Sequence record: PQ850620.1
Direction: 5' to 3' (one strand)
Source of the DNA: Escherichia phage MeretOppenheim_Bas102
Length of the DNA: 39,651 bases
Shown: one piece after another, positions 1 through 39,651 of the stretch
Layout of the letters: each line of letters begins with the position of its first letter
Position numbering within the stretch: the first letter of the stretch is position 1
The notes under the pieces: model-generated
Database searches by the model: none
What the model saw: only the letters and a program-made list of their open reading frames with translations
What the model was told of the DNA's origin: nothing
Program-made: the position numbers and the translations under genes

Positions 1-204
1 ATGCTGTCTTTGGATTTCAATAACGAGTTAGTCAAGGCTGCGCCTATTGTTGGCACTGGTGTGGCTGACGGCGCTGCGAGGCTTTTCTTCGGACTTAGTC
101 TTAACGAGTGGTTCTACATTGCCGCTATCGCCTACACAGTGGTTCAGATTGGTGCCAAGGTAGTCGATAAGATGATTGACTGGAAGAAAGCCAATAAGGA
201 GTAA
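1..204 (+). CDS. 17.5: holin, T7 gp17.5-like
   Basis: 67-aa ORF MLSLDFNNELVKAAPIVG... recognisable as T7 gp17.5; its RBS AAGGAGGA lies at the very end of the window (39641-39648), consistent with a rotated circular assembly. Confidence 0.9.
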   Translation: MLSLDFNNELVKAAPIVGTGVADGAARLFFGLSLNEWFYIAAIAYTVVQIGAKVVDKMIDWKKANKE

Positions 205-209
205 TTAGT

Positions 210-479
210 ATGGAAAAGGATAAAAGCCTTATTACGTTCTTAGAGATGTTGGACACTGCGATGGCTCAGCGTATGCTTGCGGACCTTTCAGACCCTGAGC
301 GTCGTTCTCCACAACTCTATAACGCCATCAACAAACTATTAGACCGTCACAAGTTCCAGATTGGTAAGTTGCAGCCGGATGTTCACATCTTGGGTGGCCT
401 TGCTGGTGCTCTTGAAGAGTACAAAGAGAAAGTCGGCGATAACGGTCTTACGGATGACGATATTTACACATTACAGTGA
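210..479 (+). CDS. 18: DNA packaging protein A / small terminase subunit (gp18)
   Basis: 89-aa ORF MEKDKSLITFLEMLDTAMAQRMLADL... recognisable as T7 gp18; position between holin and 18.5. Confidence 0.92.
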   Translation: MEKDKSLITFLEMLDTAMAQRMLADLSDPERRSPQLYNAINKLLDRHKFQIGKLQPDVHILGGLAGALEEYKEKVGDNGLTDDDIYTLQ

Positions 480-521
480 CATACTCAAGGTCTCCTACGG
501 GTGGCCTTTATGGATGTCATT
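476..521 (+). promoter_or_regulatory. RNase III processing site R18.5 (predicted)
   Basis: hairpin with conserved CTCAAGGTC...GTGGCCTTTATG motif between genes 18 and 18.5. Confidence 0.5.
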
Positions 522-541
522 TAGATATTTGGGAGGGTGAT

Positions 542-985
542 ATGCTGCAATTTTTACGTAAGCTAATCCCTTGGGTTCTCGCTGGGATGCTATTCGGATT
601 GGGATGGCACCTTGGGTCAGACTCAATGGACGCTAAATGGAAACAGGAGGTACACAATGAGTACGTTAAGAGAGTTGAGGCTACGAAGAGCACTCAAAGA
701 GCAATCAATGAAATATCGGCTAAGTATCAAGAAGACCTTGCCGCGCTGGAAGGGAGCACTGATAGGATTATTTCTGATTTGCGTAGCGACAATAAGCGGC
801 TGCGTGTCAGAGTCAAAACTACCGGAACCTCCGATGGTCAGTGTGGATTCGAGCCTGATGGTCGAGCCGAACTTGACGACCGAGATGCTAAGCGTATTCT
901 CGCAGTGACCCAGAAGGGTGACGCATGGATTCGTGCGTTACAGGATACTATTCGTGAACTGCAACGTAAGCAGGAAAGCAAGTAA
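542..985 (+). CDS. 18.5: gp18.5, Rz-like inner-membrane spanin
   Basis: N-terminal TM segment (LIPWVLAGMLFGLGW) followed by charged coiled-coil-like region; start placed at ATG 542 after GGAGGGTGAT, ORF track frame opens at 476. Confidence 0.85.
   Translation: MLQFLRKLIPWVLAGMLFGLGWHLGSDSMDAKWKQEVHNEYVKRVEATKSTQRAINEISAKYQEDLAALEGSTDRIISDLRSDNKRLRVRVKTTGTSDGQCGFEPDGRAELDDRDAKRILAVTQKGDAWIRALQDTIRELQRKQESK
657..908 (+). CDS. 18.7: gp18.7, Rz1-like outer-membrane lipoprotein spanin nested in alternate frame of 18.5
   Basis: 83-aa nested ORF MSTLRELRLRRALKEQ... with hydrophobic signal and lipobox-like TISGC plus proline-rich C-terminus; classic embedded Rz/Rz1 architecture. Confidence 0.8.
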   Translation: MSTLRELRLRRALKEQSMKYRLSIKKTLPRWKGALIGLFLICVATISGCVSESKLPEPPMVSVDSSLMVEPNLTTEMLSVFSQ

Positions 986-994
986 GGAGGCAAT

Positions 995-2755
995 GTGTCT
1001 ACTCAATCCAATCGTAATGCGCTCGTAGTGGCGCAACTGAAAGGAGACTTCGTGGCATTCCTGTTCGTCTTATGGAAGGCGTTAAACCTTCCGGTGCCCA
1101 CTAAGTGTCAGATTGACATGGCTAAGGTACTGGCGAATGGAGACAACAAGAAGTTCATCCTACAGGCTTTCCGTGGTATCGGTAAGTCGTTCATCACCTG
1201 TGCGTTCGTTGTGTGGTCCTTATGGAGAGACCCTCAGTTGAAGATACTTATCGTATCAGCCTCTAAGGAACGTGCAGACGCTAACTCCATCTTCATCAAG
1301 AACATCATTGACCTGCTGCCGTTTCTTAGTGAGTTGAAGCCGAGACCCGGACAGCGTGATTCTGTAATCAGCTTTGACGTGGGTCCAGCTAACCCTGACC
1401 ACTCTCCTAGTGTGAAATCAGTAGGTATCACTGGTCAGTTAACTGGTAGCCGTGCTGACATTATCATTGCGGATGACGTTGAGATTCCTTCTAACAGTGC
1501 GACTATGGGTGCCCGTGAGAAGCTATGGACTCTGGTTCAGGAGTTCGCTGCATTACTTAAGCCACTGCCTTCCTCTCGCGTTATCTACCTTGGTACTCCT
1601 CAGACAGAGATGACTCTCTATAAGGAACTTGAGGACAACCGTGGGTACACAACCATTATCTGGCCTGCTCTGTATCCAAGGACACGCGAAGAGAACCTCT
1701 ATTACTCACAGCGTCTTGCTCCTATGTTACGTGCTGAGTACGATGAGAACCCTGAGGCCCTCGCTGGGACTCCTACAGACCCTGTGCGCTTTGACCATGA
1801 TGACCTCCGTGAGCGTGAGTTGGAATACGGTAAGGCTGGCTTCACACTACAGTTCATGCTTAACCCGAACCTGAGTGATGCCGAGAAGTACCCTCTGAGG
1901 CTCCGTGACGCTATCGTAGCGGCCTTAGACTTAGAGAAGGCCCCAATGCATTACCAATGGCTTCCGAACCGTCAGAACATCATTGAGGACCTTCCTAACG
2001 TGGGCCTTAAGGGTGATGACCTTCATACCTATCACGATTGTTCCAACAACTCAGGTCAGTACCAACAGAAGATTCTGGTCATTGACCCTAGTGGTCGCGG
2101 TAAGGACGAAACAGGTTACGCTGTGCTGTACACCCTGAACGGTTACATCTACCTTATGGAAGCTGGAGGTTTCCGTGATGGCTACTCTGATAAGACCCTT
2201 GAGTTGCTCGCTAAGAAGGCAAAGCAATGGGGAGTCCAGACGGTCGTCTACGAGAGTAACTTCGGTGACGGTATGTTTGGTAAGGTGTTCAGTCCTATCC
2301 TTCTTAAACACCACAACTGCGCTATGGAAGAGATTCGTGCTCGTGGTATGAAGGAGATGCGTATTTGTGATACCCTTGAGCCAGTCATGCAGACTCACCG
2401 CCTTGTCATTCGTGATGAGGTCATTAGGGCCGACTATCAGTCTGCTCGTGACATAGACGGTAAGCATGACGTTAAATACTCACTGTTCTACCAGATGACC
2501 CGTATCACTCGTGAGAAAGGCGCTCTGGCACACGATGACCGATTGGATGCCCTTGCGTTAGGCATTGAGTATCTCCGTGAGTCCATGCAGTTGGATTCCG
2601 TTAAGGTCGAAGGCGAAGTGCTTGCTGACTTCCTTGAGGAACACATGATGCGTCCTACAGTAGCTGCAACGCACATCATTGAGATGTCTGTGGGAGGAGT
2701 TGATGTGTACTCTGAGGACGATGATGGTTACGGTACATCTTTCATTGAGTGGTGA
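995..2755 (+). CDS. 19: DNA maturase B / large terminase subunit (gp19)
   Basis: 586-aa [22 protein letters not shown]..., GTG start after AGGAGG; length and sequence as T7 gp19. Confidence 0.95.
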
Positions 2756-2835
2756 TTTATTCACTGAGACTGCATAGTGATGCACTATAGACCACGGATG
2801 GTCAGTTCTTTAAGTTACTGAAAAGACACGATAAA

Positions 2836-2858
2836 TTAATACGACTCACTATAGGGAG
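2836..2858 (+). promoter_or_regulatory. T7 RNAP promoter phiOR
   Basis: exact 23-bp consensus TAATACGACTCACTATAGGGAGA between gene 19 and 19.5. Confidence 0.9.
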
Positions 2859-3012
2859 AGGAGGGACGAAAGGTTACTATATAGATACTGAATGAATACT
2901 TATAGAGTGCATAAAGTATGCATAATGGTGTACCTAAAGTGACCTCTAAGAATGGTGATTATATTGTATTAATATCACCTTAACTTAAAGACCAACATAA
3001 AGGAGGAGACTC

Positions 3013-3162
3013 ATGTTCCGCTTATTGTTGAACCTACTGCGGCATAGAGTCACCTACCGCTTTCTTGTGGTACTTTGTGCTGCCCTTGGGTACGCATCTC
3101 TTACTGGAGACCTCAGTTCACTGGAGTCTACCGTTTGCTCTTTACTCACTTGTAGCGATTAA
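3013..3162 (+). CDS. 19.5: gp19.5 small protein
   Basis: 49-aa ORF MFRLLLNLLRHRVTYRFLVVLCAAL... after AGGAGGAGACTC RBS, downstream of phiOR as in T7. Confidence 0.75.
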   Translation: MFRLLLNLLRHRVTYRFLVVLCAALGYASLTGDLSSLESTVCSLLTCSD

Positions 3163-3404
3163 GGTCTTCCTGACCGACTGATGGCTCACCGAGGGATTCA
3201 GCGGTATGATTGCATCACACCACTTCATCCCTATAGAGTCAAGTCCTAAGGTATACCCCCATAAAGAGCCTCTAATGGTCTATCCGTAAGGTCTATACCT
3301 AAAGATAGGCCATCCTATCAGTGTCACCTAAAGAGGGTCTTAGAGAGGGCCTAAGGAGTTCCTAGAGGGTCCTTTAAAATATACCATAAAAATCTGAGTG
3401 ACTA

Positions 3405-3564
3405 TCTCACAGTTTAAGAACCCAAAGTTCCCCCATAGGGGCCCCTAAAGCCCAGCCAATCACCTGAAGTCAACCTTCGGTTGACCTTGGGGTTCCCTTG
3501 AGGGGTTGGGATGGGCCTTGGGTTTACCTTTGAGTGGTCCTAGAGTGTCTCTTTGTGTCCCTAT
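3405..3564. repeat. terminal repeat region (single collapsed copy at the right-end/left-end junction)
   Basis: sequence TCTCACAGT...CTGTGTCCCT corresponds to the ~160-bp direct terminal repeat of T7; flanked by right-end unique sequence on the 5' side and left-end unique sequence on the 3' side; exact boundaries for this phage not verifiable from one copy. Confidence 0.5.
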
Positions 3565-3576
3565 CTGTTACAACCT

Positions 3577-3740
3577 CCTAAAGTATCCTCCTAAAGTATC
3601 CTCCTAAAGTCACCTCCTAAAGTCCTTCCTAAAGCCAACACCTAAAGCCTACACCTAAAGACCCATCGAGTCAACGCCTATCTTAAAGTATAGACCTAAA
3701 GACCAGACCTAAAGACACCACATAAAGACCATACCTAAAG
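3577..3740 (+). repeat. left-end array of CCTAAAG heptamer repeats
   Basis: about ten copies of CCTAAAG (and close variants such as CTTAAAG and ATAAAG) spaced 4-15 bp apart, read directly from the sequence; known feature of the T7 left end. Confidence 0.8.
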
Positions 3741-3802
3741 ACGCCTTGTTGTTAGCCATAAAGGGATAATCTTCAATCATTGTCTTTAACCATTGTCTTT
3801 AT

Positions 3803-3825
3803 TAATACGACTCACTATAGAGAGA
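3803..3825 (+). promoter_or_regulatory. T7 RNAP promoter phiOL
   Basis: TAATACGACTCACTATAGAGAGA near the genome left end, upstream of A1. Confidence 0.85.
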
Positions 3826-3881
3826 CTACTTAAAGAGGCCTTAAAGATGGATTAATTTAAAGATTTATTAAAAAAAGAGTA

Positions 3882-3917
3882 TTGACTTTAAGTCTAACCT
3901 ATAGGATACTTTGAGCC
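3882..3917 (+). promoter_or_regulatory. E. coli sigma70 early promoter A1
   Basis: -35 TTGACT (3882-3887), 17-bp spacer, -10 GATACT (3905-3910); matches T7 A1 architecture. Confidence 0.85.
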
Positions 3918-4007
3918 ATCGAGAGGGACACGGTGAATAACCATCCTAATCGACACCGGGGTCAACCGGATAAGTAGGCAGCCTGTAAGCCATACGAAAA
4001 ACAGGCA

Positions 4008-4044
4008 TTGACAACATGAAGTAACATGCAGTAAGATATTAAGC
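4008..4044 (+). promoter_or_regulatory. E. coli sigma70 early promoter A2
   Basis: -35 TTGACA (4008-4013), 18-bp spacer, -10 TAAGAT (4032-4037). Confidence 0.85.
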
Positions 4045-4113
4045 GTCAACCACTGACACGGTGTCTTCTAGGTGACTTAAGCGCACCACGGCACATAAAG
4101 TGAAACAAAACGG

Positions 4114-4149
4114 TTGACAACATGAAGTAAACACGGTACGATGTACCAC
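4114..4149 (+). promoter_or_regulatory. E. coli sigma70 early promoter A3
   Basis: -35 TTGACA (4114-4119), 17-bp spacer, -10 TACGAT (4137-4142). Confidence 0.85.
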
Positions 4150-4242
4150 GAAATGACGGAACAGTGAGTCACCACACTGAAAGGTGATGCGGTCTAACGA
4201 AACCTGACCAAAGACGCTCTTTAACAATCTGGTAAATAGCTC

Positions 4243-4318
4243 TTGAGTGCATGAATAGTGGATAACTCAAGGGTATCGCAAGGTGCCCTTTAATGATATT
4301 CATTAACAACACTATGAG
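4243..4318 (+). promoter_or_regulatory. RNase III processing site R0.3 (predicted)
   Basis: imperfect hairpin upstream of ocr with ACTCAAGG...GTGCCCTTTAATGA motif. Confidence 0.5.
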
Positions 4319-4328
4319 GTAACACAAG

Positions 4329-4691
4329 ATGGCTATGTCTAACATGACTTACAACAACGTTTTCGATCACGCTTACGAAATGCTGAAAGAAAATATCCGT
4401 TATGATGACATCCGCAACGCTGATGGTCTGCACGATGCTGTTCACATGGCTGCCGATAATGCAGTACCGCACTACTACTCCGACATTTTCAGTGTGATGG
4501 CAAGCGAGGGCATTGATCTTGAGTTCGAGGACTCTGGTCTTATGCCGGACACCAAGGACGTAATTCGCATCCTGCAAGCTCGCATCTATGAGCAACTAAC
4601 GATTGAACTCTGGGGAGACGCTGAGGACTTACTGAACGAGTACCTTGAGGAAGTCGAGGAAGAGGAAGACTACGAAGAGGACGAAGAGTAA
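4329..4691 (+). CDS. ocr: Ocr (gp0.3), DNA-mimic anti-restriction protein
   Basis: 120-aa highly acidic [32 protein letters not shown]... ending in [14 protein letters not shown]; first gene after early promoters A1-A3. Confidence 0.93.
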
Positions 4692-4843
4692 TGGCTAACA
4701 GCACGCAATACGGTCTGACCGCTCAAACTGTACTGTTTTATAGTGACATGGTGCGCTGCGGGTTTGATTGGTCGCTCGCAATGGCACACCTTAAGGAACT
4801 GTATGAAAACAACAAGGCAATAGCCTTAGAAGCTGCTGAGTGA
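4691..4843 (+). CDS. 0.4: gp0.4 (cell-division/FtsZ inhibitor in T7)
   Basis: 50-aa [28 protein letters not shown]... starting at TAATG overlap with ocr stop. Confidence 0.8.
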   Translation: MANSTQYGLTAQTVLFYSDMVRCGFDWSLAMAHLKELYENNKAIALEAAE

Positions 4844-4881
4844 TAGGCTCAAGGTCGCTCCTAATGAGTGGCCTTTAATGA
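4843..4881 (+). promoter_or_regulatory. RNase III processing site R0.5 (predicted)
   Basis: CTCAAGGTCGCTCCTAATGAGTGGCCTTTAATG between 0.4 and 0.5. Confidence 0.5.
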
Positions 4882-4906
4882 TTATCACTTTTTACTTACG
4901 GGAGTA

Positions 4907-5038
4907 ATGTATATGCTTACTATCGGTCTACTCACCGCGCTAGGTCTAGCCGTAGGTGCATCTTTTGGGGAGTCTTTGGGCGTAGCTGTAGGCTCTTACT
5001 TGGTAGCTTGCATCGTTACGGGAGCACTGCGCAAATGA
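4907..5038 (+). CDS. 0.5: gp0.5 small hydrophobic protein
   Basis: 43-aa ORF MYMLTIGLLTALGLAVGASFG... after GGGAG RBS; hydrophobic. Confidence 0.7.
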   Translation: MYMLTIGLLTALGLAVGASFGESLGVAVGSYLVACIVTGALRK

Positions 5039-5196
5039 TGAAACACTACGTCATGCCTATCCACACGTCCAACGGGGCAACAGTGTGCACACCTGACGGG
5101 TTCGCAATGAAACAGCGCGTCGAACGCCTTAAGCGTGAACTGCGCATCAACCGCAAGATTAACAAGATAGGTTCCAACTATGATAGAACGCACTGA
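5035..5196 (+). CDS. 0.6: gp0.6A
   Basis: ORF MMKHYVMPIHTSNGATVCTPDGFAMKQRVERLKRELRINRKINKIG... recognisable as T7 gp0.6. Confidence 0.8.
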   Translation: MMKHYVMPIHTSNGATVCTPDGFAMKQRVERLKRELRINRKINKIGSNYDRTH

Positions 5197-5398
5197 TGGC
5201 TTAAAGAAAGGCTATATGCCCAACGGTACACTATACGCTGCAAATAGGCGCATAGTAAGGACGTGGCGAGAGAACAACCTTGAACGCCGCAAGGCCCAAG
5301 AAAGGGCGGCATGGCATCGGCGAAAGGAAAGGGTTAAAGCTAAGAAACTGGCAGCACTTGAACAAGCATTAGCTAACACACTGAACGCTATCTCATAA
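5180..5398 (+). CDS. basic ORF in the frame used for the T7 gp0.6B extension (possible frameshift product) or hypothetical protein
   Basis: 72-aa arginine/lysine-rich ORF overlapping 3' end of 0.6A in a different frame; position corresponds to 0.6B region of T7; no independent RBS checked. Confidence 0.35.
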   Translation: MIERTDGLKKGYMPNGTLYAANRRIVRTWRENNLERRKAQERAAWHRRKERVKAKKLAALEQALANTLNAIS

Positions 5399-5422
5399 CG
5401 AACACATAAAGGACACACTGCA

Positions 5423-6502
5423 ATGAATATTACCGACATCGTGAACGCTATCGACGCAATCAAAGCGCTACCAATCTGTGAAATTGACAAGCGTCAAAGT
5501 ATGCTTATCGACTTACTGGTTGAGATGGTAAGCAGCGAGACATGCGATGGCGAGATCACCGAACTGAATCAGGCACTTGAGCATCAAGATTGGTGGACTA
5601 CCTTGAAGTGCCTCACAGCTGACGCAGGGTTCAAGATGCTTGGTAATGGTCACTTCTCGGCTGCTTATAGTCACCCGTTGCTACCTAACAGAGTGATTAA
5701 GGTGGGCTTTAAGAAAGAGGACTCAGGCGCTGCGTATACCGCATTCTGCCGCATGTATCAGGGCCGTGCAGGCATCCCTAACGTCTACGATGTACAGCGT
5801 CACGCTGGATGCTATACGGTTGTACTCGATGCACTGAATGATTGCGAGCGTTTCAACAACGATGAACATTATAAATACGCTGAGATTGCAAGCGACATCA
5901 TTGACTGCAAATCAGATGCGCACGATGTGTTAACTGGATGGGATGGCGAGTTCGTCGAGACTTGCAAGTTAATCCGCAAGTTCTTTGAGGGAATCGCTTC
6001 GTTCGACATGCACAGTGGGAACATCATGTTCAACGATAATGATGTACCATACATTACCGACCCGGTATCATTCTCACAGAAGAAAGACGGTGGCTCGTTC
6101 AGCATTGACCCTGAGGAACTCATTAAGGAAGTCGAGGAGGTCGCACACCAGAGAGAAATCGACCGCGCTAAGGACCGTAAAGTACGCCACGAGGGGCGCT
6201 TAGAGGCACGCAGATGCAAGCGCCATAACCGCAAGGCTCGTAAAGCACACCAAGCGAAGAGCGAGAGAATGCTTGCTGCGTGGCGCTTGGCTGTACGTCA
6301 AGAACAACGAGACCATCAAATAGCTAGGTATGTACTCGGTAGAACTGCTCATGTCTTGCGCTGGGTGCAAATGCCTATGGTGGACTTTAAGGCACTTGAG
6401 GAACGAATCGCGCTGCACTGGCGTAAAGCTGACAGAGTGGCTGTAGCTAACGGTCTTCCGCTTAACATCGACAAGAAACTTGACGCAATGCTAATGGGTT
6501 GA
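5423..6502 (+). CDS. 0.7: gp0.7 serine/threonine protein kinase / host transcription shut-off protein
   Basis: 359-aa [28 protein letters not shown]...; same length and sequence family as T7 gp0.7. Confidence 0.93.
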
Positions 6503-6504
6503 TA

Positions 6505-6548
6505 GTCTTATCTTACAGGTCATCTACGGGTGGCCTGAATAGATACGA
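6505..6548 (+). promoter_or_regulatory. RNase III processing site R1 (predicted)
   Basis: CTTACAGGTCATCTACGGGTGGCCTGAATAG between 0.7 and gene 1. Confidence 0.5.
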
Positions 6549-6572
6549 TTTACTAACAGAAAGAGGCGCTAA

Positions 6573-9224
6573 ATGAACACGATTAACATCGCTAAGAACG
6601 ACTTCTCTGACATCGAACTAGCTGCTATTCCGTTCAATACTCTGGCTGACCATTACGGTGAGCGTTTAGCTCGCGAACAGTTGGCCCTTGAGCATGAGTC
6701 TTACGAAATGGGCGAAGCACGCTTCCGCAAGATGTTTGAGCGTCAGCTTAAAGCTGGTGAGGTTGCGGATAACGCTGCCGCCAAGCCTCTCATTACTACC
6801 CTACTCCCTAAAATGATTGCACGCATCAACGATTGGTTTGAGGAAGTGAAAGCTAAGCGCGGCAAACGCCCGACAGCATTCCAGTTCCTGCAAGAAATCA
6901 AGCCGGAAGCTGTAGCTTATATCACCATTAAGACCACTCTGGCTTGCCTCACTAGCGCAGACAATACAACCGTTCAGGCTGTAGCAAGCGCAATCGGTCG
7001 AGCCATTGAGGATGAGGCTCGCTTCGGTCGCATCCGTGACCTTGAGGCTAAGCACTTCAAGAAAAACGTTGAGGAGCAACTCAACAAGCGCGTAGGGCAC
7101 GTCTACAAGAAAGCATTCATGCAGGTTGTCGAAGCTGACATGCTCTCTAAGGGTCTTTTAGGCGGTGAAGCGTGGTCTTCGTGGCACAAGGAAGACTCTA
7201 TTCACGTAGGTGTGCGCTGCATTGAGATGATCATCGAGTCAACCGGAATGGTCAGCTTGAACCGCCAAAACGCTGGCGTAGTAGGGCAAGACTCTGAGAC
7301 TATCGAACTCACACCGGAATACGCTGAAGCTATCGCAACACGTGCGGGTGCACTGGCTGGTATCTCTCCGATGTTCCAACCTTGTGTAGTTCCTCCCAAG
7401 CCTTGGACTGGCATTACCGGTGGTGGCTATTGGGCTAATGGTCGCCGCCCTCTGGCACTGGTACGTACCCACAGCAAGAAAGCACTGATGCGCTACGAAG
7501 ATGTTTACATGCCTGAGGTGTACAAAGCGATTAACATTGCACAAAACACCGCATGGAAAATCAACAAGAAAGTCCTAGCGGTCGCCAACGTAATCACCAA
7601 GTGGAAGCACTGCCCTGTAGAGGACATCCCAGCGATTGAACGCGAAGAACTCCCGATGAAACCGGAAGACATCGACACGAATCCTGAGGCGCTCACCGCT
7701 TGGAAGCGTGATGCTGCCGCTGTGTACCGCAAGGACAAGGCTCGCAAGTCTCGTCGTATCAGCCTTGAGTTCATGCTTGAGCAAGCCAATAAGTTCGCTA
7801 ACCATAAGGCCATCTGGTTCCCTTACAACATGGACTGGCGCGGTCGTGTTTACGCTGTGTCAATGTTCAATCCGCAAGGTAACGACATGACCAAGGGACT
7901 GCTTACGCTGGCGAAAGGTAAACCAATCGGTAAGGAAGGTTATTACTGGCTGAAAATCCACGGCGCAAACTGTGCGGGTGTCGATAAGGTTCCGTTCCCT
8001 GAGCGCATCAAGTTCATTGAGGAAAACCACGAGAACATCATGGCTTGCGCTAAGTCTCCACTGGAGAACACTTGGTGGGCTGAGCAAGATTCTCCGTTCT
8101 GCTTCCTTGCGTTCTGCTTTGAGTACGCTGGGGTACAGCACCACGGCCTGAGTTATAGCTGCTCTCTTCCGCTGGCGTTCGATGGGTCTTGCTCTGGCAT
8201 TCAGCACTTCTCCGCGATGCTCCGTGATGAGGTAGGTGGTCGCGCTGTTAACTTGCTGCCCAGCGAAACCGTTCAGGACATCTACGGGATTGTCGCTAAG
8301 AAAGTCAACGAGATTTTGCAAGCAGACGTAATCAACGGGACCGACAACGAAGTAGTTACCGTTACCGATGAGAACACTGGTGAAATCTCTGAGAAAGTCA
8401 AGCTGGGCACCAAGGCGCTGGCTGGTCAGTGGTTGGCTTACGGTGTTACTCGTAGTGTGACTAAGCGTTCAGTCATGACGCTGGCTTATGGGTCCAAAGA
8501 GTTCGGATTCCGTCAACAAGTGCTGGAAGATACCATTCAGCCAGCCATTGATTCCGGTAAGGGTCTGATGTTCACTCAACCGAATCAGGCTGCTGGATAC
8601 ATGGCGAAACTGATTTGGGAATCTGTGAGCGTGACGGTGGTAGCTGCTGTGGAAGCTATGAACTGGCTTAAGTCTGCTGCTAAACTGCTGGCTGCTGAGG
8701 TCAAAGATAAGAAGACTGGAGAGATTCTTCGCAAGCGTTGCGCTGTACATTGGGTGACTCCTGATGGGTTCCCAGTGTGGCAAGAATACAAGAAGCCTAT
8801 TCAGACTCGCTTGAACCTGATGTTCCTCGGTCAGTTCCGTCTACAGCCGACCATTAACACCAACAAAGATAGCGAGATTGACGCTCACAAGCAGGAGTCT
8901 GGCATCGCTCCTAACTTTGTACACAGCCAAGACGGTAGTCACCTGCGTAAGACTGTAGTGTGGGCACATGAGAAGTATGGAATCGAGTCTTTTGCACTGA
9001 TTCACGACTCCTTCGGGACCATTCCGGCTGACGCTGCTAACCTGTTCAAAGCTGTTCGGGAAACTATGGTTGACACCTATGAGTCTTATGATGTACTGGC
9101 TGACTTCTATGACCAGTTTGCTGACCAGTTGCATGAGTCTCAATTGGACAAAATGCCAACGCTTCCGGCTAAAGGTAACTTGAATCTACGTGACATCTTA
9201 GAGTCAGACTTCGCGTTCGCGTAA
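6573..9224 (+). CDS. 1: single-subunit DNA-directed RNA polymerase (T7 RNAP, gp1)
   Basis: 883-aa ORF MNTINIAKNDFSDIELAAIPFNTLADHYGERLAREQLALEHESYEMGEARFRKMFERQ...; unmistakable T7 RNA polymerase. Confidence 0.98.
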   Translation: MNTINIAKNDFSDIELAAIPFNTLADHYGERLAREQLALEHESYEMGEARFRKMFERQLKAGEVADNAAAKPLITTLLPKMIARINDWFEEVKAKRGKRPTAFQFLQEIKPEAVAYITIKTTLACLTSADNTTVQAVASAIGRAIEDEARFGRIRDLEAKHFKKNVEEQLNKRVGHVYKKAFMQVVEADMLSKGLLGGEAWSSWHKEDSIHVGVRCIEMIIESTGMVSLNRQNAGVVGQDSETIELTPEYAEAIATRAGALAGISPMFQPCVVPPKPWTGITGGGYWANGRRPLALVRTHSKKALMRYEDVYMPEVYKAINIAQNTAWKINKKVLAVANVITKWKHCPVEDIPAIEREELPMKPEDIDTNPEALTAWKRDAAAVYRKDKARKSRRISLEFMLEQANKFANHKAIWFPYNMDWRGRVYAVSMFNPQGNDMTKGLLTLAKGKPIGKEGYYWLKIHGANCAGVDKVPFPERIKFIEENHENIMACAKSPLENTWWAEQDSPFCFLAFCFEYAGVQHHGLSYSCSLPLAFDGSCSGIQHFSAMLRDEVGGRAVNLLPSETVQDIYGIVAKKVNEILQADVINGTDNEVVTVTDENTGEISEKVKLGTKALAGQWLAYGVTRSVTKRSVMTLAYGSKEFGFRQQVLEDTIQPAIDSGKGLMFTQPNQAAGYMAKLIWESVSVTVVAAVEAMNWLKSAAKLLAAEVKDKKTGEILRKRCAVHWVTPDGFPVWQEYKKPIQTRLNLMFLGQFRLQPTINTNKDSEIDAHKQESGIAPNFVHSQDGSHLRKTVVWAHEKYGIESFALIHDSFGTIPADAANLFKAVRETMVDTYESYDVLADFYDQFADQLHESQLDKMPTLPAKGNLNLRDILESDFAFA

Positions 9225-9232
9225 CGCCAAAT

Positions 9233-9255
9233 TAATACGACTCACTATAGAGGGA
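9233..9255 (+). promoter_or_regulatory. T7 RNAP promoter phi1.1A
   Basis: TAATACGACTCACTATAGAGGGA immediately after gene 1 stop. Confidence 0.88.
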
Positions 9256-9300
9256 CAAACTCAAGGTCATTCGCAAGAGTGGCCTATGATTGACCTTCCA
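9256..9300 (+). promoter_or_regulatory. RNase III processing site R1.1 (predicted)
   Basis: CTCAAGGTCATTCGCAAGAGTGGCCTATGATTGACCTT between phi1.1A and phi1.1B. Confidence 0.5.
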
Positions 9301-9302
9301 GT

Positions 9303-9325
9303 TAATACGACTCACTATAGGGGAA
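9303..9325 (+). promoter_or_regulatory. T7 RNAP promoter phi1.1B
   Basis: TAATACGACTCACTATAGGGGAA. Confidence 0.88.
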
Positions 9326-9403
9326 CCTTAAGGTTTAACTTTAAGACCCTTAAGTATTAATTAGAGATTTAAATTAAAGAATTACTAAGAGAGGACTTTA
9401 AGT

Positions 9404-9532
9404 ATGCGTAACTTCGAAAAGATGACCAAACGTTCTAACCGTAACGCTCATGACTTCGAGGCAACTAAAGGTCGTAAGTTGAATAAGACTAAGCGTGATC
9501 GCTCCCACAAACGTAGCTGGGAGGGTCAGTAA
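9404..9532 (+). CDS. 1.1: gp1.1
   Basis: 42-aa basic ORF MRNFEKMTKRSNRNAHDFEATKGRKLNKTKRDRSHKRSWEGQ downstream of phi1.1B. Confidence 0.8.
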   Translation: MRNFEKMTKRSNRNAHDFEATKGRKLNKTKRDRSHKRSWEGQ

Positions 9533-9533
9533 G

Positions 9534-9791
9534 ATGGGTCGTTTATACAGTGGTAATCTGGCAGCTTTCAAGACAGCAACAAACAAGTTATTTCAGTTAG
9601 ACTTAGCGGTCATTTGTGATGAATGGTACGATACCTACACCAGAAAAGATTACATACGGTTACGCGTTGAGGACCGGACTGGGAACCTGATTGATACCAG
9701 TACATTTTGCCACTACGACGAAGACGTTCTGTACAATATGTGCACTGATTGGCTGAACCGTATGTATGACCAGTTGAAGGACTGGAAGTAA
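9534..9791 (+). CDS. 1.2: gp1.2 (inhibitor of host dGTP triphosphohydrolase in T7)
   Basis: 85-aa ORF MGRLYSGNLAAFKTATNKLFQLDLAVICDEWYDTYTRKDYIRLRVEDRTGNLIDTS... Confidence 0.88.
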   Translation: MGRLYSGNLAAFKTATNKLFQLDLAVICDEWYDTYTRKDYIRLRVEDRTGNLIDTSTFCHYDEDVLYNMCTDWLNRMYDQLKDWK

Positions 9792-9811
9792 TACGACTCA
9801 GTATAGGGACA
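9789..9811 (+). promoter_or_regulatory. T7 RNAP promoter phi1.3
   Basis: TAATACGACTCAGTATAGGGACA (C-to-G variant at -5 typical of phi1.3). Confidence 0.88.
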
Positions 9812-9848
9812 ATGCTTAAGGTCGCTCATTGAGTGGCCTTAGTCATTT
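9808..9848 (+). promoter_or_regulatory. RNase III processing site R1.3 (predicted)
   Basis: CTTAAGGTCGCTCATTGAGTGGCCTTAGTC after phi1.3. Confidence 0.5.
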
Positions 9849-9869
9849 AACCAATAGGAGATAAACATT

Positions 9870-10892
9870 ATGATGAACATTAAGACTAGCCCATTTAAAG
9901 CCGTGTCTTTCGTAGAGTCCGCCATTAAGAAGGCTCTGGGTAACGCTGGGTATCTTATCGCTGACATCAAGTACGATGGTGTACGTGGGAACATCTGCGT
10001 AGACAATACCGCTAACAGTTGCTGGCTCTCTCGTGTATCTAAAACGATTCCGGCGCTGGAGCACTTAAACGGGTTTGATGTTCGCTGGAAGCGTCTGCTG
10101 AACGATGACCGTTGCTTCTACAAGGATGGCTTCATGCTCGATGGGGAACTCATGGTCAAAGACGTAGACTTCAACACAGGGTCCGGCCTACTGCGTACCA
10201 AATGGACTGACACTAAGAACCAAGAGTTCCACGAAGAGTTATTCGTTGAACCGGTACGTAAGAAAGATAAAGTTCCCTTTAAGCTGCACGCCGGACACCT
10301 TCACGTCAAACTGTACGCTATCCTCCCGCTGCACATCGTGGAGTCTGGAGAAGATTGCGATGTCATGACGTTACTCATGCAGGAACACGTTAAGAACATG
10401 CTGCCTCTGCTACAGGAATACTTCCCTGAAATCGAATGGCAAGCGGCTGAATCTTACGAGGTCTACGATATGGTGGAACTACAGCAACTGTATGAACAGA
10501 AGCGTGAAGAAGGCCATGAGGGTCTCATCGTGAAAGACCCGATGTGCATCTATAAGCGCGGTAAGAAGTCCGGCTGGTGGAAACTTAAGCCTCTTGAGGA
10601 AGCTGACGGCATCATTCAAGGTGTAAACTGGGGAACCGAAGGGCTTGCTAACGAAGGTAAAGTGATCGGCTTTAGTGTCTTGCTAGAAAGCGGGTGTGTA
10701 GTAGATGCTAATAACATCTCACGGGAACTGATGGATGAATTTACAGCTAACGTTAAAGAACATGGCGAGGACTACTACAATGGGTGGGCTTGTCAAATTG
10801 GATTTATGGAGGTAACACCTAATGGAAACCTTAGACATCCGTCCTTCACCTGCTTCCGAGGAACTGAGGACAATCCGAAAGAGAAAGTATAA
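9870..10892 (+). CDS. 1.3: ATP-dependent DNA ligase (gp1.3)
   Basis: 340-aa ORF MMNIKTSPFKAVSFVESAIKKALGNAGYLIADIKYDGVRGN... with adenylation motif KYDG; C-terminal region shorter than T7 ligase as I recall it. Confidence 0.93.
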   Translation: MMNIKTSPFKAVSFVESAIKKALGNAGYLIADIKYDGVRGNICVDNTANSCWLSRVSKTIPALEHLNGFDVRWKRLLNDDRCFYKDGFMLDGELMVKDVDFNTGSGLLRTKWTDTKNQEFHEELFVEPVRKKDKVPFKLHAGHLHVKLYAILPLHIVESGEDCDVMTLLMQEHVKNMLPLLQEYFPEIEWQAAESYEVYDMVELQQLYEQKREEGHEGLIVKDPMCIYKRGKKSGWWKLKPLEEADGIIQGVNWGTEGLANEGKVIGFSVLLESGCVVDANNISRELMDEFTANVKEHGEDYYNGWACQIGFMEVTPNGNLRHPSFTCFRGTEDNPKEKV

Positions 10893-11292
10893 GTATAACC
10901 CTGCGGCTCCTTCGGGAGTCGTTTCTGCCTCTGGTAAACCAATAGGTTACAAGCGGAAAGATGGGTATTGGCTACTTTCTTATGGAGGAAAGCATGTACT
11001 TGCACACAGGGTGGTCTGGATGCTTAACTTCGGTGTCATACCGGAGGGAATGGTGATAGACCACATTAACAGAAACCCTAGCGATAACCGTATAGAGAAT
11101 CTTCGAATAGTAACTCAATCAGCTAACCTAATGAACGTAGGCGTCCGGTCTCATTGTAGGAGTGGAGAGAAGTTTATCTCCCTTGATGTGAGAACCGGAC
11201 GTTTTTCCGTTCGTATCAGGAGAAAATCCTATGGCACATATGGTACTCTCGAAGAGGCTATAGCTGTGCGCGATGCTAATACGACTCACTAA
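10822..11292 (+). CDS. HNH homing endonuclease with C-terminal AP2-like DNA-binding domain, overlapping ligase 3' end
   Basis: 156-aa ORF with HNH motif IDHINRNPSDNRIENLRIVTQSANLMN and AP2-like tail (GRFSVRIRRKSYGTYGTLEEAIAVRDA); own RBS GGAGG at 10808-10812 inside ligase ORF; occupies the position of T7 gene 1.4; true start uncertain. Confidence 0.75.
   Translation: METLDIRPSPASEELRTIRKRKYKYNPAAPSGVVSASGKPIGYKRKDGYWLLSYGGKHVLAHRVVWMLNFGVIPEGMVIDHINRNPSDNRIENLRIVTQSANLMNVGVRSHCRSGEKFISLDVRTGRFSVRIRRKSYGTYGTLEEAIAVRDANTTH
10902..10930 (+). terminator. TE-like early terminator (for host RNAP)
   Basis: hairpin CGGCTCC-TTCG-GGAGTCG followed by TTTCTGCC immediately after the ligase stop; resembles the T7 TE element (GGCTCACCTTCGGGTGGGCCTTTCTGCG) as I recall it. 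Confidence 0.55.
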
Positions 11293-11299
11293 AGGAGGT
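11277..11299 (+). promoter_or_regulatory. T7 RNAP promoter phi1.5
   Basis: TAATACGACTCACTAAAGGAGGT; contains the stop codon of the upstream HNH ORF. Confidence 0.88.
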
Positions 11300-11306
11300 A
11301 CACATC

Positions 11307-11396
11307 ATGATGTACTTAATGCCATTACTCATTGTCGTCATAGGATGCCTTGCGCTCCACTGTAGCGATGACGATATGCCAGATGGTCACGCTTAA
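11307..11396 (+). CDS. 1.5: gp1.5
   Basis: 29-aa ORF MMYLMPLLIVVIGCLALHCSDDDMPDGHA immediately downstream of phi1.5 with RBS AAAGGAGG. Confidence 0.6.
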   Translation: MMYLMPLLIVVIGCLALHCSDDDMPDGHA

Positions 11397-11416
11397 TACG
11401 ACTCACTAAAGGAGAC
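11394..11416 (+). promoter_or_regulatory. T7 RNAP promoter phi1.6
   Basis: TAATACGACTCACTAAAGGAGAC; first three nt are the TAA stop of gene 1.5. Confidence 0.88.
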
Positions 11417-11421
11417 ACTAT

Positions 11422-11682
11422 ATGTTTCGACTTCATTACAACAAAAGCATTAAGAATTTCACGATTCGCCGTGCTGACCGTTCAATCGTATGTGCGAGCG
11501 AGCTCCGAGCTAAGTTACCTCTTATTGGTGACACAGTTCCTCTGGCACCGAGCGTACACATCATTATTACCCGTGGTGACTTTGAGAAAGCAATAGACAA
11601 GAAACGTCCGGTTCTTAGTGTGGCAGTGACCCGCTTCCCGTTCATCCGTCTGTTACTCAAACGAATCAAGGAGGTGTTCTGA
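11422..11682 (+). CDS. 1.6: gp1.6
   Basis: 86-aa [66 protein letters not shown]... downstream of phi1.6. Confidence 0.85.
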
Positions 11683-11910
11683 TGGGCAAAGACATGGTAA
11701 ACCAACCTGCGCATTATACTTCTGGCGGGATTGAGTGCCTTGACGCTATCAGGGCTTCGATGACAGAGGAGGCATTTAAGGGCTTCCTGAAAGGTAACGT
11801 ACTTAAGTATATGTGGCGCTACGAGAAGAAATTTAATCCAACTGAGGACTTAAAGAAAGCTCAGTGGTATTTGAAGCGTCTGGAGGAAGCAAATGAAAAG
11901 GATAAATCAT

Positions 11911-12257
<347 letters not shown>

Positions 12258-12260
<3 letters not shown>

Positions 12261-12280
12261 TACGACTCACTATTAGGGAG
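12258..12280 (+). promoter_or_regulatory. T7 RNAP promoter phi2.5 (A-initiating)
   Basis: TAATACGACTCACTATTAGGGAG with the extra T characteristic of phi2.5; begins with the gene 2 stop codon. Confidence 0.88.
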
Positions 12281-12330
12281 GGAGGACTCCCTTTAAGAAA
12301 CCAAAATGAAACCTAAAGGAGATTAACATT

Positions 12331-13035
12331 ATGGCTAAGAAGATTTTCACCTCTGCGCTGGGTACTGCTGAACCTTACGCTTACATCGCTAAGCCGGACT
12401 ACGGCAACGAAGAGCGTGGCTTTGGGAACCCTCGCGGTGTCTACAAAGTTGACCTGACTATTCCCAACAAAGACCCGCGCTGCCAGCGTATGGTCGATGA
12501 AATCGTGAAGTGCCACGAAGAGGCTTATGCTGCTGCCGTTGAGGAATACGAAGCGAATCCACCTGCGGTAGCTCGTGGTAAGAAACCATTGGAGCCTTAC
12601 GAGGGAGACATGCCGTTCGTAGATAACGGTGACGGTACGACTACCTTTAAGTTTAAGTCCTACGCATCCTATCAAGATAAGAAGACCAAAGAGACCAAGC
12701 ACATCAATCTGGTTGTTGTGGATTCTAAGGGTAAGAAGATTGAGGACGTGCCTATCATCGGTGGCGGCTCTAAGCTGAAAGTTAAATACTCTCTTGTTCC
12801 CTACAAATGGAATAAAGCAGTCGGTGCAAGCGTTAAGCTACAGTTGGAGTCTGTAATGCTGGTCGAACTGGCTTCCTTTGGTGGTGGCGGTGATGGTGAT
12901 TGGGCTGATGAAGTCGAAGAGAACGGCTATGTTGCCTCTGGTTCTGCCAAAGCGAGCAAACCACGCGACGAAGAAAGCTGGGACGAAGACGACGGAGACT
13001 CTTACGAAGAAGAAGACGAAGACGGAGACTTCTAA
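12331..13035 (+). CDS. 2.5: single-stranded DNA-binding protein (gp2.5)
   Basis: 234-aa ORF MAKKIFTSALGTAEPYAYIAKPDYGNEERGFGNPRGVYKVDLT... with acidic C-terminal tail ending DGDF. Confidence 0.95.
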   Translation: MAKKIFTSALGTAEPYAYIAKPDYGNEERGFGNPRGVYKVDLTIPNKDPRCQRMVDEIVKCHEEAYAAAVEEYEANPPAVARGKKPLEPYEGDMPFVDNGDGTTTFKFKSYASYQDKKTKETKHINLVVVDSKGKKIEDVPIIGGGSKLKVKYSLVPYKWNKAVGASVKLQLESVMLVELASFGGGGDGDWADEVEENGYVASGSAKASKPRDEESWDEDDGDSYEEEDEDGDF

Positions 13036-13491
13036 GTGGCTGGCGCATACGCTGCGCGTGGTATCCGAAAGGTCGGGACATTCCGTTCCGGCCTAGAAGA
13101 TAATGTCTCTAAGCAGCTAGAGGGTAAGGGCATTCAGTTCGACTATGAACTGTGGAAAATCCCTTACGTTGTCCCTGCGAGCAACCATATGTATACTCCA
13201 GACTTCCTGCTGCCTAACGGAATCTTTATTGAAACCAAGGGTTTATGGGAGAGTGACGACCGAAAGAAACACTTACTGATTCGCGAACAGTTTCCTGAAC
13301 TGGACATCCGTCTGGTGTTCTCAAGCTCACGCACCAAGCTGTACAAAGGGTCTCCGACCAGTTACGGTGAATGGTGCGAGAAGCACGGCATTCTGTTTGC
13401 TGACAAATTAATTCCTGTAGAATGGCTCAAAGAACCCAAAAAGGAGGTGCCATTTGACAAGCTGAAACAATCGAAGGGAGGAAAGAAATAA
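13036..13491 (+). CDS. 3: endonuclease I, Holliday-junction resolvase (gp3)
   Basis: 151-aa ORF (M)AGAYAARGIRKVGTFRSGLEDNVSKQLEGKGIQFDYELWKIPYVVPASNHMYTPDFLLPNGIFIETKGLWESDDRKKH...; GTG start directly abutting the gene 2.5 stop codon. Confidence 0.92.
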   Translation: MAGAYAARGIRKVGTFRSGLEDNVSKQLEGKGIQFDYELWKIPYVVPASNHMYTPDFLLPNGIFIETKGLWESDDRKKHLLIREQFPELDIRLVFSSSRTKLYKGSPTSYGEWCEKHGILFADKLIPVEWLKEPKKEVPFDKLKQSKGGKK

Positions 13492-13946
13492 TGGCTCGTG
13501 TACAGTTTAAACAACGTGAATCTACTGACGCAATCTTTGTCCACTGCTCGGCTACCAAGCCAAGTCAGAATGTAGGTGTCCGTGAGATTCGCCAGTGGCA
13601 CAAAGAGCAAGGCTGGCTTGATGTGGGGTATCACTTTATCATCAAGCGTGATGGTACAGTAGAGGAAGGCCGAGATGAGATGGCTGTAGGCTCTCACGTT
13701 AAGGGTCATAACCACAACTCCATTGGTGTCTGCCTTGTAGGTGGTATCGACGATAAAGGTAAGTTCGACGCTAACTTTACGCCAGCCCAAATGCAATCCC
13801 TTCGCTCACTGCTTGTCACACTACTGGCTAAGTATGAAGGCGCTGTGCTTCGCGCGCATCATGATGTGGCACCTAAGGCTTGCCCATCGTTCGACCTTAA
13901 GCGTTGGTGGGAGAAGGACGAACTGGTCACTTCTGACCGTGGATAA
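13491..13946 (+). CDS. 3.5: lysozyme / N-acetylmuramoyl-L-alanine amidase, RNAP inhibitor (gp3.5)
   Basis: 151-aa ORF MARVQFKQRESTDAIFVHCSATKPSQNVGVREIRQWHKEQGWLDVGYHFIIKRDGTVEEGRDEMAVGSH... Confidence 0.95.
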   Translation: MARVQFKQRESTDAIFVHCSATKPSQNVGVREIRQWHKEQGWLDVGYHFIIKRDGTVEEGRDEMAVGSHVKGHNHNSIGVCLVGGIDDKGKFDANFTPAQMQSLRSLLVTLLAKYEGAVLRAHHDVAPKACPSFDLKRWWEKDELVTSDRG

Positions 13947-13947
13947 T

Positions 13948-13970
13948 TAATTGAACTCACTAAAGGGAGA
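13948..13970 (+). promoter_or_regulatory. T7 RNAP promoter phi3.8
   Basis: TAATTGAACTCACTAAAGGGAGA, the divergent phi3.8-type sequence, directly upstream of gene 4 here. Confidence 0.85.
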
Positions 13971-14002
13971 CCACAACGGTTTCCCTTTGTTCGCAATGTT
14001 GA

Positions 14003-15736
<1,734 letters not shown>

Positions 15737-15743
<7 letters not shown>

Positions 15744-15759
15744 ACTCACTAAAGGAGCT
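15737..15759 (+). promoter_or_regulatory. T7 RNAP promoter phi4.3
   Basis: TAATTAGACTCACTAAAGGAGCT; its +2 to +6 GGAG serves as RBS for the inserted HNH gene. Confidence 0.8.
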
Positions 15760-15765
15760 AACCAC

Positions 15766-16191
15766 ATGGACACTAACTTAGCGAGATTTGAAATATTCTT
15801 GAAGATTGATGGTGACTGCTGGTTGTTCACTGGTGGAAGGGCGCACTCCTATGGAGTCTTCTGGATGAACGGTAAGAATCACAAGGCACATAGGGCCGCC
15901 TTCGAACTTTATAACGGGAGGAAACCTAATGGCGTTATACTACATTCTTGTGATAATCCTTTGTGCTGCAATCCCGCTCATCTATCTGAGGGAACTCAGC
16001 TTGATAATATGGTGGACATGGTTAGAAAGGGACGCTCATTGAGAGGTACTAAGAATCCAATGTGCAAGTTTACTGATGCGGATGTTAAGTTCATCCGAGA
16101 GTCTACCATGAAGGTCAAGGATTTAGCTGCTTTATTCGGAGTAACCCGCCAAACAATAACTAAATGGAGGAGGCACCAATGTTCAAACTGA
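15766..16191 (+). CDS. free-standing HNH (His-Me finger) endonuclease inserted between promoter phi4.3 and gene 4.3
   Basis: 142-aa ORF MDTNLARFEIFLKIDGDCWLFTGG... with motif HSCDNPLCCNPAHL and C-terminal HTH-like TRQTITKWRR; paralogous to gp7.7 and to the intron ORF; not present at this locus in T7. Confidence 0.8.
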   Translation: MDTNLARFEIFLKIDGDCWLFTGGRAHSYGVFWMNGKNHKAHRAAFELYNGRKPNGVILHSCDNPLCCNPAHLSEGTQLDNMVDMVRKGRSLRGTKNPMCKFTDADVKFIRESTMKVKDLAALFGVTRQTITKWRRHQCSN

Positions 16192-16391
16192 TTAAGAAAT
16201 TAGGCCAACTGCTGGTTCGTATGTACAACGTGGAAGCTAAACGCCTGAACGATGAGGCTCGTAAAGAAGCCACACAGTCACGCGCTCTGGCGATTCGCTC
16301 CAACGAACTGGCTGATAGCGCATCAAATAAAGTTACAGAAGCTGCCCGTGTAGCAAACCAAGCACAACAGCTTTCCAAATTCTTTGAGTAA
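16179..16391 (+). CDS. 4.3: gp4.3
   Basis: 70-aa ORF MFKLIKKLGQLLVRMYNVEAKRLNDEARKEATQSRALAIRSNELADSASNKVTEAARVANQAQQLSKFFE; RBS GGAGGAGG lies inside 3' end of the upstream HNH gene. Confidence 0.85.
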   Translation: MFKLIKKLGQLLVRMYNVEAKRLNDEARKEATQSRALAIRSNELADSASNKVTEAARVANQAQQLSKFFE

Positions 16392-16410
16392 TCAAACAGG
16401 AGAAACCATT

Positions 16411-16680
16411 ATGTCAAACGTAGCTGAAACTATCCGTCTATCCGATACCGCTGACCAGTGGAACCGTCGGGTTCACATCAACGTTCGTAACGGAAAGGCT
16501 ACTATGGTCTACCGTTGGAAGGACTCCAAGTCCTCTAAGAATCACACTCAGCGTATGACGTTGACAGATGAGCAAGCACTGCGTCTGGTCAATGCGCTTA
16601 CCAAAGCTGCCGTGACAGCAATCCATGAAGCTGGTCGCGTCAATGAAGCTATGGCTATCCTCGACAAGATTGATAGCTAA
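16411..16680 (+). CDS. 4.5: gp4.5
   Basis: 89-aa ORF MSNVAETIRLSDTADQWNRRVHINVRNGKATMVYRWKDSKSSKNHTQRMTL... Confidence 0.85.
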   Translation: MSNVAETIRLSDTADQWNRRVHINVRNGKATMVYRWKDSKSSKNHTQRMTLTDEQALRLVNALTKAAVTAIHEAGRVNEAMAILDKIDS

Positions 16681-16684
16681 GAGT

Positions 16685-16722
16685 GGTATACTCAAGGTCG
16701 CCCAAGTGGTGGCCTTCATGAA
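16685..16722 (+). promoter_or_regulatory. RNase III processing site R4.7 (predicted)
   Basis: CTCAAGGTCGCCCAAGTGGTGGCCTTCATG between 4.5 and phi4.7. Confidence 0.5.
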
Positions 16723-16724
16723 TA

Positions 16725-16747
16725 CTATTAGACTCACTATAGGAGGT
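16725..16747 (+). promoter_or_regulatory. T7 RNAP promoter phi4.7
   Basis: CTATTAGACTCACTATAGGAGGT upstream of gene 4.7. Confidence 0.75.
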
Positions 16748-16753
16748 ATTATC

Positions 16754-17161
16754 ATGCGTGACCCTAAAGTTATCCAAGCAGAAATCGCTAAGTTGGAAGC
16801 TGAACTGGAGGACGTTAAGTTCCATGAGGCCAAGACCCGCTCCGCTGTTCACATCTTGAAGAACTTAGGCTGGACTTGGACAAGACAGACTGGCTGGGAG
16901 AAACAAGAAGTTAACAAGCTGAGCCACAAGGTGTTCGATAAAGACACTATGACCCACATCAAGGCTGGTGATTGGGTTAAGGTTGCCATGGGAGTTGTTG
17001 TTGGATACGGCTACGTCCGCTCAGTTAGTGGTAAATATGCACAAGTGTCATACATCACAGGCGTCACTCCACGAGGAGCAATCGTTGCCGATAAGACCAA
17101 CATGATTCATACAGTCTTCTTGACAGTTGTCTCGTATGAAGAGATTGTTAAGTCACGATAA
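16754..17161 (+). CDS. 4.7: gp4.7
   Basis: 135-aa ORF MRDPKVIQAEIAKLEAELEDVKFHEAKTRSAVHILKNLGWTWTRQTGW... downstream of phi4.7. Confidence 0.85.
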   Translation: MRDPKVIQAEIAKLEAELEDVKFHEAKTRSAVHILKNLGWTWTRQTGWEKQEVNKLSHKVFDKDTMTHIKAGDWVKVAMGVVVGYGYVRSVSGKYAQVSYITGVTPRGAIVADKTNMIHTVFLTVVSYEEIVKSR

Positions 17162-17179
17162 TCAATAGGAGAAATCAAT

Positions 17180-19138
17180 ATGATCGTTTCTGACATCGAA
17201 GCTAACGCCCTCTTAGAGAGCGTCACTAAGTTCCACTGCGGGGTTATCTACGACTACTCCACCGCTGAGTACGTAAGCTACCGTCCGAGTGACTTCGGTG
17301 CGTATCTGGATGCGCTGGAAGCCGAGGTTGCACGAGGCGGTCTTATTGTGTTCCACAACGGTCACAAGTATGACGTTCCCGCATTGACCAAACTGGCAAA
17401 GCTACAATTGAACCGTGAGTTCCACCTTCCCCGTGAGAACTGTATCGACACCCTTGTGCTGTCACGCTTGATTCACTCTAACCTGAAAGACACCGATATG
17501 GGTCTTCTGCGTTCCGGTAAGTTGCCCGGTAAACGATTTGGGTCTCACGCTTTGGAGGCGTGGGGTTATCGCTTAGGCGAAATGAAGGGTGAATACAAAG
17601 ACGACTTTAAGCGTATGCTTGAAGAGCAGGGTGAAGAGTACGTTGACGGAATGGAGTGGTGGAACTTCAACGAAGAGATGATGGACTATAACGTTCAGGA
17701 CGTTGTGGTCACTAAGGCTCTACTTGAGAAGCTACTCTCTGACAAACACTACTTCCCTCCTGAGATTGACTTTACGGACGTAGGTTACACTACGTTCTGG
17801 TCAGAATCCCTTGAGGCCGTTGACGTTGAACATCGCGCTGCGTGGCTACTCGCTAAGCAAGAGCGAAATGGATTCCCGTTTGACACGAAAGCAATCGAAG
17901 AGTTGTACGTAGAGTTAGCTGCTCGCCGCTCTGAGTTGCTCCGTAAATTGACCGAAACGTTCGGCTCATGGTATCAACCTAAGGGTGGCACCGAAATGTT
18001 CTGCCATCCGCGAACAGGCAAGCCACTGCCTAAATACCCTCGCATTAAGACACCTAAAGTTGGTGGTATCTTTAAGAAGCCTAAGAACAAGGCACAGCGA
18101 GAGGGCCGTGAGCCTTGCGAACTTGATACCCGCGAGTACGTTGCTGGCGCTCCGTATACTCCAGTTGAGCACGTAGTGTTTAACCCTTCGTCTCGTGACC
18201 ACATCCAGAAGAAACTCCAAGAGGCTGGATGGGTCCCCACGAAGTACACCGATAAGGGTGCTCCTGTGGTGGACGATGAGGTACTCGAAGGAGTACGTGT
18301 AGATGACCCCGAGAAGCAAGCTGCTATCGACCTCATTAAAGAGTACTTGATGATTCAGAAGCGAATCGGACAGTCTGCTGAGGGAGACAAGGCATGGCTC
18401 CGTTACGTTGCCGAGGACGGTAAGATTCATGGTTCTGTTAACCCTAATGGAGCAGTTACGGGTCGTGCGACCCATGCGTTCCCCAACCTTGCGCAAATTC
18501 CGGGTGTACGTTCTCCTTATGGGGAGCAGTGCCGTGCTGCTTTTGGCGCTGAGCATCATTTGGATGGGCTAACTGGTAAGCCTTGGGTTCAGGCAGGTAT
18601 CGATGCATCCGGTCTGGAGCTACGCTGCTTAGCCCACTTTATGGCTCGCTTTGATAACGGTGAGTACGCCCACGAGATTCTTAACGGTGACATCCACACT
18701 AAGAACCAGATGGCTGCTGAACTGCCTACCCGTGATAACGCCAAGACGTTCATCTACGGGTTCCTGTATGGTGCTGGCGATGAGAAGATTGGGCAGATTG
18801 TTGGTGCTGGTAAAGAGCGCGGCAAGGAACTCAAGAAGAAATTCCTTGAGAACACCCCAGCTATTGCAGCACTACGCGAGTCTATCCAACAGACACTTGT
18901 CGAGTCCTCTCAGTGGGTAGCAGGTGAGCAACAAGTCAAGTGGAAACGCCGCTGGATTAAAGGTCTGGATGGTCGTAAGGTACACGTTCGTAGTCCTCAC
19001 GCTGCCTTGAATACCCTGCTCCAATCCGCTGGTGCTCTCATCTGCAAACTGTGGATTATCAAGACCGAAGAGATGCTCGTAGAGAAAGGCTTGAAGCACG
19101 GCTGGGATGGGGACTTTGCGTACATGGCATGGGTGCAT
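17180..19138 (+). CDS. 5: DNA polymerase (gp5), exon 1 encoding residues 1-653
   Basis: Family A polymerase with 3'-5' exonuclease domain ([26 protein letters not shown]...); reading frame ends ...[11 protein letters not shown] then runs into 7 aberrant codons and a stop at 19160-19162 unless spliced. Confidence 0.9.
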
Positions 19139-19739
19139 AAACTATTTCATTGTGCACATTAAATCTGGTGAACTCGGTGAAACCCTAATGGGGCAATACC
19201 GAGCCAAGCCATAGGGAGGATATATGAGAGGCAAGAAGTTAATTCTTGAGGCCACTGAGACTGGCTGTATCATCCCTACGTCACACAAACTTAATGCTGA
19301 TGGTTATTTCAGAAAGAAAACCAATGGCGTCTTGGAGATGTATCACAGAACGGTGTGGAAGGAGCATAATGGAGAAATACCTGAAGGCTCCGAGATAGAC
19401 CATAAGTGTCGCAATAGGGCTTGCTGTAACATAGAGCATTTACAGATGCTTGAAGGTACAGCCCACACTGTTAAGACCAATCGTGAACGCTACGCAGACA
19501 GAAAGGAAACAGCTAGAGAATACTGGCTGGAGACTGGATGTACAGGCCTAGCACTCGGTGAGAAGTTTGGTGTGTCGTTCTCTTCCGCTTGTAAGTGGAT
19601 TAGAGAATGGAAGGCGTAGAGACTATCCGAAAGGAGTAGGGCCGAGGGTGAGACTCCCTCGTAACCCGAAGCGCCAGACAGTCAACTCAAAGACTGATGA
19701 TATAGTCCGACACTCCTAGTAATAGGAGAATACAGAAAG
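19139..19739 (+). mobile_element. group I self-splicing intron (inferred) interrupting gene 5 at motif C
   Basis: 601-nt insertion starting after exon U19138 and ending with G19739; GTGCAC (19152-19157) pairs with exon end GTGCAT (19133-19138) giving P1 with U-G wobble at the splice site; TTTCAT (19146-19151) complements exon 2 start ATGAAA (19741-19746) = P10; GACTAT (19621-19626)/ATAGTC (19702-19707) candidate P7; exon frame restored exactly. Confidence 0.8.
19224..19619 (+). CDS. intron-encoded HNH (His-Me finger) homing endonuclease
   Basis: 131-aa ORF MRGKKLILEATETGCIIPTSHKLNADGYFRKK... with motif EIDHKCRNRACCNIEHL, own RBS GGGAGGA 4 nt upstream; lies wholly inside the inferred intron. 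Confidence 0.8.
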   Translation: MRGKKLILEATETGCIIPTSHKLNADGYFRKKTNGVLEMYHRTVWKEHNGEIPEGSEIDHKCRNRACCNIEHLQMLEGTAHTVKTNRERYADRKETAREYWLETGCTGLALGEKFGVSFSSACKWIREWKA

Positions 19740-19895
19740 GATGAAATCCAAGTAGGTTGCCGTACCGAAGAGATTGCTCAGGTTGTCATTGAGACTGCAC
19801 AAGAGGCAATGCGCTGGGTAGGAGACCACTGGAACTTCCGGTGTCTTCTGGATACCGAAGGTAAGATGGGTCCTAATTGGGCCGTATGTCACTGA
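19740..19895 (+). CDS. 5: DNA polymerase (gp5), exon 2 encoding residues 654-704
   Basis: in-frame continuation DEIQVGCRTEEIAQVVIETAQEAMRWVGDHWNFRCLLDTEGKMGPNWAVCH matching the conserved C-terminus of T7 DNA polymerase; spliced product 704 aa. Confidence 0.88.
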   Translation, partial: DEIQVGCRTEEIAQVVIETAQEAMRWVGDHWNFRCLLDTEGKMGPNWAVCH

Positions 19896-19914
19896 TTCTA
19901 TAGGAGAAATTATT

Positions 19915-20211
19915 ATGGCTATGACAAAGAAATTTAAAGTGTCCTTTGATGTTACCCTTAAGCTGGACAGCGAGACCGAAGAACTGATGCGAGAAAAGAT
20001 TCTGGACTTAGCACATCGTGCTGGTGCTGGTAAGGAGGTTGCGCCTATGGACCGAGAGTTGCTCGTTCAGGCTCTGACCAATGGGCCTGATGGCGCTGCT
20101 GCATTCGCTGTACGCCAAGGTCTACGTAAGGCTATCAAAGAGTTGTTCGAAGAGATGAGTGATGCGTCAATGTTCAAAGCGTCTCCTGCAACTGTACGGG
20201 AGGTGTTCTGA
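19915..20211 (+). CDS. 5.5: gp5.5 (H-NS binding protein in T7)
   Basis: 98-aa ORF MAMTKKFKVSFDVTLKLDSETEELMREKILDLAHRAGAGKEV... Confidence 0.88.
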   Translation: MAMTKKFKVSFDVTLKLDSETEELMREKILDLAHRAGAGKEVAPMDRELLVQALTNGPDGAAAFAVRQGLRKAIKELFEEMSDASMFKASPATVREVF

Positions 20212-20420
20212 TGTCTGACTATCTGAAAGTGCTGCAAGCAATCAAAAGTTGCCCTAAGACTTTCCAGTCCAACTATGTACGGAACAATGCGAGCCTTGTA
20301 GCGGAGGCCGCTTCCCGTGGTCACATCTCGTGTCTGACCACAAGTGGACGTAACGGTGGCGCTTGGGAAATTACTGCTTCCGGTACTCGCTTTCTGAAAC
20401 GAATGGGAGGTTGTGTATAA
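20211..20420 (+). CDS. 5.7: gp5.7
   Basis: 69-aa ORF MSDYLKVLQAIKSCPKTFQSNYVRNNASLVAEAASRGHISCLTTSGRNGGAWEITASGTRFLKRMGGCV; TGATG overlap with 5.5. Confidence 0.88.
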   Translation: MSDYLKVLQAIKSCPKTFQSNYVRNNASLVAEAASRGHISCLTTSGRNGGAWEITASGTRFLKRMGGCV

Positions 20421-20578
20421 TGTCTCGTGACCTTGTGACTATTCCACGCGATGTGTGGAACGATATGCAGGGCTACATCGACTCTCTGGAACGTGAGAAC
20501 GATAGCCTTAAGAACCAACTAATGGAAGCTGACGAATACGTAGCGGAACTAGAGGAGAAACTTAATGGCGCTTCTTGA
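20420..20578 (+). CDS. 5.9: gp5.9 (RecBCD inhibitor in T7)
   Basis: 52-aa acidic ORF MSRDLVTIPRDVWNDMQGYIDSLERENDSLKNQLMEADEYVAELEEKLNGAS; TAATG overlap with 5.7. Confidence 0.85.
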   Translation: MSRDLVTIPRDVWNDMQGYIDSLERENDSLKNQLMEADEYVAELEEKLNGAS

Positions 20579-21467
20579 CCTTAAACAATTCTACGAGTTA
20601 CGTGAAGGCTGTGATGACAAGGGTATCCTCGTGATGGACGGCGACTGGCTGGTCTTCCAAGCGATGAGTGCTGCTGAGTTTGATGCATCATGGGAGGAAG
20701 AGATTTGGCACCGCTGCTGCGACCACGCCAAGGCCCGTCAGATTCTTGAGGATTCCATCAAGTCCTACGAGACCCGCAAGAAGGCTTGGGTAGGTGCCCC
20801 GATTGTCCTTGCGTTCACCGATAGCGTTAACTGGCGTAAAGAACTGGTTGACCAGAACTACAAGGCTAACCGTAAGGCCACTAAGAAACCTGTAGGTTAC
20901 TTTGAGTTCCTTGATGCTCTCTTTGAGCGCGAAGAGTTCTATTGCATCCGTGAGCCTATGCTTGAGGGTGATGACGTTATGGGAGTTATTGCTTCCAATC
21001 CGTCTGCCTTCGGTGCTCGTAAGGCCGTAATCATCTCGTGCGATAAGGACTTTAAGACCATCCCTAACTGTGATTTCCTGTGGTGTACCACTGGTAACAT
21101 CCTTACTCAGACAGAAGAGTCCGCTGACTGGTGGCACCTCTTCCAGACAATAAAAGGTGACATCACCGATGGTTACTCAGGGATTGCGGGGTGGGGTGAT
21201 ACCGCCGAGGAGTTCTTGAATAATCCGTTCATTACCGAGCCTAAAACGTCTGTGCTTAAGTCTGGAAAGAACAAAGGCCAAGAGGTTACTAAATGGGTTA
21301 AACGCGACCCTGAGCCTCATGAGACGCTTTGGGACTGCATTAAGTCCATCGGTGCGAAGGCTGGTATGACCGAAGAGGATATTATCAAACAGGGCCAAAT
21401 GGCTCGCATCCTACGGTTCAACGAGTACAACTTTATTGACAAGGAGATTTACCTGTGGAGACCGTAG
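20565..21467 (+). CDS. 6: 5'-3' exonuclease (gp6)
   Basis: 300-aa ORF MALLDLKQFYELREGCDDKGILVMDGDWLVFQAMSAAEF... FEN/PIN-like exonuclease. Confidence 0.95.
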   Translation: MALLDLKQFYELREGCDDKGILVMDGDWLVFQAMSAAEFDASWEEEIWHRCCDHAKARQILEDSIKSYETRKKAWVGAPIVLAFTDSVNWRKELVDQNYKANRKATKKPVGYFEFLDALFEREEFYCIREPMLEGDDVMGVIASNPSAFGARKAVIISCDKDFKTIPNCDFLWCTTGNILTQTEESADWWHLFQTIKGDITDGYSGIAGWGDTAEEFLNNPFITEPKTSVLKSGKNKGQEVTKWVKRDPEPHETLWDCIKSIGAKAGMTEEDIIKQGQMARILRFNEYNFIDKEIYLWRP

Positions 21468-21568
21468 CGTATATTGGCATTGGTCTTTGTGGTCTCGGAG
21501 TGTGCCTCATTTCGTTGGGCCTTTGGGACTTAGCCCGAATAATCAAGTCGTTACACGACACTAAGTGA
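21455..21568 (+). CDS. 6.3: gp6.3 small protein
   Basis: 37-aa ORF from GTG overlapping 13 nt of gene 6 end, (M)ETVAYIGIGLCGLGVCLISLGLWDLARIIKSLHDTK; same size and overlap as I recall for T7 gene 6.3. Confidence 0.5.
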   Translation: METVAYIGIGLCGLGVCLISLGLWDLARIIKSLHDTK

Positions 21569-21632
21569 TAAACTCAAGGTCCCTAAATTAATACGACTCA
21601 CTATAGGGAGATAGGGGCCTTTATGATTATTA
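21566..21632 (+). promoter_or_regulatory. RNase III processing site R6.5 (predicted, spans phi6.5)
   Basis: AACTCAAGGTCC...GGGGCCTTTATGATTATT flanking the phi6.5 promoter. Confidence 0.45.
21589..21611 (+). promoter_or_regulatory. T7 RNAP promoter phi6.5
   Basis: exact consensus TAATACGACTCACTATAGGGAGA. Confidence 0.9.
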
Positions 21633-21665
21633 CTTTAAGATTTAACTCTAAGAGGAATCTTTATC

Positions 21666-21920
21666 ATGTTAACACCTATTCAACAACTACTTAAGAACCC
21701 TAACGATATTCCAGATGTACCTCGTGCAACCGCTGAGTATCTACAGGTTCGATTCAACCATGCGTATCTCGAAGCGTCTGGTCATATAGGACTTATGCGT
21801 GCTAATGGCTGTAGTGAAGCTCACATCTTGGGTTTCATTCAGGGACTACAGTATGCCTCTAACGTCATTGACGAGATTGAGTTACGCAAGGAACAACTAA
21901 GAGATGATGGGGAGGATTGA
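21666..21920 (+). CDS. 6.5: gp6.5
   Basis: 84-aa [87 protein letters not shown] downstream of phi6.5. Confidence 0.85.
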
Positions 21921-21924
21921 CCTT

Positions 21925-22191
21925 ATGTGTTTCTCACCGAAAGTTAAAGTTCCGAAGATGGATACCAATCAGATTCGAGCCGTTGAGCCAGCGCCTCTGA
22001 CCCAAGAAGTGTCAAGCGTGGAGTTCGGTGGGTCTTCTGATGAGACGGATACCGAGGGCACCGAAGTGTCTGGACGCAAAGACCTCAAGGTCGAACGCGA
22101 TGATTCCGTAGCGAAGTCTAAAGCCAAAGGTAATGGCTCCGCTCGTATGAAATCTTCAATCCGTAAGTCCGCATTTGGAGGCAATAAGTGA
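21925..22191 (+). CDS. 6.7: gp6.7 virion protein
   Basis: 88-aa ORF MCFSPKVKVPKMDTNQIRAVEPAPLTQEVSSVEFGGSSDETDTEGTEVSGRK...; start chosen at the Met matching T7 gp6.7, ORF frame opens at 21904. Confidence 0.85.
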   Translation: MCFSPKVKVPKMDTNQIRAVEPAPLTQEVSSVEFGGSSDETDTEGTEVSGRKDLKVERDDSVAKSKAKGNGSARMKSSIRKSAFGGNK

Positions 22192-22592
22192 TGTCTGAGT
22201 TCACATGTGTGGAGGCCAAGAGTCGCTTCCGTGCAATCCGGTGGACTGTGGAGCACCTTGGGTTGCCTAAAGGGTTCGAAGGGCGCTTTGTGGGCTACAG
22301 CCTCTACGTAGACGAAGTAATGGACATGTCCGGTTGTCATGAAGAGTACATTCTGGACTCTACCGGAAAACATGTAGCGTACTTCGCGTGGTGCGTAAGC
22401 TGTGATATTCACCACAAAGGAGACATTCTGGATGTAACGTCCGTTGTTATTAATCCTGAGGCAGACTCTAAGGGCTTACAACGATTCCTAGCGAAACGCT
22501 TTAAGAACCTTGCAGAACTCCACGATTGCAATTGGGTGTCCCGCTGTAAGCATGAAGGCGAGACAATGCGTGTATACTTTAAGGAGGTATAA
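22188..22592 (+). CDS. 7: gp7 host-specificity/virion protein
   Basis: ORF MMSEFTCVEAKSRFRAIRWTVEHLGLPKGFEGRFVGYSLYVDEVMD...; start may be the second ATG at 22191. Confidence 0.85.
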   Translation: MMSEFTCVEAKSRFRAIRWTVEHLGLPKGFEGRFVGYSLYVDEVMDMSGCHEEYILDSTGKHVAYFAWCVSCDIHHKGDILDVTSVVINPEADSKGLQRFLAKRFKNLAELHDCNWVSRCKHEGETMRVYFKEV

Positions 22593-22595
22593 GTT

Positions 22596-22898
22596 ATGGG
22601 TAAGAAAATTAAGAAGGCCGTGAAGAAAGTCACTAAGTCCGTTAAGAAAGTCGTTAAGGAAGTGGCCCGTCCTGTTAAACAGGTTGCCAGCGGTCTGGCT
22701 GGTGGTGCTGGTGAGGCACAGGTAGTGGAAGTACCAGCGGCTGCTGCAACTCCTGCTGCACAGATTGTTGACGTACCTGAGAAAGAGGTTTCCACTGAGG
22801 ACGAAGCACAGACCGAAAGCGGACGTAAGAAAGCCCGTGCTGGTGGTAAGAAGTCTTTGAGTGTGGCTCGTAGCTCTGGTGGAGGTATAAATATCTAG
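22596..22898 (+). CDS. 7.3: gp7.3 tail/adsorption protein
   Basis: 100-aa lysine/alanine-rich ORF MGKKIKKAVKKVTKSVKKVVKEVARPVKQVASGLAGGAGEAQ... Confidence 0.85.
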   Translation: MGKKIKKAVKKVTKSVKKVVKEVARPVKQVASGLAGGAGEAQVVEVPAAAATPAAQIVDVPEKEVSTEDEAQTESGRKKARAGGKKSLSVARSSGGGINI

Positions 22899-22912
22899 TC
22901 TTGGAGGTTGTC

Positions 22913-23305
22913 ATGGAGAATTGTATTGAGTGGACTAAAGGTACTAATCAGAAAGGTTATGGACGTAAGTGGGTGAACGGTAAACTGGTGTCTGCACATC
23001 GTCACGCTTACGAAGAAGTTCATGGTCCAATCCCACATGGTCTTGTTGTAATGCACCTCTGTGACAATCCTCGATGTTATAATGTGGAGCACTTGACTCT
23101 TGGGACACATGCGGACAATTCAGATGATAAAGTTCGGAAAGGTAGACAAGCCAGAGGAGAAACTCTCAGCAAGAAGCTAACAGCGAGCGACGTTTTGGAA
23201 ATCCGTAGCTTGACACTACCACACACCGAGATAGCCAAGATGTACGGTGTAAGTCAATCAACTATAACTCGCATAATTAGACGAGATACATGGAGGCATA
23301 TCTAA
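22913..23305 (+). CDS. 7.7: gp7.7 HNH (His-Me finger) homing-endonuclease-like protein
   Basis: 130-aa ORF MENCIEWTKGTNQKGYGRKWVNGKLVSAHRHAYEEVHGPIPHGLVVMHLCDNPRCYNVEHL...; canonical T7 position between 7.3 and portal gene. Confidence 0.85.
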   Translation: MENCIEWTKGTNQKGYGRKWVNGKLVSAHRHAYEEVHGPIPHGLVVMHLCDNPRCYNVEHLTLGTHADNSDDKVRKGRQARGETLSKKLTASDVLEIRSLTLPHTEIAKMYGVSQSTITRIIRRDTWRHI

Positions 23306-24915
23306 TGGCTGAGAAACGAACAGGACTTGCGGAGGATGGCGCTAAGTCTGTGTATGAGCGATTAAAGAACGACCGTGCTCCTTATGAGACACGCGCTCAG
23401 AATTGCGCTCAGTACACTATCCCTTCGTTATTCCCTAAAGACTCCGACAACGCCTCAACGGACTATACAACGCCGTGGCAAGCTGTAGGCGCTCGTGGTA
23501 TTAACAATCTAGCATCTAAATTAATGCTTGCACTATTCCCGATGCAAACATGGATGCGTCTTGCCATCTCAGAATATGAGGCCAAACAGTTACTCAACGA
23601 CCCAGATGCACTCGCTAAGGTCGATGAGGGTCTCTCGATGGTAGAGCGTATCATCATGAACTACATTGAGTCTAACAGTTACCGAGTGACTCTCTTTGAG
23701 GCTCTCAAACAGTTAGTCGTAGCTGGTAATGTCCTGCTGTACCTGCCGGAACCAGAAGGGTCGAACTACAATCCCATGAAGCTGTACCGATTGTCTTCTT
23801 ATGTGGTCCAACGAGACGCATTCGGCAACGTTCTGCAAATGGTGACTCGTGACCAGATAGCTTTTGGTGCTCTCCCTGAGGACATCCGTAAGGCTGTAGA
23901 AGGTCAAGGTGGTGAGAAGAAAGCTGATGAGACCATCGACGTGTACACTCACGTCTATCTGGATGAGGACTCAGGTGAATACCTCCGATACGAAGAGGTC
24001 GAGGGTATGGAAGTCCAAGGCTCAGATGGGACTTACCCTAAAGAGGCTTGCCCGTACATTCCGATTCGAATGGTTCGTCTGGACGGTGAATCCTATGGTC
24101 GTTCGTACATTGAGGAATACTTAGGTGACTTACGGTCCCTTGAGAATCTCCAAGAGGCCATCGTCAAGATGTCAATGATTAGCTCTAAGGTTATCGGCTT
24201 AGTGAATCCCGCTGGTATCACCCAGCCACGCCGACTGACCAAAGCTCAGACTGGTGACTTCGTTACTGGTCGTCCAGAAGACATCTCGTTCCTCCAACTG
24301 GAGAAGCAAGCAGACTTTACTGTAGCTAAAGCCGTAAGTGACGCTATTGAGGCTCGCCTTTCGTTTGCCTTTATGTTGAACTCTGCGGTTCAGCGCACAG
24401 GTGAACGTGTGACCGCCGAAGAGATTCGGTATGTAGCTTCGGAACTTGAAGATACTTTAGGTGGTGTCTACTCTATCCTTTCTCAAGAATTACAATTGCC
24501 TCTGGTACGAGTGCTCTTGAAGCAACTACAAGCCACGCAACAGATTCCTGAGTTACCTAAGGAAGCCGTAGAGCCAACCATTAGTACAGGTCTGGAAGCA
24601 ATTGGTCGAGGACAAGACCTTGATAAGCTGGAGCGTTGTGTCACTGCGTGGGCTGCTCTAGCTCCTATGCGCGATGACCCTGACATCAACCTTGCGATGA
24701 TTAAGTTGCGCATTGCGAACGCTATCGGTATTGACACTTCTGGTATCCTTCTTACCGAAGAACAGAAGCAACAGAAGATGGCCCAACAGTCTATGCAAAT
24801 GGGTATGGATAATGGTGCTGCTGCGCTGGCTCAAGGTATGGCTGCACAAGCTACAGCTTCACCTGAGGCTATGGCTGCTGCCGCTGATTCCGTAGGTTTA
24901 CAGCCTGGAATTTAA
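23305..24915 (+). CDS. 8: head-tail connector (portal) protein gp8
   Basis: 536-aa ORF MAEKRTGLAEDGAKSVYERLKNDRAPYETRAQNCAQYTIPSLFPKD...; TAATG overlap with 7.7; stop codon TAA doubles as start of phi9. Confidence 0.97.
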   Translation: MAEKRTGLAEDGAKSVYERLKNDRAPYETRAQNCAQYTIPSLFPKDSDNASTDYTTPWQAVGARGINNLASKLMLALFPMQTWMRLAISEYEAKQLLNDPDALAKVDEGLSMVERIIMNYIESNSYRVTLFEALKQLVVAGNVLLYLPEPEGSNYNPMKLYRLSSYVVQRDAFGNVLQMVTRDQIAFGALPEDIRKAVEGQGGEKKADETIDVYTHVYLDEDSGEYLRYEEVEGMEVQGSDGTYPKEACPYIPIRMVRLDGESYGRSYIEEYLGDLRSLENLQEAIVKMSMISSKVIGLVNPAGITQPRRLTKAQTGDFVTGRPEDISFLQLEKQADFTVAKAVSDAIEARLSFAFMLNSAVQRTGERVTAEEIRYVASELEDTLGGVYSILSQELQLPLVRVLLKQLQATQQIPELPKEAVEPTISTGLEAIGRGQDLDKLERCVTAWAALAPMRDDPDINLAMIKLRIANAIGIDTSGILLTEEQKQQKMAQQSMQMGMDNGAAALAQGMAAQATASPEAMAAAADSVGLQPGI

Positions 24916-24935
24916 TACGACTCACTATAGGGAGA
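24913..24935 (+). promoter_or_regulatory. T7 RNAP promoter phi9
   Basis: exact consensus TAATACGACTCACTATAGGGAGA; first TAA is the gene 8 stop. Confidence 0.9.
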
Positions 24936-25014
24936 CCTCATCTTTGAAATGAGCGATGACAAGAGGTTGGAGTCCTCGGTCTTCCTGTAGTTCAACTTTA
25001 AGGAGACAATAATA

Positions 25015-25938
25015 ATGGCTGAATCTAATGCAGACGTATATGCATCTTTTGGCGTGAACTCCGCTGTGATGTCTGGTGGTTCCGTTGAGGAACATGAGCA
25101 GAATATGCTGGCTCTTGATGTTGCTGCCCGTGATGGCGATGATGCAATCGAGTTAGCGTCCGACGAAGTGGAAACAGAACGTGACCTGTATGACAACTCT
25201 GACCCATTCGGTCAAGAGGATGACGAAGGCCGCATTCAGGTTCGTATTGGTGATGGCTCTGAGCCGACCGATGTGGACACTGGTGAAGAAGGCTTTGAGG
25301 ACACAGAAGGTTCCGAAGAGTTTACCCCGCTGGGTGAGACTCCAGAAGAACTGGTAGCTGCCTCTGAGCAACTTGGTGAGCACGAAGAGGGCTTCCAAGA
25401 GATGATTAACATTGCTGCCGAGCGAGGCATGAGTGTTGAGACCATTGAGGCTATCCAGCGTGAGTACGAGGAGAACGAAGAGTTGTCCGCTGAGTCCTAC
25501 GCTAAGCTGGCTGAAATTGGCTACACTAAGGCTTTCATCGACTCATACATTCGCGGTCAAGAAGCTCTGGTGGAGCAGTACGTAAACAGTGTCATTGAGT
25601 ACGCTGGTGGTCGTGAGCGTTTTGATGCGCTGTATAATCACCTTGAGACGCACAACCCTGATGCTGCACAGTCGCTGGACAATGCGTTGACCAATCGTGA
25701 CTTAGCGACCGTTAAGGCTATCATCAACTTGGCTGGTGAGTCTCGCGCTAAGGCGTTCGGTCGTAAGCCAACTCGTAGTGTGACTAATCGTGCTATTCCG
25801 GCTAAACCTCAGGCTACCAAGCGTGAAGGCTTTGCGGACCGTAGCGAGATGATTAAAGCTATGAGTGACCCTCGGTATCGCATAGATGCAAACTATCGTC
25901 GTCAAGTCGAACAGAAAGTAATCGATTCGAACTTCTGA
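25015..25938 (+). CDS. 9: capsid assembly (scaffolding) protein gp9
   Basis: 307-aa acidic ORF MAESNADVYASFGVNSAVMSGGSVEEHEQNMLALDVAARDGDDAIELASDEVE... Confidence 0.95.
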   Translation: MAESNADVYASFGVNSAVMSGGSVEEHEQNMLALDVAARDGDDAIELASDEVETERDLYDNSDPFGQEDDEGRIQVRIGDGSEPTDVDTGEEGFEDTEGSEEFTPLGETPEELVAASEQLGEHEEGFQEMINIAAERGMSVETIEAIQREYEENEELSAESYAKLAEIGYTKAFIDSYIRGQEALVEQYVNSVIEYAGGRERFDALYNHLETHNPDAAQSLDNALTNRDLATVKAIINLAGESRAKAFGRKPTRSVTNRAIPAKPQATKREGFADRSEMIKAMSDPRYRIDANYRRQVEQKVIDSNF

Positions 25939-25951
25939 TAGACTCTGAAAT

Positions 25952-25974
25952 TAATACGACTCACTATAGGGAGA
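25952..25974 (+). promoter_or_regulatory. T7 RNAP promoter phi10
   Basis: exact consensus followed by the gene 10 leader GGGAGACCACAACGGTTTC...AAGAAGGAGA. Confidence 0.92.
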
Positions 25975-26034
25975 CCACAACGGTTTCTCTCTAGAAATAA
26001 TTTTGTTTAACTTTCTTAAGAAGGAGACATACAT

Positions 26035-27072
26035 ATGGCTAACATGACTGGTGGACAGCAACTGGGTACTAACCAAGGTAAAGGCGTAAGTACTGGTTCC
26101 GATAAACTGGCGTTGTTCTTGAAGGTATTTGGCGGTGAAGTTCTGACTGCATTCGCTCGCACCTCTGTGACCACTTCTCGCCACATGGTCCGTTCCATCT
26201 CCAGCGGTAAATCCGCTCAGTTCCCTGTTCTGGGTCGCACTCAGGCAGCGTATCTGGCTCCGGGTGAGAACCTCGACGATAAACGTAAAGACATCAAACA
26301 CACCGAGAAGGTAATCACCATTGATGGTCTCCTGACTGCTGACGTTCTGATTTACGACATTGAGGACGCGATGAATCACTATGACGTTCGCTCTGAGTAC
26401 ACCTCTCAGTTGGGTGAATCTCTGGCGATGGCTGCGGATGGTGCGGTTCTGGCAGAGATTGCTGGCCTGTGTAACTTGACGAGCACCCTTAACGAGAACA
26501 TTGAGGGCCTAGGCGCTGCTACGGTAATTGCGACCACTCAGGAAAAGTCTGCACTTACCGACCAAGTTGCGCTGGGTAAGGAGATTATTGCAGCTCTGAC
26601 CAAGGCTCGTGCAGCTCTTACCAAGAACTATGTTCCGGCTGCTGACCGTGTGTTCTACTGCGACCCAGATAGCTACTCTGCGATTCTGGCAGCACTGATG
26701 CCGAACGCGGCAAACTACGCTGCTCTGATTGACCCTGAGAAGGGTTCTATCCGTAACGTTATGGGCTTTGAGGTTGTAGAAGTTCCTCACCTCACTGCTG
26801 GTGGCGCTGGCACCTCTCGCGCGGATACCACTAATCAGAAGCACTCCTTCCCTGCCGCTAATGACGGTGGTACTACCAAGGTGGCTAAGGATAACGTTAT
26901 CGGCCTGTTCATGCACCGCTCTGCGGTAGGTACTGTTAAGCTGCGTGACTTGGCTCTGGAGCGCGCTCGCCGTGCTAACTTCCAAGCGGACCAGATTATA
27001 GCTAAGTACGCAATGGGCCACGGTGGTCTGCGCCCAGAAGCTGCTGGTGCAGTGGTTTTCAAGACGGAGTAA
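26035..27072 (+). CDS. 10: major capsid protein 10A
   Basis: 345-aa ORF MANMTGGQQLGTNQGKGVSTGSDKLALFLKVFGGEVLTAFARTSVTTSRH... preceded by the strong phi10 leader/RBS AAGAAGGAGA. Confidence 0.98.
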   Translation: MANMTGGQQLGTNQGKGVSTGSDKLALFLKVFGGEVLTAFARTSVTTSRHMVRSISSGKSAQFPVLGRTQAAYLAPGENLDDKRKDIKHTEKVITIDGLLTADVLIYDIEDAMNHYDVRSEYTSQLGESLAMAADGAVLAEIAGLCNLTSTLNENIEGLGAATVIATTQEKSALTDQVALGKEIIAALTKARAALTKNYVPAADRVFYCDPDSYSAILAALMPNAANYAALIDPEKGSIRNVMGFEVVEVPHLTAGGAGTSRADTTNQKHSFPAANDGGTTKVAKDNVIGLFMHRSAVGTVKLRDLALERARRANFQADQIIAKYAMGHGGLRPEAAGAVVFKTE

Positions 27073-27230
27073 TGCTAAGGGTGGCCTCAACGGTCGCTGC
27101 TAGTCCCGAAGAGGTGAGTGTTACTTCAACAGAAGAAACCTTAACGCCAGCACAGAAGGCCGCACGCACCCGCGCTGCTAACAAAGCCCGAAAGGAAGCT
27201 GAGTTGGCTGCTGCCGCCGCTGAGCAATAA
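26035..27230 (+). CDS. 10: minor capsid protein 10B produced by -1 programmed frameshift near the end of 10A
   Basis: -1 frame remains open from the 10A terminus (GGTTTTC region near 27053-27059) to TAA at 27228-27230 just before Tphi; arrangement known in T7; exact shift site not determined here. Confidence 0.5.
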
Positions 27231-27278
27231 CTAGCATAACCCCTTGGGGCCTCTAAACGGGTCTTGAGGGGTTTTTTG
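27231..27278 (+). terminator. Tphi, T7 RNAP late terminator
   Basis: CTAGCATAACCCCTTGGGGCCTCTAAACGGGTCTTGAGGGGTTTTTTG: GC-rich hairpin plus U-run after gene 10. Confidence 0.88.
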
Positions 27279-27295
27279 CTTAAAGGAGGAACTAT

Positions 27296-27886
27296 ATGCG
27301 CTCATACGATATGAACGTTGAGACTGCCGCTGAGTTATCCGCTGTGAACGACATTCTGGCATCTATCGGAGAACCTCCGGTATCAACGCTGGAAGGTGAC
27401 TCTAACGCAGACGTAGCGAACGCTCGGCGTATTCTCAACAAGATTAACCGACAGATTCAGTCTCGTGGCTGGACGTTCAACATTGAGGAAGGCATAACGC
27501 TATTACCTGATGTTTACTCCAACCTGATTGTATACAGTGATGATTATTTGTCCTTAATGGCTACTTCCGGTCAATCCATCTACGTTAACCGAGGTGGCTA
27601 TGTGTATGACAGAACGAGCCAAACAGACCGCTTTGACTCTGGTATTACCGTGAACATTATTCGTCTCCGAGACTACGATGAGATGCCTGAGTGCTTCCGT
27701 TACTGGATTGTCACAAAGGCTTCCCGTCAGTTCAACAACCGATTCTTTGGGGCACCAGAAGTAGAGGGTGTACTCCAAGAAGAGGAAGATGAGGCTAGAC
27801 GTCTCTGCATGGAGTACGAAGTGGACTACGGTGGGTACAATATGCTGGATGGCGATGCGTTCACTTCTGGTCTACTGACTCGCTAA
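27296..27886 (+). CDS. 11: tail tubular protein A (gp11)
   Basis: 196-aa [65 protein letters not shown]... Confidence 0.95.
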
Positions 27887-27906
27887 TAGTAAATAAGGAG
27901 GCTCTA

Positions 27907-30294
27907 ATGGCACTCATTAGCCAATCAATCAAGAACTTGAAGGGTGGTATCAGCCAACAGCCTGACATCCTTCGTTATCCCGACCAAGGGTCACGCCAAG
28001 TTAACGGTTGGTCTTCGGAGACCGAGGGCCTCCAAAAGCGTCCACCTATGGTTTTCCTTAAGACACTTGGAGGTAGTGGCGACTTAGGACAAGCACCTTA
28101 CATTCACCTGATTAACCGTGATGAGAACGAGCAGTATTATGCTGTGTTCACTGGCACAGGAATCCGAGTGTTTGACCTTGCTGGTAACGAGAAACAGGTA
28201 CGATACCCTACAGATGGTTCCTCATACATCAACACTGCAAACCCAAGGAATGACTTGAGGATGGTCACTGTGGCCGACTATACGTTCATCGTTAACAGAA
28301 ACGTAAGGGTTACTCGTAACACCAATGCAGTAAACCTTGCAGGCTTTAACCCTAAGAAGGATGCGTTAATCAACGTTCGTGGTGGTCAGTATGGTAGGAC
28401 ACTACAGATTCAGATAAACGGTGGAACCCAAGCATCCTACCAGATTCCTGACGGCTCACAGCCAGCACATGTTAATAACACGGATGCTCAATGGCTCGCT
28501 GAGGAACTTGCGCGGCAACTTCGGGTAAATACTCCCGGATGGACATTTAACGTTGGACAGGGTTTCATCCACATTATTGCAGATGCTGCTGGTGAAATTA
28601 ACTCACTAGTCACTAAGGACGGATACGCTGACCAGTTGATTAATCCTGTTACTCACTACGCTCAGTCATTCTCTAAGTTGCCACCTAACGCTCCTGATGG
28701 GTACATGGTGAAAATAGTAGGGGATGCGTCTAAGTCTGCTGACCAGTATTACGTTCGCTATGACGCTACACGTAAAGTCTGGGTTGAAACATTAGGCTGG
28801 AATGTTAACAATCAGCTTCTGTACGAAACAATGCCTCACGCGTTGGTACGCGCTTCTGACGGTAACTTTGAGTTCAGGTGGATTGAGTGGAGTCCTAAAA
28901 CCTGTGGTGACGACGACACAAACCCGTGGCCTTCCTTCATGGACTCCACAATAAACGATGTGTTCTTCTTCCGTAACCGTTTGGGTTTCCTTAGTGGTGA
29001 AAATATCATCCTGAGTAGAACCGCTAAGTACTTCAACTTCTACCCAGCGTCAATCGCAAACTTGAGTGACGATGACCCTATCGACGTAGCTGTGAGTACC
29101 AACCGAATCGCAATCCTTAAGTACGCCGTTCCGTTCTCAGAGGAGTTACTCATCTGGTCCGACGAAGCACAGTTCGTTCTGACAGCTTCAGGAACCCTTA
29201 CATCAAAGTCAGTTGAGTTGAACCTAACGACCCAGTTTGATGTACAGGACCGAGCGAGACCTTATGGTATTGGGCGTAATGTCTACTTTGCTAGTCCGAG
29301 GTCCAGCTTCACGTCCATCCACAGGTACTACGCTGTGCAGGATGTAAGTTCCGTTAAGAACGCTGAGGACATCACAGCGCACGTTCCTAACTACATCCCA
29401 AATGGTGTGTTTAGTATTTGTGGAAGTGGTACGGAAAACTTCTGTTCGGTACTATCTCAAGGGGACCCAAGTAAAATCTTCATATACAAATTCCTGTACC
29501 TGAACGAAGAGTTAAGACAACAGTCGTGGTCCCATTGGGACTTTGGGGGAAACGTACAGGTTCTAGCGTGTCAGAGTATAAACTCAGATATGTATGTGAT
29601 TCTTCGCAATGAGTTCAATACGTTTCTAGCTAAAATCTCTTTCACTAAGAACGCCATTGACTTACGAGGTGAACCTTACCGTGCCTTTATGGACATGAAG
29701 ATTCGCTACACGATTCCGAGTGGAACATACAACGATGACACGTTCACTACCTCTATCCATATTCCAACCATTTATGGTGCAAACTTCGGGAGGGACAAAA
29801 TCACCGTATTGGAGCCTGATGGTAAGATAACCGTATGTGAGCAACCAACTGGTGGGTGGAATAGTGACCCTTGGCTGAGACTCAACGGTAACTTAGAGGG
29901 ACGTGAAGTGTTCATTGGGTTCAACATACACTTCGTCTATGAGTTCTCTAAGTTCCTCATCAAGCAAACTGCCGACGATGGGTCTACCTCCACGGAAGAC
30001 ATCGGTCGCTTACAGTTACGCAGAGCGTGGGTTAACTACGAGGAATCTGGTACGTTCGACATTTATGTTGAGAACCAATCGTCCAACTGGAAGTACACAA
30101 TGGCTGGTGCCCGCTTAGGCTCTAACGGTCTGAGGGCTGGGCGGTTGAACTTAGGGACCGGACAATACCGATTCCCTGTGGTGGGTAACGCTAAGTTCAA
30201 TACCGTATACATCGTGTCAGATGCGACTACCCCTCTGAACATCATTGGGTGTGGCTGGGAAGGTAACTACTTACGGAGAAGTTCCGGTATTTAA
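27907..30294 (+). CDS. 12: tail tubular protein B (gp12)
   Basis: 795-aa ORF MALISQSIKNLKGGISQQPDILRYPDQGSRQVNGWSSETEGLQKRPP... Confidence 0.96.
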   Translation: MALISQSIKNLKGGISQQPDILRYPDQGSRQVNGWSSETEGLQKRPPMVFLKTLGGSGDLGQAPYIHLINRDENEQYYAVFTGTGIRVFDLAGNEKQVRYPTDGSSYINTANPRNDLRMVTVADYTFIVNRNVRVTRNTNAVNLAGFNPKKDALINVRGGQYGRTLQIQINGGTQASYQIPDGSQPAHVNNTDAQWLAEELARQLRVNTPGWTFNVGQGFIHIIADAAGEINSLVTKDGYADQLINPVTHYAQSFSKLPPNAPDGYMVKIVGDASKSADQYYVRYDATRKVWVETLGWNVNNQLLYETMPHALVRASDGNFEFRWIEWSPKTCGDDDTNPWPSFMDSTINDVFFFRNRLGFLSGENIILSRTAKYFNFYPASIANLSDDDPIDVAVSTNRIAILKYAVPFSEELLIWSDEAQFVLTASGTLTSKSVELNLTTQFDVQDRARPYGIGRNVYFASPRSSFTSIHRYYAVQDVSSVKNAEDITAHVPNYIPNGVFSICGSGTENFCSVLSQGDPSKIFIYKFLYLNEELRQQSWSHWDFGGNVQVLACQSINSDMYVILRNEFNTFLAKISFTKNAIDLRGEPYRAFMDMKIRYTIPSGTYNDDTFTTSIHIPTIYGANFGRDKITVLEPDGKITVCEQPTGGWNSDPWLRLNGNLEGREVFIGFNIHFVYEFSKFLIKQTADDGSTSTEDIGRLQLRRAWVNYEESGTFDIYVENQSSNWKYTMAGARLGSNGLRAGRLNLGTGQYRFPVVGNAKFNTVYIVSDATTPLNIIGCGWEGNYLRRSSGI

Positions 30295-30324
30295 TTAAAT
30301 GTTCTCCCTGTGGTGGCTCGAAAT

Positions 30325-30347
30325 TAATACGACTCACTATAGGGAGA
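30325..30347 (+). promoter_or_regulatory. T7 RNAP promoter phi13
   Basis: exact consensus followed by AATACGACTAC partial repeat as in T7. Confidence 0.9.
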
Positions 30348-30374
30348 ACAATACGACTACGGGAGGGTTTTCTT

Positions 30375-30791
30375 ATGATGACTATAAGACCTACTAAAAG
30401 TACAGACTTTGAGGTATTCACTCCGGCTCACCATGACATTCTTGAAGCTAAGGCTGCTGGTATTGAGCCGAGTTTCCCTGATGCTTCCGAGTGTGTCACG
30501 TTGAGCCTCTATGGGTTCCCTCTAGCTATCGGTGGTAACTGTGGGGACCAGTGCTGGTTCGTTACGAGTGACCAAGTGTGGAGACTTAGTGGAAAGGCTA
30601 AGCGAGAGTTCCGTAAGTTAATCATGGAGTATCGTGATAAGATGCTTGAGAAGTATGATACTCTTTGGAATTACGTATGGGTAGGCAATACGTCCCACAT
30701 TCGTTTCCTCAAGACTATCGGTGCGGTATTCCATGAAGAGTACACACGAGATGGTCAATTTCAATTATTCACAATAACGAAAGGAGGGTAA
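30375..30791 (+). CDS. 13: internal virion protein A (gp13)
   Basis: 138-aa ORF MMTIRPTKSTDFEVFTPAHHDILEAKAAGIEPSFPDASECVTLSLYGFPLAIGGN... downstream of phi13. Confidence 0.9.
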   Translation: MMTIRPTKSTDFEVFTPAHHDILEAKAAGIEPSFPDASECVTLSLYGFPLAIGGNCGDQCWFVTSDQVWRLSGKAKREFRKLIMEYRDKMLEKYDTLWNYVWVGNTSHIRFLKTIGAVFHEEYTRDGQFQLFTITKGG

Positions 30792-30795
30792 TCAC

Positions 30796-31386
30796 ATGTG
30801 TTGGCCTGCCGCAATACCTATCGCATTGTCTGGTGTACAAGCTGTAAGTAATCAATACACTCAGTCCAAAATGATTGCCGCTCAGACCGCTGCTGGTCGT
30901 CGTCAAGCTATCGAACTTTTGAAGCAGACGAACATCCAGAATGCTGACCTATCGTTGCAAGCTCGAAGTAAACTTGAGGAAGCGTCCTCTGAGTTAACCT
31001 CACAGAACATGCAGAAGGTTCAAGCTATGGGGTCTATCCGAGCGGCTATCGGAGAGAGTATGCTTGAAGGTTCCTCAATGGACCGCATTAAGCGAGTCAC
31101 CGAAGGACAGTTCATTCGGGAAGCCAATATGGTAACTGAGAACTATCGCCGTGACTACCAAGCAATCTTCGCACAGCAACTTGGTGGCACTCAAAGTGCT
31201 GCAAGCCAGATTAGCGAAATCTATAAAGGTGAACAGAAACAGAAGAGTAAGCTACAGATGGTTCTGGACCCACTTGCTGCCATGGGGTCTTCTGCTGCGA
31301 GTGCTTACGCATCCGGCGCGTTCGACTCTAAGCCAACAACTAAGGCACCTATTGTTGCCGCGAAAGGAACCAAGACGGGGAGGTAA
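30796..31386 (+). CDS. 14: internal virion protein B (gp14)
   Basis: 196-aa ORF MCWPAAIPIALSGVQAVSNQYTQSKMIAAQTAAGRRQAIELLKQ... Confidence 0.92.
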   Translation: MCWPAAIPIALSGVQAVSNQYTQSKMIAAQTAAGRRQAIELLKQTNIQNADLSLQARSKLEEASSELTSQNMQKVQAMGSIRAAIGESMLEGSSMDRIKRVTEGQFIREANMVTENYRRDYQAIFAQQLGGTQSAASQISEIYKGEQKQKSKLQMVLDPLAAMGSSAASAYASGAFDSKPTTKAPIVAAKGTKTGR

Positions 31387-31392
31387 TGAACT

Positions 31393-33654
31393 ATGAGTAA
31401 AATTGAATCTGCCCTTCAAGCGGCACAGCCGGGACTCTCTCGGTTACGTAGTGGCGCTGGTGGTATGGGCTATCGTGCAGCAACCACTCAGGCTGAACAA
31501 CCACGGTCAAGCCTATTGGACACCATTGGTCGGTTCGCTAAGGCTGGTGCTGATATATATACCGCTAAGGAGCAACGAGCACGCGACCTAGCTGACGAAC
31601 GCTCTAACGAGATTATCCGTAAGCTGACACCTGAGCAACGCCGAGAGGCTCTCAACAACGGGACCCTTCTGTATCAGGATGACCCATACGCTATGGAAGC
31701 ACTCCGAGTCAAGACCGGACGTAACGCTGCGTACCTTGTGGACGATGACGTTATGCAGAAGGTCAAAGAGGGTCGCTTCCGTACTCGCGAAGAGATGGAA
31801 GAGTATCGTCATAGTCGACTTCAAGAGGGTGCTAAGGCATACGCTGAGCAGTTCGGGATTGACCCTGAGGACGTTGATTATCAGCGTGGGTTCAACGGGG
31901 ACATTACCGAGCGTAACATCTCGCTGTATGGCGCACACGATAACTTCTTGAGCCAGCAAGCTCAGAAGGGTGCCATCATGAACAGTCGAGTGGAACTAAA
32001 CGGAGTTCTTCAAGACCCTGATATGCTTCGCCGCCCAGACTCTGCGGACTTCTTTGAGAAGTACATCGACAATGGTCTGGTTACTGGGGCAATCCCGTCT
32101 GATGCTCAAGCCACACAGCTTATAAGTCAAGCGTTCAGTGACGCTTCTAGCCGTGCTGGTGGGGCTGACTTCCTGATGCGAGTCGGTGACAAGAAGGTAA
32201 CACTTAACGGTGCCACTACGACTTACCGAGAGTTGATGGGTGAAGAACAATGGAATGCCCTTATGGTGACAGCCCAGAGAGCACAATACGACAACGATGC
32301 GAAACTGAACGAGAAGTTTCAACTAGATGTCAACTCTGCGTTGTTCGTGGACGACCCTCGTGTTGGCTGGGAGAAGCTCCAAGGCATCAAGGCTGAGCTA
32401 GATAAATACCAGCCAGGCGAGCAAATGACCCCTCAACGCGCAACGCTTATAGAGGCACAGAAGCAACTCAGAGCCAAGATGGTAGAGTGGGCCAAGAACG
32501 AGGCAAAAGCACTTGATGAGGCTCAGAAGGCCGATAATAAGTTTAGGGTTATTGATGCTCAGTACCAGAAGCGAATCAATGGAGAGTGGGTCTCTACGGA
32601 CTTTAAGGACATGCCCACAAACGATAACACTGGGGAGTTCAAGCATAGCGATATTGTAAACTACGCTAACAAGAAGCTGGCTGACATAGACGCTATGGAC
32701 ATCCCCGATGGAGCCAAAGATAGACTCAAACTACAGTACCTGCAATCAGACTCTAAGGACGGACCTTTCAGGACTGCAATAGGAACGATGGTTCAGGATG
32801 CGGCTCAGGAGTGGTCTTCTTCTGTGATGAATGGTAAGTTAGCAGATAAGACTCCAGCGATGGATGCCTTACGCAGAATCCGCAACGCAGACCCATACCT
32901 CATAGCGTCGCTGTACCCTGAGCAAGCTGAGCTATTCTTGACCATGGACTTAGCTGACCGACAGGGTGTTGATGTACAGGAGTTGATTGATGCTGACCGT
33001 CAGATGGCCACACGTTCTAAGGAGCAACGATTCGAAGATGATAGAGCCTTTGAGCAAGCACTTAATGACTCTAAAGTTCCAGAGATAGCTAATATGCCGA
33101 CAGAACTAAGGGGACTTGCTCGTAAGATTTATGACTCGGTTAAGTATCGCACCAACAATGTTGATATGGCTATGACAGAGATGCAGAAGTTCCTCAAGGA
33201 GTCCACTACGACCTTTAATGATGGTAGCTCAGACAGTGAGGGAGTCATTGGGGTAATTCCGAGGAACTATCTGCAGGTAAACGATGACCCTAAATCTTGG
33301 AAGCAAGGTAAGGATATTATTGACGCTGCTCTTAAAGGAATCATAGCGGCTAACCCAAGTATGGCCTCTGAGAAGATGACCGTCTCGGTAATCGGGAAGT
33401 CTATCTACATCATGCCAACTACAGGGACTGGTCCACGGGTTCGTTATGACAAGGAGATGTTGTCCAAGGTCTGGAAGGAGACGCAAGAGCGTCTAGCATC
33501 GGAAGCCGTTGAGAAGGCCCGTGATAAAGCTATTAAAGATGCCAACAAGCGAGCACCTATAGTTGCCGCTACGAAGGCCCGTGAAGCTGCTGCTAAACGA
33601 GTCCGAGAGAAACGTAAACAAACTCCGAAGTTCATCTATGGACGCAAGGAGTAA
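31393..33654 (+). CDS. 15: internal virion (core) protein C (gp15)
   Basis: 753-aa ORF MSKIESALQAAQPGLSRLRSGAGGMGYRAATTQAEQPRSSLLDTIGRF... Confidence 0.93.
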   Translation: MSKIESALQAAQPGLSRLRSGAGGMGYRAATTQAEQPRSSLLDTIGRFAKAGADIYTAKEQRARDLADERSNEIIRKLTPEQRREALNNGTLLYQDDPYAMEALRVKTGRNAAYLVDDDVMQKVKEGRFRTREEMEEYRHSRLQEGAKAYAEQFGIDPEDVDYQRGFNGDITERNISLYGAHDNFLSQQAQKGAIMNSRVELNGVLQDPDMLRRPDSADFFEKYIDNGLVTGAIPSDAQATQLISQAFSDASSRAGGADFLMRVGDKKVTLNGATTTYRELMGEEQWNALMVTAQRAQYDNDAKLNEKFQLDVNSALFVDDPRVGWEKLQGIKAELDKYQPGEQMTPQRATLIEAQKQLRAKMVEWAKNEAKALDEAQKADNKFRVIDAQYQKRINGEWVSTDFKDMPTNDNTGEFKHSDIVNYANKKLADIDAMDIPDGAKDRLKLQYLQSDSKDGPFRTAIGTMVQDAAQEWSSSVMNGKLADKTPAMDALRRIRNADPYLIASLYPEQAELFLTMDLADRQGVDVQELIDADRQMATRSKEQRFEDDRAFEQALNDSKVPEIANMPTELRGLARKIYDSVKYRTNNVDMAMTEMQKFLKESTTTFNDGSSDSEGVIGVIPRNYLQVNDDPKSWKQGKDIIDAALKGIIAANPSMASEKMTVSVIGKSIYIMPTTGTGPRVRYDKEMLSKVWKETQERLASEAVEKARDKAIKDANKRAPIVAATKAREAAAKRVREKRKQTPKFIYGRKE

Positions 33655-33680
33655 CTAAAGGCTACATAAGGAGGCCCTAA

Positions 33681-36600
33681 ATGGATAAGTACGATAAGAA
33701 CGTACCAAGTGATTATGATGGTCTGTTCCAGAAGGCGGCTGATGCCAACGGGGTCTCGTATGACCTTTTACGTAAAGTCGCTTGGACAGAATCACGATTT
33801 GTACCTACAGCAAAATCTAAGACTGGACCATTAGGCATGATGCAGTTTACCAAGGCAACCGCTAAGGCACTTGGTCTGCGAGTTACCGATGGTCCAGACG
33901 ATGACAGACTGAATCCAGAGTTGGCTATTGATGCTGCTGCCAAGCACCTTGCTGGACTGGTGAGTAAATTCGATGGGGATGAACTCAAGGCTGCCCTTGC
34001 GTACAATCAAGGTGAGGGGCGCTTAGGGAATCCACAACTTGAGGCATACACAAAAGGTGACTTCTCTGCTATCTCCGAGGAGGGTCGTAACTACATGCGT
34101 AACCTCATGGATGTAGCTCGGTCGCCCATGATTGGTCAGTTGGAAGCGTTCGGTGGAATCACCCCAAAGGGTAAAGGCATCCCTTCTGATGTTGGTTTAG
34201 GAGACATTAAGGTCGAAGGGAAGCGTAAAGTAACAGATGCTATCCCAGAGTCAACTGGATTGGACATTAAAGGTATCGAACAGGAGGCTCCGGCGAAATC
34301 ATTCGCTACGGACTTTTGGGACCATCATAAACAGAAACCATCTGAGTATGACGACCGCTCAACATTCTTCGGATTCAAAGATGCTGCAAGTGCCGAAATT
34401 GACAACTCAGTCCTCGGCATGGCCTTCCGTGCTGGTCGCCTCGATAATAGTTTTGATGTGTTTAAGGATGTTATCACGCCTACGCGTTGGAACTCTACTA
34501 TCTGGACTCATGAGGAACTAGAGAGGATTAGAACAGAAGTTAAGAACCCAGCGTATCTCAATGTTGTTACAGGCGGTTCACCTGAGAACCTTGATGACCT
34601 AATTAGATTAGCCAACGAGAACTACGAGAATGACCTAAAGAAAGCTGACGCAGGTATCGGAGCACAACTTTCCGCTGGCGTTGTTGGTTCAGCATTCGAC
34701 CCACTATCGTATGTGCCGTTGGTTGGTGTAACTGGTAAGGGCTTTAAGTTAATCAATAAGGCTCTTGTGGTAGGTGCTGAGAGTGCAGCTATTAACATGG
34801 CCTCAGAAGGGTTGCGAACGTCTATAGTTGGTGGAGACGCTAATTATACTGGTGCGGTACTAGGTGGTCTTGTGTTTGGGGCAGGAATGTCTGCAATCAG
34901 TGACACTATAGCTGCTGGATTGAGACGTAGCAAACCTGAGGCTGAGTTTAACAACGAGTTCGTCGGACCGTTGATGCGTATGGAAGCCCGTGAGACTGCC
35001 TTTAACGCTAACTCTGTGGACATGTCTAAGATGAACACAGATAGCACCAAATTTGACCGAGAGTACAGCGGGGTTAACTATGCGCCATTGGACACAGAGC
35101 CGGGTGCAGTTGTCCTACCTCAAGGTCAAATCCTCAGTGACACTAACCCACTGAACCCACAGACACTAAGTGAGTTTGAGGCGATAAATCCTGAGCGTGC
35201 AGCCAGAGGTATCTCCTTAGGTGGGTTCACTGAGATTGGCCTTAAGACACTACGTTCTGAGAACACTGGAGTTCGCTCCATTGCGCGTGACCTAGTGCGC
35301 TCTCCAACTGGCATGGAATCAGGGTCTAATGGTAAGTTCGGCTCGACCGCTGATGATATTCATAGTAGGTTATCATCCAACGATAACCGAGATTGGAACC
35401 TATACTATGATAAGATGAAGGAAGTCATGAAAGACCCTGAGTTCACAGTAGGTGCGCCTAAGATGAGCAAAGCAGAGGCCGTTGAGTTCATTGACCGCAA
35501 AATTGGACTAGCAATAGAGCACCCTGAGTTACAGGTAAACTTGTCTCCTAAAGAGCTAGACCTGATGCGCCACGTTAAGGGCCACTATGACCTCAAGCGT
35601 GAACTCATGGAAAACCCTGCTGTGTTTGGTAATCCAAAGGCGGTTAATATCTTCCCCGACAGTCGCAACAAAGGTACATACATTCCGCGAGTGTATGACA
35701 CCCAATTGAAGAATTTTCATATTCAACGTTTGGGGAGTCGAGAGGCTTTCCAGAGGGCTATCGCTGAAAGCTCCCTTGCGTCATACTATCTGCGTCCAGC
35801 AGTTAAGGCACGTATCGACGAGCACCTGATGGAAGTCAATGGGCTTAAGTCAACTAAAGACGTAACACACGAAATGGTGCGAAAGCACGCTATGGACAAA
35901 GCATATGGTATCTCCCATACAGACCAGTTCTCGGCGTCTTCTATTGTTGATGAGAATATCACGGGGCTTGTTGGTATCGAGAACAATAACTTTCTGGAAG
36001 CACGTAACCTCTTTGACACCGATGTACCAATCACGTTACCGGATGGCTCTACGTTCTCCGTAGATGACATTCGAGTGTTCAGCCAGCGCATCCTTATGCC
36101 AGCGTATGACCGTCGTGTGAATGGTGATATTGCCATCATGGGTAGCTCTGGTAAAACTACCAAGGAACTCAAGGATGAAATTATGGCACTGAGTAAGCAG
36201 GCCGAAGGTAACGGGAAGTTGAAGGGCGAAGTAGAAGCTCTTAAGGATACCGTGAAGATTCTAACTGGTCGCGCCCGTCGCAGCCCAGAAGGTGCTTTAG
36301 GGACAGCTTTACGCTCTCTGAATGACCTGACGTTCTTCGCCAAGAACTTCTATATGCCTCTCCAGAACTTCACGGAGATTGGTGCTATGTTGATAAAAGG
36401 TAATGTCTCTGCGGTGACTCATGGAATACCTATGATTAACGACTGGGTTAACCGGAGGAAACCAATGCGAGCCTCTGAGATTAAAGAACTCCACAGTATG
36501 GTGTTCGGGAAGGAACTCGACCAGTTAATACGCCCTAGTCGTGAAGATCACATTCGCAGACTTAGGGAGTCTACAGACACCAACGCTGTGTTGGCTAATG

Positions 36601-37655
36601 TGGTTGGTACTCTTCGTTTCGGCACTCAGGAGTTAGCGGCTCGTTCCCCATGGACGGTAATGCTTAATGGAACAACAAACTACATTATCGACGCAGCCCG
36701 TCAGGGTGTGCTAGGGGATATTGCCAGCGCAGCACTATCAGGGACTGGTGCCAAGTTTGGTAAGGCAAATTATCTTAAGTCTGCCTCAATCAGTCCTGAG
36801 CATTGGAATGGTATCAAGCAATTATTTCGGGACCACACCACTCGTGATGCTAACGGTAAGTTCACAATCAAGGACAAAAGGGCGTTCACCTACGACCCAC
36901 GCACAATGGATTTGTGGAGACTTGCTGACAAAGTGGCTGGAGAGACAATCATGCGACCCCATAAGATTTCCTCTCAAGATTCGGTTGCGTATGGTGCTGG
37001 TGTAAAGATGGTAATGCAATTTAAGAACTTCGTTATTAAGTCGCTTAACGCCCGATTTGTCCGTAGCTTTTATGAGGCCACAAAGAACAACCGTGCGTTA
37101 GACCAAGCGTTAACTCACATTGTTTCCTGTGGGCTTGCTGGTGGCTACTTCGTTGGACAGGCGCACCTAAAGGCCGCTGCCTTACCTGAGGACAAACGTA
37201 AGGAGTACCTCAAGATGGCACTAGACCCGAAGATGATTGCTCATGCGTCTATCTCCCGTAGCTCACACTTAGGTTCGCCACTTAGCATCTACGATATGAT
37301 CGCTGGGGTGTTTGGTGATGATACCTATAAATACACACGCTCCACGATACTACCTAAGCAACCAGAGGAACGAGATCGCACAAAAGCGGTCACAGGTCGT
37401 CAGGTTACTGGTATGATTAGCGGTGCTTTAGGCGAGCAGATTCCCGCTTTGGGGTTCGCAGGGCAGGTTGGCGGTACGGCACTTAATGCTATATCGCTAC
37501 TGAAAGCGCCTAACAAGGCTACCGAGATGGAGTTCCGTACAGGGATGTTTAATACCATGCGTGAGATTGTTCCGAACGACCCTATCACGCAGCAACTCAT
37601 TATGAAAATTTATGAGGCAAATGGTATCCACATCAAGGAGACACCTAGGAAATAA
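33681..37655 (+). CDS. 16: internal virion (core) protein D with N-terminal lytic transglycosylase domain (gp16)
   Basis: 1324-aa ORF MDKYDKNVPSDYDGLFQKAADANGVSYDLLRKVAWTESRF... (SLT-like motif ESRF); stop TAA doubles as start of phi17. Confidence 0.95.
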   Translation: MDKYDKNVPSDYDGLFQKAADANGVSYDLLRKVAWTESRFVPTAKSKTGPLGMMQFTKATAKALGLRVTDGPDDDRLNPELAIDAAAKHLAGLVSKFDGDELKAALAYNQGEGRLGNPQLEAYTKGDFSAISEEGRNYMRNLMDVARSPMIGQLEAFGGITPKGKGIPSDVGLGDIKVEGKRKVTDAIPESTGLDIKGIEQEAPAKSFATDFWDHHKQKPSEYDDRSTFFGFKDAASAEIDNSVLGMAFRAGRLDNSFDVFKDVITPTRWNSTIWTHEELERIRTEVKNPAYLNVVTGGSPENLDDLIRLANENYENDLKKADAGIGAQLSAGVVGSAFDPLSYVPLVGVTGKGFKLINKALVVGAESAAINMASEGLRTSIVGGDANYTGAVLGGLVFGAGMSAISDTIAAGLRRSKPEAEFNNEFVGPLMRMEARETAFNANSVDMSKMNTDSTKFDREYSGVNYAPLDTEPGAVVLPQGQILSDTNPLNPQTLSEFEAINPERAARGISLGGFTEIGLKTLRSENTGVRSIARDLVRSPTGMESGSNGKFGSTADDIHSRLSSNDNRDWNLYYDKMKEVMKDPEFTVGAPKMSKAEAVEFIDRKIGLAIEHPELQVNLSPKELDLMRHVKGHYDLKRELMENPAVFGNPKAVNIFPDSRNKGTYIPRVYDTQLKNFHIQRLGSREAFQRAIAESSLASYYLRPAVKARIDEHLMEVNGLKSTKDVTHEMVRKHAMDKAYGISHTDQFSASSIVDENITGLVGIENNNFLEARNLFDTDVPITLPDGSTFSVDDIRVFSQRILMPAYDRRVNGDIAIMGSSGKTTKELKDEIMALSKQAEGNGKLKGEVEALKDTVKILTGRARRSPEGALGTALRSLNDLTFFAKNFYMPLQNFTEIGAMLIKGNVSAVTHGIPMINDWVNRRKPMRASEIKELHSMVFGKELDQLIRPSREDHIRRLRESTDTNAVLANVVGTLRFGTQELAARSPWTVMLNGTTNYIIDAARQGVLGDIASAALSGTGAKFGKANYLKSASISPEHWNGIKQLFRDHTTRDANGKFTIKDKRAFTYDPRTMDLWRLADKVAGETIMRPHKISSQDSVAYGAGVKMVMQFKNFVIKSLNARFVRSFYEATKNNRALDQALTHIVSCGLAGGYFVGQAHLKAAALPEDKRKEYLKMALDPKMIAHASISRSSHLGSPLSIYDMIAGVFGDDTYKYTRSTILPKQPEERDRTKAVTGRQVTGMISGALGEQIPALGFAGQVGGTALNAISLLKAPNKATEMEFRTGMFNTMREIVPNDPITQQLIMKIYEANGIHIKETPRK

Positions 37656-37675
37656 TACGACTCACTATGGGGAGA
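37653..37675 (+). promoter_or_regulatory. T7 RNAP promoter phi17 (variant at -1)
   Basis: TAATACGACTCACTATGGGGAGA: consensus except G instead of A at -1; first TAA is the gene 16 stop. Confidence 0.8.
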
Positions 37676-37727
37676 GGTGAAAGAATCTTCTCCCTGTAGT
37701 CTCTTAGATTTACTTTAAGGAGGTCAA

Positions 37728-39596
37728 ATGGCTAACGTAATTAAAACCGTTTTGACTTACCAGTTAGATGGCTCCAATCGTGATTTTAATATTCCGTTTG
37801 AGTATCTAGCCCGTAAGTTCGTAGTGGTAACCATTATTGGTGTAGACCGCAAGGTCCTTACGATTAATACAGACTATCGTTTTGCTACTCGTACTACCAT
37901 CTCACTGACCAAGGCTTGGGGTCCAGCGGATGGATACACGACCATCGAGTTGCGCCGAGTAACCTCCACGACAGACCGCTTGGTTGACTTTACGGACGGC
38001 TCAATCCTCCGTGCGTATGACCTAAACGTTGCTCAGATTCAAACGATGCACGTAGCGGAAGAGGCCCGTGACCTTACTGCTGATACCATAGGTGTCAATA
38101 ATGATGGTCACTTGGATGCTCGTGGTCGCCGTATTGTGAACCTAGCGAACGCTGTGGATGACCGTGACGCTGTTCCGTTCGGGCAACTTAAGACCATGAA
38201 CCAGAACTCGTGGCAGGCGCGTAATGAGGCTCAAGGTTTCCGTAATGAGGCTGAGACTTTCAGAAATCAAGCGGAGGGCTTTAAGACTGAGTCTGGCACT
38301 AACGCTGCTAATACGAAGCAGTGGCGTGATGAGACCAAAGGTTTCCGAGATGAAGCTGAGCAGTTCAAGAATACTGCTGGTCAATATGCTACATCTGCTG
38401 GCAACTCTGCTACCGCCGCACATCAATCTGAGGTAAACGCTGGGAACTCCGCTACAGCCTCCGCTAATTCCGCTAATTTGGCAGAACAGCAAGCAGACCG
38501 AGCGGAACGCGAAGCAGACAAGTTGGGTAACTGGAATGCACTTGCAGGGGCCATTGATAGTGTCGATGGTAACAATGTCATGTTTAAAGGGGACATTCGA
38601 ACACCAAATAACATTGTAGGTGGTGGCTTAATCTCCAACGGTGCTGGTCATTTTGAGAAAGGAGTGCGTATTAGAGAGGGATTAGATGTTATAGGGGACA
38701 TTGCGGCACATAAGGATGTGTGGGTAGATGGTGTGGTTGTTGCCAATGGCGGTATACAGCAACAATCAGGGCCTAATTCAAGTAACGATATGTGGCGACT
38801 GTATATTAAAGGGGGACCACGGTATATCGGATACAGCCAAGGTCTTCATCTTGGTTGGAACGAGAGCGGTGGGTGGGGTGAATCATGCTTTGTTACTAAC
38901 AAAGGCGCAGGTAGCGGAGGTTTTGTTTTCCGCACGGTAAACTTTGAGAACAGTGTTGAGATTGGTCGCGTTACATTCAATGGTAACGGTGGGGTACGCG
39001 CCTACGATTTCCAAACAGTTAATGGTGCTCGTATTGAGGCTGGGAATAATATAGTTTGCGCGAGCATCTTCGCAGGAATGGGCGGCTGCGCGTTAGATAC
39101 TGTAGGTAACTTAGTAAACGGTGTATGGAACAACGTTGGTGGTGATTTGTATAACTACCTACAGAACAAGTCCCACTTCGCTAAGCCACCTGCTGGGGTT
39201 AAATTGTTTACATCACGCGGTGGTGACTACCTTGAGGGTGTGGTGGATGCTACCGCTGTTGGGTTCCGCTGGTTCAATTCTGACAGAAGGCTTAAAGAAA
39301 ACATAAAGGTTGTACGTTCCGCTGATGATATGCTTAAGATTATCCGCTCATACATCCCGGTTTCCTATAAGTATAAGGACTCTGAGCATGTTGATAAGCG
39401 CGGCAGAACGGTAAGTGTTACTGGTAAGAACTCTCGTGCCGGTTTCATTACTCAGGATTTGATTCGAATCTGGCCAGAGGCGGTTGACGTACTATCCGAT
39501 GGTATGCAATCTCCAGACCCTAACCAAATCATTGGCGGACTAATGCTTCTTGTCAAGAACCTTGACGAACGCGTACAGGAGTTGGAGAAAAAATAA
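37728..39596 (+). CDS. 17: tail fibre protein (gp17), mosaic: T7-like N-terminal tail-attachment/coiled-coil region, divergent receptor-binding region, C-terminal S74-type intramolecular chaperone domain
   Basis: 622-aa ORF; residues 1 to ~285 recognisable as T7 gp17 (MANVIKTVLTYQLDGSNRDFNIPFEYLARKF...); downstream sequence differs from T7 as I recall it; C-terminal ~105 aa begin with SDRRLKENI, the conserved cleavage-site signature of self-cleaving chaperone domains. Confidence 0.9.
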   Translation: MANVIKTVLTYQLDGSNRDFNIPFEYLARKFVVVTIIGVDRKVLTINTDYRFATRTTISLTKAWGPADGYTTIELRRVTSTTDRLVDFTDGSILRAYDLNVAQIQTMHVAEEARDLTADTIGVNNDGHLDARGRRIVNLANAVDDRDAVPFGQLKTMNQNSWQARNEAQGFRNEAETFRNQAEGFKTESGTNAANTKQWRDETKGFRDEAEQFKNTAGQYATSAGNSATAAHQSEVNAGNSATASANSANLAEQQADRAEREADKLGNWNALAGAIDSVDGNNVMFKGDIRTPNNIVGGGLISNGAGHFEKGVRIREGLDVIGDIAAHKDVWVDGVVVANGGIQQQSGPNSSNDMWRLYIKGGPRYIGYSQGLHLGWNESGGWGESCFVTNKGAGSGGFVFRTVNFENSVEIGRVTFNGNGGVRAYDFQTVNGARIEAGNNIVCASIFAGMGGCALDTVGNLVNGVWNNVGGDLYNYLQNKSHFAKPPAGVKLFTSRGGDYLEGVVDATAVGFRWFNSDRRLKENIKVVRSADDMLKIIRSYIPVSYKYKDSEHVDKRGRTVSVTGKNSRAGFITQDLIRIWPEAVDVLSDGMQSPDPNQIIGGLMLLVKNLDERVQELEKK

Positions 39597-39651
39597 CGTT
39601 TAAGGATAACACCAGATTAGGACCAAGGATGGTCTTTAATAAGGAGGATAC

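Follow-up and report, generated by a model that had tools for sequence, protein, structure and literature searches.

An extra 13-bp repeat unit upstream of the phiOL promoter as one instance of repeat-number variability in T7-like left ends

The duplicated motif described immediately upstream of phiOL, a promoter for T7 RNA polymerase, was found to be real. It consists of a single additional 13-base unit within non-coding, repeat-rich DNA of the window (the whole 39,651-bp stretch of DNA analysed here), and exemplifies the variability in repeat number that is general to T7-group left ends. The extra unit is very probably a neutral, or nearly neutral, length polymorphism.

The exact 11-mer CATTGTCTTTA occurs twice on the plus strand, at 3778-3788 and at 3791-3801, and no third match was found in the whole window, even with one mismatch allowed. 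The 52-nt string in which the initial annotation had noted the repeat lies at 3774-3825, starting one base before the 3775 given there. Tandem Repeats Finder reported a period of 13, with 2.5 copies and 89% matches, over 3770-3801. The two full periods, TCTTCAATCATTG at 3770-3782 and TCTTTAACCATTG at 3783-3795 (both on the plus strand), are 85% identical, differing at two of the 13 positions. The repeat unit is thus really 13 bp long, with the exact 11-mer falling between two positions at which the copies differ. The copies stand head to tail without a spacer and are followed by a partial third unit, TCTTTAT (3796-3802, plus strand), which forms positions -24 to -18 of phiOL and is identical in T7; positions -22 to -18 (TTTAT) are all A/T. 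The second copy of the 11-mer ends at 3801, leaving the single base T3802 before promoter position -17. In PGX1 and YpP-Y, which have one-unit alleles, the lone unit matches unit 1; unit 2 accounts for the 13 bp that are extra compared with T7, although either unit could be the 'extra' one, since the two are in tandem. By itself, the 11-mer repeat is only slightly unlikely: when a genome of the window's size was simulated 300 times with a first-order Markov model, exact, non-overlapping 11-mer repeats within 30 nt arose 0.2 times per genome, and 14% of the genomes had at least one. The duplication is considered real because the relatives differ from one another by exactly one 13-nt unit.

The window is about 92% identical, over long stretches, to the Escherichia phages C5, N30, JeanTinguely, and T7, its nearest database records, all of which belong to the genus Teseptimavirus. 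Given this level of identity, the genome probably represents a separate Teseptimavirus species. Ten sites with no more than three mismatches to the 23-bp T7 RNA polymerase promoter consensus were found in this T7-like window, where none would be expected by chance, and a looser scan returned 15 T7-type sites. Relative to the T7 map, the window is circularly permuted: its position ~3405 is the counterpart of T7 nucleotide 1, which puts the duplication, in a non-coding region, approximately 370-400 bp away from the physical left end. At 2837, ~570 bp upstream of ~3405, a consensus promoter occupies the place expected for the right-end promoter phiOR. Another T7-type promoter, at 37653-37675, carries G instead of A at -1 (TAATACGACTCACTATGGGGAGA), and is otherwise a perfect match to the consensus. 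In T7 and phage 13a, the region that contains the duplication is annotated with the terminal repeat, the leftward promoter A0, and phiOL, followed by A1, A2, and A3, and the window aligns collinearly here with the left ends of both phages, in which phiOL is annotated.

In the window, phiOL (TAATACGACTCACTATAGAGAGA, -17 to +6) occupies 3803-3825 on the plus strand, with +1 at 3820, and is syntenic with the feature annotated in 13a and T7. It shows one mismatch (+2 G>A) to the 23-bp consensus TAATACGACTCACTATAGGGAGA, and no such site is expected by chance. The promoter is directed rightward and is located between the terminal repeat and short-repeat arrays on one side and A1-A3 on the other, upstream of the first gene; the first sizeable rightward open reading frame after it spans 4329-4691. 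An A/T-rich stretch with three TTAAAGA repeats (3830-3871, plus strand) is the positional counterpart of the A/T-rich region that follows phiOL in T7. It precedes a sigma-70-type promoter-like site (3882-3910, plus strand), which corresponds by position to the host RNA polymerase promoter A1, and A2-like and A3-like sites at 4008-4037 and 4114-4142. The initial annotation noted that phiOL appears closer to consensus here than in T7, and this was borne out, with one mismatch in the window versus two in T7 (TAATACAACTCACTATAAGGAGA: -11 G>A and +1 G>A). Position -11 is polymorphic among the relatives: all eight two-unit genomes have G, and the 14 one-unit genomes are divided between G (eight) and A (six). 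The association between the two-unit allele and -11 G is weak; it could reflect plain linkage, or be a hint of linked selection. Among the relatives, a variable (GA)n/(GACA)n microsatellite makes up the initially transcribed region of phiOL. It reads GAGAGA in the window (3820-3825), GAGAGAGA in JacobBurckhardt, and GAGAGAGACAGACAGAGAGAC in JeanTinguely, with a similar sequence in EmilieLinder, and consists of a run of ~14 GA followed by GATAGATAGACAGAGAGAC in YpP-Y. The GTCTTTA flank was not shared by the other T7-type promoters of the window, which have AAAT- or GAAAT-type flanks instead.

The distribution of the extra unit was established from left-end sequences of fourteen GenBank phages and from T7-like IMG/VR contigs. 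Eight natural genomes were found to carry two units and 14 to carry one, with a difference of 13 nt, and the alignment revealed a clean 13-nt indel in a context that is otherwise alignable. The two-unit genomes are the window, JB01, 13a, LNA7, ESh1, ESh2, the IMG/VR contig UViG_3300045988_001011, and AH67C600_Q5, the last with a variant second unit. Measured from GCCTTGTTGTT, the promoter core is 64-67 nt away in the window, JB01, 13a, ESh1, ESh2, and UViG_3300045988_001011, versus 51-54 nt in T7, JacobBurckhardt, PGX1, NC-A, C5, and five more IMG/VR contigs. LNA7 and AH67C600_Q5 have the two-unit spacing, at 62-65 nt when measured from an anchor one base shorter than GCCTTGTTGTT, and direct reading of the sequences showed a single unit in N30, JeanTinguely, EmilieLinder, and YpP-Y. 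When a 47-nt query containing both units was used in a BLAST search, the T7 records among the matches listed aligned over a 34-nt span, 13 nt shorter than the query; T7 laboratory records, in which one unit aligns with either half of the query, dominate this search. T7 does have a single copy, as the initial annotation noted, in agreement with the alignments. When metagenomes were scanned with the conserved upstream anchor GCCTTGTTGTTNNNNATAAAG, the matches listed were almost exclusively due to chance, apart from one T7 contig.

Alignment with the T7 left end had been proposed as a check on the duplication, and its outcome was divided: T7 is indeed without the duplication, but some of its relatives share the duplicated motif. 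Within the two-unit genomes, the copies have diverged at a few of the 13 positions, and which positions these are varies from phage to phage; the corresponding 11-mers are CATTGTCTTTA and CACTGTCTTTA in 13a, and CATAGTCTTTA and CATTGTCTTTA in UViG_3300045988_001011. The duplication is neither peculiar to this genome nor a recent event in it. Because JB01, 13a, and others carry the same allele, and because the copies have already diverged, the two-unit allele is an old length polymorphism shared among wild Teseptimaviruses. It is already present in public genomes, including that of the annotated phage 13a. The allele does not track the similarity of the flanking DNA: the two-unit genomes ESh1 and AH67C600_Q5 are only 78-82% identical downstream, whereas the one-unit genomes T7 and NC-A are 91-93% identical. 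Such a pattern would fit either recombination among mosaic phages or recurrent gain and loss of the unit.

At the repeat, Escherichia phage JB01 (MW074885) agrees with the window completely, with 100% identity across the 47 nt spanning both units; the identity is 99.1% over 116 nt, but drops to 89% when the surrounding 801 nt are compared. The left end of the genome is thus mosaic, with 99% identity to JB01 over the 116 bp around phiOL and 89% over 801 bp, and JB01 is a mosaic relative of the window phage rather than the same phage. Escherichia phage 13a (EU734174 / NC_011045), in which phiOL is annotated at 423-445, has the same two-unit architecture (TCTTCAATCATTG-TCTTTAATCACTG-TCTTTAATAC) and the same order of terminal repeat, CCTAAAG arrays, phiOL, A1, A2, and A3. 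Its second unit differs from that of the window at two positions, its promoter edge differs by 3 nt (TCTTTAATAC versus TCTTTATTAATAC), and its phiOL start region reads AAGGAGAGAGA instead of AGAGAGA; the identity to the window is 90% over 116 nt. In T7 (V01146 / NC_001604, phiOL start at nt 405), the promoter occupies the same position, the 13-bp phasing of the CTTTA motifs is shared, and so are the flanking CCTAAAG arrays and the A1-A3 promoters. T7 has one 13-bp unit fewer, however, and its phiOL has A at both -11 and +1.

Between the terminal repeat and phiOL, the DNA behaves as a variable-number repeat region with a period of 13 bp. It is dominated by arrays of CCTAAAG-type short repeats with this period, located at 3574-3742 on the plus strand, whose copy number varies among the relatives. 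The T7 genome paper of Dunn and Studier from 1983 is said to describe the left-end CCTAAAG short-repeat array of T7. Among the relatives, the spacer that separates the terminal repeat from phiOL is 173-292 bp long and contains 7-17 copies of TAAAG, the longest array being that of EmilieLinder. All but one of the close exact repeats of at least 11 nt in the window are found at 3574-3801, with a spacing of 13 or 26 bp. The sole example outside the left end is CGTAATGAGGCT, which starts at 38220 and at 38241 (21 bp apart; 38220-38253). The CTTTA motifs of the duplicated units, at 3784 and 3797, are spaced by 13 bp, the same period as that of the arrays at 3574-3742. Placed in register by manual comparison, the 13-bp units match the upstream array units at eight of 13 positions; they do not contain the 7-bp core CCTAAAG on the plus strand, but only TAAAGA(C) on the opposite strand.

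Expansion at the same place has also occurred in the laboratory. In the evolved T7 record OL964750 (clone T7_1t3), the locus at ~360-460 contains four tandem 21-bp copies of AATCATTGTCTTTATTAATAY, a head-to-tail amplification which, like the phiOL duplications reported in evolved T7 lines (PMC6171733), shows that the stretch is prone to slippage or unequal recombination. The laboratory unit includes positions -17 to -12 of phiOL, whereas the natural unit is 13 bp long and is free of promoter sequence, and the laboratory amplification arose under selection in an engineered background. A literature search on evolved T7 accessions and CCTAAAG repeats gave nothing usable, and the source study of OL964750 was not found by it. 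Copy-number change at the site is independently supported by this fourfold amplification and by the 7-17 copies of the neighbouring arrays.

The extra unit most likely arose by slipped-strand mispairing, or by unequal recombination, between TCTTTA motifs located 13 bp apart in a one-unit allele. T7, with its one unit, already has CTTTAAT and CTTTATT 13 bp apart (cCTTTAATCATTG-TCTTTATTAATAC; CTTTA at -19 and -6), and pre-existing motifs of this kind would serve as the substrate for mispairing. Slippage, which the initial annotation had put forward, is a plausible origin, as the one-unit allele has the 13-bp-spaced motifs and the same spot expands in laboratory T7. The sequence fits slippage and unequal recombination alike.

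The extra unit probably has no functional consequence, or a very small one. From -29 to -18, the flank of phiOL reads CATTGTCTTTAT both in the window and in T7; this segment is left unchanged because the copies are in tandem, and no change in promoter strength is predicted. The duplication would merely move the DNA upstream of about -30 further away by 13 bp. The upstream effects reported on T7 promoters concern positions -22 to -18, and reflect A/T content (PMC11053036). Several other roles for the repeat were rejected. A scan for promoter sites found no sigma-70-like site created by the duplication, and a search for small open reading frames or structured RNAs found no frame of at least 25 amino acids covering 3770-3802 and no Rfam match over the repeat. 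The preferred pentanucleotides of T7 primase are GGGTC, TGGTC, and GTGTC; the 5'-TTGTC-3' of the unit is not on this list, and a primase site was discarded on that basis. Retention of TCTTTA in nearly all copies in all of the phages counts against neutrality, and could mean constraint rather than shared ancestry.

A functional role of the unit in cis, as an inverted-orientation member of the TAAAGA(C) short repeats whose copy number matters, is very unlikely. In one version of this proposal, the extra GTCTTTA, phased at 13 bp, would add a binding site for a putative phage or host protein; in another, the extra unit would lengthen an interrupted inverted repeat formed with the upstream ATAAAGAC...TAAAGAC units. 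Such an element could act on left-end maturation or packaging, on the use of a secondary origin, or on DNA entry. The proposal draws on the fact that GTCTTTA is the reverse complement of TAAAGAC, and on the spacing of the GTCTTTA units, which equals the period of the upstream arrays. Between 3250 and 3900, TAAAG occurs 20 times on the plus strand and four times on the minus strand, and two of the latter are the duplicated units. The inverted repeat I2 (3722-3742 versus 3782-3802) has 21-nt arms that are 81% complementary, and a predicted single-strand DNA fold pairs both GTCTTTA motifs with two TAAAGAC motifs at -8.8 to -9.2 kcal/mol (z of about -1.9 to -2.3). In the relatives, however, the fold is at background level, with z values between -0.3 and -1.4 in genomes with one unit and of -1.1 in both ESh2 and the IMG/VR contig, and a GTCTTTA/TAAAGAC hairpin or cruciform was rejected as weak (about -9 kcal/mol, z of about -2) and not kept. 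The paired bases are invariant among the relatives, so that the fold is without a covariation signal to read. Furthermore, the likeness of the units to the upstream repeats is confined to a hexamer or heptamer in A/T-rich DNA, and the unit copy number varies freely among viable wild phages. No protein is known to bind these repeats. It is also very improbable that the TCTTTAAYCATTG units, as inverted members of the enigmatic TAAAG short-repeat system found at either side of T7-group genomes, next to their ends, tune a phiOL-linked process through their number and their 13-bp phasing beside the promoter. If they did, the process tuned would be polymerase-driven genome entry, firing of a left-end origin, or left-end maturation, and the tuning would act through a putative binding protein or through DNA structure.

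Adaptive tuning of phiOL strength by the duplication, for example through upstream DNA contacts or bending, is considered highly improbable. This reading takes as its analogy the promoter duplications that are selected in the laboratory when transcription driven by T7 RNA polymerase is limiting. Duplications in the phiOL region were observed in four of four experimentally evolved T7 lines, and were interpreted by the authors as compensating for weak transcription and entry by T7 RNA polymerase (PMC6171733). These duplications, the amplification in OL964750, and the presence of the stronger-looking -11 G phiOL in every two-unit genome would all be in keeping with adaptive tuning. Unlike the 21-bp laboratory unit, however, the natural unit includes no part of the promoter (-17 to +6). 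Its upstream copy is followed by ACCATTG, not TAATAC, and so does not create a second promoter; a single site was found here. The reported upstream effects are, moreover, limited to -22 to -18, within a segment (-29 to -18) that is the same as in T7. The initial annotation had raised the possibility of adaptation near the left-end promoter, of which no indication was seen, these 12 promoter-proximal nucleotides being unaltered.

That the repeat is due to chance, or to an error of sequencing or assembly, is extremely unlikely, even though close exact 11-mer repeats did appear in simulated genomes at the frequency given above. The 47 nt recur unchanged in JB01, the same two-unit structure is found in records obtained independently from other sources (13a, LNA7, ESh1, ESh2, and the IMG/VR contig), and genomes with one unit are shorter by exactly 13 nt, one whole unit, in an otherwise alignable context.

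Read as a nearly neutral length polymorphism, the duplication is an ordinary finding, one that assigns the DNA just upstream of phiOL to the repeats of T7-group left ends, which have a 13-bp period and vary in copy number. One-unit and two-unit alleles segregate in wild phages, and may serve as a strain marker, and the same spot also expands during laboratory evolution. Awareness of this variability is useful when T7-like left ends are aligned or engineered, and the polymorphism would be of wider interest only if the short repeats at T7 genome ends proved to be functional and sensitive to copy number.

Follow-up and report, generated by a model that had tools for sequence, protein, structure and literature searches.

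The closest described counterpart of the gene considered here is gene 1.45 of Yersinia phage phiYeO3-12 (AJ251805, CAB63597), annotated as 'homologous to HNH endonuclease'. In that record the gene overlaps the DNA ligase gene by 71 nt, the early terminator TE is annotated within it, and the phage promoter phi1.5 covers its stop codon. A further counterpart, bas64_0017 of Escherichia phage JeanTinguely, is annotated as a 'putative homing endonuclease'. The arrangement is therefore already known, and the layout described below is ordinary in that phiYeO3-12 was annotated with the same one. Searches of the literature on gp1.45 or gene 1.45 and on the phiYeO3-12 homing endonuclease found no functional study, nor were protein-level, transcript-level or biochemical data on the gene or its orthologues found there for any phage. 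In T7 the slot that takes the insertion, bounded by TE and phi1.5, is occupied by gene 1.4, an unrelated ORF of 51 aa which, unlike the endonuclease gene, has its own start 3' of TE; in T3, 13a and phiA1122 the junction is empty and TE adjoins the promoter.

The window, that is, the whole stretch of 39,651 nucleotides analysed here from Escherichia phage MeretOppenheim_Bas102 (PQ850620.1), carries a 156 aa ORF filling this slot. Taken as a whole, the data make it likely that this is a functional, free-standing homing endonuclease gene of the I-HmuI type with an AP2-like tail, orthologous to gene 1.45 of phiYeO3-12. It would borrow its signals from the phage backbone, start at position 10822, contain a hairpin that most likely terminates the host polymerase, and spread by homing.

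The endonuclease and its locus

The ORF occupies positions 10822–11292 of the plus strand and begins with ATG; its assignment is based on the ORF list, Pfam, orthology and dN/dS. Upstream lies the DNA ligase gene (9870–10892, plus strand; 340 aa), the orthologue of T7 gene 1.3, with Pfam matches to DNA_ligase_A_M (1.2e-34) and DNA_ligase_C (2.2e-34). The last 71 nt of the ligase gene are common to both genes (10822–10892), encoding ligase codons 318–340 plus the stop in one frame and endonuclease codons 1–24 in the +1 frame. A Shine-Dalgarno sequence, GGAGG (10808–10812, plus strand), is placed 9 nt 5' of the ATG and coincides with the ligase codons Met-Glu-Val. At the other end, the promoter phi1.5 (TAATACGACTCACTAAAGGAGGT, 11277–11299, plus strand) was identified by pattern match; it matches the T7 class II promoter over 23 bp, including the phi1.5-specific CACTAAAGGAGGT, and is identical in alignment to phi1.5 of T7, 13a and phiA1122. 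The final five codons of the endonuclease (N-T-T-H-stop) fall within it, the TAA at 11290–11292 corresponding to promoter positions −4 to −2. The first backbone gene past the insertion is gene 1.5 (11307–11396, plus strand; 29 aa), recognized from its translation and by alignment with T7 and 13a.

An earlier note on this DNA had proposed the extent of the ORF, the ribosome-binding site, the 71-nt overlap in another frame, a TE-like hairpin in the N-terminal coding region, a stop codon within phi1.5 and the equivalence of the position with that of T7 gene 1.4, and on each of these points it proved correct. Judged from the two reading frames, the leader sequence of the endonuclease is dictated by the ligase. 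The gene would fill a gap of zero length between TE and phi1.5, with codons 1–24 supplied by the ligase 3' end read in the +1 frame, codons 28–37 by the TE hairpin and its tail, and the final codons and stop by the promoter. Such a compact selfish gene would bring in no expression signals: ligase codons provide the ribosome-binding site and the start, and the terminator and stop are likewise borrowed from or shared with elements of the host phage.

The predicted protein matches Pfam HNH_3 over residues 60–103 (10999–11130, plus strand) with E=7.6e-20 and 70.7 bits against a cutoff of 24.8, in agreement with the HNH motif noticed earlier. The catalytic residues D80, H81, N93 and N102 are invariant columns in a 36-sequence alignment of homologues, and the protein also matches PHROG 99, 'HNH endonuclease', at 1.4e-41. 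The top match by sequence and by fold is I-HmuI, the HNH homing endonuclease of Bacillus phage SPO1 (PDB code: 1U3E): the family profile retrieves it with E=1.4e-11, and an AF2 model of the protein (pLDDT 89) aligns with it in Foldseek with E=1.6e-4 and 37% identity over 90 columns. The two share the HNH catalytic core and the strands that precede it. I-HmuI is intron-encoded and has another type of C-terminal DNA-binding region, whereas the gene described here is free-standing and its tail appears to be AP2-like.

The AP2-like nature of the tail, also suggested by the earlier note, stands only in part. Pfam AP2 was not matched by the whole protein, even at E<=10, nor by the C-terminal 55 aa searched alone, although Pfam AP2 is recorded on many homologues. 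The family profile, on the other hand, hits AP2 domains at positions 106–156, those of WRI1 (4.5e-4) and TEM1 (0.005). The model likewise places three strands (119–140) and a helix (143–154) at the C-terminus, and Foldseek superposes it on WRI1 with an rmsd of 1.9 Å over 52 columns, albeit with a weak E-value. A DNA-binding domain is accordingly predicted at residues 119–154 (11176–11283, plus strand), and from sequence and modelled fold together the protein is taken to be an HNH endonuclease of the I-HmuI type whose C-terminal domain is AP2-like.

Gene 1.45 of phiYeO3-12 follows the ligase gene and is read in the +1 frame from a start 70 nt ahead of the ligase stop. Its product has 81% amino acid identity to the protein described here over residues 1–152; the C-terminal tail there derives from a T3-type promoter (..INPH*) and here from a T7-type promoter (..NTTH*). 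The JeanTinguely protein has the same annotated start and end and is 99.3% identical over residues 7–156, while its first six residues differ because its ligase has Asp-Gly-Ser rather than Asn-Gly-Asn. More widely, the ligase 3' end is the site of the gene in all 80 phage records with E<=1e-25, and 23 loci, representing at least seven genera, retain an intact frame and the catalytic residues; IMG/VR contributed only five further close loci. In W2B and SNUABM_11, annotators disagree on the endonuclease gene or skip it.

The hairpin within the reading frame

The putative TE-like intrinsic terminator (10903–10930, plus strand) is assigned from its fold, from covariation and from the TE annotation of phiYeO3-12, and lies within endonuclease codons 28–37. 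Its sequence, GCGGCUCC-UUCG-GGAGUCGU at 10903–10922, forms an 8-bp stem (10903–10910 paired with 10915–10922) around a UUCG loop (10911–10914), and is followed by UUCUGCCU to 10930. The stem has 6 bp in phiYeO3-12, and the loop is UUCU in JeanTinguely. As in a T7-type TE, this is a G+C-rich hairpin just past the ligase gene. TE of T7 (T7 position 7588) occupies the same place, with a UUCG loop closed by C-G, and also shares GGCUC in the 5' arm and the tail UUUCUGC. The stem sequence differs, however, and the window hairpin is the weaker of the two, having two G-U pairs and few U's in its tail; it is, moreover, inside an ORF, where it reads A-P-S-G-V, and its UUUCUGC tail is in another reading frame than the copy in 13a and T7. 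A 53-nt segment of the window folds at −14.9 kcal/mol (z = −2.05 versus shuffles), compared to −18.3 for a T7 TE segment of the same length.

Covariation supports the stem. Across the alignment 86.8% of cells are paired, versus 34–49% in slid controls, and none of 500 shuffles reaches the observed score. Changes are seen on both sides in four of the eight stem pairs, although the sequences share ancestry and a small number of events accounts for the double changes. Two compensatory double changes fall at third codon positions or give conservative replacements while pairing is kept, and dS across the hairpin codons is approximately one quarter of that in the remainder of the gene (0.35 versus 1.3). 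The same nucleotides thus appear to be constrained both as an RNA hairpin and as protein sequence.

It is possible, though unlikely, that the hairpin does not act as a terminator. It could be a near-palindrome that naturally encodes (A/S)-P-S-G-(V/L), or it could have another role in the RNA, such as stability, processing or ribosome pausing, with early transcription ending elsewhere. In keeping with this, P-S-G is invariant even in phages where its codons are unpaired (W2B, Rambo, P483, L097 and L098). The window tail, GUUUCUGCC, is U-poor, and a simple terminator scan of the window called none. The negative scan is discounted, as the genuine T7 TE goes uncalled too. The window tail, (G)UUUCUGCCU, begins with the same 7 nt as the T7 TE tail, and both fall below the scan rule of at least five T in eight bases. 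Rfam returned nothing relevant for 10600–11500, its sole match (SNORD35, E=0.59) being a chance one. In the Kayfunavirus copies the stem persists with no T tract behind it, and something besides termination must therefore also maintain the hairpin, possibly the conserved P-S-G peptide.

The compensatory double changes, the depressed dS and the distribution of the hairpin argue against this alternative. Across the phages compared, where the endonuclease stop lies in the promoter the in-ORF hairpin is kept with a T-rich tail, and where a separate TE follows the endonuclease gene either the T-rich tail or the entire hairpin has been lost. Because only phages with no terminator past the endonuclease gene have kept this tail, the hairpin is probably a working early terminator in this phage. 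In the NC-A clade the reading frame contains a different 9-bp stem followed by UUUUUGCGUU, which the terminator scan does call, and hairpins of this type nearly match the free-standing TE of P483.

If the hairpin does terminate transcription, early transcripts made by the host polymerase would hold only a 5' fragment of the endonuclease gene lacking a stop codon, and full-length mRNA would be made only by the phage polymerase or through read-through. The pattern-matched promoters phi1.3 (9789–9811, plus strand) and the phi1.1A/B-like promoters at 9233 and 9303 are the likely source of phage-polymerase transcripts that cross the hairpin and contain the full ORF; passage of the phage polymerase through the hairpin is expected from T7 biology.

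A bolder reading, which we hold to be rather doubtful, is that the T7-family early terminator and the 5' coding region of the endonuclease are one evolving element. The hairpin would travel with the cassette, dual-coded as an RNA stem and as A/S-P-S-G-V/L, and would take over the role of TE when the backbone terminator is lost; the canonical TE of T7 and 13a would then be what is left of an excised endonuclease gene. TE of these endonuclease-less phages does read S-P-S-G in the +1 frame, which is also that of a 36-codon remnant ORF in 13a. Were this so, the endonuclease would set the boundary between early and middle transcription and would confine its own expression to transcripts of the phage polymerase. 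Comparison across genera further suggests that lineages differ in where the endonuclease body lies with respect to TE, in which case some phages may have the gene transcribed by the host polymerase and others by the phage polymerase only, a point of interest chiefly to specialists on T7 and to those engineering T7-like scaffolds.

Translation start and selection on the reading frame

The earlier note considered the true start uncertain, ATG 10822 being the only canonical start 5' of the hairpin and no ATG, GTG or TTG lying between the hairpin and the HNH core. Both observations are confirmed, the next in-frame starts being GTG 11011 and ATG 11020, with none earlier than residue 64. The question itself is largely answered by comparison, in favour of ATG 10822. 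A start codon is found 70 nt before the ligase stop in all 23 endonuclease-carrying loci (ATG, or GTG in SR04), with the frame open in every one, and GGAGG is present at the matching place in 22 of them, phage L1 being the exception. In the endonuclease frame a TAA lies two codons 5' of ATG 10822; a stop at this place is seen in six loci (the window, L009, Yep15, NC-A, L013 and PVN09), which excludes an upstream start in these and rules out upstream starts, as annotated for KP32, as a general solution.

Purifying selection is evident over endonuclease codons 25–150 (dN/dS 0.05–0.24). It extends to codons 25–46, which span the hairpin (0–0.39) and are therefore translated, so that translation must begin upstream of the hairpin. 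Codons 1–24 give dN/dS >1 in the endonuclease frame, the ligase C-terminus being conserved there, and since this segment is unconstrained as endonuclease the assignment of the start rests on the conservation of one codon. That ATG is partly forced by the Asp/Asn-Gly codons of the ligase and is also present in four of six endonuclease-less relatives. In L098 the two genes do not overlap, and the same endonuclease begins there at a separate ATG 4 nt past the ligase stop. GenBank contains at least six competing start calls, of which these comparisons would best support the ATG at 70 nt from the ligase stop; records in which the endonuclease gene is truncated or missing can be flagged as well.

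An internal start at GTG 11011 or ATG 11020, yielding an HNH core of about 90 aa behind an untranslated leader that includes the hairpin, is improbable. Short ORFs are annotated in this way in CQ615, Yep15, KKP 3708, Rambo and PE3-1, and gene callers rarely meet starts inside another gene. Neither internal codon is preceded by a Shine-Dalgarno sequence, however, and the family-invariant G42, H62 and R63 lie 5' of both, as do codons 25–63, which are under purifying selection. The alignment with I-HmuI, moreover, begins at about profile position 33, and the D-P-x-S-P-S-G segment recurs in paralogues at a different locus, where a start belonging to the paralogue precedes it.

Still less credible is a ligase–endonuclease fusion made by programmed +1 frameshifting in the 71-nt overlap. 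The +1 frame is open for at least 30 codons upstream in most relatives, and the overlap in the window contains CUU-AGA, with a rare Arg codon; this site is not conserved, most relatives having CUA/UUG-CGN, and the fusion is rejected on that ground together with the stop before the ATG in six loci, the conserved start codon and the non-overlapping arrangement of L098. The decaying, start-less pseudogene of an old insertion, which the earlier note had offered as an alternative, can scarcely be reconciled with dN/dS as low as that above while dS is saturated between genera, or with an intact frame and catalytic residues across the 23 loci, whatever the embedded start and the annotators' disagreement in W2B and SNUABM_11 may suggest.

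Probable mobility and comparison with other phage endonucleases

An alignment of the ligase 3' region reveals that a drop in identity coincides with the insertion. phiYeO3-12, which carries the gene, and T3, which does not, are ~95% identical over the ligase gene, 68% in the last ~400 nt and 94–100% again at phi1.5, and over that ligase 3' stretch phiYeO3-12 is 87–92% identical to the window. The same pattern is seen between the window, with the gene, and 13a, without it: a graded drop confined to the ligase 3' end and a sharp return at phi1.5. In both pairs, then, the gene is present in one and absent from the other of two near-identical genomes, and the flank is converted. A neighbour-joining tree was used to ask whether TE derives from the endonuclease 5' end or the reverse; in it, the terminase-adjacent paralogues fall within the clade of ligase-locus copies, next to P483/PVN09 (77% bootstrap), a placement compatible with either direction.

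Presence and absence of the gene, together with the graded foreign tract in the ligase 3' end, fits homing. By cutting a presumed target in relatives that have no endonuclease, the gene would spread into them and drag the adjoining ligase 3' end along. The earlier picture of a mobile gene wedged among regulatory signals agrees with the ligase overlap, the hairpin within the ORF, the stop in phi1.5 and the mosaic flank.

The seg and mob genes of T4-like phages, such as mobE, are intergenic selfish nucleases with expression tied to host-gene signals and with co-conversion of flanking markers, and by comparison the same appears to hold here. They belong, however, to different nuclease subfamilies and to a different phage family, and only in the T7-family case is a terminator embedded in coding sequence.

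Gene layout and translation start

The window derives from a T7-like phage (Teseptimavirus) with about 92% identity to JeanTinguely, C5 and N30, and its endonuclease ORF occupies 10822–11292 (+; 156 aa in the ORF list). The gene overlaps the last 71 nt of the DNA ligase gene (9870–10892, +) in the +1 frame and has a GGAGG (10808–10812, +) 9 nt 5' of ATG 10822. Its TAA stop (11290–11292) forms positions -4 to -2 of the 23-bp phage promoter phi1.5 (11277–11299, +), which has the same sequence as T7 phi1.5. An earlier note had placed the ORF, GGAGG, ligase overlap, in-ORF hairpin and promoter-embedded stop correctly throughout.

The gene for RNA polymerase (6573–9224) begins at 6573, versus approximately 3171 in T7, and two phage promoters (2837–2859 and 3803–3825) lie upstream of the early region, so that the window looks like an entire genome (39,651 bp) in a circularly permuted assembly, its numbering shifted by about 3.4 kb relative to the T7 map. 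Past gene 1.6, an 87-aa ORF (11682–11945) fills the slot occupied in T7 by gene 1.7, for nucleotide kinase; a gene differing from T7 gene 1.7 also stands there in the records of T3 and phiA1122. The ligase is 340 aa long, as in 13a and phiA1122, versus 359 aa in T7, and is mosaic relative to that of JeanTinguely (49–59% identity at the low point, around 10200–10300).

ATG 10822 is the sole canonical start 5' of the hairpin, and a TAA lies two codons upstream of it in frame. The next in-frame canonical starts are GTG 11011 and ATG 11020, in agreement with the earlier claim that none lies between hairpin and HNH core. A start codon 70 nt before the ligase stop is found in all 23 endonuclease-carrying loci examined (ATG, but GTG in SR04), and in six of these a stop two codons upstream excludes a longer N-terminus. 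The ATG and GGAGG are built of ligase codons (Met-Glu-Glu/Val ... Asp/Asn-Gly); the ATG is also present in four of six endonuclease-less relatives, and phage L1 lacks the GGAGG.

Nei-Gojobori dN/dS estimates for the window gene against eight relatives are 0.05–0.24 over the non-overlapping codons 25–150 and 0–0.39 over codons 25–46 (hairpin and linker); the latter values indicate that the hairpin region is translated and hence that the start lies upstream of it. Over the ligase overlap (codons 1–24) the ratio exceeds 1, as it should if the sequence there is set by the ligase frame. A pseudogene is rejected by the low ratio over codons 25–150 and by the open frame and intact catalytic residues in 23 of 23 loci.

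In a more distant, metagenomic relative (L098, Logan SRR21148735 contig, 478–916) the endonuclease gene directly follows the ligase gene without overlap. It has an ATG of its own 4 nt 3' of the ligase stop, its N-terminus is 15 aa shorter, and the 12 bases at this start (CCTAATGGAAAC) are identical to those at the window's in-ligase start. Paralogs in locus L097 and Kayfunavirus AN17P1 adjoin the terminase gene and start 8–15 codons 5' of the D-P-x-S-P-S-G segment that they share with the ligase-locus gene. Both arrangements support the start placement independently.

These paralogs (L097, 45–503, immediately 5' of the terminase large-subunit gene; AN17P1, L103, ~800–1200) show 43–47% identity and have their own start and Shine-Dalgarno sequence. 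They retain D-P-A-S-P-S-G-(V/L)-V-S, the codons for which form at most a weak stem in L097 (CUCC-N4-GGAG) and none in AN17P1. The paralog clusters with the P483/PVN09 ligase-locus copies in a neighbour-joining tree (77% bootstrap).

The in-ORF hairpin and downstream terminators

The predicted RNA hairpin GCGGCUCC-UUCG-GGAGUCGU (10903–10922, +) has a folding energy of -14.9 kcal/mol over a 53-nt segment, versus -18.3 for an equal length around the T7 early terminator, TE. Taken over 19 distinct sequences, pairing holds in 86.8% of the stem cells, versus 34–49% with slid partners; four of the eight stem pairs have changes on both sides, and the covariation score was matched by none of 500 shuffles. 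The NC-A/SNUABM_11/L1 clade has an alternative stem, GGCCAGUCC-UUCG-GGGCUGGUC, followed by UUUUUGCGUU, which differs from the window type by two fully compensated pairs, one joining two third-codon positions, and is called by a terminator scan. Synonymous divergence over the hairpin is about one quarter of that elsewhere in the gene.

The endonuclease stop lies within a phage promoter in the window, JeanTinguely, phiYeO3-12, KP32, NC-A, SNUABM_11 and L1; these seven have no second terminator 3' of the stop, and their in-ORF hairpin has a T-rich tail. A separate TE follows the gene in CLB_P1, PE3-1, SR04, W2B, Rambo, P483, PVN09 and Ebrios, where the in-ORF hairpin lacks a T tract or is absent. 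This complementary distribution, the most revealing of the hairpin results, argues that the window hairpin is the working early terminator. It falls short of proof. The window hairpin has few U's in its tail, and the P-S-G peptide, which is conserved, would by itself favour a small palindrome.

In Dickeya phage W2B (L091, ~1640–1680), the record of which leaves the gene unannotated, a T7-type TE hairpin, GGCTCACC-TTAAC-GGGTGGGCC-TTTGTCGTTTC, carries the endonuclease TAA in its loop, a second mode of nucleotide sharing between gene and terminator. The endonuclease gene of P483 is followed by a free-standing TE (L101, 1690–1730; GGTCAGTCCTTCGTGGGCTGGCCTTTTTGCGTTT) with almost the same sequence as the NC-A in-ORF hairpin (L092, 1281–1312; GGCCAGTCCTTCGGGGCTGGTCTTTTTGCGTTT), so one terminator sequence can apparently sit 5' or 3' of the endonuclease body.

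Protein family and mobility

The HNH motif proposed earlier is borne out by Pfam HNH_3 (residues 60–103, E=7.6e-20), and PHROG 99 'HNH endonuclease' matches residues 23–151 (1.4e-41). H62, R63, D80, H81, N89, N93 and N102 are invariant in a 36-sequence alignment, from which a confident AlphaFold model (pLDDT 89) was obtained; its closest solved structure is the HNH homing endonuclease I-HmuI, which the family profile also matches (1.4e-11). The proposed AP2-like tail found no match to Pfam AP2, but the last 50 profile positions match plant AP2 domains (WRI1, 4.5e-4; TEM1, 0.005), and on this profile and fold evidence the description seems fair.

TE abuts phi1.5 in T3, 13a and phiA1122, and in T7 the unrelated gene 1.4 lies between them, in line with the earlier reading of a mobile endonuclease in the gene 1.4 slot. 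The ligase genes of phiYeO3-12 and T3 are ~95% identical until a stepwise drop to 68% within the last ~400 nt, and identity returns to 94–100% exactly from phi1.5; over the dropped stretch phiYeO3-12 and the window are 87–92% identical. A like pattern extends over ~130 nt between 13a and the window. Homing with one-sided co-conversion would be expected to leave such a pattern.

Ligase 3' differences track the insertion only partly. The Val-Met codons of T7 ligase create a +1 stop never seen in endonuclease-carrying phages, and ligase ends in Val or Ile, not Met, wherever endonuclease residue 23 is Tyr/Phe; however, 13a and phiA1122 share a Thr-Cys variant without carrying the endonuclease.

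A +1 ORF that begins at the corresponding ATG is kept in endonuclease-less 13a (36 codons; L003, 1323–1433) and phiA1122 (29 codons; L007, 1318–1405). In 13a it crosses TE, reads ...KRKCNHTGSPSGGPFCV and ends in a TAA where phi1.5 begins; as it parallels the endonuclease N-terminus, it may be what is left of the gene. Window residues 6–37 are matched by PHROG 34032 ('endonuclease', 70 positions), which may have been built from such short ORFs. In Klebsiella phage K11 (L099, NC_011043, ~2060–2160) the annotated ligase ends ...HPTVRQMAWH, and the +1 frame holds the conserved ...FDKWRGTEADPTIKM with a stop immediately 5' of the phi1.6 promoter. Near the 3' end of ligase this record probably contains a frameshift, whether genuine or caused by faulty sequencing; no TE hairpin follows the K11 ligase.

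Proposed expression and known relatives

The endonuclease gene would contribute no signals of its own. Initiation would occur at 10822 within the ligase message, the first 24 residues would be a leader dictated by ligase, and the structured protein would start near the Y-N-P-x-x-P-S-G strands. Host polymerase probably stops at ~10925–10930, so that its transcripts could not code for the enzyme; phage polymerase, starting from the promoters at 9233, 9303 and 9789, would read through and produce messages that could. Cleavage would presumably fall, in endonuclease-less genomes, at the TE/phi1.5 junction or in the 3' end of ligase.

With tblastn, 80 phage records were recovered at E<=1e-25, each with the gene at the ligase 3' end; they come from Teseptimavirus, Teetrevirus, Przondovirus, Kayfunavirus, Berlinvirus, Elunavirus and Ningirsuvirus. 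Annotations conflict on the start, which is placed at the ATG 70 nt before the ligase stop, at an ATG further upstream or at any of four internal positions; in two genomes the gene is unannotated.

The arrangement was already documented with the phiYeO3-12 genome. Its GenBank record contains gene 1.45, described as 'homologous to HNH endonuclease', which, like the window gene, starts 71 nt within ligase gene 1.3; a 'putative early transcriptional terminator TE' is annotated within it, and phi1.5 covers its stop. The JeanTinguely 'putative homing endonuclease' is 99% identical to the window protein, with both ends alike. The additions made here are the evidence from related loci that favours ATG 10822, the finding that the in-ORF hairpin covaries, and the distribution of this hairpin, which is complementary to that of downstream terminators.

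Follow-up and report, generated by a model that had tools for sequence, protein, structure and literature searches.

An uninterrupted gene 2.5-gene 3 junction in a T7-like Escherichia phage, with endonuclease I plausibly coupled in translation to the single-stranded DNA-binding protein

We analyzed a stretch of 39,651 nucleotides (hereafter, the window) from Escherichia phage MeretOppenheim_Bas102 (PQ850620.1), a T7-like phage genome of the genus Teseptimavirus whose closest database genomes, such as that of Escherichia phage JeanTinguely, are ~92% identical to it over the first 25 kb. At the locus considered here, the gene for the single-stranded DNA-binding protein (SSB), gene 2.5, is followed by gene 3, encoding endonuclease I, and then by gene 3.5 (Table 1). 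The GTG that opens gene 3 abuts the TAA of gene 2.5 with 0 nt between them, at exactly the positions reported in an initial annotation of this DNA, and the two genes share a reading frame. That annotation was also right that the only Shine-Dalgarno-like element available to gene 3 is a GGAG inside the last codons of gene 2.5. It is encoded by the Gly-Asp codons of the C-terminal DGDF of gp2.5, whose acidic tail reads ...EDEDGDF, and is separated from the GTG by a spacer of 8 nt, its last G lying 9 positions before the start codon. At the other end of gene 3, the stop codon shares one base with the start of gene 3.5, which has a strong GGGAGGA upstream.

Table 1. Features of the gene 2.5-gene 3 locus, in window coordinates.
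Feature	Position	Strand	Evidence
T7-type promoter phi2.5, TAATACGACTCACTATTAGGGAG	12258-12280	+	sequence; core match 12259-12273; phi2.5 annotated in 13a and T7
Gene 2.5, single-stranded DNA-binding protein, 234 aa	12331-13035	+	Pfam PF21265 SBB_T7, 296 bits
Shine-Dalgarno-like GGAG, weak	13024-13027	+	sequence; anti-Shine-Dalgarno duplex -6.6 kcal/mol
TAA, gene 2.5 stop codon	13033-13035	+	sequence, ORF list
GTG, gene 3 start codon	13036-13038	+	sequence, ORFs, survey; same start annotated in 13a
Gene 3, endonuclease I (Holliday-junction resolvase), 151 aa	13036-13491	+	Pfam PF05367; PDB 2PFJ, 1M0D, 1FZR
TAATG, gene 3 stop (13489-13491)/gene 3.5 start (13491-13493), one base in common	13489-13493	+	sequence, ORFs
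Gene 3.5, amidase/lysozyme	13491-13946	+	Pfam Amidase_2

The promoter phi2.5 overlaps the stop codon of gene 2 and drives genes 2.5, 3, and 3.5. Searches for T7 promoters found none between 12280 and ~13944, and the next promoter-like site is a phi3.8-like sequence at ~13944-13970. Scans of 12200-14100 for sigma-70 promoters and terminators returned nothing above chance expectation, the sole terminator-like match falling within it, and an Rfam scan of 11000-15000 at E <= 1 gave no match. With no T7 promoter, convincing terminator, or Rfam element between them, genes 2.5, 3, and 3.5 are thus placed on one transcript. Two antisense ORFs, at 12833-13081 and 13032-13133, were dismissed because the annotated coding sequences of the T7, T3, and 13a records are all on the + strand. 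Further upstream, between the gene 1.x region and gene 2, the window has an 87-aa DUF3310 ORF (11682-11945); a DUF3310 protein is found in the corresponding region of T3, and none is present there in the T7 gene list.

The gene 3 product matched the Pfam family Phage_endo_I (PF05367) with 271.2 bits, against a cut-off of 29.1, its residues 1-149 covering model positions 1-148/149. With phmmer, residues 4-151 aligned to residues 3-149 of T7 endonuclease I (PDB 2PFJ; E 1e-85), bearing out the earlier claim that the GTG opens a homolog of this enzyme. In the alignment to 2PFJ, a structure in which Ala replaces the catalytic Lys, window residues E21, D56, E66, and K68 line up with E20, D55, E65, and K67 (T7 numbering), which we take to be the catalytic residues of T7 endonuclease I. 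The gene also has the expected neighbors, the SSB gene 2.5 on one side and the amidase gene 3.5 on the other. By these alignments, gene 3 of the window is a full-length ortholog of T7 endonuclease I.

We found no in-frame ATG, GTG, or TTG in gene 3 after GTG 13036 and before codon 52, and a start at codon 52 would cost the protein its catalytic Glu (E21 in the window, E20 in T7). Because the codon preceding the GTG is a stop and the next in-frame start lies past this Glu, GTG 13036 is, on the reading frame itself, the only credible start of gene 3. The record of phage 13a is annotated in the same way, with gene 2.5 ending at 8441 and gene 3 starting at 8442. At the position homologous to the window GTG, 16 genomes have GTG and the other surveyed genomes have ATG, and this codon always abuts or overlaps the gene 2.5 stop. 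The GTG is thus no product of chance. For annotation, gene 3 should be called from the GTG abutting the gene 2.5 stop. Some public records leave gene 3 unannotated, label it 'hypothetical protein', or misname it (for example NC_048164 (HZP2), MW074885 (JB01), and MZ220766 (PVN09)); one possible cause is that gene callers miss a GTG with a zero spacer.

The arrangement of the junction was then compared across relatives. We took 76 IMG/VR loci encoding relatives of gp3, located the gene 2.5 stop and the gene 3 start in each, and treated 36 of them as close relatives; because some of these loci duplicate GenBank isolates, the counts given below do not represent independent lineages. Spacing was 0 or -1 nt in 33 of the 36 close loci, which span several genera and use three spellings of the junction: TAA-GTG, in the window and 15 other loci, including 13a and phiA1122; TAA-ATG, in 1 locus; and the one-base overlap TAATG, in ~15 loci. 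The RefSeq record of T3 has the TAATG overlap and lacks gene 2.8. Among the close loci, only T7, fPS-59, and KP32_195 carry an insert between genes 2.5 and 3, and one further locus (L033) has a 45-nt spacer there. The insert-free layout is the majority state in every genus sampled, and in more distant, marine relatives the two genes mostly overlap by 8-14 nt or lie a few nucleotides apart. Abutment or overlap of stop and start is, across these sequences, the usual layout in the T7 group, and the window junction is an ordinary one.

Scanning IMG/VR with a 14-base junction motif (TTCTAAGTGGCTGG) gave mostly chance matches in unrelated contigs and was useless as a census. The protein-anchored survey was used in its place, together with blastn of 80 bases taken from both sides of the junction. 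In the latter search, at least 66 phage records spanned the junction at >=80% of the query, and 72 records covered an 801-base query at >=80%.

T7 is one of the exceptions. As the initial annotation stated, its record has a 139-codon gene 2.8 (9857-10276) between the SSB gene and gene 3. The annotation was likewise correct that this gene is absent from the window: alignment with T7 shows nothing at the 2.5/3 junction, and tblastn with the three HNH proteins known from this site found no HNH ORF there, only paralogs elsewhere in the window. A three-way alignment of the window, 13a, and T7 places the difference precisely. T7 shares the stretch ...GACGGAGACTTCTAAGTGG with the other two, and the GTG in it is the annotated start of gene 2.8. 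After the retained TAAGTGG, T7 carries ~400 nt of extra sequence, and its gene 3 begins at an ATG that sits inside the 3' end of gene 2.8 and is preceded by AAGGGAGG. In the 80-base blastn, the matches of all T7-type records to the window broke off after base 13039, where TAAGTGG ends; those of phiA1122, YpsP-G, several phages of the BASEL collection, and others continued straight across.

Inserts of the gene 2.8 type occur sporadically, at exactly the site of the window's junction, in three genera: in T7, in Yersinia phage fPS-59 (Helsettvirus), and in Klebsiella phage KP32_195 (KP32 group). All three encode HNH_3 proteins, and T7 gp2.8 shares 74% identity with the one from fPS-59 and 38% with that of KP32_195. 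The distribution is patchy even among close kin. T7 carries the insert and 13a and phiA1122 do not; fPS-59 carries it and its siblings fPS-53, fPS-85, fPS-89, and fPS-54-ocr do not; and the KP32_195 insert is covered by 17 of 564 matching records, mostly from Klebsiella phages. Among the matches listed, 112 records have a gp2.8 at least 95% identical to that of T7, nearly all of them T7 itself or its laboratory derivatives. In a recent preprint, T7 genes 2.8, 3.8, and 7.7 count as homing endonucleases, and a T7 constructed without gene 2.8 is viable (bioRxiv 10.1101/2025.09.07.674715).

The inserts also meet their neighbors in a consistent way. In T7 and fPS-59, the inserted gene begins at the very codon from which insert-free genomes start gene 3, the fPS-59 HNH gene taking the ATG of TAATG; for the KP32_195 insert, the start appears to be a TTG overlapping the stop of gene 2.5. 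Each of the three inserts also provides, in its 3' end, a new ATG for gene 3 and a stronger ribosome-binding site to go with it. In all three genomes the HNH reading frame ends within codons 7-10 of gene 3, and all three have a shorter gene 3 N-terminus, MAGYGAKG in place of MAGAYAARG. MAGYGAKG also occurs in one insert-free locus (L025), so the link between this allele type and the insert is not strict.

Related genes are found at other places in the window, where HNH_3 endonuclease ORFs lie at 10822-11292, 15727-16191, 19224-19619, and 22901-23305. The second, which follows gene 4, and the last, at the position of gene 7.7, encode proteins 42-44% identical to T7 gp2.8. The third is contained in a group I intron (19129-19729) that interrupts the DNA polymerase gene 5; its match to Rfam RF00028, at 45 bits (E 7e-10), falls just short of the gathering score (50), and in 13a, which is 94% identical over this region, gene 5 is annotated as a two-piece join. 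Gene 3.8, an HNH gene in T7, is absent from the window as well; the interval 13944-14020 there holds the phi3.8-like promoter TAATTGAACTCACTAAAGGGAGA, followed directly by the gene 4A start at 14018.

Sequence identity changes sharply at the insertion site. Between the window and T7, the DNA of gene 3 is 67-77% identical along its whole length, whereas the flanking genes are mostly 85-100% identical (gene 2.5 ~90%, gene 3.5 88-100%). Between the window and 13a, gene 3 DNA is 95-100% identical. Codons 2-7 of gene 3 in the window (GCTGGCGCATACGCTGC) equal those of T3 base for base and differ from those of T7. The pair fPS-59 and fPS-53, with and without the insert, shows the same pattern: identity is 99.5% across gene 2.5 to the end of TAATG, falls to 53-82% in gene 3, and recovers in gene 3.5. 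Arrival of the HNH gene together with a diverged gene 3 allele explains the identity patterns of both T7 and fPS-59. Free-standing homing endonucleases usually have a co-converted or cleavage-resistant flank, and by analogy the diverged gene 3 allele beside the insert could be such a flank.

Shine-Dalgarno sites of gene 3 were scored as the pairing of the 20 nt before the start codon with the 3' end of 16S rRNA, using simple duplex energy estimates. The window site, at -6.6 kcal/mol, is weak but present, and in 13a the gene 3 site is among the ten weakest of 55 annotated starts and its start codon is one of five that are GTG. Across 13 distinct abutting or overlapping junctions, energies ranged from -1.0 to -8.5 kcal/mol (mean -5.0), and two of these junctions, at -1.0 and -1.9 kcal/mol, have essentially no Shine-Dalgarno site. 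The separated junctions (n=4) ranged from -9.6 to -11.3 kcal/mol. The two sets differ (Mann-Whitney p = 0.002), in a comparison that is uncorrected for phylogeny, contains few events, and includes two separated junctions with related inserts. Local RNA folding near the gene 3 start gave only weak, non-conserved hairpins. Across relatives, then, the juxtaposition of the two genes is conserved and the Shine-Dalgarno site is not, and a strong site is present wherever the juxtaposition is broken. This is the pattern expected if gene 3 depends on ribosomes terminating at the gene 2.5 stop.

The absence of gene 2.8 from the window could in principle reflect loss. The initial annotation took it for a clean deletion, by which a T7-like ancestor with gene 2.8 lost that gene and had its gene 2.5 stop fused to gene 3. 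T7 and the window do share an identical TAAGTGG and the last codons of gene 2.5, and with GTGG and ATGG flanking the T7 insert, a microhomology-mediated deletion is conceivable. However, a deletion would have kept the T7 gene 3, and deletion from a T7-like sequence cannot yield a gene 3 only 67-77% identical to that of T7 between flanks mostly at 85-100%; the window gene is 95-100% identical to that of 13a, with first codons that are T3's. The predominance of the insert-free layout in every genus sampled, and the membership of gene 2.8 in a mobile HNH family with a patchy distribution, also speak against it. We consider a clean deletion very unlikely and reject it. Aligning the window with T7, as had been proposed for finding the deletion end points, did yield a breakpoint, at 13039, but one that marks an insertion in T7, with TAAGTG kept and a different allele of gene 3 beyond. 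Alternatively, the window lineage may once have had the homing-endonuclease gene and lost it by homologous recombination with an insert-free phage, replacing an allele that spans gene 3. Mosaicism of the kind this calls for is visible, gene 2.5 of the window being ~90% identical to both T7 and 13a and its gene 3 being 13a-like, and T7 itself represents a TAAGTG-type junction invaded at least once. No observation requires such a history, though, and the window junction holds no HNH remnant; we judge it improbable, if less so than a deletion. A site that had lost its insert and one never invaded would look alike.

A second set of alternatives concerns how gene 3 is started. Independent initiation, directed to GTG 13036 by the Shine-Dalgarno site, would make the zero spacing mere genome compaction. 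The GGAG, with its 8-nt spacer and -6.6 kcal/mol, is a usable though weak site, and tight packing is common among genes of the T7 group. Against this, relatives with sites of -1.0 and -1.9 kcal/mol still keep the overlap, and a strong site is present in all genomes where genes 2.5 and 3 are not contiguous. We regard independent initiation as unlikely, while granting it appreciable weight. Far more remote is the idea that endonuclease I is made from a downstream codon, or as a fusion to SSB, with ribosomes reading through the in-frame TAA. A fusion is suggested by the shared frame of genes 2.5 and 3, with the TAA as sole separator. However, the T3-like TAATG puts the two genes in different frames, leaving no conserved fusion, and the Rfam scan of 11000-15000 did not find a readthrough signal. 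The first downstream in-frame start, codon 52, lies past the catalytic Glu21, and N-terminal residues 2-16 are conserved in the protein across clades. Neither a codon 52 start nor a programmed readthrough fusion was retained.

From what is shown above of the junction's anatomy, the orthology of gene 3, the spread of the layout among relatives, the breakpoints of the inserts, and the divergence of the alleles, we conclude that the window very probably carries the uninterrupted, ancestral-type 2.5/3 junction of a 13a/phiA1122-type Teseptimavirus, with gene 3 likely coupled to gene 2.5, and is not a deletion derivative of T7. Termination-reinitiation, in line with the translational coupling suggested by the initial annotation, is a plausible mechanism for starting gene 3 and the most reasonable one. 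Genes 2.5, 3, and 3.5 would be co-transcribed from phi2.5, and ribosomes finishing the heavily translated gene 2.5 at UAA 13033-13035 would most likely reinitiate on the adjoining GUG 13036, aided only by the weak GGAG, itself fixed by the C-terminal Asp-Gly-Asp-Phe codons of gp2.5. Endonuclease I would then be made as a modest, fixed fraction of SSB. A low output of gene 3, which that annotation also raised, would fit the combination of GTG and a weak Shine-Dalgarno site and is possible; T3-like relatives have ATG in the same position. We found no paper on the 2.5/3 junction, or on coupling of gene 3, in this phage or its close relatives.

On this reading, T7 differs in that the free-standing HNH homing-endonuclease gene 2.8, sitting exactly at the 2.5/3 junction, has taken over the GTG, presumably along with its coupling to gene 2.5, and T7 gene 3 then initiates from the new ATG, with the strong Shine-Dalgarno site, in the 3' end of the inserted gene. 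More generally, and with less than even confidence, we tentatively propose that TAA-GTG could be the unoccupied homing site of the gene 2.8 HNH family, whose inserts would capture the gene 3 start and its coupling to SSB, compensate by giving gene 3 another ATG with a stronger ribosome-binding site, and bring along a cleavage-resistant, diverged gene 3. If so, T7 would be expected, in a mixed infection, to exclude this region of the window phage or to convert it, and insertion would alter the dosage of endonuclease I. The locus offers a tidy example of a homing-endonuclease gene seizing a host gene's translation start, and could be used for work on homing and marker exclusion between T7 and its relatives. 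Because three of its genes (2.8, 3.8, and 7.7) are mobile HNH genes, T7 serves poorly as the standard of 'normal' gene content.

The arrangement is already known, in that it is annotated in the public records of 13a, phiA1122, and T3, and so is the nature of gene 2.8 as a dispensable HNH homing-endonuclease gene. That the insert takes the start codon of gene 3 in T7 and fPS-59 and supplies a new ATG is a modest point that may be worth a note. The nearest counterparts of the window are 13a (NC_011045) and phiA1122, which have the same TAA-GTG and the same GGAG and likewise lack gene 2.8; they show only point differences from it, for instance in the acidic tail of gp2.5. T3 (NC_003298) also has gene 3 immediately after gene 2.5, but with TAATG, an ATG start, and the two genes in different frames; relative to T3, the window has one extra G, giving TAA-GTG and a single frame. 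T7 (NC_001604) shares the end of gene 2.5, the TAAGTG, and the operon phi2.5-2.5-3-3.5, and its endonuclease I is ~85% identical in amino-acid sequence. Unlike the window, however, it has HNH gene 2.8 running from that GTG, and the ATG of its gene 3 lies 400 nt further on, behind a strong site of -11.3 kcal/mol. As for the HNH genes themselves, T7 2.8, 3.8, and 7.7, fPS-59 g012, and the HNH gene of KP32_195 have paralogous HNH_3 counterparts at four other sites in the window and none at the junction. Finally, bacteria and phages have translationally coupled stop-start pairs, such as the UGAUG of E. coli trpB-trpA. The 2.5/3 junction of the window, a candidate for such coupling, resembles pairs of this kind in its adjacent stop and start, its weak Shine-Dalgarno site inside the upstream gene, and its single transcript; it differs from trpB-trpA in starting with GTG and not AUG.

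Follow-up and report, generated by a model that had tools for sequence, protein, structure and literature searches.

The open reading frame that lies between promoter phi4.3 and gene 4.3 of Escherichia phage MeretOppenheim_Bas102 is best explained as a free-standing HNH (His-Me finger) homing endonuclease gene that is specific to the gene 4/gene 4.3 junction of T7-like phages. We assign this reading a probability of roughly 0.7. Support comes from the gene and its domains, from its conservation and patchy distribution among relatives, and from its precise position between flanks that are intact. The window that was analyzed (39,651 nucleotides; sequence record PQ850620.1) is the complete, circularly permuted genome of this T7-like phage, which belongs to the genus Teseptimavirus. 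The features at the gene 4/gene 4.3 locus and the two HNH paralogs at 19224-19619 and 22913-23305 are located on the plus strand.

A promoter scan of the window yielded 16 matches to T7-type promoters, compared to 0 expected by chance. The gene order comprises the RNA polymerase gene (6573-9224), the gene 4 primase/helicase, gene 4.3, and a split gene 5. Over 25 kb, the window is ~92% identical to T7, phiA1122, C5, N30, and JeanTinguely. The nearest relative around the HNH locus is vB_EcoP_LNA7 (LNA7), with 95.5% identity. Gene 4 (14018-15718) is full length and matches the Pfam families Helic-prim_T7_N, Toprim, and DnaB_C. It is followed by the predicted class II promoter phi4.3 (TAATTAGACTCACTAAAGGAGCT; 15737-15759, promoter positions -17 to +6). 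The initial annotation had named phi4.3 as the promoter ahead of the HNH reading frame, and homology to the T7 and 13a promoters confirmed this. The sequence TAATTAGACTCACTAAAGGAGCT matches the annotated phi4.3 promoters of both phages base for base, which sets the transcription start (+1) at G15754. Because the upstream spacer and the promoter are homologous to those of insert-free phages, phi4.3 is native here and did not arrive with the insert. Promoter positions +1 to +4 read GGAG (15754-15757), which in T7 is the Shine-Dalgarno sequence of gene 4.3. In the window, gene 4.3 (16179-16391) is intact and matches Pfam DUF5471 with E = 2.6e-49. A search of the whole window against Rfam at the gathering threshold gave no match.

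The HNH open reading frame (15766-16191) encodes 141 amino acid residues followed by a stop codon; the length of 142 residues given initially had included this stop codon. Its ATG is located at promoter position +13, that is, 12 nt past +1 and, as noted before, 7 nt after promoter position +6. The promoter-embedded GGAG sits 8 nt upstream of this ATG, in agreement with the earlier proposal that it would serve as the Shine-Dalgarno sequence of the HNH gene. The start of gene 4.3 in T7 is 11 nt past the +1 of phi4.3, and the HNH reading frame is thus additional DNA here. All six carriers of the clade to which the window belongs keep the ATG at 15766 together with its upstream GGAG. A longer reading frame starting at TTG (15727-16191, 154 residues), which is the form annotated in N30, was rejected because it begins inside the promoter and has no ribosome-binding site. 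We also considered a hairpin that would gate translation, as in T4 I-TevI, and found no convincing RNA structure around the HNH start (z = 0.03 for positions 15690-15800, and z = -1.65 for the promoter-initiated leader at 15754-15830).

At its 3′ end, the HNH reading frame overlaps the first 13 nt of gene 4.3 (16179-16191), as described initially. A candidate replacement Shine-Dalgarno sequence for gene 4.3, GGAGGAGG, lies within the terminal Trp-Arg-Arg codons. Its presence had been correctly recognized, but at coordinates (16167-16174) that have to be corrected to 16166-16173. This element contains the right GGAG copy (16169-16172), which is positioned 6 nt before the gene 4.3 ATG. The terminal HNH codons TGG AGG AGG re-form a GGAG-type ribosome-binding site for gene 4.3, and the flanking genes are therefore undamaged. 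The HNH reading frame has no stop codon of its own within the insert and continues, out of frame, into gene 4.3 until it reaches a TGA. Since the stop codon is taken from the flanking DNA, the C-terminal tails vary among lineages. The residues past Trp-Arg-(Arg/Lys) are HQCSN, HTCSN, HHVQTD, or HHV, depending on the lineage.

Alignments to T7-like genomes, an approach suggested initially, placed the boundaries of the insert at 15758-16172. This segment of ~415 bp is missing from T7, 13a, phiA1122, JeanTinguely, NC-A, and CHRF_10027. The empty sites of these phages read CACTAAAGGAG-ACAC(A/C)(C)-ATGTTCAAA, and the occupied sites read CACTAAAGGAG-[CTAACCACATG...AAATGGAGGAG]-(G/A)CAC..ATGTTCAAA. 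The GGAG direct repeat at both ends, with its left copy formed by promoter positions +1 to +4, leaves the boundaries uncertain by 4 nt. Either insertion or microhomology-mediated deletion could have produced such a junction, and we infer the direction of the event (insertion versus deletion). The layout causes minimal disruption, as had been claimed: genes 4 and 4.3 are full length, GGAG is duplicated at the ends of the insert, and the supply of a gene 4.3 ribosome-binding site by the end of the HNH gene recurs in relatives.

Among 225 phage records with a match to the surrounding 1.4-kb region, 7 carry the segment. These records correspond to five phages, and ~97% of the records are without the segment. 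The carriers at this locus among GenBank Teseptimavirus genomes are only LNA7, JB01, AH67C600_Q5, N30, and C5. The other matches listed are two-piece alignments around a ~415-bp gap, with 71% coverage. Judged by its sequence, the IMG/VR contig L068 is a near-isogenic empty site: its left flank is of the JB01 type, including an extra 47 bp, and is joined directly to ...GGAGACACACCATGTTCAAA, with the gene absent. The JB01-type left-flank haplotype thus occurs both with the insert (JB01) and without it (L068). Local alignments of the HNH gene to the empty-site spacers of T7, BA14, and ETEP21B scored no better than those of shuffled sequence, i.e., no gene remnants were detected in these spacers. 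In IMG/VR, there were only three close relatives, all of them genomes that are also GenBank records. A database of 5.8 billion proteins contained only seven clusters at 72%-88% identity. This presence/absence polymorphism, together with the clean empty sites and intact flanks, supports the earlier claim of an insertion at the phi4.3/4.3 junction. Presence in all close relatives combined with core-like evolution had been named as evidence against this claim. Most relatives lack the gene, and the second part holds insofar as the gene evolves at about the rate of gene 4 where it is present. Base composition was considered as a sign of foreign origin and was rejected, as the difference in GC content is mild (44.1% for the insert vs 48.2% for the genome, 7.7th percentile).

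The encoded protein matches Pfam HNH_3 (PF13392) over profile positions 2-46 of 46, with 46.3 bits (cut-off 24.8) and E = 3.3e-12. It also matches PHROG endonuclease and HNH families (best E = 1.5e-28), and a protein database search returned 75 homologs at E ≤ 1e-10. The motif HSCDNPLCCNPAHL and the C-terminal tail TRQTITKWRR, both reported initially, were found in the translation. The catalytic core spans residues 60-81 (15943-16008) and contains H60, C62, D63, N64, C67, N69, H72, and N81. In an alignment of 53 sequences, C18, Y29, H60, C62, C67, L73, and R90 are invariant, and H42, D63, N64, N69, H72, and N81 are conserved in at least 90% of the sequences. By analogy with HNH enzymology, from which the roles of the core residues are taken, H60 is the predicted general base, and N69, H72, and N81 would have structural or metal-binding roles.

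The AlphaFold2 model of the protein has a mean pLDDT of 92.7, with values below 50 solely at residues 139-141. It consists of an N-terminal beta-rich region, a beta-beta-alpha core, and three C-terminal helices. The beta-beta-alpha metal core is formed by strands 57-60 and 73-76 and helix 78-88. The three C-terminal helices (residues 104-140; 16075-16185) form a helix-turn-helix (HTH) DNA-binding module in the model. Over residues 114-137, Pfam matches to helix-turn-helix families are weak, and that to HTH_23 (20.6 bits) is under its cut-off. The model predicts a small monomer, in which the C-terminal helix-turn-helix would provide sequence recognition. A phmmer search against PDB sequences gave only chance-level matches, with no I-HmuI match at E ≤ 1, and fold comparison was therefore required. 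In this comparison, the nearest solved folds were the homing endonucleases I-PpoI and I-HmuI. At the level of sequence, the open reading frame is an intact HNH/His-Me finger gene with a C-terminal HTH that encodes a putative nuclease.

In a tblastn search, all relatives with at least 70% identity were located at the gene 4/gene 4.3 locus, and matches with at most 51% identity were paralogs elsewhere. In every lineage looked at (11 of 11 ortholog contexts), the essential gene 4 is located immediately 5′ of the HNH gene, in three junction architectures relative to phi4.3. Orthologs at the same phi4.3/4.3 site as in the window are found in N30 and C5 (annotated in GenBank as "putative HNH endonuclease"; AYD80141.1 in N30), AH67C600_Q5 ("HNH endonuclease motif protein," UAW06981.1), JB01 (hypothetical protein QOV06343.1), and LNA7 (unannotated). 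Their amino acid identity to the HNH protein is 87%-96.5%, and their overlap with gene 4.3 is alike. Together with the window, they form two sub-clades, one with the window and LNA7 and the other with N30, C5, AH67C600_Q5, and JB01. These sub-clades are separated by a dS of ~0.5 and differ in right-junction sequence and C-terminal tail.

Relatives in other T7-like lineages share 71%-78% identity, and their genes are located before the promoter or replace the spacer. The copies in Kluyvera phage Kvp1 ("gene 2.8, probable HNH endonuclease," ACJ14561.1) and Escherichia phage pO103, both of the genus Berlinvirus, are 71% identical to the HNH protein and resemble it in domain layout and in location right after gene 4. 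In contrast to the window, the gene in Kvp1 and pO103 is upstream of the promoter, where its start overlaps the final gene 4 codons and the TAA that ends it falls within the -17 to -13 region of the promoter (AACAATAAGACTCACTAA). It stands in place of the 65-80 bp spacer that is seen in BA14 and ETEP21B. The label "gene 2.8" in Kvp1 is a matter of family resemblance and not of position. In the Berlinvirus search, 3 of 233 matching records covered at least 80% of the query, and Kvp1 and pO103 were the only carriers. In L014 and L015-L017, which are metagenomic T7-like contigs, the gene shares an overlap with the end of gene 4, and gene 4.3 adjoins it without an intervening promoter; in contig L013, a degenerate promoter-like sequence precedes it. 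The predicted ribosome-binding site for gene 4.3 is supplied by the terminal Trp-Arg-Lys (WRK) codons, TGGAGGAAG, in L014 and by TAGGAG across the stop codon in L015. Since the ends of the L014 and L015 genes act alike, the replacement ribosome-binding site appears to be a recurring trait of the 3′ end of the HNH gene. Orthologs are thus already annotated as HNH endonucleases in N30, C5, AH67C600_Q5, and Kvp1. In the literature, we found no characterization of the enzyme at the gene 4/gene 4.3 locus or of its close relatives.

The insert is preceded by a divergent mosaic block (15400-15757), which was delimited by sliding-window identity and alignment and comprises the 3′ end of gene 4 and the intergenic spacer. 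From ~15400, identity to all compared phages except LNA7 is 74%-88%, compared to ~95%-98% further upstream. Directly downstream of the insert, identity is back to 92%-96%. The block is common to the window and LNA7, and the other carriers are without it. Phage nuclease genes occur at boundaries of genetic exchange (PMC10448857), and the position of the HNH gene at the edge of the divergent block fits this pattern. Among the first 11 genomes, the sequence TCTAGCTACACTGG and the type of gp4 tail appeared to be linked to the gene. A carrier-specific flank as a signature of immunity or co-conversion was rejected after TCTAGCTACACTGG was found in seven gene-free T7-like IMG/VR contigs, including L068. 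The gp4 tail haplotype that is common to carriers is also present in the gene-free phage CHRF_10027. None of the flanking haplotypes is confined to carriers, so a clear co-conversion tract is not seen, which would place the likeliest target at the insertion point itself.

Identities of the HNH protein and gp4, respectively, are 71% and 70% for Kvp1, 76% and 77% for L014, 72% and 77% for L015, and 78% and 85% for L013. HNH divergence thus follows gp4 divergence across genera, a pattern compatible in equal measure with mobility and with vertical residence over a long time, and the gene is an old resident of the locus rather than a newcomer from beyond the T7 group. Within Teseptimavirus, the HNH protein is 90.5% identical, versus 97.4% for gp4 and 98.6% for gp4.3. 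An alternative explanation builds on this age and proposes that an early T7-like ancestor already had the gene on the 3′ side of gene 4, and that it was kept for a benefit to the phage and was lost from most lineages by deletion between the GGAG repeats, with no homing today. Possible benefits would be the cutting of competitor phage or host DNA, or the processing of replication intermediates beside the replisome genes. Besides the parallel divergence, this explanation is consistent with strong purifying selection (dN/dS mostly 0.1-0.2), with a locus that is always on the 3′ side of gene 4, and with direct repeats that would permit precise deletion. However, carriers make up ~3% of the matching records in each of two genera, which would require dozens of independent scar-free losses or an empty allele spread by recombination, and the empty-site spacers hold no remnants of the gene. 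T7 and most relatives thrive without the gene. The three junction architectures relative to the promoter are more easily obtained by re-insertion, and the reading frame has no stop codon of its own in the clade of the window. Taken together, we consider it rather unlikely that the gene persists in this way without homing. The three phi4.3 junction types and the borrowed stop codon are signs of re-insertion.

A further possibility, speculative and given little weight here, is that the recognition site is the phi4.3 promoter plus the 4.3 leader itself, a late class II T7 promoter with flanks unique to it. The enzyme would then act as a promoter-linked gene drive, with marker exclusion and diversification of the 3′ end of gene 4. 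This idea is based on the positions of the gene in three lineages, where it is immediately 3′ of the promoter, immediately 5′ of it, or replaces it. If it is true, co-infecting T7-type competitors would be impaired in the expression of replication genes or have their DNA cut, and repeated repair would be what diversifies the final ~100 codons of the primase/helicase gene to such an unusual degree. These codons include those of the acidic C-terminal tail of the primase/helicase, which contacts DNA polymerase.

A relic that is decaying or inactive, or one whose product acts solely as an HTH DNA-binding protein, is very unlikely. Homing genes usually decay once they are fixed, which is the argument for such a relic, but all 10 orthologs are full length with intact catalytic residues, and the nuclease core is modeled with confidence along its whole length. 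Moreover, dN/dS is far below 1 (0.07-0.20 for ortholog pairs with measurable dS, except for the three closest pairs, with 0.26-0.28), and the gene is under purifying selection. That the reading frame arose by chance within a variable intergenic spacer, a view for which nothing more than the small size speaks, can practically be dismissed, as it is refuted by the Pfam and PHROG matches, the 75 homologs, the purifying selection, and the confident fold.

As a homing endonuclease, the HNH protein would operate as follows. The gene is located between the +4 position of phi4.3 and the 4.3 leader, so transcripts from phi4.3 or read-through transcripts would carry the nuclease reading frame first. Such transcripts would be made by T7 RNA polymerase from phi4.3 and upstream class II promoters, with GGAG as the presumed ribosome-binding site. 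In a co-infecting relative, the enzyme would recognize the phi4.3/4.3 junction where it is uninterrupted. In a mixed infection with a gene-free relative, by analogy with phage HNH homing enzymes such as I-HmuI and I-PfoP3I, it would nick or cut the empty site of that relative, at or close to CACTAAAGGAG|ACAC..ATGTTCAAA. The enzyme would probably be monomeric and nick or cut DNA in the manner of other phage HNH homing enzymes, which are site-specific nickases and whose insertion can disrupt their own target site (PMC3428280). T7 recombination would mend the break with the carrier genome as template, and the gene would be copied into the recipient along with some flanking DNA. Carrier genomes would be protected because the insert splits the target site.

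Taken alone, the gene represents a well-known class without standing out in it, and its importance is slight. It would nevertheless be a clean and compact natural example of a selfish nuclease gene that occupies the gap between a promoter and the gene it drives and leaves both unharmed. The economy of this example is that the promoter-embedded ribosome-binding site is re-used, the last codons give a new one, and the stop codon is borrowed from the neighbor. Because near-isogenic empty sites exist, T7 homing could readily be studied by experiment at this locus. The gene also coincides with a boundary of recombination where the essential helicase gene ends and is therefore relevant to mosaicism in therapeutic and laboratory T7-like phages.

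T7-like phages carry several small HNH genes, namely 2.8, 3.8, 5.3, 7.7, and the gene 5 intron reading frame. The nearest paralog in the window is a gp7.7-like gene (22913-23305; Pfam HNH_3 and HTH_23). The paralogy to gp7.7 proposed in the initial annotation is supported by 45% identity over 112 residues (E = 5e-29). The relationship to the HNH reading frame within the gene 5 intron (19224-19619; Pfam HNH_3), also proposed there, stands as membership in the same Pfam family, but it is weak, with 25% identity and a pairwise E of 2e-8. The common pattern given for these proteins begins with G-IP-G, which does not hold for the HNH protein encoded at 15766-16191, where the sequence reads G-KP-G. 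The window contains a fourth HNH_3 gene, which is gp2.8-like (10822-11292) and had not been listed before. The T7 gp7.7 family shares with the HNH protein the layout of HNH_3 and C-terminal HTH, as well as the motif H-x-C-D-N-P-x-C-x-N-x-x-H-L. It differs in its locus between genes 7.3 and 8 and is thus paralogous, not orthologous.

Among characterized enzymes, I-HmuI from the DNA polymerase intron of SPO1 (PDB 1U3E) resembles the HNH protein solely in fold and in the layout of HNH core and C-terminal HTH, whereas structural identity is just 15% and sequence homology is not detectable. The conserved cysteines of the HNH protein are I-PpoI-like. Related phage HNH nicking homing endonucleases that can serve as analogs are I-HmuII, I-BasI, I-PfoP3I, and I-TslI. 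The free-standing Seg/Mob endonucleases of T4 (e.g., MobE) are encoded in intergenic positions near essential genes, are patchy among relatives, and spread by cleavage of nearby sites and co-conversion of flanks (PMC2790892, PMC2988022). They belong to different sequence families and to a different phage group, and their homing has been demonstrated experimentally, whereas that of the HNH gene is proposed. It is in lifestyle that the HNH gene at the gene 4/gene 4.3 junction resembles the T4 Seg/Mob genes.

Four HNH_3 genes were identified in the window genome by Pfam: a gp2.8-like gene (10822-11292), the gene located between promoter phi4.3 and gene 4.3 (15766-16191), an ORF in the gene 5 intron (19224-19619), and a gp7.7-like gene (22913-23305). 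The lysozyme gene ends at 13946 and gene 4 starts at 14018 in the window, which leaves no room there for a homologue of gene 3.8. No HNH ORF of the gene 5.3 type was seen between gene 5 and gene 6 of the window.

The DNA polymerase gene 5 (17180-19895) is in two parts. Exon 1 reads to ...AWVH, followed by stop-containing sequence near 19136-19162, and the coding sequence continues with exon 2 (DEIQVGCRTEE...NWAVCH), which runs from near 19740 to near 19895. The HNH ORF at 19224-19619 lies within the sequence of ~600 nt that separates these two exons. This split agrees with the joined gene 5 annotations in phages 13a and JeanTinguely. It also agrees with the already published gene 5 intron of T7-like phages (cited in PMC3428280). 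When the whole window was searched with Rfam, no group I intron was reported at the gathering threshold.

Sliding-window identity was also compared on both sides of the phi4.3 region. In gene 4.7 (16750-17100), the identity to LNA7 falls to 67-82%, although LNA7 is otherwise the closest relative, and every other compared phage is 89-98% identical here. A second local mosaic boundary is therefore located here. The start of gene 4 together with its upstream spacer (13950-14200) is 95-100% identical to N30 and 69-83% identical to T7, 13a, and phiA1122. The equivalent region is occupied by HNH gene 3.8 in T7, so 13950-14200 is another mosaic boundary, adjoining a site that carries a nuclease gene in relatives.

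Phage JB01 and the IMG/VR contig L068 have in common ~47 bp of extra sequence after the gene 4 stop and before phi4.3, located at about 1925-1975 in JB01 (L006) and reading GACTTCAAGTGCCCTTGTGGTAATTGGGACTG(T/C)GATGG.... A related, Cys-rich-looking stretch was observed at the corresponding position in the T3-like contigs L072 and L074. The extra stretch of JB01 and L068 could represent either a conserved small ORF or the gene 4.2 tail.

The Berlinvirus phage pO103 (L009) carries an intact HNH gene of 147 codons at 2471-2914. The GenBank record of pO103 lacks this gene and shows only a 123-nt "hypothetical protein" at its 3' end. In the Logan contigs L015, L016, and L017, which represent one metagenomic T7-like lineage, the gene 4 neighbourhood contains three HNH_3 genes in a stretch of about 3.7 kb. 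One precedes gene 4, one follows it (the orthologue of the 15766-16191 gene), and one lies just before gene 5. The replication genes of these contigs have nuclease genes on both sides, an arrangement that resembles the "HEG island" pattern already published (PMC10448857).

Follow-up and report, generated by a model that had tools for sequence, protein, structure and literature searches.

Four HNH_3 endonuclease genes in separate slots of the T7-like Escherichia phage MeretOppenheim_Bas102

Endonuclease genes and the split DNA polymerase gene

We analyzed the 39,651-nt sequence of Escherichia phage MeretOppenheim_Bas102 (PQ850620.1, hereafter the window), which is a complete genome of a T7-like phage (Teseptimavirus). 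HNH domains were called with the Pfam model HNH_3 (PF13392; His-Me finger), the matches of the ORFs at 15766-16191, 19224-19619 and 22913-23305 lying well above the cut-off, and the exons of gene 5 were located by tblastn with T7 gp5. The genes and their flanking features are as follows.

10822-11292, + strand: HNH_3 endonuclease gene of the 'gene 1.45' type of phiYeO3-12 (PF13392 E 7.6e-20)
15395-15718, + strand: last ~320 nt of the primase/helicase gene 4, diverging in step with the presence of the downstream endonuclease gene
15737-15759, + strand: homologue of the T7 phi4.3 promoter, TAATTAGACTCACTAAAGGAGCT, aligning with phi4.3 of T7 and 13a, directly upstream of the next gene
15766-16191, + strand: free-standing endonuclease gene in the gene 4/gene 4.3 slot (4|4.3), HNH_3 plus C-terminal HTH (PF13392 E 3e-12; HTH_23 sub-threshold)
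17180-19138, + strand: DNA polymerase gene 5, exon 1, 653 codons (99.5% identity to T7 gp5)
19139-19739, + strand: group I intron, 601 nt (RF00028, 45 bits, E 3.4e-10, full-length model 1-253)
19224-19619, + strand: intron-encoded HNH_3 endonuclease gene (PF13392 E 2.4e-15; phrog_6254 E 6e-47)
19740-19895, + strand: gene 5, exon 2, 51 codons plus stop (98% identity to T7 gp5)
22913-23305, + strand: gp7.7-type endonuclease gene in the gene 7.3/portal gene 8 slot, HNH_3 plus HTH (PF13392 E 4.9e-15)
23305-23605, + strand: variable tract adjoining the 7.7 slot, formed by the initial ~300 nt of portal gene 8 (72-95% identity to relatives)

The initial annotation had reported the ORFs at 15766-16191, 19224-19619 and 22913-23305 as three endonuclease genes with a common core motif. 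We observed that all three are intact and that each has a significant HNH_3 domain. In all six reading frames of the window, the motif H.C[DR]N[PR].C[CY]N..HL is present at three places and no others, one per ORF (15943-15984, 19401-19442 and 23054-23095), and none of 200 shuffles contained it. The count of three was incomplete, as the gene at 10822-11292, flanked by ligase gene 1.3 and gene 1.5, had been overlooked. Its protein lacks the Cys cluster (IDH..N..N type) and is 99.3% identical in amino acids to that of JeanTinguely and 81% to its orthologue gp1.45 of phiYeO3-12, also an HNH_3 protein without the Cys cluster; both are encoded in the same slot. Searched singly against the PDB, the window endonuclease sequences gave no match. 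The family profile built from all four had I-HmuI (1U3E) as its sole significant match among solved structures (E 1.4e-5), spanning the DH...N...N catalytic stretch. I-HmuI, a nicking HNH homing endonuclease of Bacillus phage SPO1, is likewise encoded by an ORF of an intron in a phage DNA polymerase gene, but is a distant relative with another intron site and other DNA-binding extensions.

The middle ORF had been described as intronic, and this is borne out by both the ribozyme and the exons. The RF00028 match extends over 19129-19729, the ORF forming a single large insertion in the model; the score of the match is below the Rfam gathering score of 50 because of this 396-nt insertion. When 17180-19138 and 19740-19892 are spliced together, the resulting frame of 653+51 codons is colinear with T7 gp5 (704 aa). 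Exon 1 ends in ...TGG GTG CAT and exon 2 begins with GAT GAA, which encode W-V-H and D-E of polymerase motif C, respectively. The intron is preceded by an exon U and terminates in G, and P1 is formed by the exon GUGCAU (19133-19138) with the internal guide AUUGUGCAC (19149-19157), having a U.G wobble at the splice site. Introns of the same 601-nt length are present at this site in 13a, JeanTinguely, AH67C600_Q5, PDP351P2 and Sekstaphage-1, and gene 5 is annotated as a two-piece join in 13a and JeanTinguely. The junction sequence is GTGCAT|GAT in alleles with the intron and GTACAT|GAT in those without it, the G pairing with C in P1.

This intron type, its HNH ORF and the kinship of the latter to T3 gene 5.3 are already known, reportedly from publications of 2004 and 2009. 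The 2009 abstract is said to describe cutting of intron-less polymerase genes by T3 gp5.3 at the same position as by I-TslI. The I-TslI-type intron of phiI/W31 shares the host gene and the insertion point (WVH|DE of motif C), and we counted the single internal insertion of the window ORF as a likeness to the phiI/W31 ORF, which is located in P6a (PMC3428280). The likeness of the ORF itself was measured on alleles other than I-TslI proper: it is 99.2% identical in amino acids to those of LNA7 and PDP351P2, 87% to that of 13a and 79% to that of K1F.

Relatedness of the endonucleases

The three Cys-containing ORFs had been called paralogous, which holds only loosely, as they do not make up a single paralogous set. 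By BLAST, the 4|4.3 and 7.7 proteins align over 112 aa with 45% identity (E 2e-27) and belong to one gp2.8/7.7 subfamily; T7 gp2.8 and gp7.7 are 44-45% identical to the 4|4.3 protein and have in common with it the core H-x-C-D-N-P-x-C-C/Y-N-x-x-H-L...G-T...N, KGR and YGV(S/T)xxTI. The intron protein, however, shares just 26% identity with the 4|4.3 protein (E ~1e-6), and its match to the 7.7 protein is limited to a 52-aa core. It groups with T3 gp5.3 (51% over 88 aa, E 3e-30), its closest free-standing relative in our panel of 16 genomes, which, at an annotated 101 aa, is the shorter protein, the C-terminal ~40 aa being absent.

In a tree of the 48 HNH genes of this panel, evaluated by 100 bootstraps, the proteins clustered mostly by slot (bootstraps of 100 for 4|4.3, 99 for the intron ORFs, 99 for the T7-type 7.7 and 81 for the intron ORFs plus T3 gp5.3). 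The phylogeny, of the kind that the initial annotation had proposed, never recovered the three ORFs as an exclusive group (0/100). Superclade I (bootstrap 99) joined the 1.45-type protein with gp3.8 of T7 and 13a (37-46% over the core for T7 gp3.8) and included none of the three ORFs; T7 gp3.8, which like the 1.45-type protein has no Cys cluster, is of a different HNH subfamily from these.

Same-slot orthologues of each window gene, at 87-99%, were found in other phages; as judged from sequence, the three ORFs are separate lineages rather than the products of relocation inside this genome. For each window endonuclease, the nearest relatives come from different phages, another genus included. 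The 4|4.3 protein is 96.5% identical to that of LNA7, 86-88% to those of C5, N30, JB01 and AH67C600_Q5, and 70% to that of Kvp1, annotated there as '2.8-like homing endonuclease'; this lineage is rare, with 10 records at ≥60% identity among 50,697 phage records. The 7.7 protein is 92% identical to that of C5, 91% to that of LNA7 and 72% to T7 gp7.7, its positional and sequence orthologue, and the 7.7 slot holds two deep lineages, the T7 type and the 13a type, that are just 49% identical. The intron ORF recurs at 96% in the Teetrevirus phages Sekstaphage-1 and VSG32, which overall align with the window at ~77% identity.

Slot occupancy and divergence of the flanks

Our panel is a sample of 16 genomes drawn from >850 T7-like records, and the slot census is to be read as such; it includes T7, T3, 13a, phiA1122, JeanTinguely, PDP351P2, AH67C600_Q5, C5, N30, JB01 and Kvp1. 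The 48 HNH genes occupy 12 physical slots. The mobility of endonuclease genes suggested earlier was upheld by the presence/absence map, as the occupancy pattern differs between almost all 16 genomes; differences in homing endonucleases among T7-like phages have been noted before (PMC4925675). The following slots are empty in the window.

2756-3012: gene 19/gene 19.5 slot, with a phiOR-type promoter at 2837-2859 as its sole content
13947-14017: gene 3.5/gene 4 slot (71 nt), the site of gene 3.8 in T7, 13a, phiA1122 and PDP351P2
19896-19914: gene 5/gene 5.5 slot, the 5.3 position (19 nt)

Genes 3.8 and 5.3 are thus missing at their T7 positions, as had been stated. Their description as canonical HNH loci is correct for gene 3.8 of T7, but T7 gp5.3 matches PF11645 (PDDEXK_5), a PD-(D/E)XK nuclease, and showed no BLAST similarity to any window HNH protein. 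The 5|5.5 slot contains an HNH gene 5.3 in T3, the PD-(D/E)XK gene 5.3 in T7 and an ORF annotated as similar to T7 gene 5.3 in Kvp1; it was occupied in 0/9 intron-plus versus 3/7 other panel genomes. Slots 2.5|3 (T7 gene 2.8) and 19|19.5 (13a gene 19.4) are also vacant in the window, the latter having an HNH gene in 9 of the 16 genomes. All four vacant slots are very probably just unoccupied in this lineage. Gene 3.8 and the intron ORF are found together in 13a and PDP351P2, and AH67C600_Q5 has five HNH genes, including 2.8, 4|4.3, intron, 7.7 and 19.4; these combinations indicate that occupancy of one slot is not traded against that of another.

Mobility is also supported by the 4|4.3 gene, a precise ~415-nt cassette that is missing from T7, 13a, JeanTinguely and PDP351P2. 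It is bounded by the leader of the phi4.3 promoter on one side and the 4.3 ATG on the other, and its 3' end runs past the start of gene 4.3 (16179). In endonuclease-minus genomes the promoter abuts this ATG, and phi4.3 is annotated at the homologous place in 13a.

The divergence of the ORFs points in the same direction, as their dS is far above the values for gp4 and gp8, which adjoin two of the ORFs. For the 7.7 ORF, dS is 1.2-1.4 compared with 0.23-0.33 for the adjacent gene 8 (~four to six times). The intron ORF differs from the 13a type with a dS of 1.19 (81% nucleotide identity), while the ribozyme core is 96-97% and the gene 5 exons are 94-95% identical. The three ORFs and the 1.45-type gene are under purifying selection: dN/dS is 0.02-0.25 across the three (intron ORF, 0.02-0.25; 4|4.3, 0.11-0.14; 7.7, 0.04) and 0.40 for the fourth.

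Between endonuclease-plus and -minus genomes, the identity of gene 4 is ~97% upstream but ~84% across positions -323 to -83, and the final 83 nt are 68-72% identical, whereas the endonuclease-minus genomes are mutually 97-100% alike in this tract. The region 15395-15718 is a candidate co-conversion or target-immunity tract. Similarly, the first 300 nt of gene 8 are least conserved relative to 7.7-less genomes, whereas nt 300 to 600 are mostly 90-100% identical.

Probable independent homing and its alternatives

Slot-wise clustering and patchy occupancy fit independent, slot-specific homing endonuclease genes. It is very probable that the window has four such HNH_3 genes of three subfamilies, whose gain and loss proceed by homing. 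Each has a slot characteristic of its kind: the 1.45-type gene follows ligase, another separates genes 4 and 4.3, a third lies in the intron splitting polymerase motif C, and the 7.7-type gene separates gene 7.3 from portal gene 8. In a mixed infection, each enzyme would nick or cut a specific site in or beside the neighbouring essential gene of a phage lacking it, and recombinational repair would then copy in the endonuclease gene with flanking DNA. The intron copy would be protected because the intron interrupts the target, which fits the flanking exons being nearly invariant except for one P1-pairing base. For the free-standing copies, protection would come from sequence differences in the adjacent gene, putatively the divergent ~300-nt tracts at the 3' end of gene 4 and the 5' end of gene 8. 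Cleavage and homing by these four genes are predictions from sequence, and target sites were placed by flank divergence alone, which ordinary mosaic recombination could also produce; mosaic breakpoints were seen at many places across this genome.

Purifying selection as strong as that on 7.7 could also reflect a role from which the phage itself benefits. One or more of the free-standing HNH proteins, above all gp7.7, encoded beside the portal gene, might act in the exclusion of co-infecting relatives or in DNA processing; the dN/dS values of 7.7 and 4|4.3 are comparable with those of gp4 and gp8, and both genes are neatly integrated with overlapping start/stop signals. We consider this unlikely as a replacement for homing, with which it overlaps without excluding it: an active homing endonuclease is also expected to be under purifying selection, 7.7 is missing in the close relatives N30, JB01, JeanTinguely and PDP351P2, and the 4|4.3 gene in these last two, T7, 13a and phiA1122. 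Also against it, gene 7.7 is dispensable in T7, as are genes 3.8 and 5.3 (PMC12153263).

The collaborative homing suggested in the initial annotation, in which the 4|4.3 or 7.7 endonuclease would cleave the intron site or help the intron spread while the intron protects the genome from it, is very improbable. The concept is established for T3, T7-like phages and a cyanophage (PMC10448857, PMC6083498, PMC3984707), and the intron ORF has a free-standing relative in T3 gp5.3. As defined, however, the scheme requires an intron without an ORF, next to a free-standing endonuclease whose target is the intron site. In the window, the intron encodes an intact endonuclease of its own that is under purifying selection, the adjacent 5|5.5 slot is vacant, and 4|4.3 and 7.7 lie in separate slots at distances of ~2.9 and ~3.2 kb, with the divergent tracts beside these slots and not in gene 5. 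Nor does the intron track these genes: 4|4.3 occurs without it in C5, N30, JB01 and Kvp1, 7.7 in C5, T7 and phiA1122, and it co-occurs with them in 3/7 and 4/7 versus 9/16 genomes overall.

Least likely of all is the earlier proposal that one family was redistributed within the lineage from loci 3.8 and 5.3 to give three recent paralogues, since the shared core motif and the two empty loci are outweighed by pairwise identities of 26-45% with saturated divergence (versus 87-99% for same-slot orthologues), the failure to form an exclusive clade, the placement of gp3.8 and gp5.3 of T7 in another superclade and another fold, and the lack of trade-off between slots.

The proposed homing genes recall the 'HEG islands' that bracket essential genes (Barth et al. 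2023, PMC10448857), as the window endonuclease genes lie beside or inside the ligase, primase/helicase, DNA polymerase and portal genes with mosaic flanks; unlike in those islands, we observed no linkage in co-occurrence among the 16 genomes. The 4|4.3 slot, filled in the window, is empty in T7.

HNH endonuclease genes and their relatedness

The initial annotation described three paralogous His-Me finger endonuclease genes in this genome. All three ORFs are intact and each scores far above the curated cut-off of the Pfam HNH_3 family (PF13392, 24.8 bits), which confirms their assignment. The count of three did not hold, as a fourth HNH_3 gene is present 3' of the ligase gene, and the window genome should be recorded as having four putative homing endonuclease genes of the HNH type. 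In the list, a|b denotes the position (slot) between T7 genes a and b.

HNH_3 ORFs of the window and their PF13392 scores
10822-11292: 1.45-type ORF, counterpart of phiYeO3-12 gene 1.45; 70.7 bits
15766-16191: ORF in slot 4|4.3; 46.3 bits
19224-19619: ORF inside the gene 5 intron; 56.3 bits
22913-23305: 7.7-type ORF in slot 7.3|8; 55.3 bits

The motif quoted for the three noted ORFs was found at exactly three sites of the six-frame translation, all of them at these ORFs, and in 0/200 shuffles. In the HNH alignment, H60 and N64 (numbered on the first sequence) do not vary, and the terminal N is present, or is replaced by H in the type formed by the intron and T3 5.3 proteins. All four ORFs are uninterrupted and retain their catalytic residues. 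A C-x4-C-C/Y pattern is present in the three noted ORFs and absent from the 1.45-type ORF; T7 gp3.8 belongs to the same Cys-less HNH_3 type as the latter. The profile of the zinc-binding Cys cluster, PF05551 (zf-His_Me_endon), gave 19-21 bits with the 4|4.3 and 7.7 proteins, which is under its cut-off of 27, and did not match the intron protein. At the profile level, the family resembles I-HmuI (PDB 1U3E), an HNH nicking endonuclease of known structure from the polymerase intron of SPO1 (E 1.4e-5, aligned on the DH...N...N region). An alignment profile was required for this match; PDB searches with the single sequences of the intron and 4|4.3 proteins gave chance matches alone. The 1.45-type gene shares 99% identity with its JeanTinguely counterpart in that slot, whereas the ligase flank of the two genomes is only 86-94% identical.

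The word paralogous holds loosely only. The 4|4.3 and 7.7 proteins are related (45% identity over 112 aa, E 2e-27), and a C-terminal helix-turn-helix is common to them and to T7 gp2.8 and gp7.7. The intron protein, however, is distant from both, with 26% identity to the 4|4.3 protein (E ~1e-6) and a match to the 7.7 protein that is restricted to a 52-aa core. Its closest free-standing relative in our panel of 16 T7-like genomes is T3 gp5.3 (51% over 88 aa, E 3e-30). Both T3 gp5.3 and I-TslI, the endonuclease of the phiI/W31 polymerase intron, are said to have been described by Bonocora & Shub in 2009 as cleaving endonuclease-less alleles site-specifically and as showing super-Mendelian inheritance (cited in PMC8845596 and PMC10448857). 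The two enzymes reportedly cut at the same position. A recent intragenomic duplication was rejected, the pairwise identities being too low for it.

A neighbour-joining tree with 100 bootstraps was calculated for the 48 HNH_3 genes of the panel.

Groups in the HNH_3 tree and their bootstrap values
Superclade I (1.45, 3.8 and T3-group genes): 99
Intron ORFs alone: 99
Intron ORFs with T3 gp5.3: 81
Superclade III (2.8, 7.7, 4|4.3, 19.4 and 3|3.5): 88
The three noted ORFs and their slot-mates as an exclusive group: 0

The three noted ORFs with their slot-mates thus never formed an exclusive group (0/100 bootstraps). Clustering is mostly by slot, as for the 4|4.3 genes, which group with that of Kvp1 at bootstrap 100; two deep lineages share the 7.7 slot, and two lineages from different superclades the 19|19.5 slot. 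Since clustering is mostly by slot and T7 gp5.3 is not an HNH protein, we see no support for the proposed redistribution of the family from loci 3.8 and 5.3. The description of these two as canonical HNH loci of T7 is correct for gp3.8 (PF13392, E 3e-15) but not for gp5.3, a PD-(D/E)XK nuclease (PF11645 PDDEXK_5, E 1e-10) in which we found no similarity to the window proteins. The HNH gene at locus 5.3 is that of T3 (T3 gp5.3, HNH E 5e-19), and T7 gene 5.3 is not to be counted among HNH genes.

A group I intron in gene 5

The middle ORF had been called intronic, and the following features bear this out. The group I intron model RF00028 aligns over its full length (1-253) to 19129-19729, at 45.0 bits (E 3.4e-10), which is under the gathering score of 50; the ORF appears in this alignment as a single large insertion. 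P1 consists of nine pairs between GUGCAU|AAA and AUUGUGCAC, where the exon-final U stands in a U.G wobble at the 5' splice site, and the intron ends in ...GAAAG with a terminal G. When 17180-19138 is joined to 19740-19892, the resulting 653+51 codons are colinear with the 704-aa T7 gp5, at identities of 99.5% and 98%, respectively. The annotation of gene 5 should show two exons, separated by a 601-nt group I intron that carries an intact ORF for a 131-aa HNH protein. A scan of the whole window at Rfam gathering thresholds gave no match, because 45.0 bits is under the gathering score of 50, a shortfall caused by the 396-nt ORF insertion; the intron surfaced only in an E-value scan of 19100-19780.

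Five other genomes have a 601-nt intron at the identical site; the statements on splice sites refer to genomes other than LNA7. The exons flanking this site are almost invariant between intron-plus and intron-less alleles except for base -4: the intron-less alleles have A at this position, whereas every intron-plus allele examined has G, the partner of a C in P1. The ribozyme parts share 96-97% identity with those of the 13a-type intron, whereas the ORF is only 81% identical (dS 1.19, dN/dS 0.07), despite a gene 5 exon identity to 13a of 94-95%. The ORF allele of the window recurs at 99% identity in LNA7 and PDP351P2, and at 96% in the Teetrevirus phages Sekstaphage-1 and VSG32.

The introns of T7-like DNA polymerase genes are called self-splicing in the title of Bonocora & Shub 2004, as cited in PMC3428280, and the ORF of the phiI/W31 intron (sequences AY769989 and AY769990) is located in P6a (PMC3428280). 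I-TslI appears in a list of PMC8845596 as an intron-encoded homing nicking endonuclease, with reference to Bonocora & Shub 2009.

Slot occupancy and the flanks of the endonuclease genes

The 48 HNH genes of the 16 genomes, a sample of the ~850 T7-like genomes, fall into 12 physical slots (13 labels in the occupancy matrix), as counted with an HMM restricted to the HNH core. A repeat phmmer search started from untrimmed ORFs was discarded, as some of its 78 matches were false (N-terminal ORF extensions overlapping gene 4.2 and the ligase gene).

Slots occupied by HNH genes in the panel
1.2|1.3, 1.3|1.5, 2.5|3, 3|3.5, 3.5|4, 4|4.3 (4|4.7 in Kvp1), gene 5 intron, 5|5.5, 7.3|8, 18|18.5, 19|19.5; in VSG32, the expected ligase position

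The occupancy pattern differs in nearly every genome, N30 and JB01 being the only identical pair, and a stable lineage trait is therefore ruled out. Genes 3.8 and 5.3 are indeed absent from their T7 positions, where gaps of 71 and 19 nt are left, and slots 2.5|3 (T7 gene 2.8) and 19|19.5 (13a gene 19.4) of the window are likewise empty. The intron is carried by nine of the 16 genomes. None of these nine has an occupied 5|5.5 slot, as against 3/7 intron-less genomes (hand-calculated Fisher p ~0.06), in which the slot is filled by the HNH gene in T3, the PD-(D/E)XK gene in T7 and an ORF annotated as T7 gp5.3-like in Kvp1. The 4|4.3 gene co-occurs with the intron in 3/7 genomes and the 7.7 gene in 4/7, and hence neither is linked to it.

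In the T3-like Klebsiella phage VSG32, two adjacent HNH genes (6656-7643, between gene 1.2 and gene 1.6) stand in the expected place of the ligase gene, which was not detectable in this genome. In phiA1122, two additional HNH genes are annotated at 6383-6853 and 8369-8827. One of them belongs to the 1.7/1.8 region and escaped the core profile, and the other is situated between genes 3 and 3.5. The slots of the family therefore exceed the number counted here.

The borders of the 4|4.3 gene are precise. In T7, 13a, JeanTinguely and PDP351P2, which are devoid of this gene, the leader of the phi4.3 promoter, ...ACTCACTAAAGGAGACACC, abuts the ATG of gene 4.3, whereas in the window, LNA7, AH67C600_Q5, JB01, C5 and N30 the two are separated by a cassette of ~415 nt. 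The cassette supplies a ribosome-binding site and an ATG (15766) of its own and ends in a stop that overlaps the start of 4.3.

Genomes with and without the cassette share ~97% identity up to 323 nt before the gene 4 stop; from -323 the identity drops to ~84% and, over the final 83 nt, to 68-72%, whereas the genomes without it are 97-100% identical to one another in the same tract. The C-terminal DWSND(S/T)DF of gp4 is retained. The divergent tract of gene 4 encodes the C-terminal tail of gp4, which contacts the polymerase. A comparable variable tract occupies the first ~300 nt of gene 8, adjoining the 7.7 slot. We read these as putative, not established, tracts of co-conversion or of target immunity, because ordinary mosaicism is widespread in the window genome. 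Both divergence gradients are concrete places to seek the targets of the 4|4.3 and 7.7 enzymes, and they may offer a small test case for free-standing homing endonucleases that diversify neighbouring essential genes.

Proposed homing and the mosaic backbone

Two hallmarks of homing genes were observed. One is sporadic presence at a fixed site among close relatives with intact flanks, as seen in the 16-genome matrix, the borders of the 4|4.3 cassette and the constant intron site; the other is a phylogeny discordant with that of the host genome. For the latter, the nearest relatives of the four endonuclease genes are each found in different phages, and Teetrevirus phages carry the intron ORF at 96% identity, the overall aligned identity of their genomes being ~77%. 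In addition, gene 7.7 has a dS of 1.2-1.4 in the comparisons with C5 and LNA7, roughly four to six times the 0.23-0.33 of its neighbour, gene 8. The dN/dS values of the three noted ORFs are 0.02-0.25, similar to those of gp4 and gp8 (0.02-0.15), and that of the 1.45-type gene is 0.40 in a single comparison. Patchy occupancy, a precise cassette and discordant phylogeny, as read from the genomes, support the suggested mobility of the endonuclease genes, and the dN/dS and dS values fit long-lived lineages that would move between backbones.

An HK97-style packaging function of the HNH proteins was rejected, since relatives lack these genes or can do without them; T7 genes 3.8, 5.3 and 7.7 are deletable (PMC12153263). 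Decaying pseudogenes were dismissed on account of intact ORFs and low dN/dS. Collaborative homing, which had been raised as a possibility, requires an intron lacking an ORF next to a free-standing endonuclease gene; here, the intron has an ORF of its own, the 5|5.5 slot measures 19 nt and the upstream gene 4.7 is not a nuclease gene, so this process is not supported in the window genome. The idea of a free-standing endonuclease and an intron converging on one site stems from the 2009 study of T3 and of T7-like phages (PMC3984707, PMC10448857, PMC2988022).

The term 'HEG islands' has been used for endonuclease genes that bracket essential genes (PMC10448857). It is conceivable, though we consider it unlikely, that the four genes form such an island, which drives T7-like genera to exchange their replication module, and that the ~300-nt tracts go beyond ordinary mosaicism and record an ongoing arms race between endonuclease specificity and target immunity. 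On this view, the mismatch between intron core (96-97%) and intron ORF (81%) would mean that the ORF of a resident intron has been replaced.

Returning to mobile endonuclease lineages as such, the window genome adds one ordinary case to a phenomenon already known. Homing endonuclease content is noted as a main difference among T7-like phages (PMC4925675), and counterparts 92-99% identical to the window genes occupy the same slots in public genomes. The importance of these genes extends little beyond annotation.

The genome is a complete T7-like one and runs from gene 17.5 round to gene 17, with all T7 core genes present in T7 order. No near-identical genome was found in the phage collection, where no record exceeded ~93% identity over 91% of a 24.7-kb query. 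The 10-kb region around the three noted ORFs is 92-93% identical to C5, N30, 13a and T7. From a sliding-window comparison with eleven relatives, we observed a strongly mosaic backbone, with overall identities of 86-89% to Teseptimavirus genomes and ~77% to T3-like ones. Within gene 5, 17500-19100 is 93-98% identical to T3-like phages (T3, Sekstaphage-1), the remainder of whose genomes is at ~75%, which suggests a polymerase gene common to both genera. Directly 3' of exon 2, gene 5.5 (19915-20211; PF11247, Phage_T7_55) has a nucleotide identity of 86-91% with C5, JB01 and T3, against only ~70% with T7, 13a and LNA7, so that the best-matching genomes switch just past the intron; its product has 49% aa identity to T7 gp5.5.

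Other parts of the genome are also divergent. At the position of gene 1.7, 11682-11945 encodes an 87-aa DUF3310 protein (PF11753, E 5e-25) with only 38% identity to T7 gp1.7, and 11750-12000 has zero nucleotide match in the eleven compared genomes. Between 33681 and 39651, the identity to T7 is only 67% for gp16 and 80% for gp15. The match of the tail fibre gene to T7 gp17 is confined to the N-terminal part (37728-38600), and its receptor-binding end is therefore of a different type.

What the first reader, a model, noticed from the sequence alone, without database searches (positions are those of the whole stretch)
19139..19739. DNA polymerase gene split by a group I intron inserted between the His653 and Asp654 codons of catalytic motif C
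Read from 17180, gene 5 encodes a family A polymerase up to ...[11 protein letters not shown], then runs into 7 aberrant codons (KLFHCAH) and a stop at 19160-19162. The conserved C-terminal 51 residues (DEIQVGCRTEE...NWAVCH) resume in the same frame at 19740, after exactly 601 nt. The insertion has the hallmarks of a group I intron: the exon ends in U (19138); the intron ends in G (19739, omega-G); the last six exon nt GTGCAT pair with intron GTGCAC (19152-19157), giving a P1 helix with the U-G wobble at the 5' splice site; the adjacent TTTCAT (19146-19151) complements the first exon-2 nt ATGAAA (19741-19746), giving P10; GACTAT (19621-19626) and ATAGTC (19702-19707) are a candidate P7. Splicing would yield a 704-aa polymerase, the T7 length. 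Unspliced message would give a truncated enzyme missing the motif C aspartate and the C-terminal His, so replication depends on RNA splicing. From memory, a gene 5 group I intron has been described in T7-like phages (PhiI and W31, Bonocora and Shub); I cannot verify whether this is the same element.
Basis: partly seen in the sequence, partly recalled or inferred. Interest (0 to 1): 0.85.

Follow-up and report, generated by a model that had tools for sequence, protein, structure and literature searches.

The report
Known self-splicing intron in polymerase gene
The DNA polymerase gene of this T7-like phage is interrupted by a 601-base self-splicing group I intron that carries its own homing endonuclease gene; it is real and essential for making the enzyme, but it is the same element described in phage PhiI in 2004, so it is ordinary.

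Summary
Gene 5 runs from 17180 to 19138, and a 601-nt insertion (19139-19739) puts a stop at 19160. The frame resumes at 19740. Joining the exons gives a 704-aa protein, 700/704 identical to T7 gp5 with no gaps, split exactly at His653|Asp654.

The insertion is a subgroup IA2 group I intron.
- Rfam RF00028 matches over its full length (E 3.8e-10, 45 bits). It falls just under the gathering score because a 396-nt ORF sits in P6a.
- In 16 homologous copies, 94.9% of base-pair cells pair and 27 of 63 pairs show compensatory changes. No shuffle in 500 does as well.
- P1 and P10 covary with the exon sequence.
- The intron ORF is an HNH homing endonuclease, 128/131 identical to I-TslI of phage PhiI (Bonocora & Shub 2004).

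Copies 97-99% identical lie at the same site in sequenced phages. GenBank already annotates 13a and K1F gene 5 as spliced.

Verdict: real, correctly interpreted, already known, low interest. Side notes: the same intron sits at the same motif-C site in unrelated phage groups, and automatic annotation mostly misses it.

The parts
17180..19138 (+). Gene 5 exon 1 (DNA polymerase residues 1-653, ends ...AWVH)
   Evidence: Pfam DNA_pol_A E 5.7e-39. Collinear with T7 gp5.
19139..19739 (+). Group I intron, subgroup IA2, 601 nt
   Evidence: Rfam RF00028 full-length match, E 3.8e-10. No T7 counterpart. Covariation.
19133..19138 (+). P1 5' strand (exon GUGCAU; U19138 pairs with G19152 as the U-G wobble at the 5' splice site)
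   Evidence: helix 1: 100% paired. The U-G pair is present in 15/15 sequences. The first pair is G-C in 12 and A-U in 3, covarying with the exon.
19152..19157 (+). P1 3' strand (internal guide sequence GUGCAC)
19144..19150 (+). P10 5' strand (AUUUCAU), pairs with the start of exon 2
   Evidence: helix 2: 85.7% paired with 2 double-change pairs. Examples: 13a AUCUCAU/AUGAGAU and PT2 CUUCAU/AUGAAG.
19741..19747 (+). P10 3' strand (exon 2 AUGAAAU)
19164..19170 (+). P3 5' strand (UCUGGUG)
   Evidence: helices 3-4: 5 of 7 pairs have double changes.
19672..19678 (+). P3 3' strand (CGCCAGA), forming the pseudoknot with P7
19173..19203 (+). P4-P5 domain: P4 CUCGGU 19173-78 with ACCGAG 19198-203; P5 CCC 19183-85 with GGG 19191-93
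   Evidence: helices 5-6: 100% paired with double changes (for example UUCGGG/CCCGAG in L087).
19204..19212 (+). P6 (CC 19204-05) and P6a (CCAU 19209-12) 5' strands
   Evidence: helices 7-9. The second P6 pair is C-G in 11 sequences and U-A in 4.
19214..19219 (+). Ribosome-binding site GGGAGG of the intron ORF
   Evidence: Read directly from the sequence. It lies 4 nt upstream of the ATG at 19224.
19224..19619 (+). Intron ORF: 131-aa HNH homing endonuclease (I-TslI-like) in the loop of P6a. Its last codons supply the 3' strands of P6a (AUGG 19607-10) and P6 (GG 19613-14).
   Evidence: Pfam HNH_3 E 2.4e-15. 128/131 identical to I-TslI of PhiI. Best fold match is I-HmuI, PDB 1u3e.
19621..19625 (+). 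P7 5' strand (GACUA)
   Evidence: helix 10: 98.7% paired and nearly invariant. Reproduced by the MFE fold.
19626..19667 (+). P7.1 (UCC-GAAA-GGA, 19626-35), GUA linker (19636-38) and P7.2 (19639-67), the signature of subgroup IA2
   Evidence: helices 11-13. GUA is invariant in 16/16 sequences. MFE fold.
19679..19696 (+). P8 hairpin (CAGUC ... GACUG)
   Evidence: helix 14: 4 of 5 pairs have double changes. MFE fold.
19703..19707 (+). P7 3' strand (UAGUC), within the conserved AUGAUAUAGUCCGA core motif
19713..19728 (+). P9 hairpin (CUCCUA-GUAA-UAGGAG)
   Evidence: helix 15: 100% paired, 4 of 6 pairs have double changes.
19739..19739 (+). Terminal G (omega-G) at the 3' splice site
   Evidence: The last intron base is G in all 16 copies.
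19740..19895 (+). Gene 5 exon 2 (residues 654-704, DEIQVGC...NWAVCH, plus the stop codon)
   Evidence: 50/51 identical to T7 gp5.

Best explanation
The region 19139-19739 is a mobile, self-splicing group I intron of subgroup IA2. It interrupts the essential DNA polymerase gene between the codons for His653 and the catalytic Asp654 (motif C).

How it most likely works:
1. The intron is transcribed as part of the gene 5 message.
2. The RNA folds into the P3-P9 ribozyme core.
3. The last six exon-1 bases pair with the internal guide (P1, with a U-G wobble at the splice site).
4. An external guanosine attacks the 5' splice site.
5. The adjacent guide segment aligns exon 2 (P10), the terminal G docks, and the exons are ligated.
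6. The result is mRNA for a full-length 704-aa polymerase.

The loop of P6a carries an independently translated 131-aa HNH homing endonuclease, essentially I-TslI. In mixed infections it cuts intron-less polymerase alleles near the insertion site, so that repair copies the intron in (homing).

Shown here: the exon junction, the fold with its covariation, the endonuclease family, and near-identity to the published PhiI element. Inferred from that published element and from general group I chemistry: actual splicing, endonuclease cleavage and homing in this particular phage.
For: - The spliced product is 704 aa, 700/704 identical to T7 gp5 with no gaps.
- The insertion is exactly a window-specific segment relative to T7.
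- Rfam RF00028 matches model positions 1-253 at E 3.8e-10.
- On 16 homologs, 94.9% of cells pair against 34-50% in slid controls. 27 of 63 pairs have compensatory changes, and 0/500 shuffles reach any measure. Both pseudoknot helices hold up: P3 through compensatory changes, and the nearly invariant P7 through 98.7% pairing.
- P1 covaries with the exon: GUGCAU/GUGCAC against AUGCAU/GUGCAU.
- P10 tracks the exon-2 sequence.
- The MFE fold of the 3' domain reproduces P7, P7.1, P7.2, P8 and P9 with z = -3.16.
- The IA2 hallmark, P7.1 and P7.2 joined by an invariant GUA, is present (criterion from PMC3428280).
- The ORF matches Pfam HNH_3 at E 2.4e-15 and is 128/131 identical to I-TslI of PhiI. 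H60, N69 and H72 are invariant in 42 homologs. The best fold match is I-HmuI.
- The ribozyme is far more conserved than the host exons across lineages, as expected for a horizontally moving element.
- GenBank annotates 13a and K1F gene 5 as a join around this element.
- The literature reports efficient in vivo splicing and in vitro self-splicing for PhiI and W31 (Bonocora & Shub 2004, cited).
Against: - The Rfam score (45 bits) is below the curated gathering score (50), and the whole-window gathering scan found nothing. This is explained by the ORF insertion: all 12 other ORF-bearing homologs that matched also score 28.7-44 bits, while the ORF-less relative in phage Arash scores 58.9.
- No splicing or cleavage experiment exists for this exact sequence.
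- The endonuclease differs from I-TslI at three residues next to the HNH motif (E51D, E54D, S56F).
- The structural match to I-HmuI is weak (E 0.011, TM 0.36).
Confidence: 0.95

Rival explanations
1. A decayed intron relic: the sequence descends from the PhiI-type intron but no longer self-splices efficiently, or needs a protein helper, and the endonuclease is inactive.
For: - No experiment exists on this exact sequence.
- There are three substitutions near the HNH motif relative to I-TslI.
- Decayed copies do exist: Citrobacter phage NS1 has a broken P7 and P7.1.
Against: - In the window every helix is fully paired.
- The ORF is intact with all invariant HNH residues.
- Gene 5 is essential, and both exons are about 99% identical to T7 at the protein level. 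A non-splicing copy would be lethal.
Confidence: 0.03
2. A fractured gene: the polymerase is made as two separately translated polypeptides (1-660 and a C-terminal piece) that assemble without RNA splicing.
For: - Many GenBank records annotate the pieces as separate CDSs.
- In SU7, PE006 and the Edwardsiella phage an in-frame ATG happens to abut exon 2.
Against: - In the window no in-frame start codon precedes exon 2. The first in-frame ATG lies about 23 codons into exon 2 (GCA ATG CGC), downstream of the catalytic Asp654-Glu655.
- The ATG at 19741 is out of frame and stops after 4 codons.
- The intervening RNA has a covariation-supported ribozyme fold, which a simple gene split would not need.
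Confidence: 0.01
3. An intein or other protein-level insertion that is removed after translation.
For: The insertion lies in a conserved catalytic motif of a replication protein and carries a homing endonuclease, which is a typical intein setting.
Against: - There is an in-frame TAA at 19160-19162, seven codons into the insertion.
- The endonuclease ORF is in a different reading frame from gene 5 and has its own RBS.
- Pfam finds no intein or Hint domain.
Confidence: 0.005

Closest known systems
Group I intron in gene 5 of T7-like phages PhiI and W31, encoding I-TslI (Bonocora & Shub, J Bacteriol 2004, 186:8153; Curr Biol 2009, 19:223)
   Same: - Same host gene and same insertion site (E. coli Pol I position 881, the His|Asp of motif C).
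- Same subgroup (IA2), with the HNH ORF in P6a.
- The endonuclease is 128/131 identical to I-TslI of PhiI.
   Different: - Three amino-acid substitutions in the endonuclease.
- The host genome here is a very T7-like phage (gp5 99.4% identical to T7). Its exact proteins are not in the 15-billion-protein collection.
- I could not align the intron directly with AY769989 or AY769990, because those partial records are not in the searchable collections.
Gene 5 introns already in sequenced phage genomes (LNA7, PDP351P2, Sekstaphage-1, VSG32, 13a, K1F and others)
   Same: - A 601-nt (598-nt in K1F) element at the identical site. Identity is 97-99% for the first four, 87% for 13a and 82% for K1F.
- 13a and K1F are annotated in GenBank as a spliced gene 5 with an internal endonuclease.
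   Different: - Most records annotate the exons as separate CDSs and do not mark an intron.
- The ORF diverges much faster than the ribozyme (82% against 97% for 13a).
T3 gene 5.3 free-standing HNH homing endonuclease
   Same: - 48% identical to the intron ORF over the HNH domain.
- It lies immediately downstream of an intron-less gene 5.
- From my memory of the 2009 paper, it is reported to cut the polymerase gene at the same position as I-TslI. The review PMC3984707 describes the endonuclease as 'pre-adapted' to the intron insertion site.
   Different: - It is not inside an intron.
- It is 101 aa and lacks the C-terminal ~35-aa helical (HTH-like) region.
- The window has no gene 5.3 at all. 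T7's own gene 5.3 is unrelated in sequence.
SPO1/SP82/Bastille and Pf-WMP3 DNA polymerase introns with I-HmuI-type HNH endonucleases
   Same: - Group I introns in family A polymerase genes that carry HNH homing endonucleases.
- I-HmuI (PDB 1u3e) is the best structural match to the predicted endonuclease.
   Different: - A different insertion site (position 674 against 881, E. coli Pol I numbering).
- In SPO1 the ORF is in P8 rather than P6a (PMC3073962).
- No detectable sequence similarity to any PDB chain.

Membership tests
Group I intron | Conserved catalytic core of paired regions P3-P9, including the P3/P7 pseudoknot | tested here: met
   63 pairs, 94.9% of cells paired, 27 pairs with compensatory changes, 0/500 shuffles; the MFE fold reproduces P7, P7.1, P7.2, P8 and P9 (z = -3.16).
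Group I intron | P1 helix between the end of exon 1 and an internal guide sequence, with a U-G wobble at the 5' splice site | tested here: met
   GUGCAU 19133-38 pairs with GUGCAC 19152-57. The U-G pair is present in 15/15 distinct sequences, and the first pair covaries G-C/A-U with the exon.
Group I intron | Guanosine as the last intron nucleotide (omega-G), and P10 pairing with exon 2 | tested here: met
   G19739, and G in all 16 copies. P10 is AUUUCAU/AUGAAAU, 85.7% paired, with changes tracking exon 2.
Group I intron | Match to the Rfam RF00028 covariance model at its gathering score | tested here: inconclusive
   45 bits against a gathering score of 50, although E = 3.8e-10 with a full-length model match. 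No hit at gathering threshold. The 12 other ORF-bearing homologs that matched also fall short, while the ORF-less relative scores 58.9 bits.
Group I intron | Guanosine-dependent self-splicing that yields ligated exons | not testable with these tools
   Reported for PhiI and W31 in vivo and in vitro (Bonocora & Shub 2004, via PMC3428280). Not tested for this sequence.
Subgroup IA2 | Extra helices P7.1 and P7.2 between P7 and P3', joined by a G-U-A sequence | tested here: met
   P7.1 is 19626-35, GUA is 19636-38 (invariant in 16/16), and P7.2 is 19639-67. Both helices covary. The criterion is as stated in PMC3428280.
HNH homing endonuclease (I-TslI / I-HmuI type) | HNH (beta-beta-alpha-metal) catalytic motif | tested here: met
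   Pfam HNH_3 E 2.4e-15. H60, N69 and H72 plus cysteines are invariant in 42 homologs. The AlphaFold model has mean pLDDT 87. The top PDB fold hit is I-HmuI at prob 0.89, E 0.011, which is weak.
HNH homing endonuclease (I-TslI / I-HmuI type) | Site-specific cleavage of the intron-less allele near the insertion site, and intron homing | not testable with these tools
   Reported for I-TslI (Bonocora & Shub 2009; summarised in PMC3984707). Indirect support here: the ribozyme and ORF are far more similar across lineages than the host exons.
Intein | In-frame insertion translated as part of the host protein, with Hint splicing motifs | tested here: not met
   There is an in-frame TAA at 19160-62. 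The ORF is in another frame with its own RBS. No Hint or intein domain was found.

The most novel reading that the evidence does not exclude
The only potentially new content concerns the family, not this copy.

(a) The same intron plus endonuclease sits at the identical His|Asp site of motif C in polymerases that are otherwise unalignable at the DNA level. These include phiEco32-like Gordonclarkvirinae (SU7, ECBP2, PE006), Vibrio phage Vp_R1 (Grimontviridae) and KP34-like Edwardsiella and Klebsiella phages. This implies homing across phage families through one ultra-conserved target. I found no description of this spread in the held literature.

(b) The endonuclease RBS may be sequestered by a long-range hairpin with codons 15-19 of its own ORF, which would link endonuclease translation to intron folding.
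Probability: 0.15. Interest if true: 0.3.

Novelty: already known. Interest (0 to 1): 0.12.

Why it matters
For this window it matters mainly for annotation. Gene 5 must be annotated as join(17180..19138,19740..19895), with an intron and an internal HNH endonuclease gene. It should not be annotated as a truncated polymerase plus orphan ORFs, which is how most related GenBank records read.

It is also a practical warning. Rfam's gathering threshold misses every member of this ORF-bearing intron family that was scanned (28.7-45 bits against a cut-off of 50), so pipelines will under-call it.

Biologically it is a textbook case already in the literature: an essential replication enzyme whose catalytic aspartate can only be joined to the rest of the protein by RNA self-splicing. 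It is also the model system for how free-standing endonucleases and introns combine into mobile elements.

Tried and rejected
- **Rfam at gathering threshold on the whole window:** no hits. Only the E-value mode recovered the intron.
- **Primary papers:** PMC529087, PMC2856452 and the review PMC4436680 are not held. I used secondary sources and marked the rest as memory.
- **Exact-sequence look-up** of the endonuclease and the truncated polymerase: not in the collection.
- **IMG/VR scan with ATGATATAGTCCGA:** this proved to be a generic IA2 core motif with more than 120 loci. Only L087 belongs to this family.
- **PDB sequence search with the endonuclease:** nothing at E <= 0.01.
- **T7-promoter-like 'CCATAGGGAGG' in P6a:** rejected. 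No promoter match with up to 3 mismatches lies in or near the intron, and the spacing to the upstream AATAC is 3 nt too long.
- **RBS-sequestering hairpin (19212-19223 with 19267-19278):** MFE folds predict it in most homologs. However, z = -0.81 and fixed-register covariation is not above controls (74.8% against 72.8%). Its 3' strand also encodes the conserved GCIIPT, so the result is inconclusive.
- **T7 gp5.3 as a relative of the intron ORF:** rejected (E 4.2). T3 gp5.3 is the real homolog.
- **Literature search for the intron in phiEco32-like phages:** nothing specific found.

Full report
**1. The observation**

- The ORF that starts at 17180 encodes a family A polymerase (Pfam DNA_pol_A, E 5.7e-39).
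- It runs to ...[11 protein letters not shown], continues through KLFHCAH, and stops at TAA 19160-19162.
- The sequence from 19740 encodes DEIQVGCRTEE...NWAVCH in the same frame, 601 nt later.
- Joining 17180-19138 to 19740-19895 gives a 704-aa protein that is 700/704 identical to T7 gp5 with no gaps. The break therefore lies precisely between His653 and Asp654.

A blastn comparison with the whole T7 genome shows that the window is a circularly permuted, T7-like genome. Only five of its segments lack a T7 counterpart, and one of them is 19139-19739, to the base. The phage uses canonical T7 promoters, with ten matches, and none lies in or next to the insertion.

**2. What the insertion is**

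Rfam found nothing at gathering thresholds over the window. In E-value mode the group I intron model RF00028 matches 19129-19729 over its full length (positions 1-253) with E = 3.8e-10 and 45 bits, against a gathering score of 50. It treats about 400 nt as one insertion.

That insertion is an ORF at 19224-19619, preceded by GGGAGG. It encodes a 131-aa protein with a Pfam HNH_3 domain (E 2.4e-15).

The shortfall in score is a property of the family, not a weakness of this copy. The 12 other ORF-bearing homologs that matched score 28.7-44 bits, while an ORF-less relative in Salmonella phage Arash scores 58.9 bits.

**3. The fold**

I assigned the helices by hand.

| Helix | Window coordinates |
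|---|---|
| P1 | 19133-38 / 19152-57 |
| P10 | 19144-50 / 19741-47 |
| P2 | absent |
| P3 | 19164-70 / 19672-78 |
| P4 | 19173-78 / 19198-203 |
| P5 | 19183-85 / 19191-93 |
| P6 | 19204-05 / 19613-14 |
| P6a | 19209-12 / 19607-10, with the ORF in its loop |
| P7 | 19621-25 / 19703-07 |
| P7.1 | 19626-35 |
| GUA linker | 19636-38 |
| P7.2 | 19639-67 |
| P8 | 19679-96 |
| P9 | 19713-28 |
| omega-G | 19739 |

I tested this on 16 homologous introns with the ORF removed (alignment A1). They come from T7-, T3- and K1F-like phages, an Aeromonas phage, three phiEco32-like phages or relatives, a Vibrio phage, two KP34-like phages and one metagenomic contig.
- 94.9% of pair cells form standard pairs, against 34-50% when partners are slid by 1-3 columns.
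- 27 of 63 pairs carry changes on both sides.
- None of 500 shuffles reaches any of the five measures.

Support covers the pseudoknotted P3 through compensatory changes. P7 is nearly invariant but pairs in 98.7% of cells.

Two results directly confirm the splice-site assignments.
- The first P1 pair is G-C where the exon reads GUGCAU and A-U where it reads AUGCAU.
- The P10 strand changes with exon 2: AUUUCAU/AUGAAAU here, AUCUCAU/AUGAGAU in 13a, and CUUCAU/AUGAAG in PT2.

An unconstrained MFE fold of 19617-19739 reproduces P7, P7.1, P7.2, P8 and P9 (z = -3.16). P7.1 and P7.2 joined by an invariant G-U-A is the stated signature of subgroup IA2 (PMC3428280).

**4. Identity with the published element**

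A protein search with the intron ORF found more than 200 clusters of homologs. One cluster contains I-TslI of phage PhiI (AAV53690.1). The window's ORF is 128/131 identical to it.

PMC3428280 summarises Bonocora & Shub (2004) as follows.
- These were the first group I introns described in T7-like enteric phages PhiI and W31.
- They are subgroup IA2, with the HNH ORF in P6a.
- The insertion is at E. coli Pol I position 881.
All of this is as found here.

At the DNA level the 601-nt element is 97-99% identical to copies at the same site in phages LNA7, PDP351P2, Sekstaphage-1 and VSG32. It is 87% identical to 13a and 82% to K1F. Forty records hold it, out of about 815 that match the surrounding genes.

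GenBank already annotates gene 5 of 13a and K1F as a two-piece join with an internal endonuclease. A 2016 paper refers to the K1F intron in passing (PMC4925675). The element is therefore known. The exact proteins of this window are not in the large protein collection, so the phage itself may be a new isolate.

**5. How it works**

*Shown:*
- The catalytic Asp654 and the C-terminal 51 residues can be joined to residues 1-653 only by removing 19139-19739 from the RNA.
- No in-frame start codon precedes exon 2. The ATG at 19741 is out of frame and terminates after four codons.
- Both exons are under strong constraint, at 99.4% identity to T7 gp5.

*Inferred from group I chemistry and from the reported splicing of PhiI and W31:* guanosine-initiated two-step transesterification, guided by P1 and P10.

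The endonuclease has all the invariant HNH residues. Its predicted structure is confident (mean pLDDT 87): an N-terminal beta-rich HNH part, a long helix, and a C-terminal helical unit. Its best, though weak, PDB match is I-HmuI, the HNH endonuclease of the SPO1 polymerase intron (E 0.011, prob 0.89).

Mobility is supported indirectly. Across lineages the ribozyme is far more conserved than its host gene.
- Against K1F, the exons are 63-68% identical and the ribozyme 88-94%.
- Against SU7 and Vp_R1, the exons are about 49-51% identical (effectively unalignable) and the ribozyme 66-76%.

All T7-like, intron-bearing alleles fetched read GTGCAT at the junction, whereas intron-less T7 reads GTACAT and T3 reads ATACAC. 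The G restores a P1 pair, which fits either co-conversion or selection for splicing.

**6. Relation to free-standing endonucleases**

T3 gene 5.3, directly downstream of an intron-less gene 5, is 48% identical to the intron ORF over the HNH domain and lacks the C-terminal ~35 residues. T7 gene 5.3 is unrelated.

The window has no gene 5.3 at all: gene 5.5 follows exon 2 directly. The same holds in the intron-bearing T7-like loci I fetched where the downstream gene can be identified.

This fits the published proposal that an endonuclease already adapted to the intron insertion site moved into the intron (Bonocora & Shub 2009, as summarised in PMC3984707). The details of identical cleavage positions come from my memory of that paper.

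**7. Rivals**

- An intein is excluded by the in-frame stop and by the different reading frame of the ORF.
- A 'fractured gene' translated in two pieces is excluded for this window, because exon 2 has no usable start codon and the intervening RNA has a covariation-supported ribozyme fold.
- A decayed, non-splicing relic is unlikely. Every helix is intact, the ORF is intact, and the gene is essential. A decayed copy does exist elsewhere (Citrobacter phage NS1).

**8. Verdict**

The element is already known and annotated in relatives, so interest is low.

The modest residual points concern the family rather than this copy.
- The same intron occupies the same motif-C site in several unrelated phage families.
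- Both Rfam thresholds and automatic annotation miss it systematically.
- An RBS-sequestering hairpin was suggested, but it did not pass a formal covariation test.

Noticed in passing
window 10822-11292: A free-standing HNH_3 endonuclease ORF (156 aa, Pfam E 7.6e-20) lies in a segment with no T7 counterpart. Its start overlaps the 3' end of the DNA ligase gene (9870-10892). It is probably another homing endonuclease insertion.
   Followed up: partly
window 15727-16191: A second free-standing HNH_3 ORF (154 aa, E 3.6e-12, with a weak C-terminal HTH) lies in a non-T7 segment just after the primase/helicase gene. With the intron ORF, this phage carries three HNH endonuclease genes.
   Followed up: partly
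window 19896-19898 (T7 16468-16834 missing); also around 13039-13060 and 13998-14033: T7 gene 5.3 is cleanly absent, and gene 5.5 follows exon 2 directly. The T7 gene 2.8 and 3.8 regions are also unmatched. The intron-bearing relatives where the downstream gene can be identified likewise lack a gene between 5 and 5.5, which hints that the intron and a free-standing 5.3 are alternatives.
   Followed up: partly
window 19212-19223 with 19267-19278: The endonuclease RBS and the bases just before its AUG are predicted to pair with codons 15-19 (GCIIP) of the same ORF, in this copy and in most homologs. The fold is not better than shuffles (z = -0.81) and fixed-register covariation is not significant, so RBS sequestration remains unproven.
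   Followed up: yes
L011 (SU7), L013 (PE006), L012 (Vibrio Vp_R1), L014 (Edwardsiella DT115P1), L015 (Klebsiella RCIP0053): The same intron-plus-HNH element sits at the identical ...H|DE... site of motif C in polymerases of unrelated phage groups (about 77-kb Gordonclarkvirinae, a 112-kb Vibrio phage, KP34-like phages). The exons are unalignable with T7 at the DNA level. The KP34-like copies have an extra P2 hairpin that the window lacks.
   Followed up: partly
L016 1349-1620 (Salmonella phage Arash): An ORF-less 272-nt group I intron (Rfam 58.9 bits, above gathering) whose 3' half resembles this intron. It is inserted at a different site (motif B, ...AKSVTF | ...LLYGA) of a family A polymerase annotated as two genes ('polymerase nu' and 'polymerase theta') with a 'hypothetical protein' between them.
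   Followed up: partly
L005 (Citrobacter phage NS1, MN715150.2 477-1879): A K1F-type copy has substitutions that break P7 (GAUAUACUC) and P7.1, a 10-nt insertion after P4, and non-polymerase sequence after the 3' splice site. The record starts inside the gene. It is either a decayed copy or an assembly problem.
   Followed up: no
L006-L011, L013-L015 (GenBank annotations): Most public records annotate gene 5 as a truncated polymerase, an HNH gene and a small 'hypothetical' or 'polymerase' ORF, and do not mark an intron. Only 13a and one K1F record use a join. In SU7, PE006 and the Edwardsiella phage an in-frame ATG abuts exon 2 and has been annotated as a start.
   Followed up: partly
window 38579-39651 and window 1: The window is circularly permuted relative to T7: it starts at about T7 coordinate 36345. 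The C-terminal part of the tail-fibre gene has no T7 match, which suggests a different host range.
   Followed up: no
window 19139-19739 against homologs: Within the intron, the ribozyme halves are much more conserved than the ORF (13a: 96.5% and 97.5% against 81.9%). This suggests faster evolution of the endonuclease gene, or its exchange independently of the ribozyme.
   Followed up: partly

Follow-up and report, generated by a model that had tools for sequence, protein, structure and literature searches.

In the window, i.e. the whole stretch of 39,651 nt of Escherichia phage MeretOppenheim_Bas102 (PQ850620.1) that was analysed, the DNA polymerase gene 5 is split by a group I intron, and this intron contains an open reading frame for an I-TslI-type HNH homing endonuclease. 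The parts of gene 5 and of the intron described here are located on the plus strand. The frame of gene 5 starts at 17180 and reaches a stop codon at 19162 inside the intron, so that the list of open reading frames contains it as an ORF from 17180 to 19162. According to the splice reconstruction, exon 1 (17180-19138) comprises codons 1-653 and ends with GTG CAT (Val652-His653), while exon 2 (19740-19895) comprises codons 654-704 and the stop codon and starts with GAT GAA ATC (Asp654-Glu655-Ile656, motif C). Joining 17180-19138 to 19740-19895 yields a polymerase of 704 aa, of which 700 are identical to T7 gp5, and the splice junction GTGCAT|GATGAA is placed between His653 and Asp654 of motif C. 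The 601 nt from 19139 to 19739 behave as an intron, because their removal restores the gene 5 frame exactly. Asp654 of T7 corresponds to Klenow Asp882.

The intron (19139-19739) was matched to the Rfam family RF00028 (Intron_gpI). With an E-value threshold, the match covered the region 19129-19729 and the complete model from position 1 to 253, with 45 bits and an E-value of 4e-10 at a gathering score of 50 for this family; comparison of the whole window with Rfam at gathering thresholds gave no match. The score of the intron lies under the gathering threshold because the ORF, which is looped out of the P6 region, represents a single large insertion of 420 nt. The internal guide sequence GTGCAC (19152-19157) was located by the cmscan alignment and by minimum free energy (MFE) folds and forms P1 with the end of exon 1, GTGCAT. 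This GUGCAU + GUGCAC helix has the canonical U-G wobble at the 5′ splice site. In the cmscan alignment, the 3′ half of the ribozyme (P3′, P8 and P9 region) extends from 19620 to 19739, where the last base of the intron is the terminal G. Thermodynamic folds of the core without the ORF recovered P1, P3, P4/P5, P8 and P9, and exon 1 ends with TGCAT in all intron-bearing alleles that were compared.

The endonuclease gene and its product

The ORF extends from 19224 to 19619, starts with ATG and encodes 131 aa followed by a stop codon; it lies wholly within the intron, as the preliminary description had proposed. A profile search for HNH domains, which had been suggested there as well, resulted in a match of residues 40-75 to Pfam HNH_3 (PF13392) with 56.3 bits at a cut-off of 24.8 and an E-value of 2.4e-15. 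The protein was matched by PHROG 6254 'HNH endonuclease' (E 5.9e-47), and weak Pfam matches were obtained to the His-Me zinc-loop family and, at the C-terminus, to helix-turn-helix families, while the comparison with NCBIfam gave no match. The His-Me finger signature noticed earlier in this ORF was recovered as the HNH core EIDHKCRNRACCNIEHL (19392-19442, residues 57-73), which includes Asp59-His60, Asn69 and His72 and lies within the part of the protein that is matched by HNH_3. D59-H60, N69, H72 and H81 are all present in the protein; E57, H60, R65, N69, H72 and L73 are invariant across 50 homologues, and H60, N69, H72 and H81 are invariant both in these 50 and in 121 homologues. By analogy with characterized enzymes of this type, D59-H60 would provide the general base, and the asparagine and the distal histidine would be catalytic or metal-binding.

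The AlphaFold model, which was computed with 50 homologues, has a mean pLDDT of 87 and predicts the beta-beta-alpha-metal fold that defines HNH / His-Me finger nucleases. This predicted fold is closest to that of I-HmuI from the DNA polymerase intron of phage SPO1 (PDB 1U3E), although comparison of the ORF protein with the PDB revealed no sequence-level similarity to I-HmuI. The latter enzyme is also larger (174 aa), and its intron is inserted at polymerase site 674, in contrast to site 881 here (PMC3428280). A helix-turn-helix module for DNA binding is encoded at 19545-19613 (residues about 108-130), and the architecture of the protein is an N-terminal His-Me nuclease combined with a C-terminal DNA-binding helix-turn-helix.

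The dN/dS ratio of the ORF is 0.05-0.11 (about 0.07) against diverged alleles at dS >1, and strong purifying selection of this kind argues, on the basis of sequence comparison, for a functional protein. In nine of nine other phage loci that were inspected the ORF is intact, with a length of 131 aa in eight of them and of 139 aa in Aeromonas phage PT2. The Pfam HNH_3 score, the match to PHROG 6254 and the dN/dS of about 0.07 place the ORF far from a chance reading frame.

In the cluster look-up, the ORF protein was identical at 128 of 131 positions (98%) to I-TslI [Phage PhiI] (AAV53690.1). The three substitutions between the window and PhiI are E51D, E54D and S56F, two of which are conservative. 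A DNA polymerase intron of 601 nt with a 131-aa HNH ORF named I-TslI has been described for the phages PhiI and W31 (PMC1995217), and these introns are referred to as the first reported in T7-like enteric phages (PMC3428280). Their position is given as polymerase site 881 in E. coli Pol I numbering, after the histidine codon of motif C, with the endonuclease encoded in P6a (PMC3428280), and they have been reported to be self-splicing in vitro (Bonocora and Shub 2004, as cited in PMC3428280). The length of the protein, the length of the intron, the host gene and the insertion point in PhiI and W31 (AAV53690.1, AY769989, AY769990) are therefore all the same as in the window. The host differs, being here a T7-type phage with exact T7 promoters which is about 92% identical to the nearest deposited genomes. 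I-TslI is classified as a nicking homing enzyme (PMC8136825, PMC8845596) with a 9-bp core site (PMC8136825), and metal-dependent DNA cleavage is credited to I-TslI of PhiI in papers citing Bonocora and Shub 2009 (PMC8845596, PMC8136825). The intron and its endonuclease are hence an already known mobile element, characterized in PhiI and W31. With a probability of about 0.9, the ORF is an allele of I-TslI, i.e. an HNH homing endonuclease encoded in a group I intron between the His and Asp codons of motif C. The preliminary description of the ORF as an intron-encoded HNH homing endonuclease with its own ribosome binding site agrees with this assignment.

Transcription and translation of the intron ORF

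Promoters of the T7 consensus type (up to 3 mismatches) were found at 2837, 3803, 9233, 9303, 9789, 21589 and beyond. None is present from 9811 to 21589 at this threshold and thus none in or near the intron, while six perfect T7 consensus promoters are located elsewhere in the window. The ORF is therefore transcribed within the gene 5 precursor and relies on its own ribosome binding site. One candidate for a phage promoter within the intron, CCATAGGGAGGA, resembles the 3′ part of the T7 promoter and was rejected, as it gave no match with up to 3 mismatches; sigma-70-like matches in the ORF were no better than those in shuffled sequence.

The Shine-Dalgarno motif GGGAGGA is located at 19214-19220 and is followed by TAT and the ATG start codon, which corresponds to a spacer of 3 nt, or of 4 nt when counted from the GGAGG core. 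The preliminary description had recognized this motif correctly and had placed it four nucleotides before the ATG, a distance that holds for the GGAGG core and not for GGGAGGA as a whole. Of 21 distinct sequences in the list, 19 have a motif of the AGGAG or GGAGG type 1-9 nt before the start codon (L031 and L035 being unreadable).

A candidate partner of the Shine-Dalgarno sequence, GTATCATCCCTA, was found at 19267-19278 within codons 15-19, and the MFE structure of the full intron pairs it with 19212-19223. The duplex between 19212-19223 and 19267-19278 has a free energy of -14.7 kcal/mol, and the pairing ranks between first and third of 122 windows in the enterobacterial and ECBP2-type clades. 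In K1F, an A-U pair of the Shine-Dalgarno pairing is replaced by G-C through a compensatory change, and the pairing is re-registered in the ECBP2-type introns. Over the 19 distinct relatives in which it was tested, the pairing was found in some clades only and was missing in several metagenomic ones, and for this reason we infer the hairpin only tentatively. By analogy with other intron endonucleases, the pairing with codons 15-19 is a possible translational brake. A second candidate partner of the Shine-Dalgarno sequence is located towards the 3′ end of the ORF, around 19569-19592 (-16.3 kcal/mol), and is not present in all relatives.

Relatives of the intron and of the endonuclease

The 701-nt region searched had full-length matches in at least 40 records of the phage collection, and a search with the 205-nt ribozyme core retrieved the same 40 records, with spans of about 593-620 nt. 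As each span amounts to about 600 nt, all 40 records carry the ORF, and in this search of the phage collection with the 205-nt core no ORF-less copy of the intron was detected among the 40 full-length matches. The carriers include Teseptimavirus (13a, JeanTinguely), Teetrevirus (Sekstaphage-1, VSG32), Kayfunavirus (K1F), Yersinia, Salmonella and Klebsiella phages and an Aeromonas phage. In the unrelated phage ECBP2 (Suseptimavirus, Gordonclarkvirinae), the polymerase gene is split by a related intron with a 131-aa HNH ORF. The intron is thus found at one and the same His|Asp codon junction in four lineages of Autographiviridae and in ECBP2. In the records of 13a, K1F and JeanTinguely, a joined gene 5 CDS with an internal endonuclease is already annotated.

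In comparison to K1F, the ribozyme halves are 88-94% identical, the ORF 74% and the gene 5 exons 54-65%, and a related case is the Ro45lw-type locus, in which the protein of exon 1 is 54% identical. The 3′ half of the ribozyme is 94-100% identical to that of other phages even where the exons are only about 60% identical. A ribozyme that is closer between genomes than the gene harbouring it is the pattern expected of an element that moves between genomes. In comparison to JeanTinguely and 13a, the ORF is 81% identical at the DNA level (dS about 1.2), the ribozyme halves 96-97% and the exons about 95%. To judge from these identities, the ORF looks like an older cassette that has been exchanged within a constant intron. 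A joint reading, in which the ORF would be an exchangeable cassette in a near-constant ribozyme, the Shine-Dalgarno hairpin would gate its translation and the serine at residue 56 (see below) could alter the activity of the enzyme, is speculative and, taken as a whole, somewhat unlikely.

In Citrobacter phage NS1 (MN715150.2, 877-1479), the intron and the ORF are present, but no polymerase exon 2 follows the 3′ splice site. The ribozyme of NS1 has extra changes and the record starts at this place, so that faulty assembly or a rearrangement of the copy may account for it.

The slot between genes 5 and 5.5 is empty in the window, in line with the preliminary description: the 19 nt (19896-19914) from the end of gene 5 at 19895 to the start of the gene 5.5 homologue at 19915 contain no gene. 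The further assumption that gene 5.3 of T7, which occupies this slot, is HNH-like proved to be wrong. T7 gp5.3 (2185-2541 of the T7 sequence, L001) matches the PD-(D/E)XK family PF11645 with an E-value of 1.1e-10 and PHROG 5018, which is unrelated to PHROG 6254. It gave no HNH match in Pfam, and BLASTP against the ORF resulted in an E-value of only 4.2. T7 gp5.3 is probably also a nuclease, but it belongs to a family unrelated to the ORF, and for this reason the empty 5.3 slot is not evidence of a relocation of the gene.

The alignment to T3 gp5.3, which had been proposed in addition, led to a true free-standing homologue. This protein is encoded directly downstream of the uninterrupted gene 5 of T3, and thus beside the target gene of the intron enzyme, and it matches HNH_3 with an E-value of 4.6e-19. 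It is 48% identical to the ORF over 95 residues, including the EIDH.C.NR.CCN.EHL core, and differs by its length of 101 aa and by the lack of the C-terminal helix-turn-helix. Two other HNH genes of the window, the one at 15766 and gene 7.7, had been named as sharing the His-Me finger signature of the ORF, and both indeed encode HNH_3 proteins with a helix-turn-helix. The gene at 15766-16191 is free-standing just after the primase/helicase gene (14018-15718), with 25% identity to the ORF, and the likewise free-standing 7.7 homologue at 22913-23305 is 33% identical to it.

When IMG/VR was scanned with the family alignment, 80 loci were obtained. In 29 of these the endonuclease gene is located between sequences homologous to polymerase exons 1 and 2, with spacings of about 85 nt on the 5′ side and of about 105-125 nt on the 3′ side (52-61 nt in three loci), and in 18 it comes directly after a polymerase gene that is uninterrupted; the remaining classified loci were put in either class from spacing alone. 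An ORF-less intron beside a free-standing endonuclease gene was found in none of the 80 loci. In a neighbour-joining tree, computed without support values, the intron-embedded forms make up one derived cluster within a grade formed by free-standing members, T3 gp5.3 among them. One endonuclease gene (L049, IMGVR_UViG_3300045988_046644, about 2501-2917) is free-standing after an uninterrupted polymerase gene, yet is placed among the intron-embedded forms; a second relocation from one position to the other or a tree artefact may explain this placement.

[quoted passage not shown] The occurrence of both layouts of one endonuclease family beside one polymerase gene adds modest support to this model. 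The earlier proposal that the endonuclease has moved into the intron fits both the model and the survey of relatives, whereas the argument from T7 gp5.3 that was given for it does not hold.

Homing, alternative explanations and genome context

In the proposed mechanism, the intron is transcribed within the gene 5 message, and the ORF, which occupies a peripheral ribozyme loop, is equipped with its own Shine-Dalgarno sequence. Translation is probably limited by the short spacer and by the pairing of the Shine-Dalgarno sequence with codons 15-19, which would spare the folding of the ribozyme from interference by ribosomes. During a mixed infection, the enzyme would nick gene 5 of a related phage that lacks the intron, at the place of insertion or close to it, in a site with a 9-bp core, as the literature on the PhiI enzyme suggests. 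Through repair from the intron-bearing genome, the cut allele would then acquire the intron together with the ORF and adjoining exon sequence, as described for homing in general. The phage's own gene would be protected because the intron splits the target site. By analogy with the PhiI enzyme, the motif C region of intron-less gene 5 is supported as the predicted target of the ORF protein. At the insertion site, the intron-less gene 5 reads GGGTACAT|GATGAAATC in T7 and GGATACAC|GACGAAATT in T3 (L002, around 3293-3340). The differences between the T3 and T7 sites are mostly synonymous, which would be expected if T3 shields its own site from its endonuclease.

Three other explanations were weighed against the assignment to I-TslI. 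The records of Sekstaphage-1, VSG32 and ECBP2 contain separate 'DNA polymerase', 'HNH endonuclease' and 'hypothetical protein' genes, as if there were no intron and gene 5 consisted of two genes for two polypeptides with an independent HNH gene between them. Such an arrangement would part the catalytic Asp654 of motif C from the rest of the palm, and it is opposed by the full-length match to the group I covariance model, by the canonical splice-site features, by the exact restoration of the 704-aa frame and by the joined gene 5 CDS annotated for 13a, K1F and JeanTinguely; we consider it extremely improbable. For annotation, gene 5 should be given as a joined CDS and the ORF be named an I-TslI-type endonuclease, and T7 gp5.3 should not be termed an HNH protein. 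Given the intron, the enzyme could nevertheless be in decay. Residue 56 is a serine (codon TCC at 19389-19391) directly before the Glu-Ile-Asp-His strand, whereas in 121 family members this residue is Tyr in 78 and Phe in 29 cases (together 107), His in seven and Ser in two, with Phe in the nearest relatives and in I-TslI of PhiI. Ser56 is the sole peculiarity of the ORF protein of the window and, as far as the sequence goes, could weaken the enzyme. This private F/Y56S change adjoins the catalytic strand and affects a residue that is aromatic in 107 of 121 relatives; it would suit an intron fixed in its lineage with an inactive or crippled enzyme and the ORF as a passenger, and degeneration is described as a common end of the life cycles of homing endonucleases (PMC3984707). 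It is, however, unlikely that the endonuclease is decaying, since the ORF is full length, every invariant residue is kept, only three differences from the PhiI enzyme exist (two of them conservative), residue 56 is likewise Ser in one further family member and His in seven, and the family overall is under strong purifying selection.

An active enzyme might also have been selected mainly for a role other than homing, either for excluding the markers of rival phages in mixed infections or as a maturase. The strong and long-lasting purifying selection (dS >1, dN/dS about 0.07) is compatible with such a role, the presence of the intron in at least 40 records would leave fewer chances for pure homing, and free-standing relatives persist beside intron-less polymerase genes. 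On the other hand, the exclusion of markers follows from the same mechanism of cleavage and repair and is not a different one, no evidence of a maturase was found, and the introns of PhiI and W31 have been reported to splice by themselves in vitro (PMC3428280), so that a main role apart from homing appears quite improbable. The identification as an allele of I-TslI encoded by a mobile group I intron is therefore preferred.

With regard to the genome as a whole, the window shows a T7-type genome in circularly permuted form. The ORF at 995-2755 (586 aa) probably encodes the large terminase gp19, judged from its length and from the terminase that matching records annotate, a perfect T7 promoter is present at 2837, and the gene for an RNA polymerase of 883 aa is located at 6573-9224. 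The identity of about 92% to the nearest deposited genomes applies to positions 1-25000. The region comprising most of gene 5 and the intron (17600-19895) is 94-100% identical to the Teetrevirus phages Sekstaphage-1 and VSG32, and immediately outside of it the identity to these two phages falls to 8-65%, which represents a recombination mosaic centred on gene 5.

Follow-up and report, generated by a model that had tools for sequence, protein, structure and literature searches.

The 19-nt gap after the intron-bearing DNA polymerase gene of a T7-like coliphage is probably an ordinary unoccupied gene 5.3 slot

The DNA analyzed here, referred to throughout as the window, comprises the 39,651 nt of sequence record PQ850620.1 (Escherichia phage MeretOppenheim_Bas102), a T7-like (Teseptimavirus-type) phage genome for which a megablast search with positions 17000-21500 recovered 807 related phage records, the best of them at 92-96% identity. 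Around the end of the DNA polymerase gene, the window holds the following features:

17180..19138, + strand: DNA polymerase (gene 5) exon 1, ending ...TGG GTG CAT (W-V-H); from the ORF list and alignment to phiA1122 gene 5
19139..19739, + strand: group I intron of 601 nt that separates the His codon from the Asp codon in the HDE motif of the polymerase; from Rfam RF00028 and alignment to an intronless relative
19224..19619, + strand: intron ORF, 131 aa, predicted I-TslI-type HNH homing endonuclease; Pfam HNH_3, E 2.4e-15, and PHROG 6254, E 5.9e-47
19740..19895, + strand: DNA polymerase exon 2, 51 codons plus TGA, 156 nt; from alignment to phiA1122 and collinearity with T7 gp5
19896..19914, + strand: spacer between gene 5 exon 2 and gene 5.5, 19 nt, TTCTATAGGAGAAATTATT; the unoccupied gene 5.3 slot
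19915..20211, + strand: gene 5.5, 98 aa, ATG at 19915; full-length match to Pfam PF11247 (Phage_T7_55), E 3.9e-26

Alignment to the intronless gene 5 of phiA1122 breaks at 19137/19138 and resumes at 19740, and removal of 19139-19739 yields a polymerase of 704 aa that, compared without gaps and with the stop counted, is identical to T7 gp5 at 701 of 705 positions and ends in ...GTATGTCAC TGA, the exon 2 stop having been read directly at 19893-19895. The Rfam model for group I introns (Intron_gpI, RF00028) matches 19129-19729 over its full length with E 6.5e-10 and 45 bits, a score that falls below the family's gathering score of 50, as is usual for introns that contain an ORF (here one of 396 nt). 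A U precedes the 5' splice site, and a G is the last intron base. The I-TslI introns in the polymerase gene of coliphages PhiI and W31 measure 601 nt and carry a 131-aa HNH ORF (table in PMC1995217); the window's intron thus shares with them the host gene, the intron size and the ORF length, a likeness drawn from tabulated sizes (Bonocora and Shub, 2004; PMC1995217). An I-TslI-type element is also annotated in the genomes of 13a, K1F and Bas103/104, the K1F intron having been noted in the literature (PMC4925675). Judged by its sequence, the window's element is of a known kind, the mobile group I intron of I-TslI type that inhabits T7-like polymerase genes. All intron-bearing alleles (the window, L003, L004, L006, L008 and L011) read GTG CAT directly before the intron (window 19133-19138), while at the same position nearly all intronless alleles read GTA, GTC, GTT or ATA/ATT followed by CAT or CAC, with L077 (GTG CAC) as the exception; the allele of T3 reads TGG ATA CAC|GAC GAA ATT CAG. 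The GTG CAT signature looks like a P1-pairing requirement that travels with the intron.

The intron ORF shares 86-87% identity with the intron ORFs of 13a and Bas104; it has no exact match in the protein collection searched, and its best relatives are 96-99% identical. Three further ORFs of the HNH_3 type lie elsewhere in the window, at 10822-11292 (after the ligase gene), 15727-16191 (after the primase/helicase gene) and 22901-23305 (before the portal region), so that the window has four HNH genes with the intron ORF counted; the second and third of these ORFs, which share 45% identity, both have a helix-turn-helix at the C terminus.

An earlier note on this DNA had drawn attention to the mere 19 nt that separate the exon 2 stop (19895) from the gene 5.5 start (19915), and direct reading confirms that distance. 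The sole content of the spacer is the Shine-Dalgarno sequence of gene 5.5, AGGAG at 19902-19906, 8 bases before the ATG; the + strand of the spacer holds no ORF and no promoter-like or terminator-like site. Phage promoters and terminators were considered as further occupants and rejected, the only promoter-like match being a weak, overlapping one on the - strand that scored no better than shuffled sequences. No homologue of the T7-type 5.3 gene was detected by tblastn in the whole window (nothing below E = 3.9), a T3-type 5.3 gene (an HNH ORF) is absent from the 19-nt gap between gene 5 and gene 5.5, and remnants of 5.3 elsewhere in the window were ruled out, since the only strong match to T3 gp5.3 is the intron ORF itself. 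By sequence comparison, phiA1122, which has no intron, and 13a and Bas104, which have one, all carry an identical 19-nt spacer.

Two side observations concern the sequence around the spacer. The 9-mer ATAGGAGAA occurs twice, at 19722-19730 (near the 3' end of the intron) and at 19900-19908 (in the spacer), a recurrence that is probably due to chance or to Shine-Dalgarno-like composition. Furthermore, the window's gp5.5 shares 85-86% identity with gp5.5 of phiA1122 and T3 and 49-52% with gp5.5 of T7 and 13a, and the polymerase that flanks it is >99% identical to T7 polymerase; the two allele types of gp5.5 seem to switch at the slot, a pattern suggestive of a recombination boundary at that point.

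In T7 the slot is filled by a gene 5.3 of 118 codons and in T3 by one of 101 codons. Both cassettes start right after the polymerase stop, bring a Shine-Dalgarno sequence of their own and leave that of gene 5.5 intact, the 3' end of the window's spacer being kept downstream of them over 17 nt in T7 and 13 nt in T3. The earlier note had described the T7 gene as HNH-like and about 118 codons long; its length and its position directly after the polymerase stop are as described, but the HNH assignment does not hold. The sole Pfam match of T7 gp5.3 (118 aa) is PF11645 (PDDEXK_5, E 1.1e-10), which makes it a PD-(D/E)XK protein, unlike the HNH intron ORF of the window, and its best solved relative is 2OST (a weak match, E 0.013). 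BLASTP revealed no similarity of T7 gp5.3 to the intron ORF, to T3 gp5.3 or to any HNH protein tested (E above 2.9). The T7 protein is dispensable (PMC9825161); literature that names 'gene 5.3' together with a homing endonuclease was sought and none was found.

The T3 protein is a different matter. The 5.3 gene of T3 and phiYeO3-12 is free-standing, adjoins the polymerase gene, is present or absent between relatives as close as SH1 and SH2 (PMC4925675) and belongs to the same HNH_3 family as the intron ORF; T3 gp5.3 (101 aa) and the intron ORF share 48% identity across 95 aa (93.6 bits), whereas its scores against the other HNH genes of the window are 44 bits (10822-11292), 29 bits (15727-16191) and 39 bits (22901-23305). 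The comparison of the intron ORF with gp5.3 suggested in the earlier note thus reveals similarity to the T3 protein (48%, about 93 bits against 29-44 for other HNH genes) and none to that of T7. At the level of PHROG families, moreover, the intron ORF and T3 gp5.3 are reciprocal second-best matches. The two nevertheless differ in size and place: T3-type 5.3 proteins have 101-111 aa and are encoded in the slot, while the nuclease of the window, which lacks a T3-type gene, has 131 aa and is encoded in the intron. A C-terminal extension of about 35 aa is present in the intron ORF and in all full-length members of the family and is missing from T3-type proteins.

How often the slot is occupied among relatives bears directly on the meaning of its being empty here. 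Neither an intron nor an insert is found in phiA1122, YpP-Y, YpP-R, R, Y, N30, C5, JB01, HZ2R8, ESh1, Yanou and others, for which the matched span is about 601 nt shorter than the query. From IMG/VR, the end of exon 1 retrieved 80 T7-like loci, which were classified by script; 78 of them could be scored. About 60 were intronless with an empty slot (a gap of 15-27 nt) and one combined an intron with an empty slot, so that the empty slot is the majority state (61/78 scorable loci, or ~78%). The occupied slots held a T7-type 5.3 gene in four cases, a T3-type 5.3 gene in three and other small, unrelated ORFs in about ten. The T7-type gene is rare beyond T7, as 57 of the 99 records that match it are T7 strains. 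The slot is also a hotspot, with at least five other unrelated small ORFs (L013, L025, L080 and L081; also L034/L054, L052, L070, L075 and L077), among them a recurrent ORF of about 75 aa that begins MAWRYRIREV...; a Pfam search with these other slot ORFs gave nothing significant, the sole match being a sub-threshold one to PyrI_C (E 0.0084) in the L070 ORF. With ~78% of loci empty, an empty slot in an intron-bearing genome says almost nothing, and the tie drawn in the earlier note between the missing 5.3 gene and the presence of the intron falls away: intronless phiA1122 and many other phages likewise have no 5.3 gene, with an identical spacer.

The nuclease of the window belongs to a large family. 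In a search of 5.8 billion proteins, the window ORF was 54-96% identical, in nearly all cases over its full length, to more than 120 clusters with sizes of 110-187 aa (mostly 130-147 aa); all of them are closer to the window ORF than T3 gp5.3 is. Every family member whose context was checked adjoins a family A polymerase gene. An intronic nuclease at the His|Asp site, as in the window, is present in two phages of other groups, SU7 of the Gordonclarkvirinae and Vp_R1 of the Grimontviridae, as well as in a contig of 189 kb and in six loci of metagenomic phages, four of which are Autographiviridae-like. The intron and nuclease lie at 2905-3515 of L089 (SU7) and 1575-2170 of L090 (Vp_R1), with further cases in L095 and L121-L123; in the public annotation, the split polymerase appears as two separate CDSs in SU7, and exon 2 is unannotated in Vp_R1. 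Free-standing full-length members (135-137 aa), which keep the C-terminal domain, were found in two metagenomic phages (L097, 3001-3408, and L098, 3001-3414), where the nuclease gene lies directly after, or overlaps the end of, an uninterrupted polymerase gene, that is, in the position of T3 gene 5.3. A bootstrapped neighbor-joining tree of the family together with other HNH genes of the T7 group separated the family from those genes at 100% and recovered the T3 clade at 99%; the T3 clade is not sister to the window ORF, and the deep nodes have bootstrap values of 10-54%, for which reason the tree does not give the direction of evolution. T3 gp5.3 shares 47-54% identity with all full-length members, the window ORF included (48%). 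As far as sequence relationships go, that between the window nuclease and T3 gp5.3 is thus one at the family level, with no recent move in the window lineage.

The distribution of the intron and of the various 5.3 genes across genomes was also compared. All 18 distinct intron-bearing Teseptimavirus genomes (18/18) align without gaps over a stretch that begins in the intron and takes in the start of gene 5.5, with the slot empty, and the slots of K1F and BUCT788 (Kayfunavirus) have no insert either. With the intron ORF as the tblastn query, 189 records were matched at 189 places, and with T3 gp5.3 as the query 373 records at 373 places; none of the 189 records matched by the intron ORF carries both an intron-type nuclease and a T3-type 5.3 gene, although the records counted here lack phylogenetic independence. 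A single genus can include both states, as K1F has the intron and pO91 a T3-type 5.3 gene. According to a 2009 study by Bonocora and Shub, the intron nuclease and T3 gp5.3 reportedly both cut the same site of the intronless polymerase gene, and the exclusion of T3-type 5.3 fits with two HNH enzymes that cut one intronless polymerase site, a suggestive agreement. No such exclusion applies to the T7-type gene, as the metagenomic T7-like contig L091 (2918-4382) contains the intron with its HNH ORF as well as a PF11645 PD-(D/E)XK ORF between exon 2 and gene 5.5, from which it follows that the intron and T7-type 5.3 can coexist. In this contig the PF11645 ORF and the exon 2 stop overlap, and the predicted gene product of 210 aa joins the ORF to sequence from the intron and exon 2.

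The scenario put forward in the earlier note, in which a free-standing endonuclease invades an adjacent intron, has a published counterpart: in a model described in reviews, an intron's insertion site is already the target of a free-standing nuclease, which then recombines into that intron, and the reviews credit this model to Zeng et al. (2009) and Bonocora and Shub (2009) (PMC3984707, PMC2988022). This model of endonuclease invasion, or collaborative homing, resembles the present case in that free-standing and intronic nucleases of one family are directed at the same conserved polymerase site; it differs in that it needs an ORF-less intron, and none was found at the window's polymerase site in the phage records, IMG/VR and metagenomes scanned. 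The invasion scenario is said to be both the title and the thesis of the 2009 paper by Bonocora and Shub, which reportedly used PhiI I-TslI and T3 gene 5.3. The general idea thus agrees with the family homology to T3 gp5.3 and with the published model, but nothing indicates a move in the lineage of the window.

The ORF-less intermediate was sought in several collections. Among 50,697 phage records, no ORF-less form of the polymerase intron was present, and the ORF was found in all intron-bearing records (40/40); in a blastn search of phages with the joined halves of the intron, the full matches all span 593-620 nt and hence contain the ORF. A pattern search of IMG/VR (AATACCGARC..AAGGAGTAGG) gave nine matches, which included seven Rfam-confirmed introns in five contigs, none of them in a polymerase gene. 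A junction-anchored pattern (TGCATAAAC..GATATAGTCCGA) applied to IMG/VR and metagenomes gave 12 matches, all of which were chance matches in coding sequence or an unrelated intron. These pattern scans (two of IMG/VR and one of metagenomes) required exact motif matches, and their negative outcome is accordingly not exhaustive. One IMG/VR contig of 5.4 kb (L106, 639-1933) was seen to carry three ORF-less group I introns of 56-88 bits within 1.3 kb, with core motifs related to those of the window's intron; none of the three is in a polymerase gene.

Taken together, these data make it probable that the 19-nt spacer is an ordinary, unoccupied variable slot and that the intron was acquired as a composite unit, with no footprint of a move from slot to intron. 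The spacer would serve gene 5.5 as its ribosome-binding site and have no other function. In some T7-like phages the slot contains a small cassette that brings its own Shine-Dalgarno sequence, be it the T7 type (a PD-(D/E)XK gene), the T3 type (a short HNH gene) or one of the unrelated small ORFs, and in most it contains none. The window phage, for its part, would have taken up an I-TslI-type intron and its nuclease as one composite unit. The intron nuclease and the T3-type gp5.3 are members of one HNH family, and because the intron splits the sequence that both enzymes reportedly cut, we infer that an intron-bearing genome would be no substrate for invasion by a T3-type 5.3 gene. Such an inability to invade would help to keep the slot empty.

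Other histories could leave the same arrangement behind, given that the precise loss of a former 5.3 cassette would produce the same sequence as a slot that was never occupied. The history closest to the published model is one in which an ancestor of the window phage had an ORF-less polymerase intron and an HNH 5.3 gene in the slot, and the gene then entered the intron, about 0.7 kb upstream, with the empty slot as the result. The 48% identity and reciprocal PHROG proximity of the intron ORF and T3 gp5.3 are in line with such a move, as are the free-standing nucleases of L097 and L098, which display the full architecture at the slot position, and the place given by reviews to the model of Bonocora and Shub (2009) (PMC3984707, PMC2988022). 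For this lineage it is nonetheless highly improbable: the ORF-less intron did not turn up in phage records, IMG/VR or metagenome scans, most intronless relatives are empty with an identical spacer, T3 gp5.3 is about as similar to distant intronic members (47-54%) as to the window ORF (48%), which is no nearer to it than they are, the C-terminal 35 aa common to intronic members are missing from the T3 type, and the 5.3 gene of T7 is unrelated to the intron ORF. An old move from slot to intron is still compatible with the absence of intermediates in databases. A former cassette might also have been erased by homing itself, if the recipient carried a 5.3 gene and repair during intron homing copied the flank of a donor with an empty slot. 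The distances involved would permit this, the slot being only 156 nt downstream of the insertion site and co-conversion tracts in phage homing reaching up to 2 kb in T4 (PMC2790892); the GTG CAT signature in the 5' exon of intron alleles demonstrates at least minimal conversion of the flank, and the slot is empty in 18/18 intron-bearing Teseptimavirus genomes. With ~78% of loci empty anyway, however, no loss is needed, and L091, which retains a PD-(D/E)XK gene beside an intron-bearing polymerase gene, illustrates that the slot is not always swept; erasure by co-conversion is accordingly improbable.

The opposite direction of transfer deserves somewhat more weight and is still unlikely. Here the full-length intronic nuclease would be ancestral, the T3-type 5.3 gene an escaped, C-terminally truncated copy, and the slot of the window would never have been occupied. 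Intronic full-length members far outnumber the T3 type and occur in a wider range of phage families, and the T3 type is a single tight clade (99% bootstrap) without the domain common to all others, all of which argues for this direction; the existence of free-standing full-length members (L097 and L098) argues against it, and the order of events is not given by the tree. A broader reading, which we put forward tentatively as a possibility short of a probable one, is that the I-TslI/gp5.3 family has switched more than once between a position downstream of the polymerase gene and the intron at His|Asp, with L097 and L098 as a link to the truncated T3 type. Mutual exclusion, which in that reading arises because both forms target the same polymerase sequence, would then make the empty slot an enforced state and not a neutral one. 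Against all of these, an ordinary empty slot next to a composite intron that arrived as a unit is probably the right description of the window.

For the window itself, the consequences are small: its spacer is a ribosome-binding region of the normal sort, and its intron is a mobile element already known. The finding is an ordinary one that was already known, the scenario of the earlier note had been published before, and the invasion model gains no new evidence from the window. Since the empty slot is the majority state, a missing gene 5.3 is no evidence that a nuclease has been relocated. The analysis does have corrective value in that T7 gp5.3 should not be called HNH-like. Lastly, the survey adds modest detail to the published model of mobile-intron formation: the intron-type nuclease was never seen with a T3-type 5.3 gene in one genome, full-length members of the family also exist in free-standing form, and the family is very large and occupies the same codon boundary of the polymerase gene in unrelated phages.
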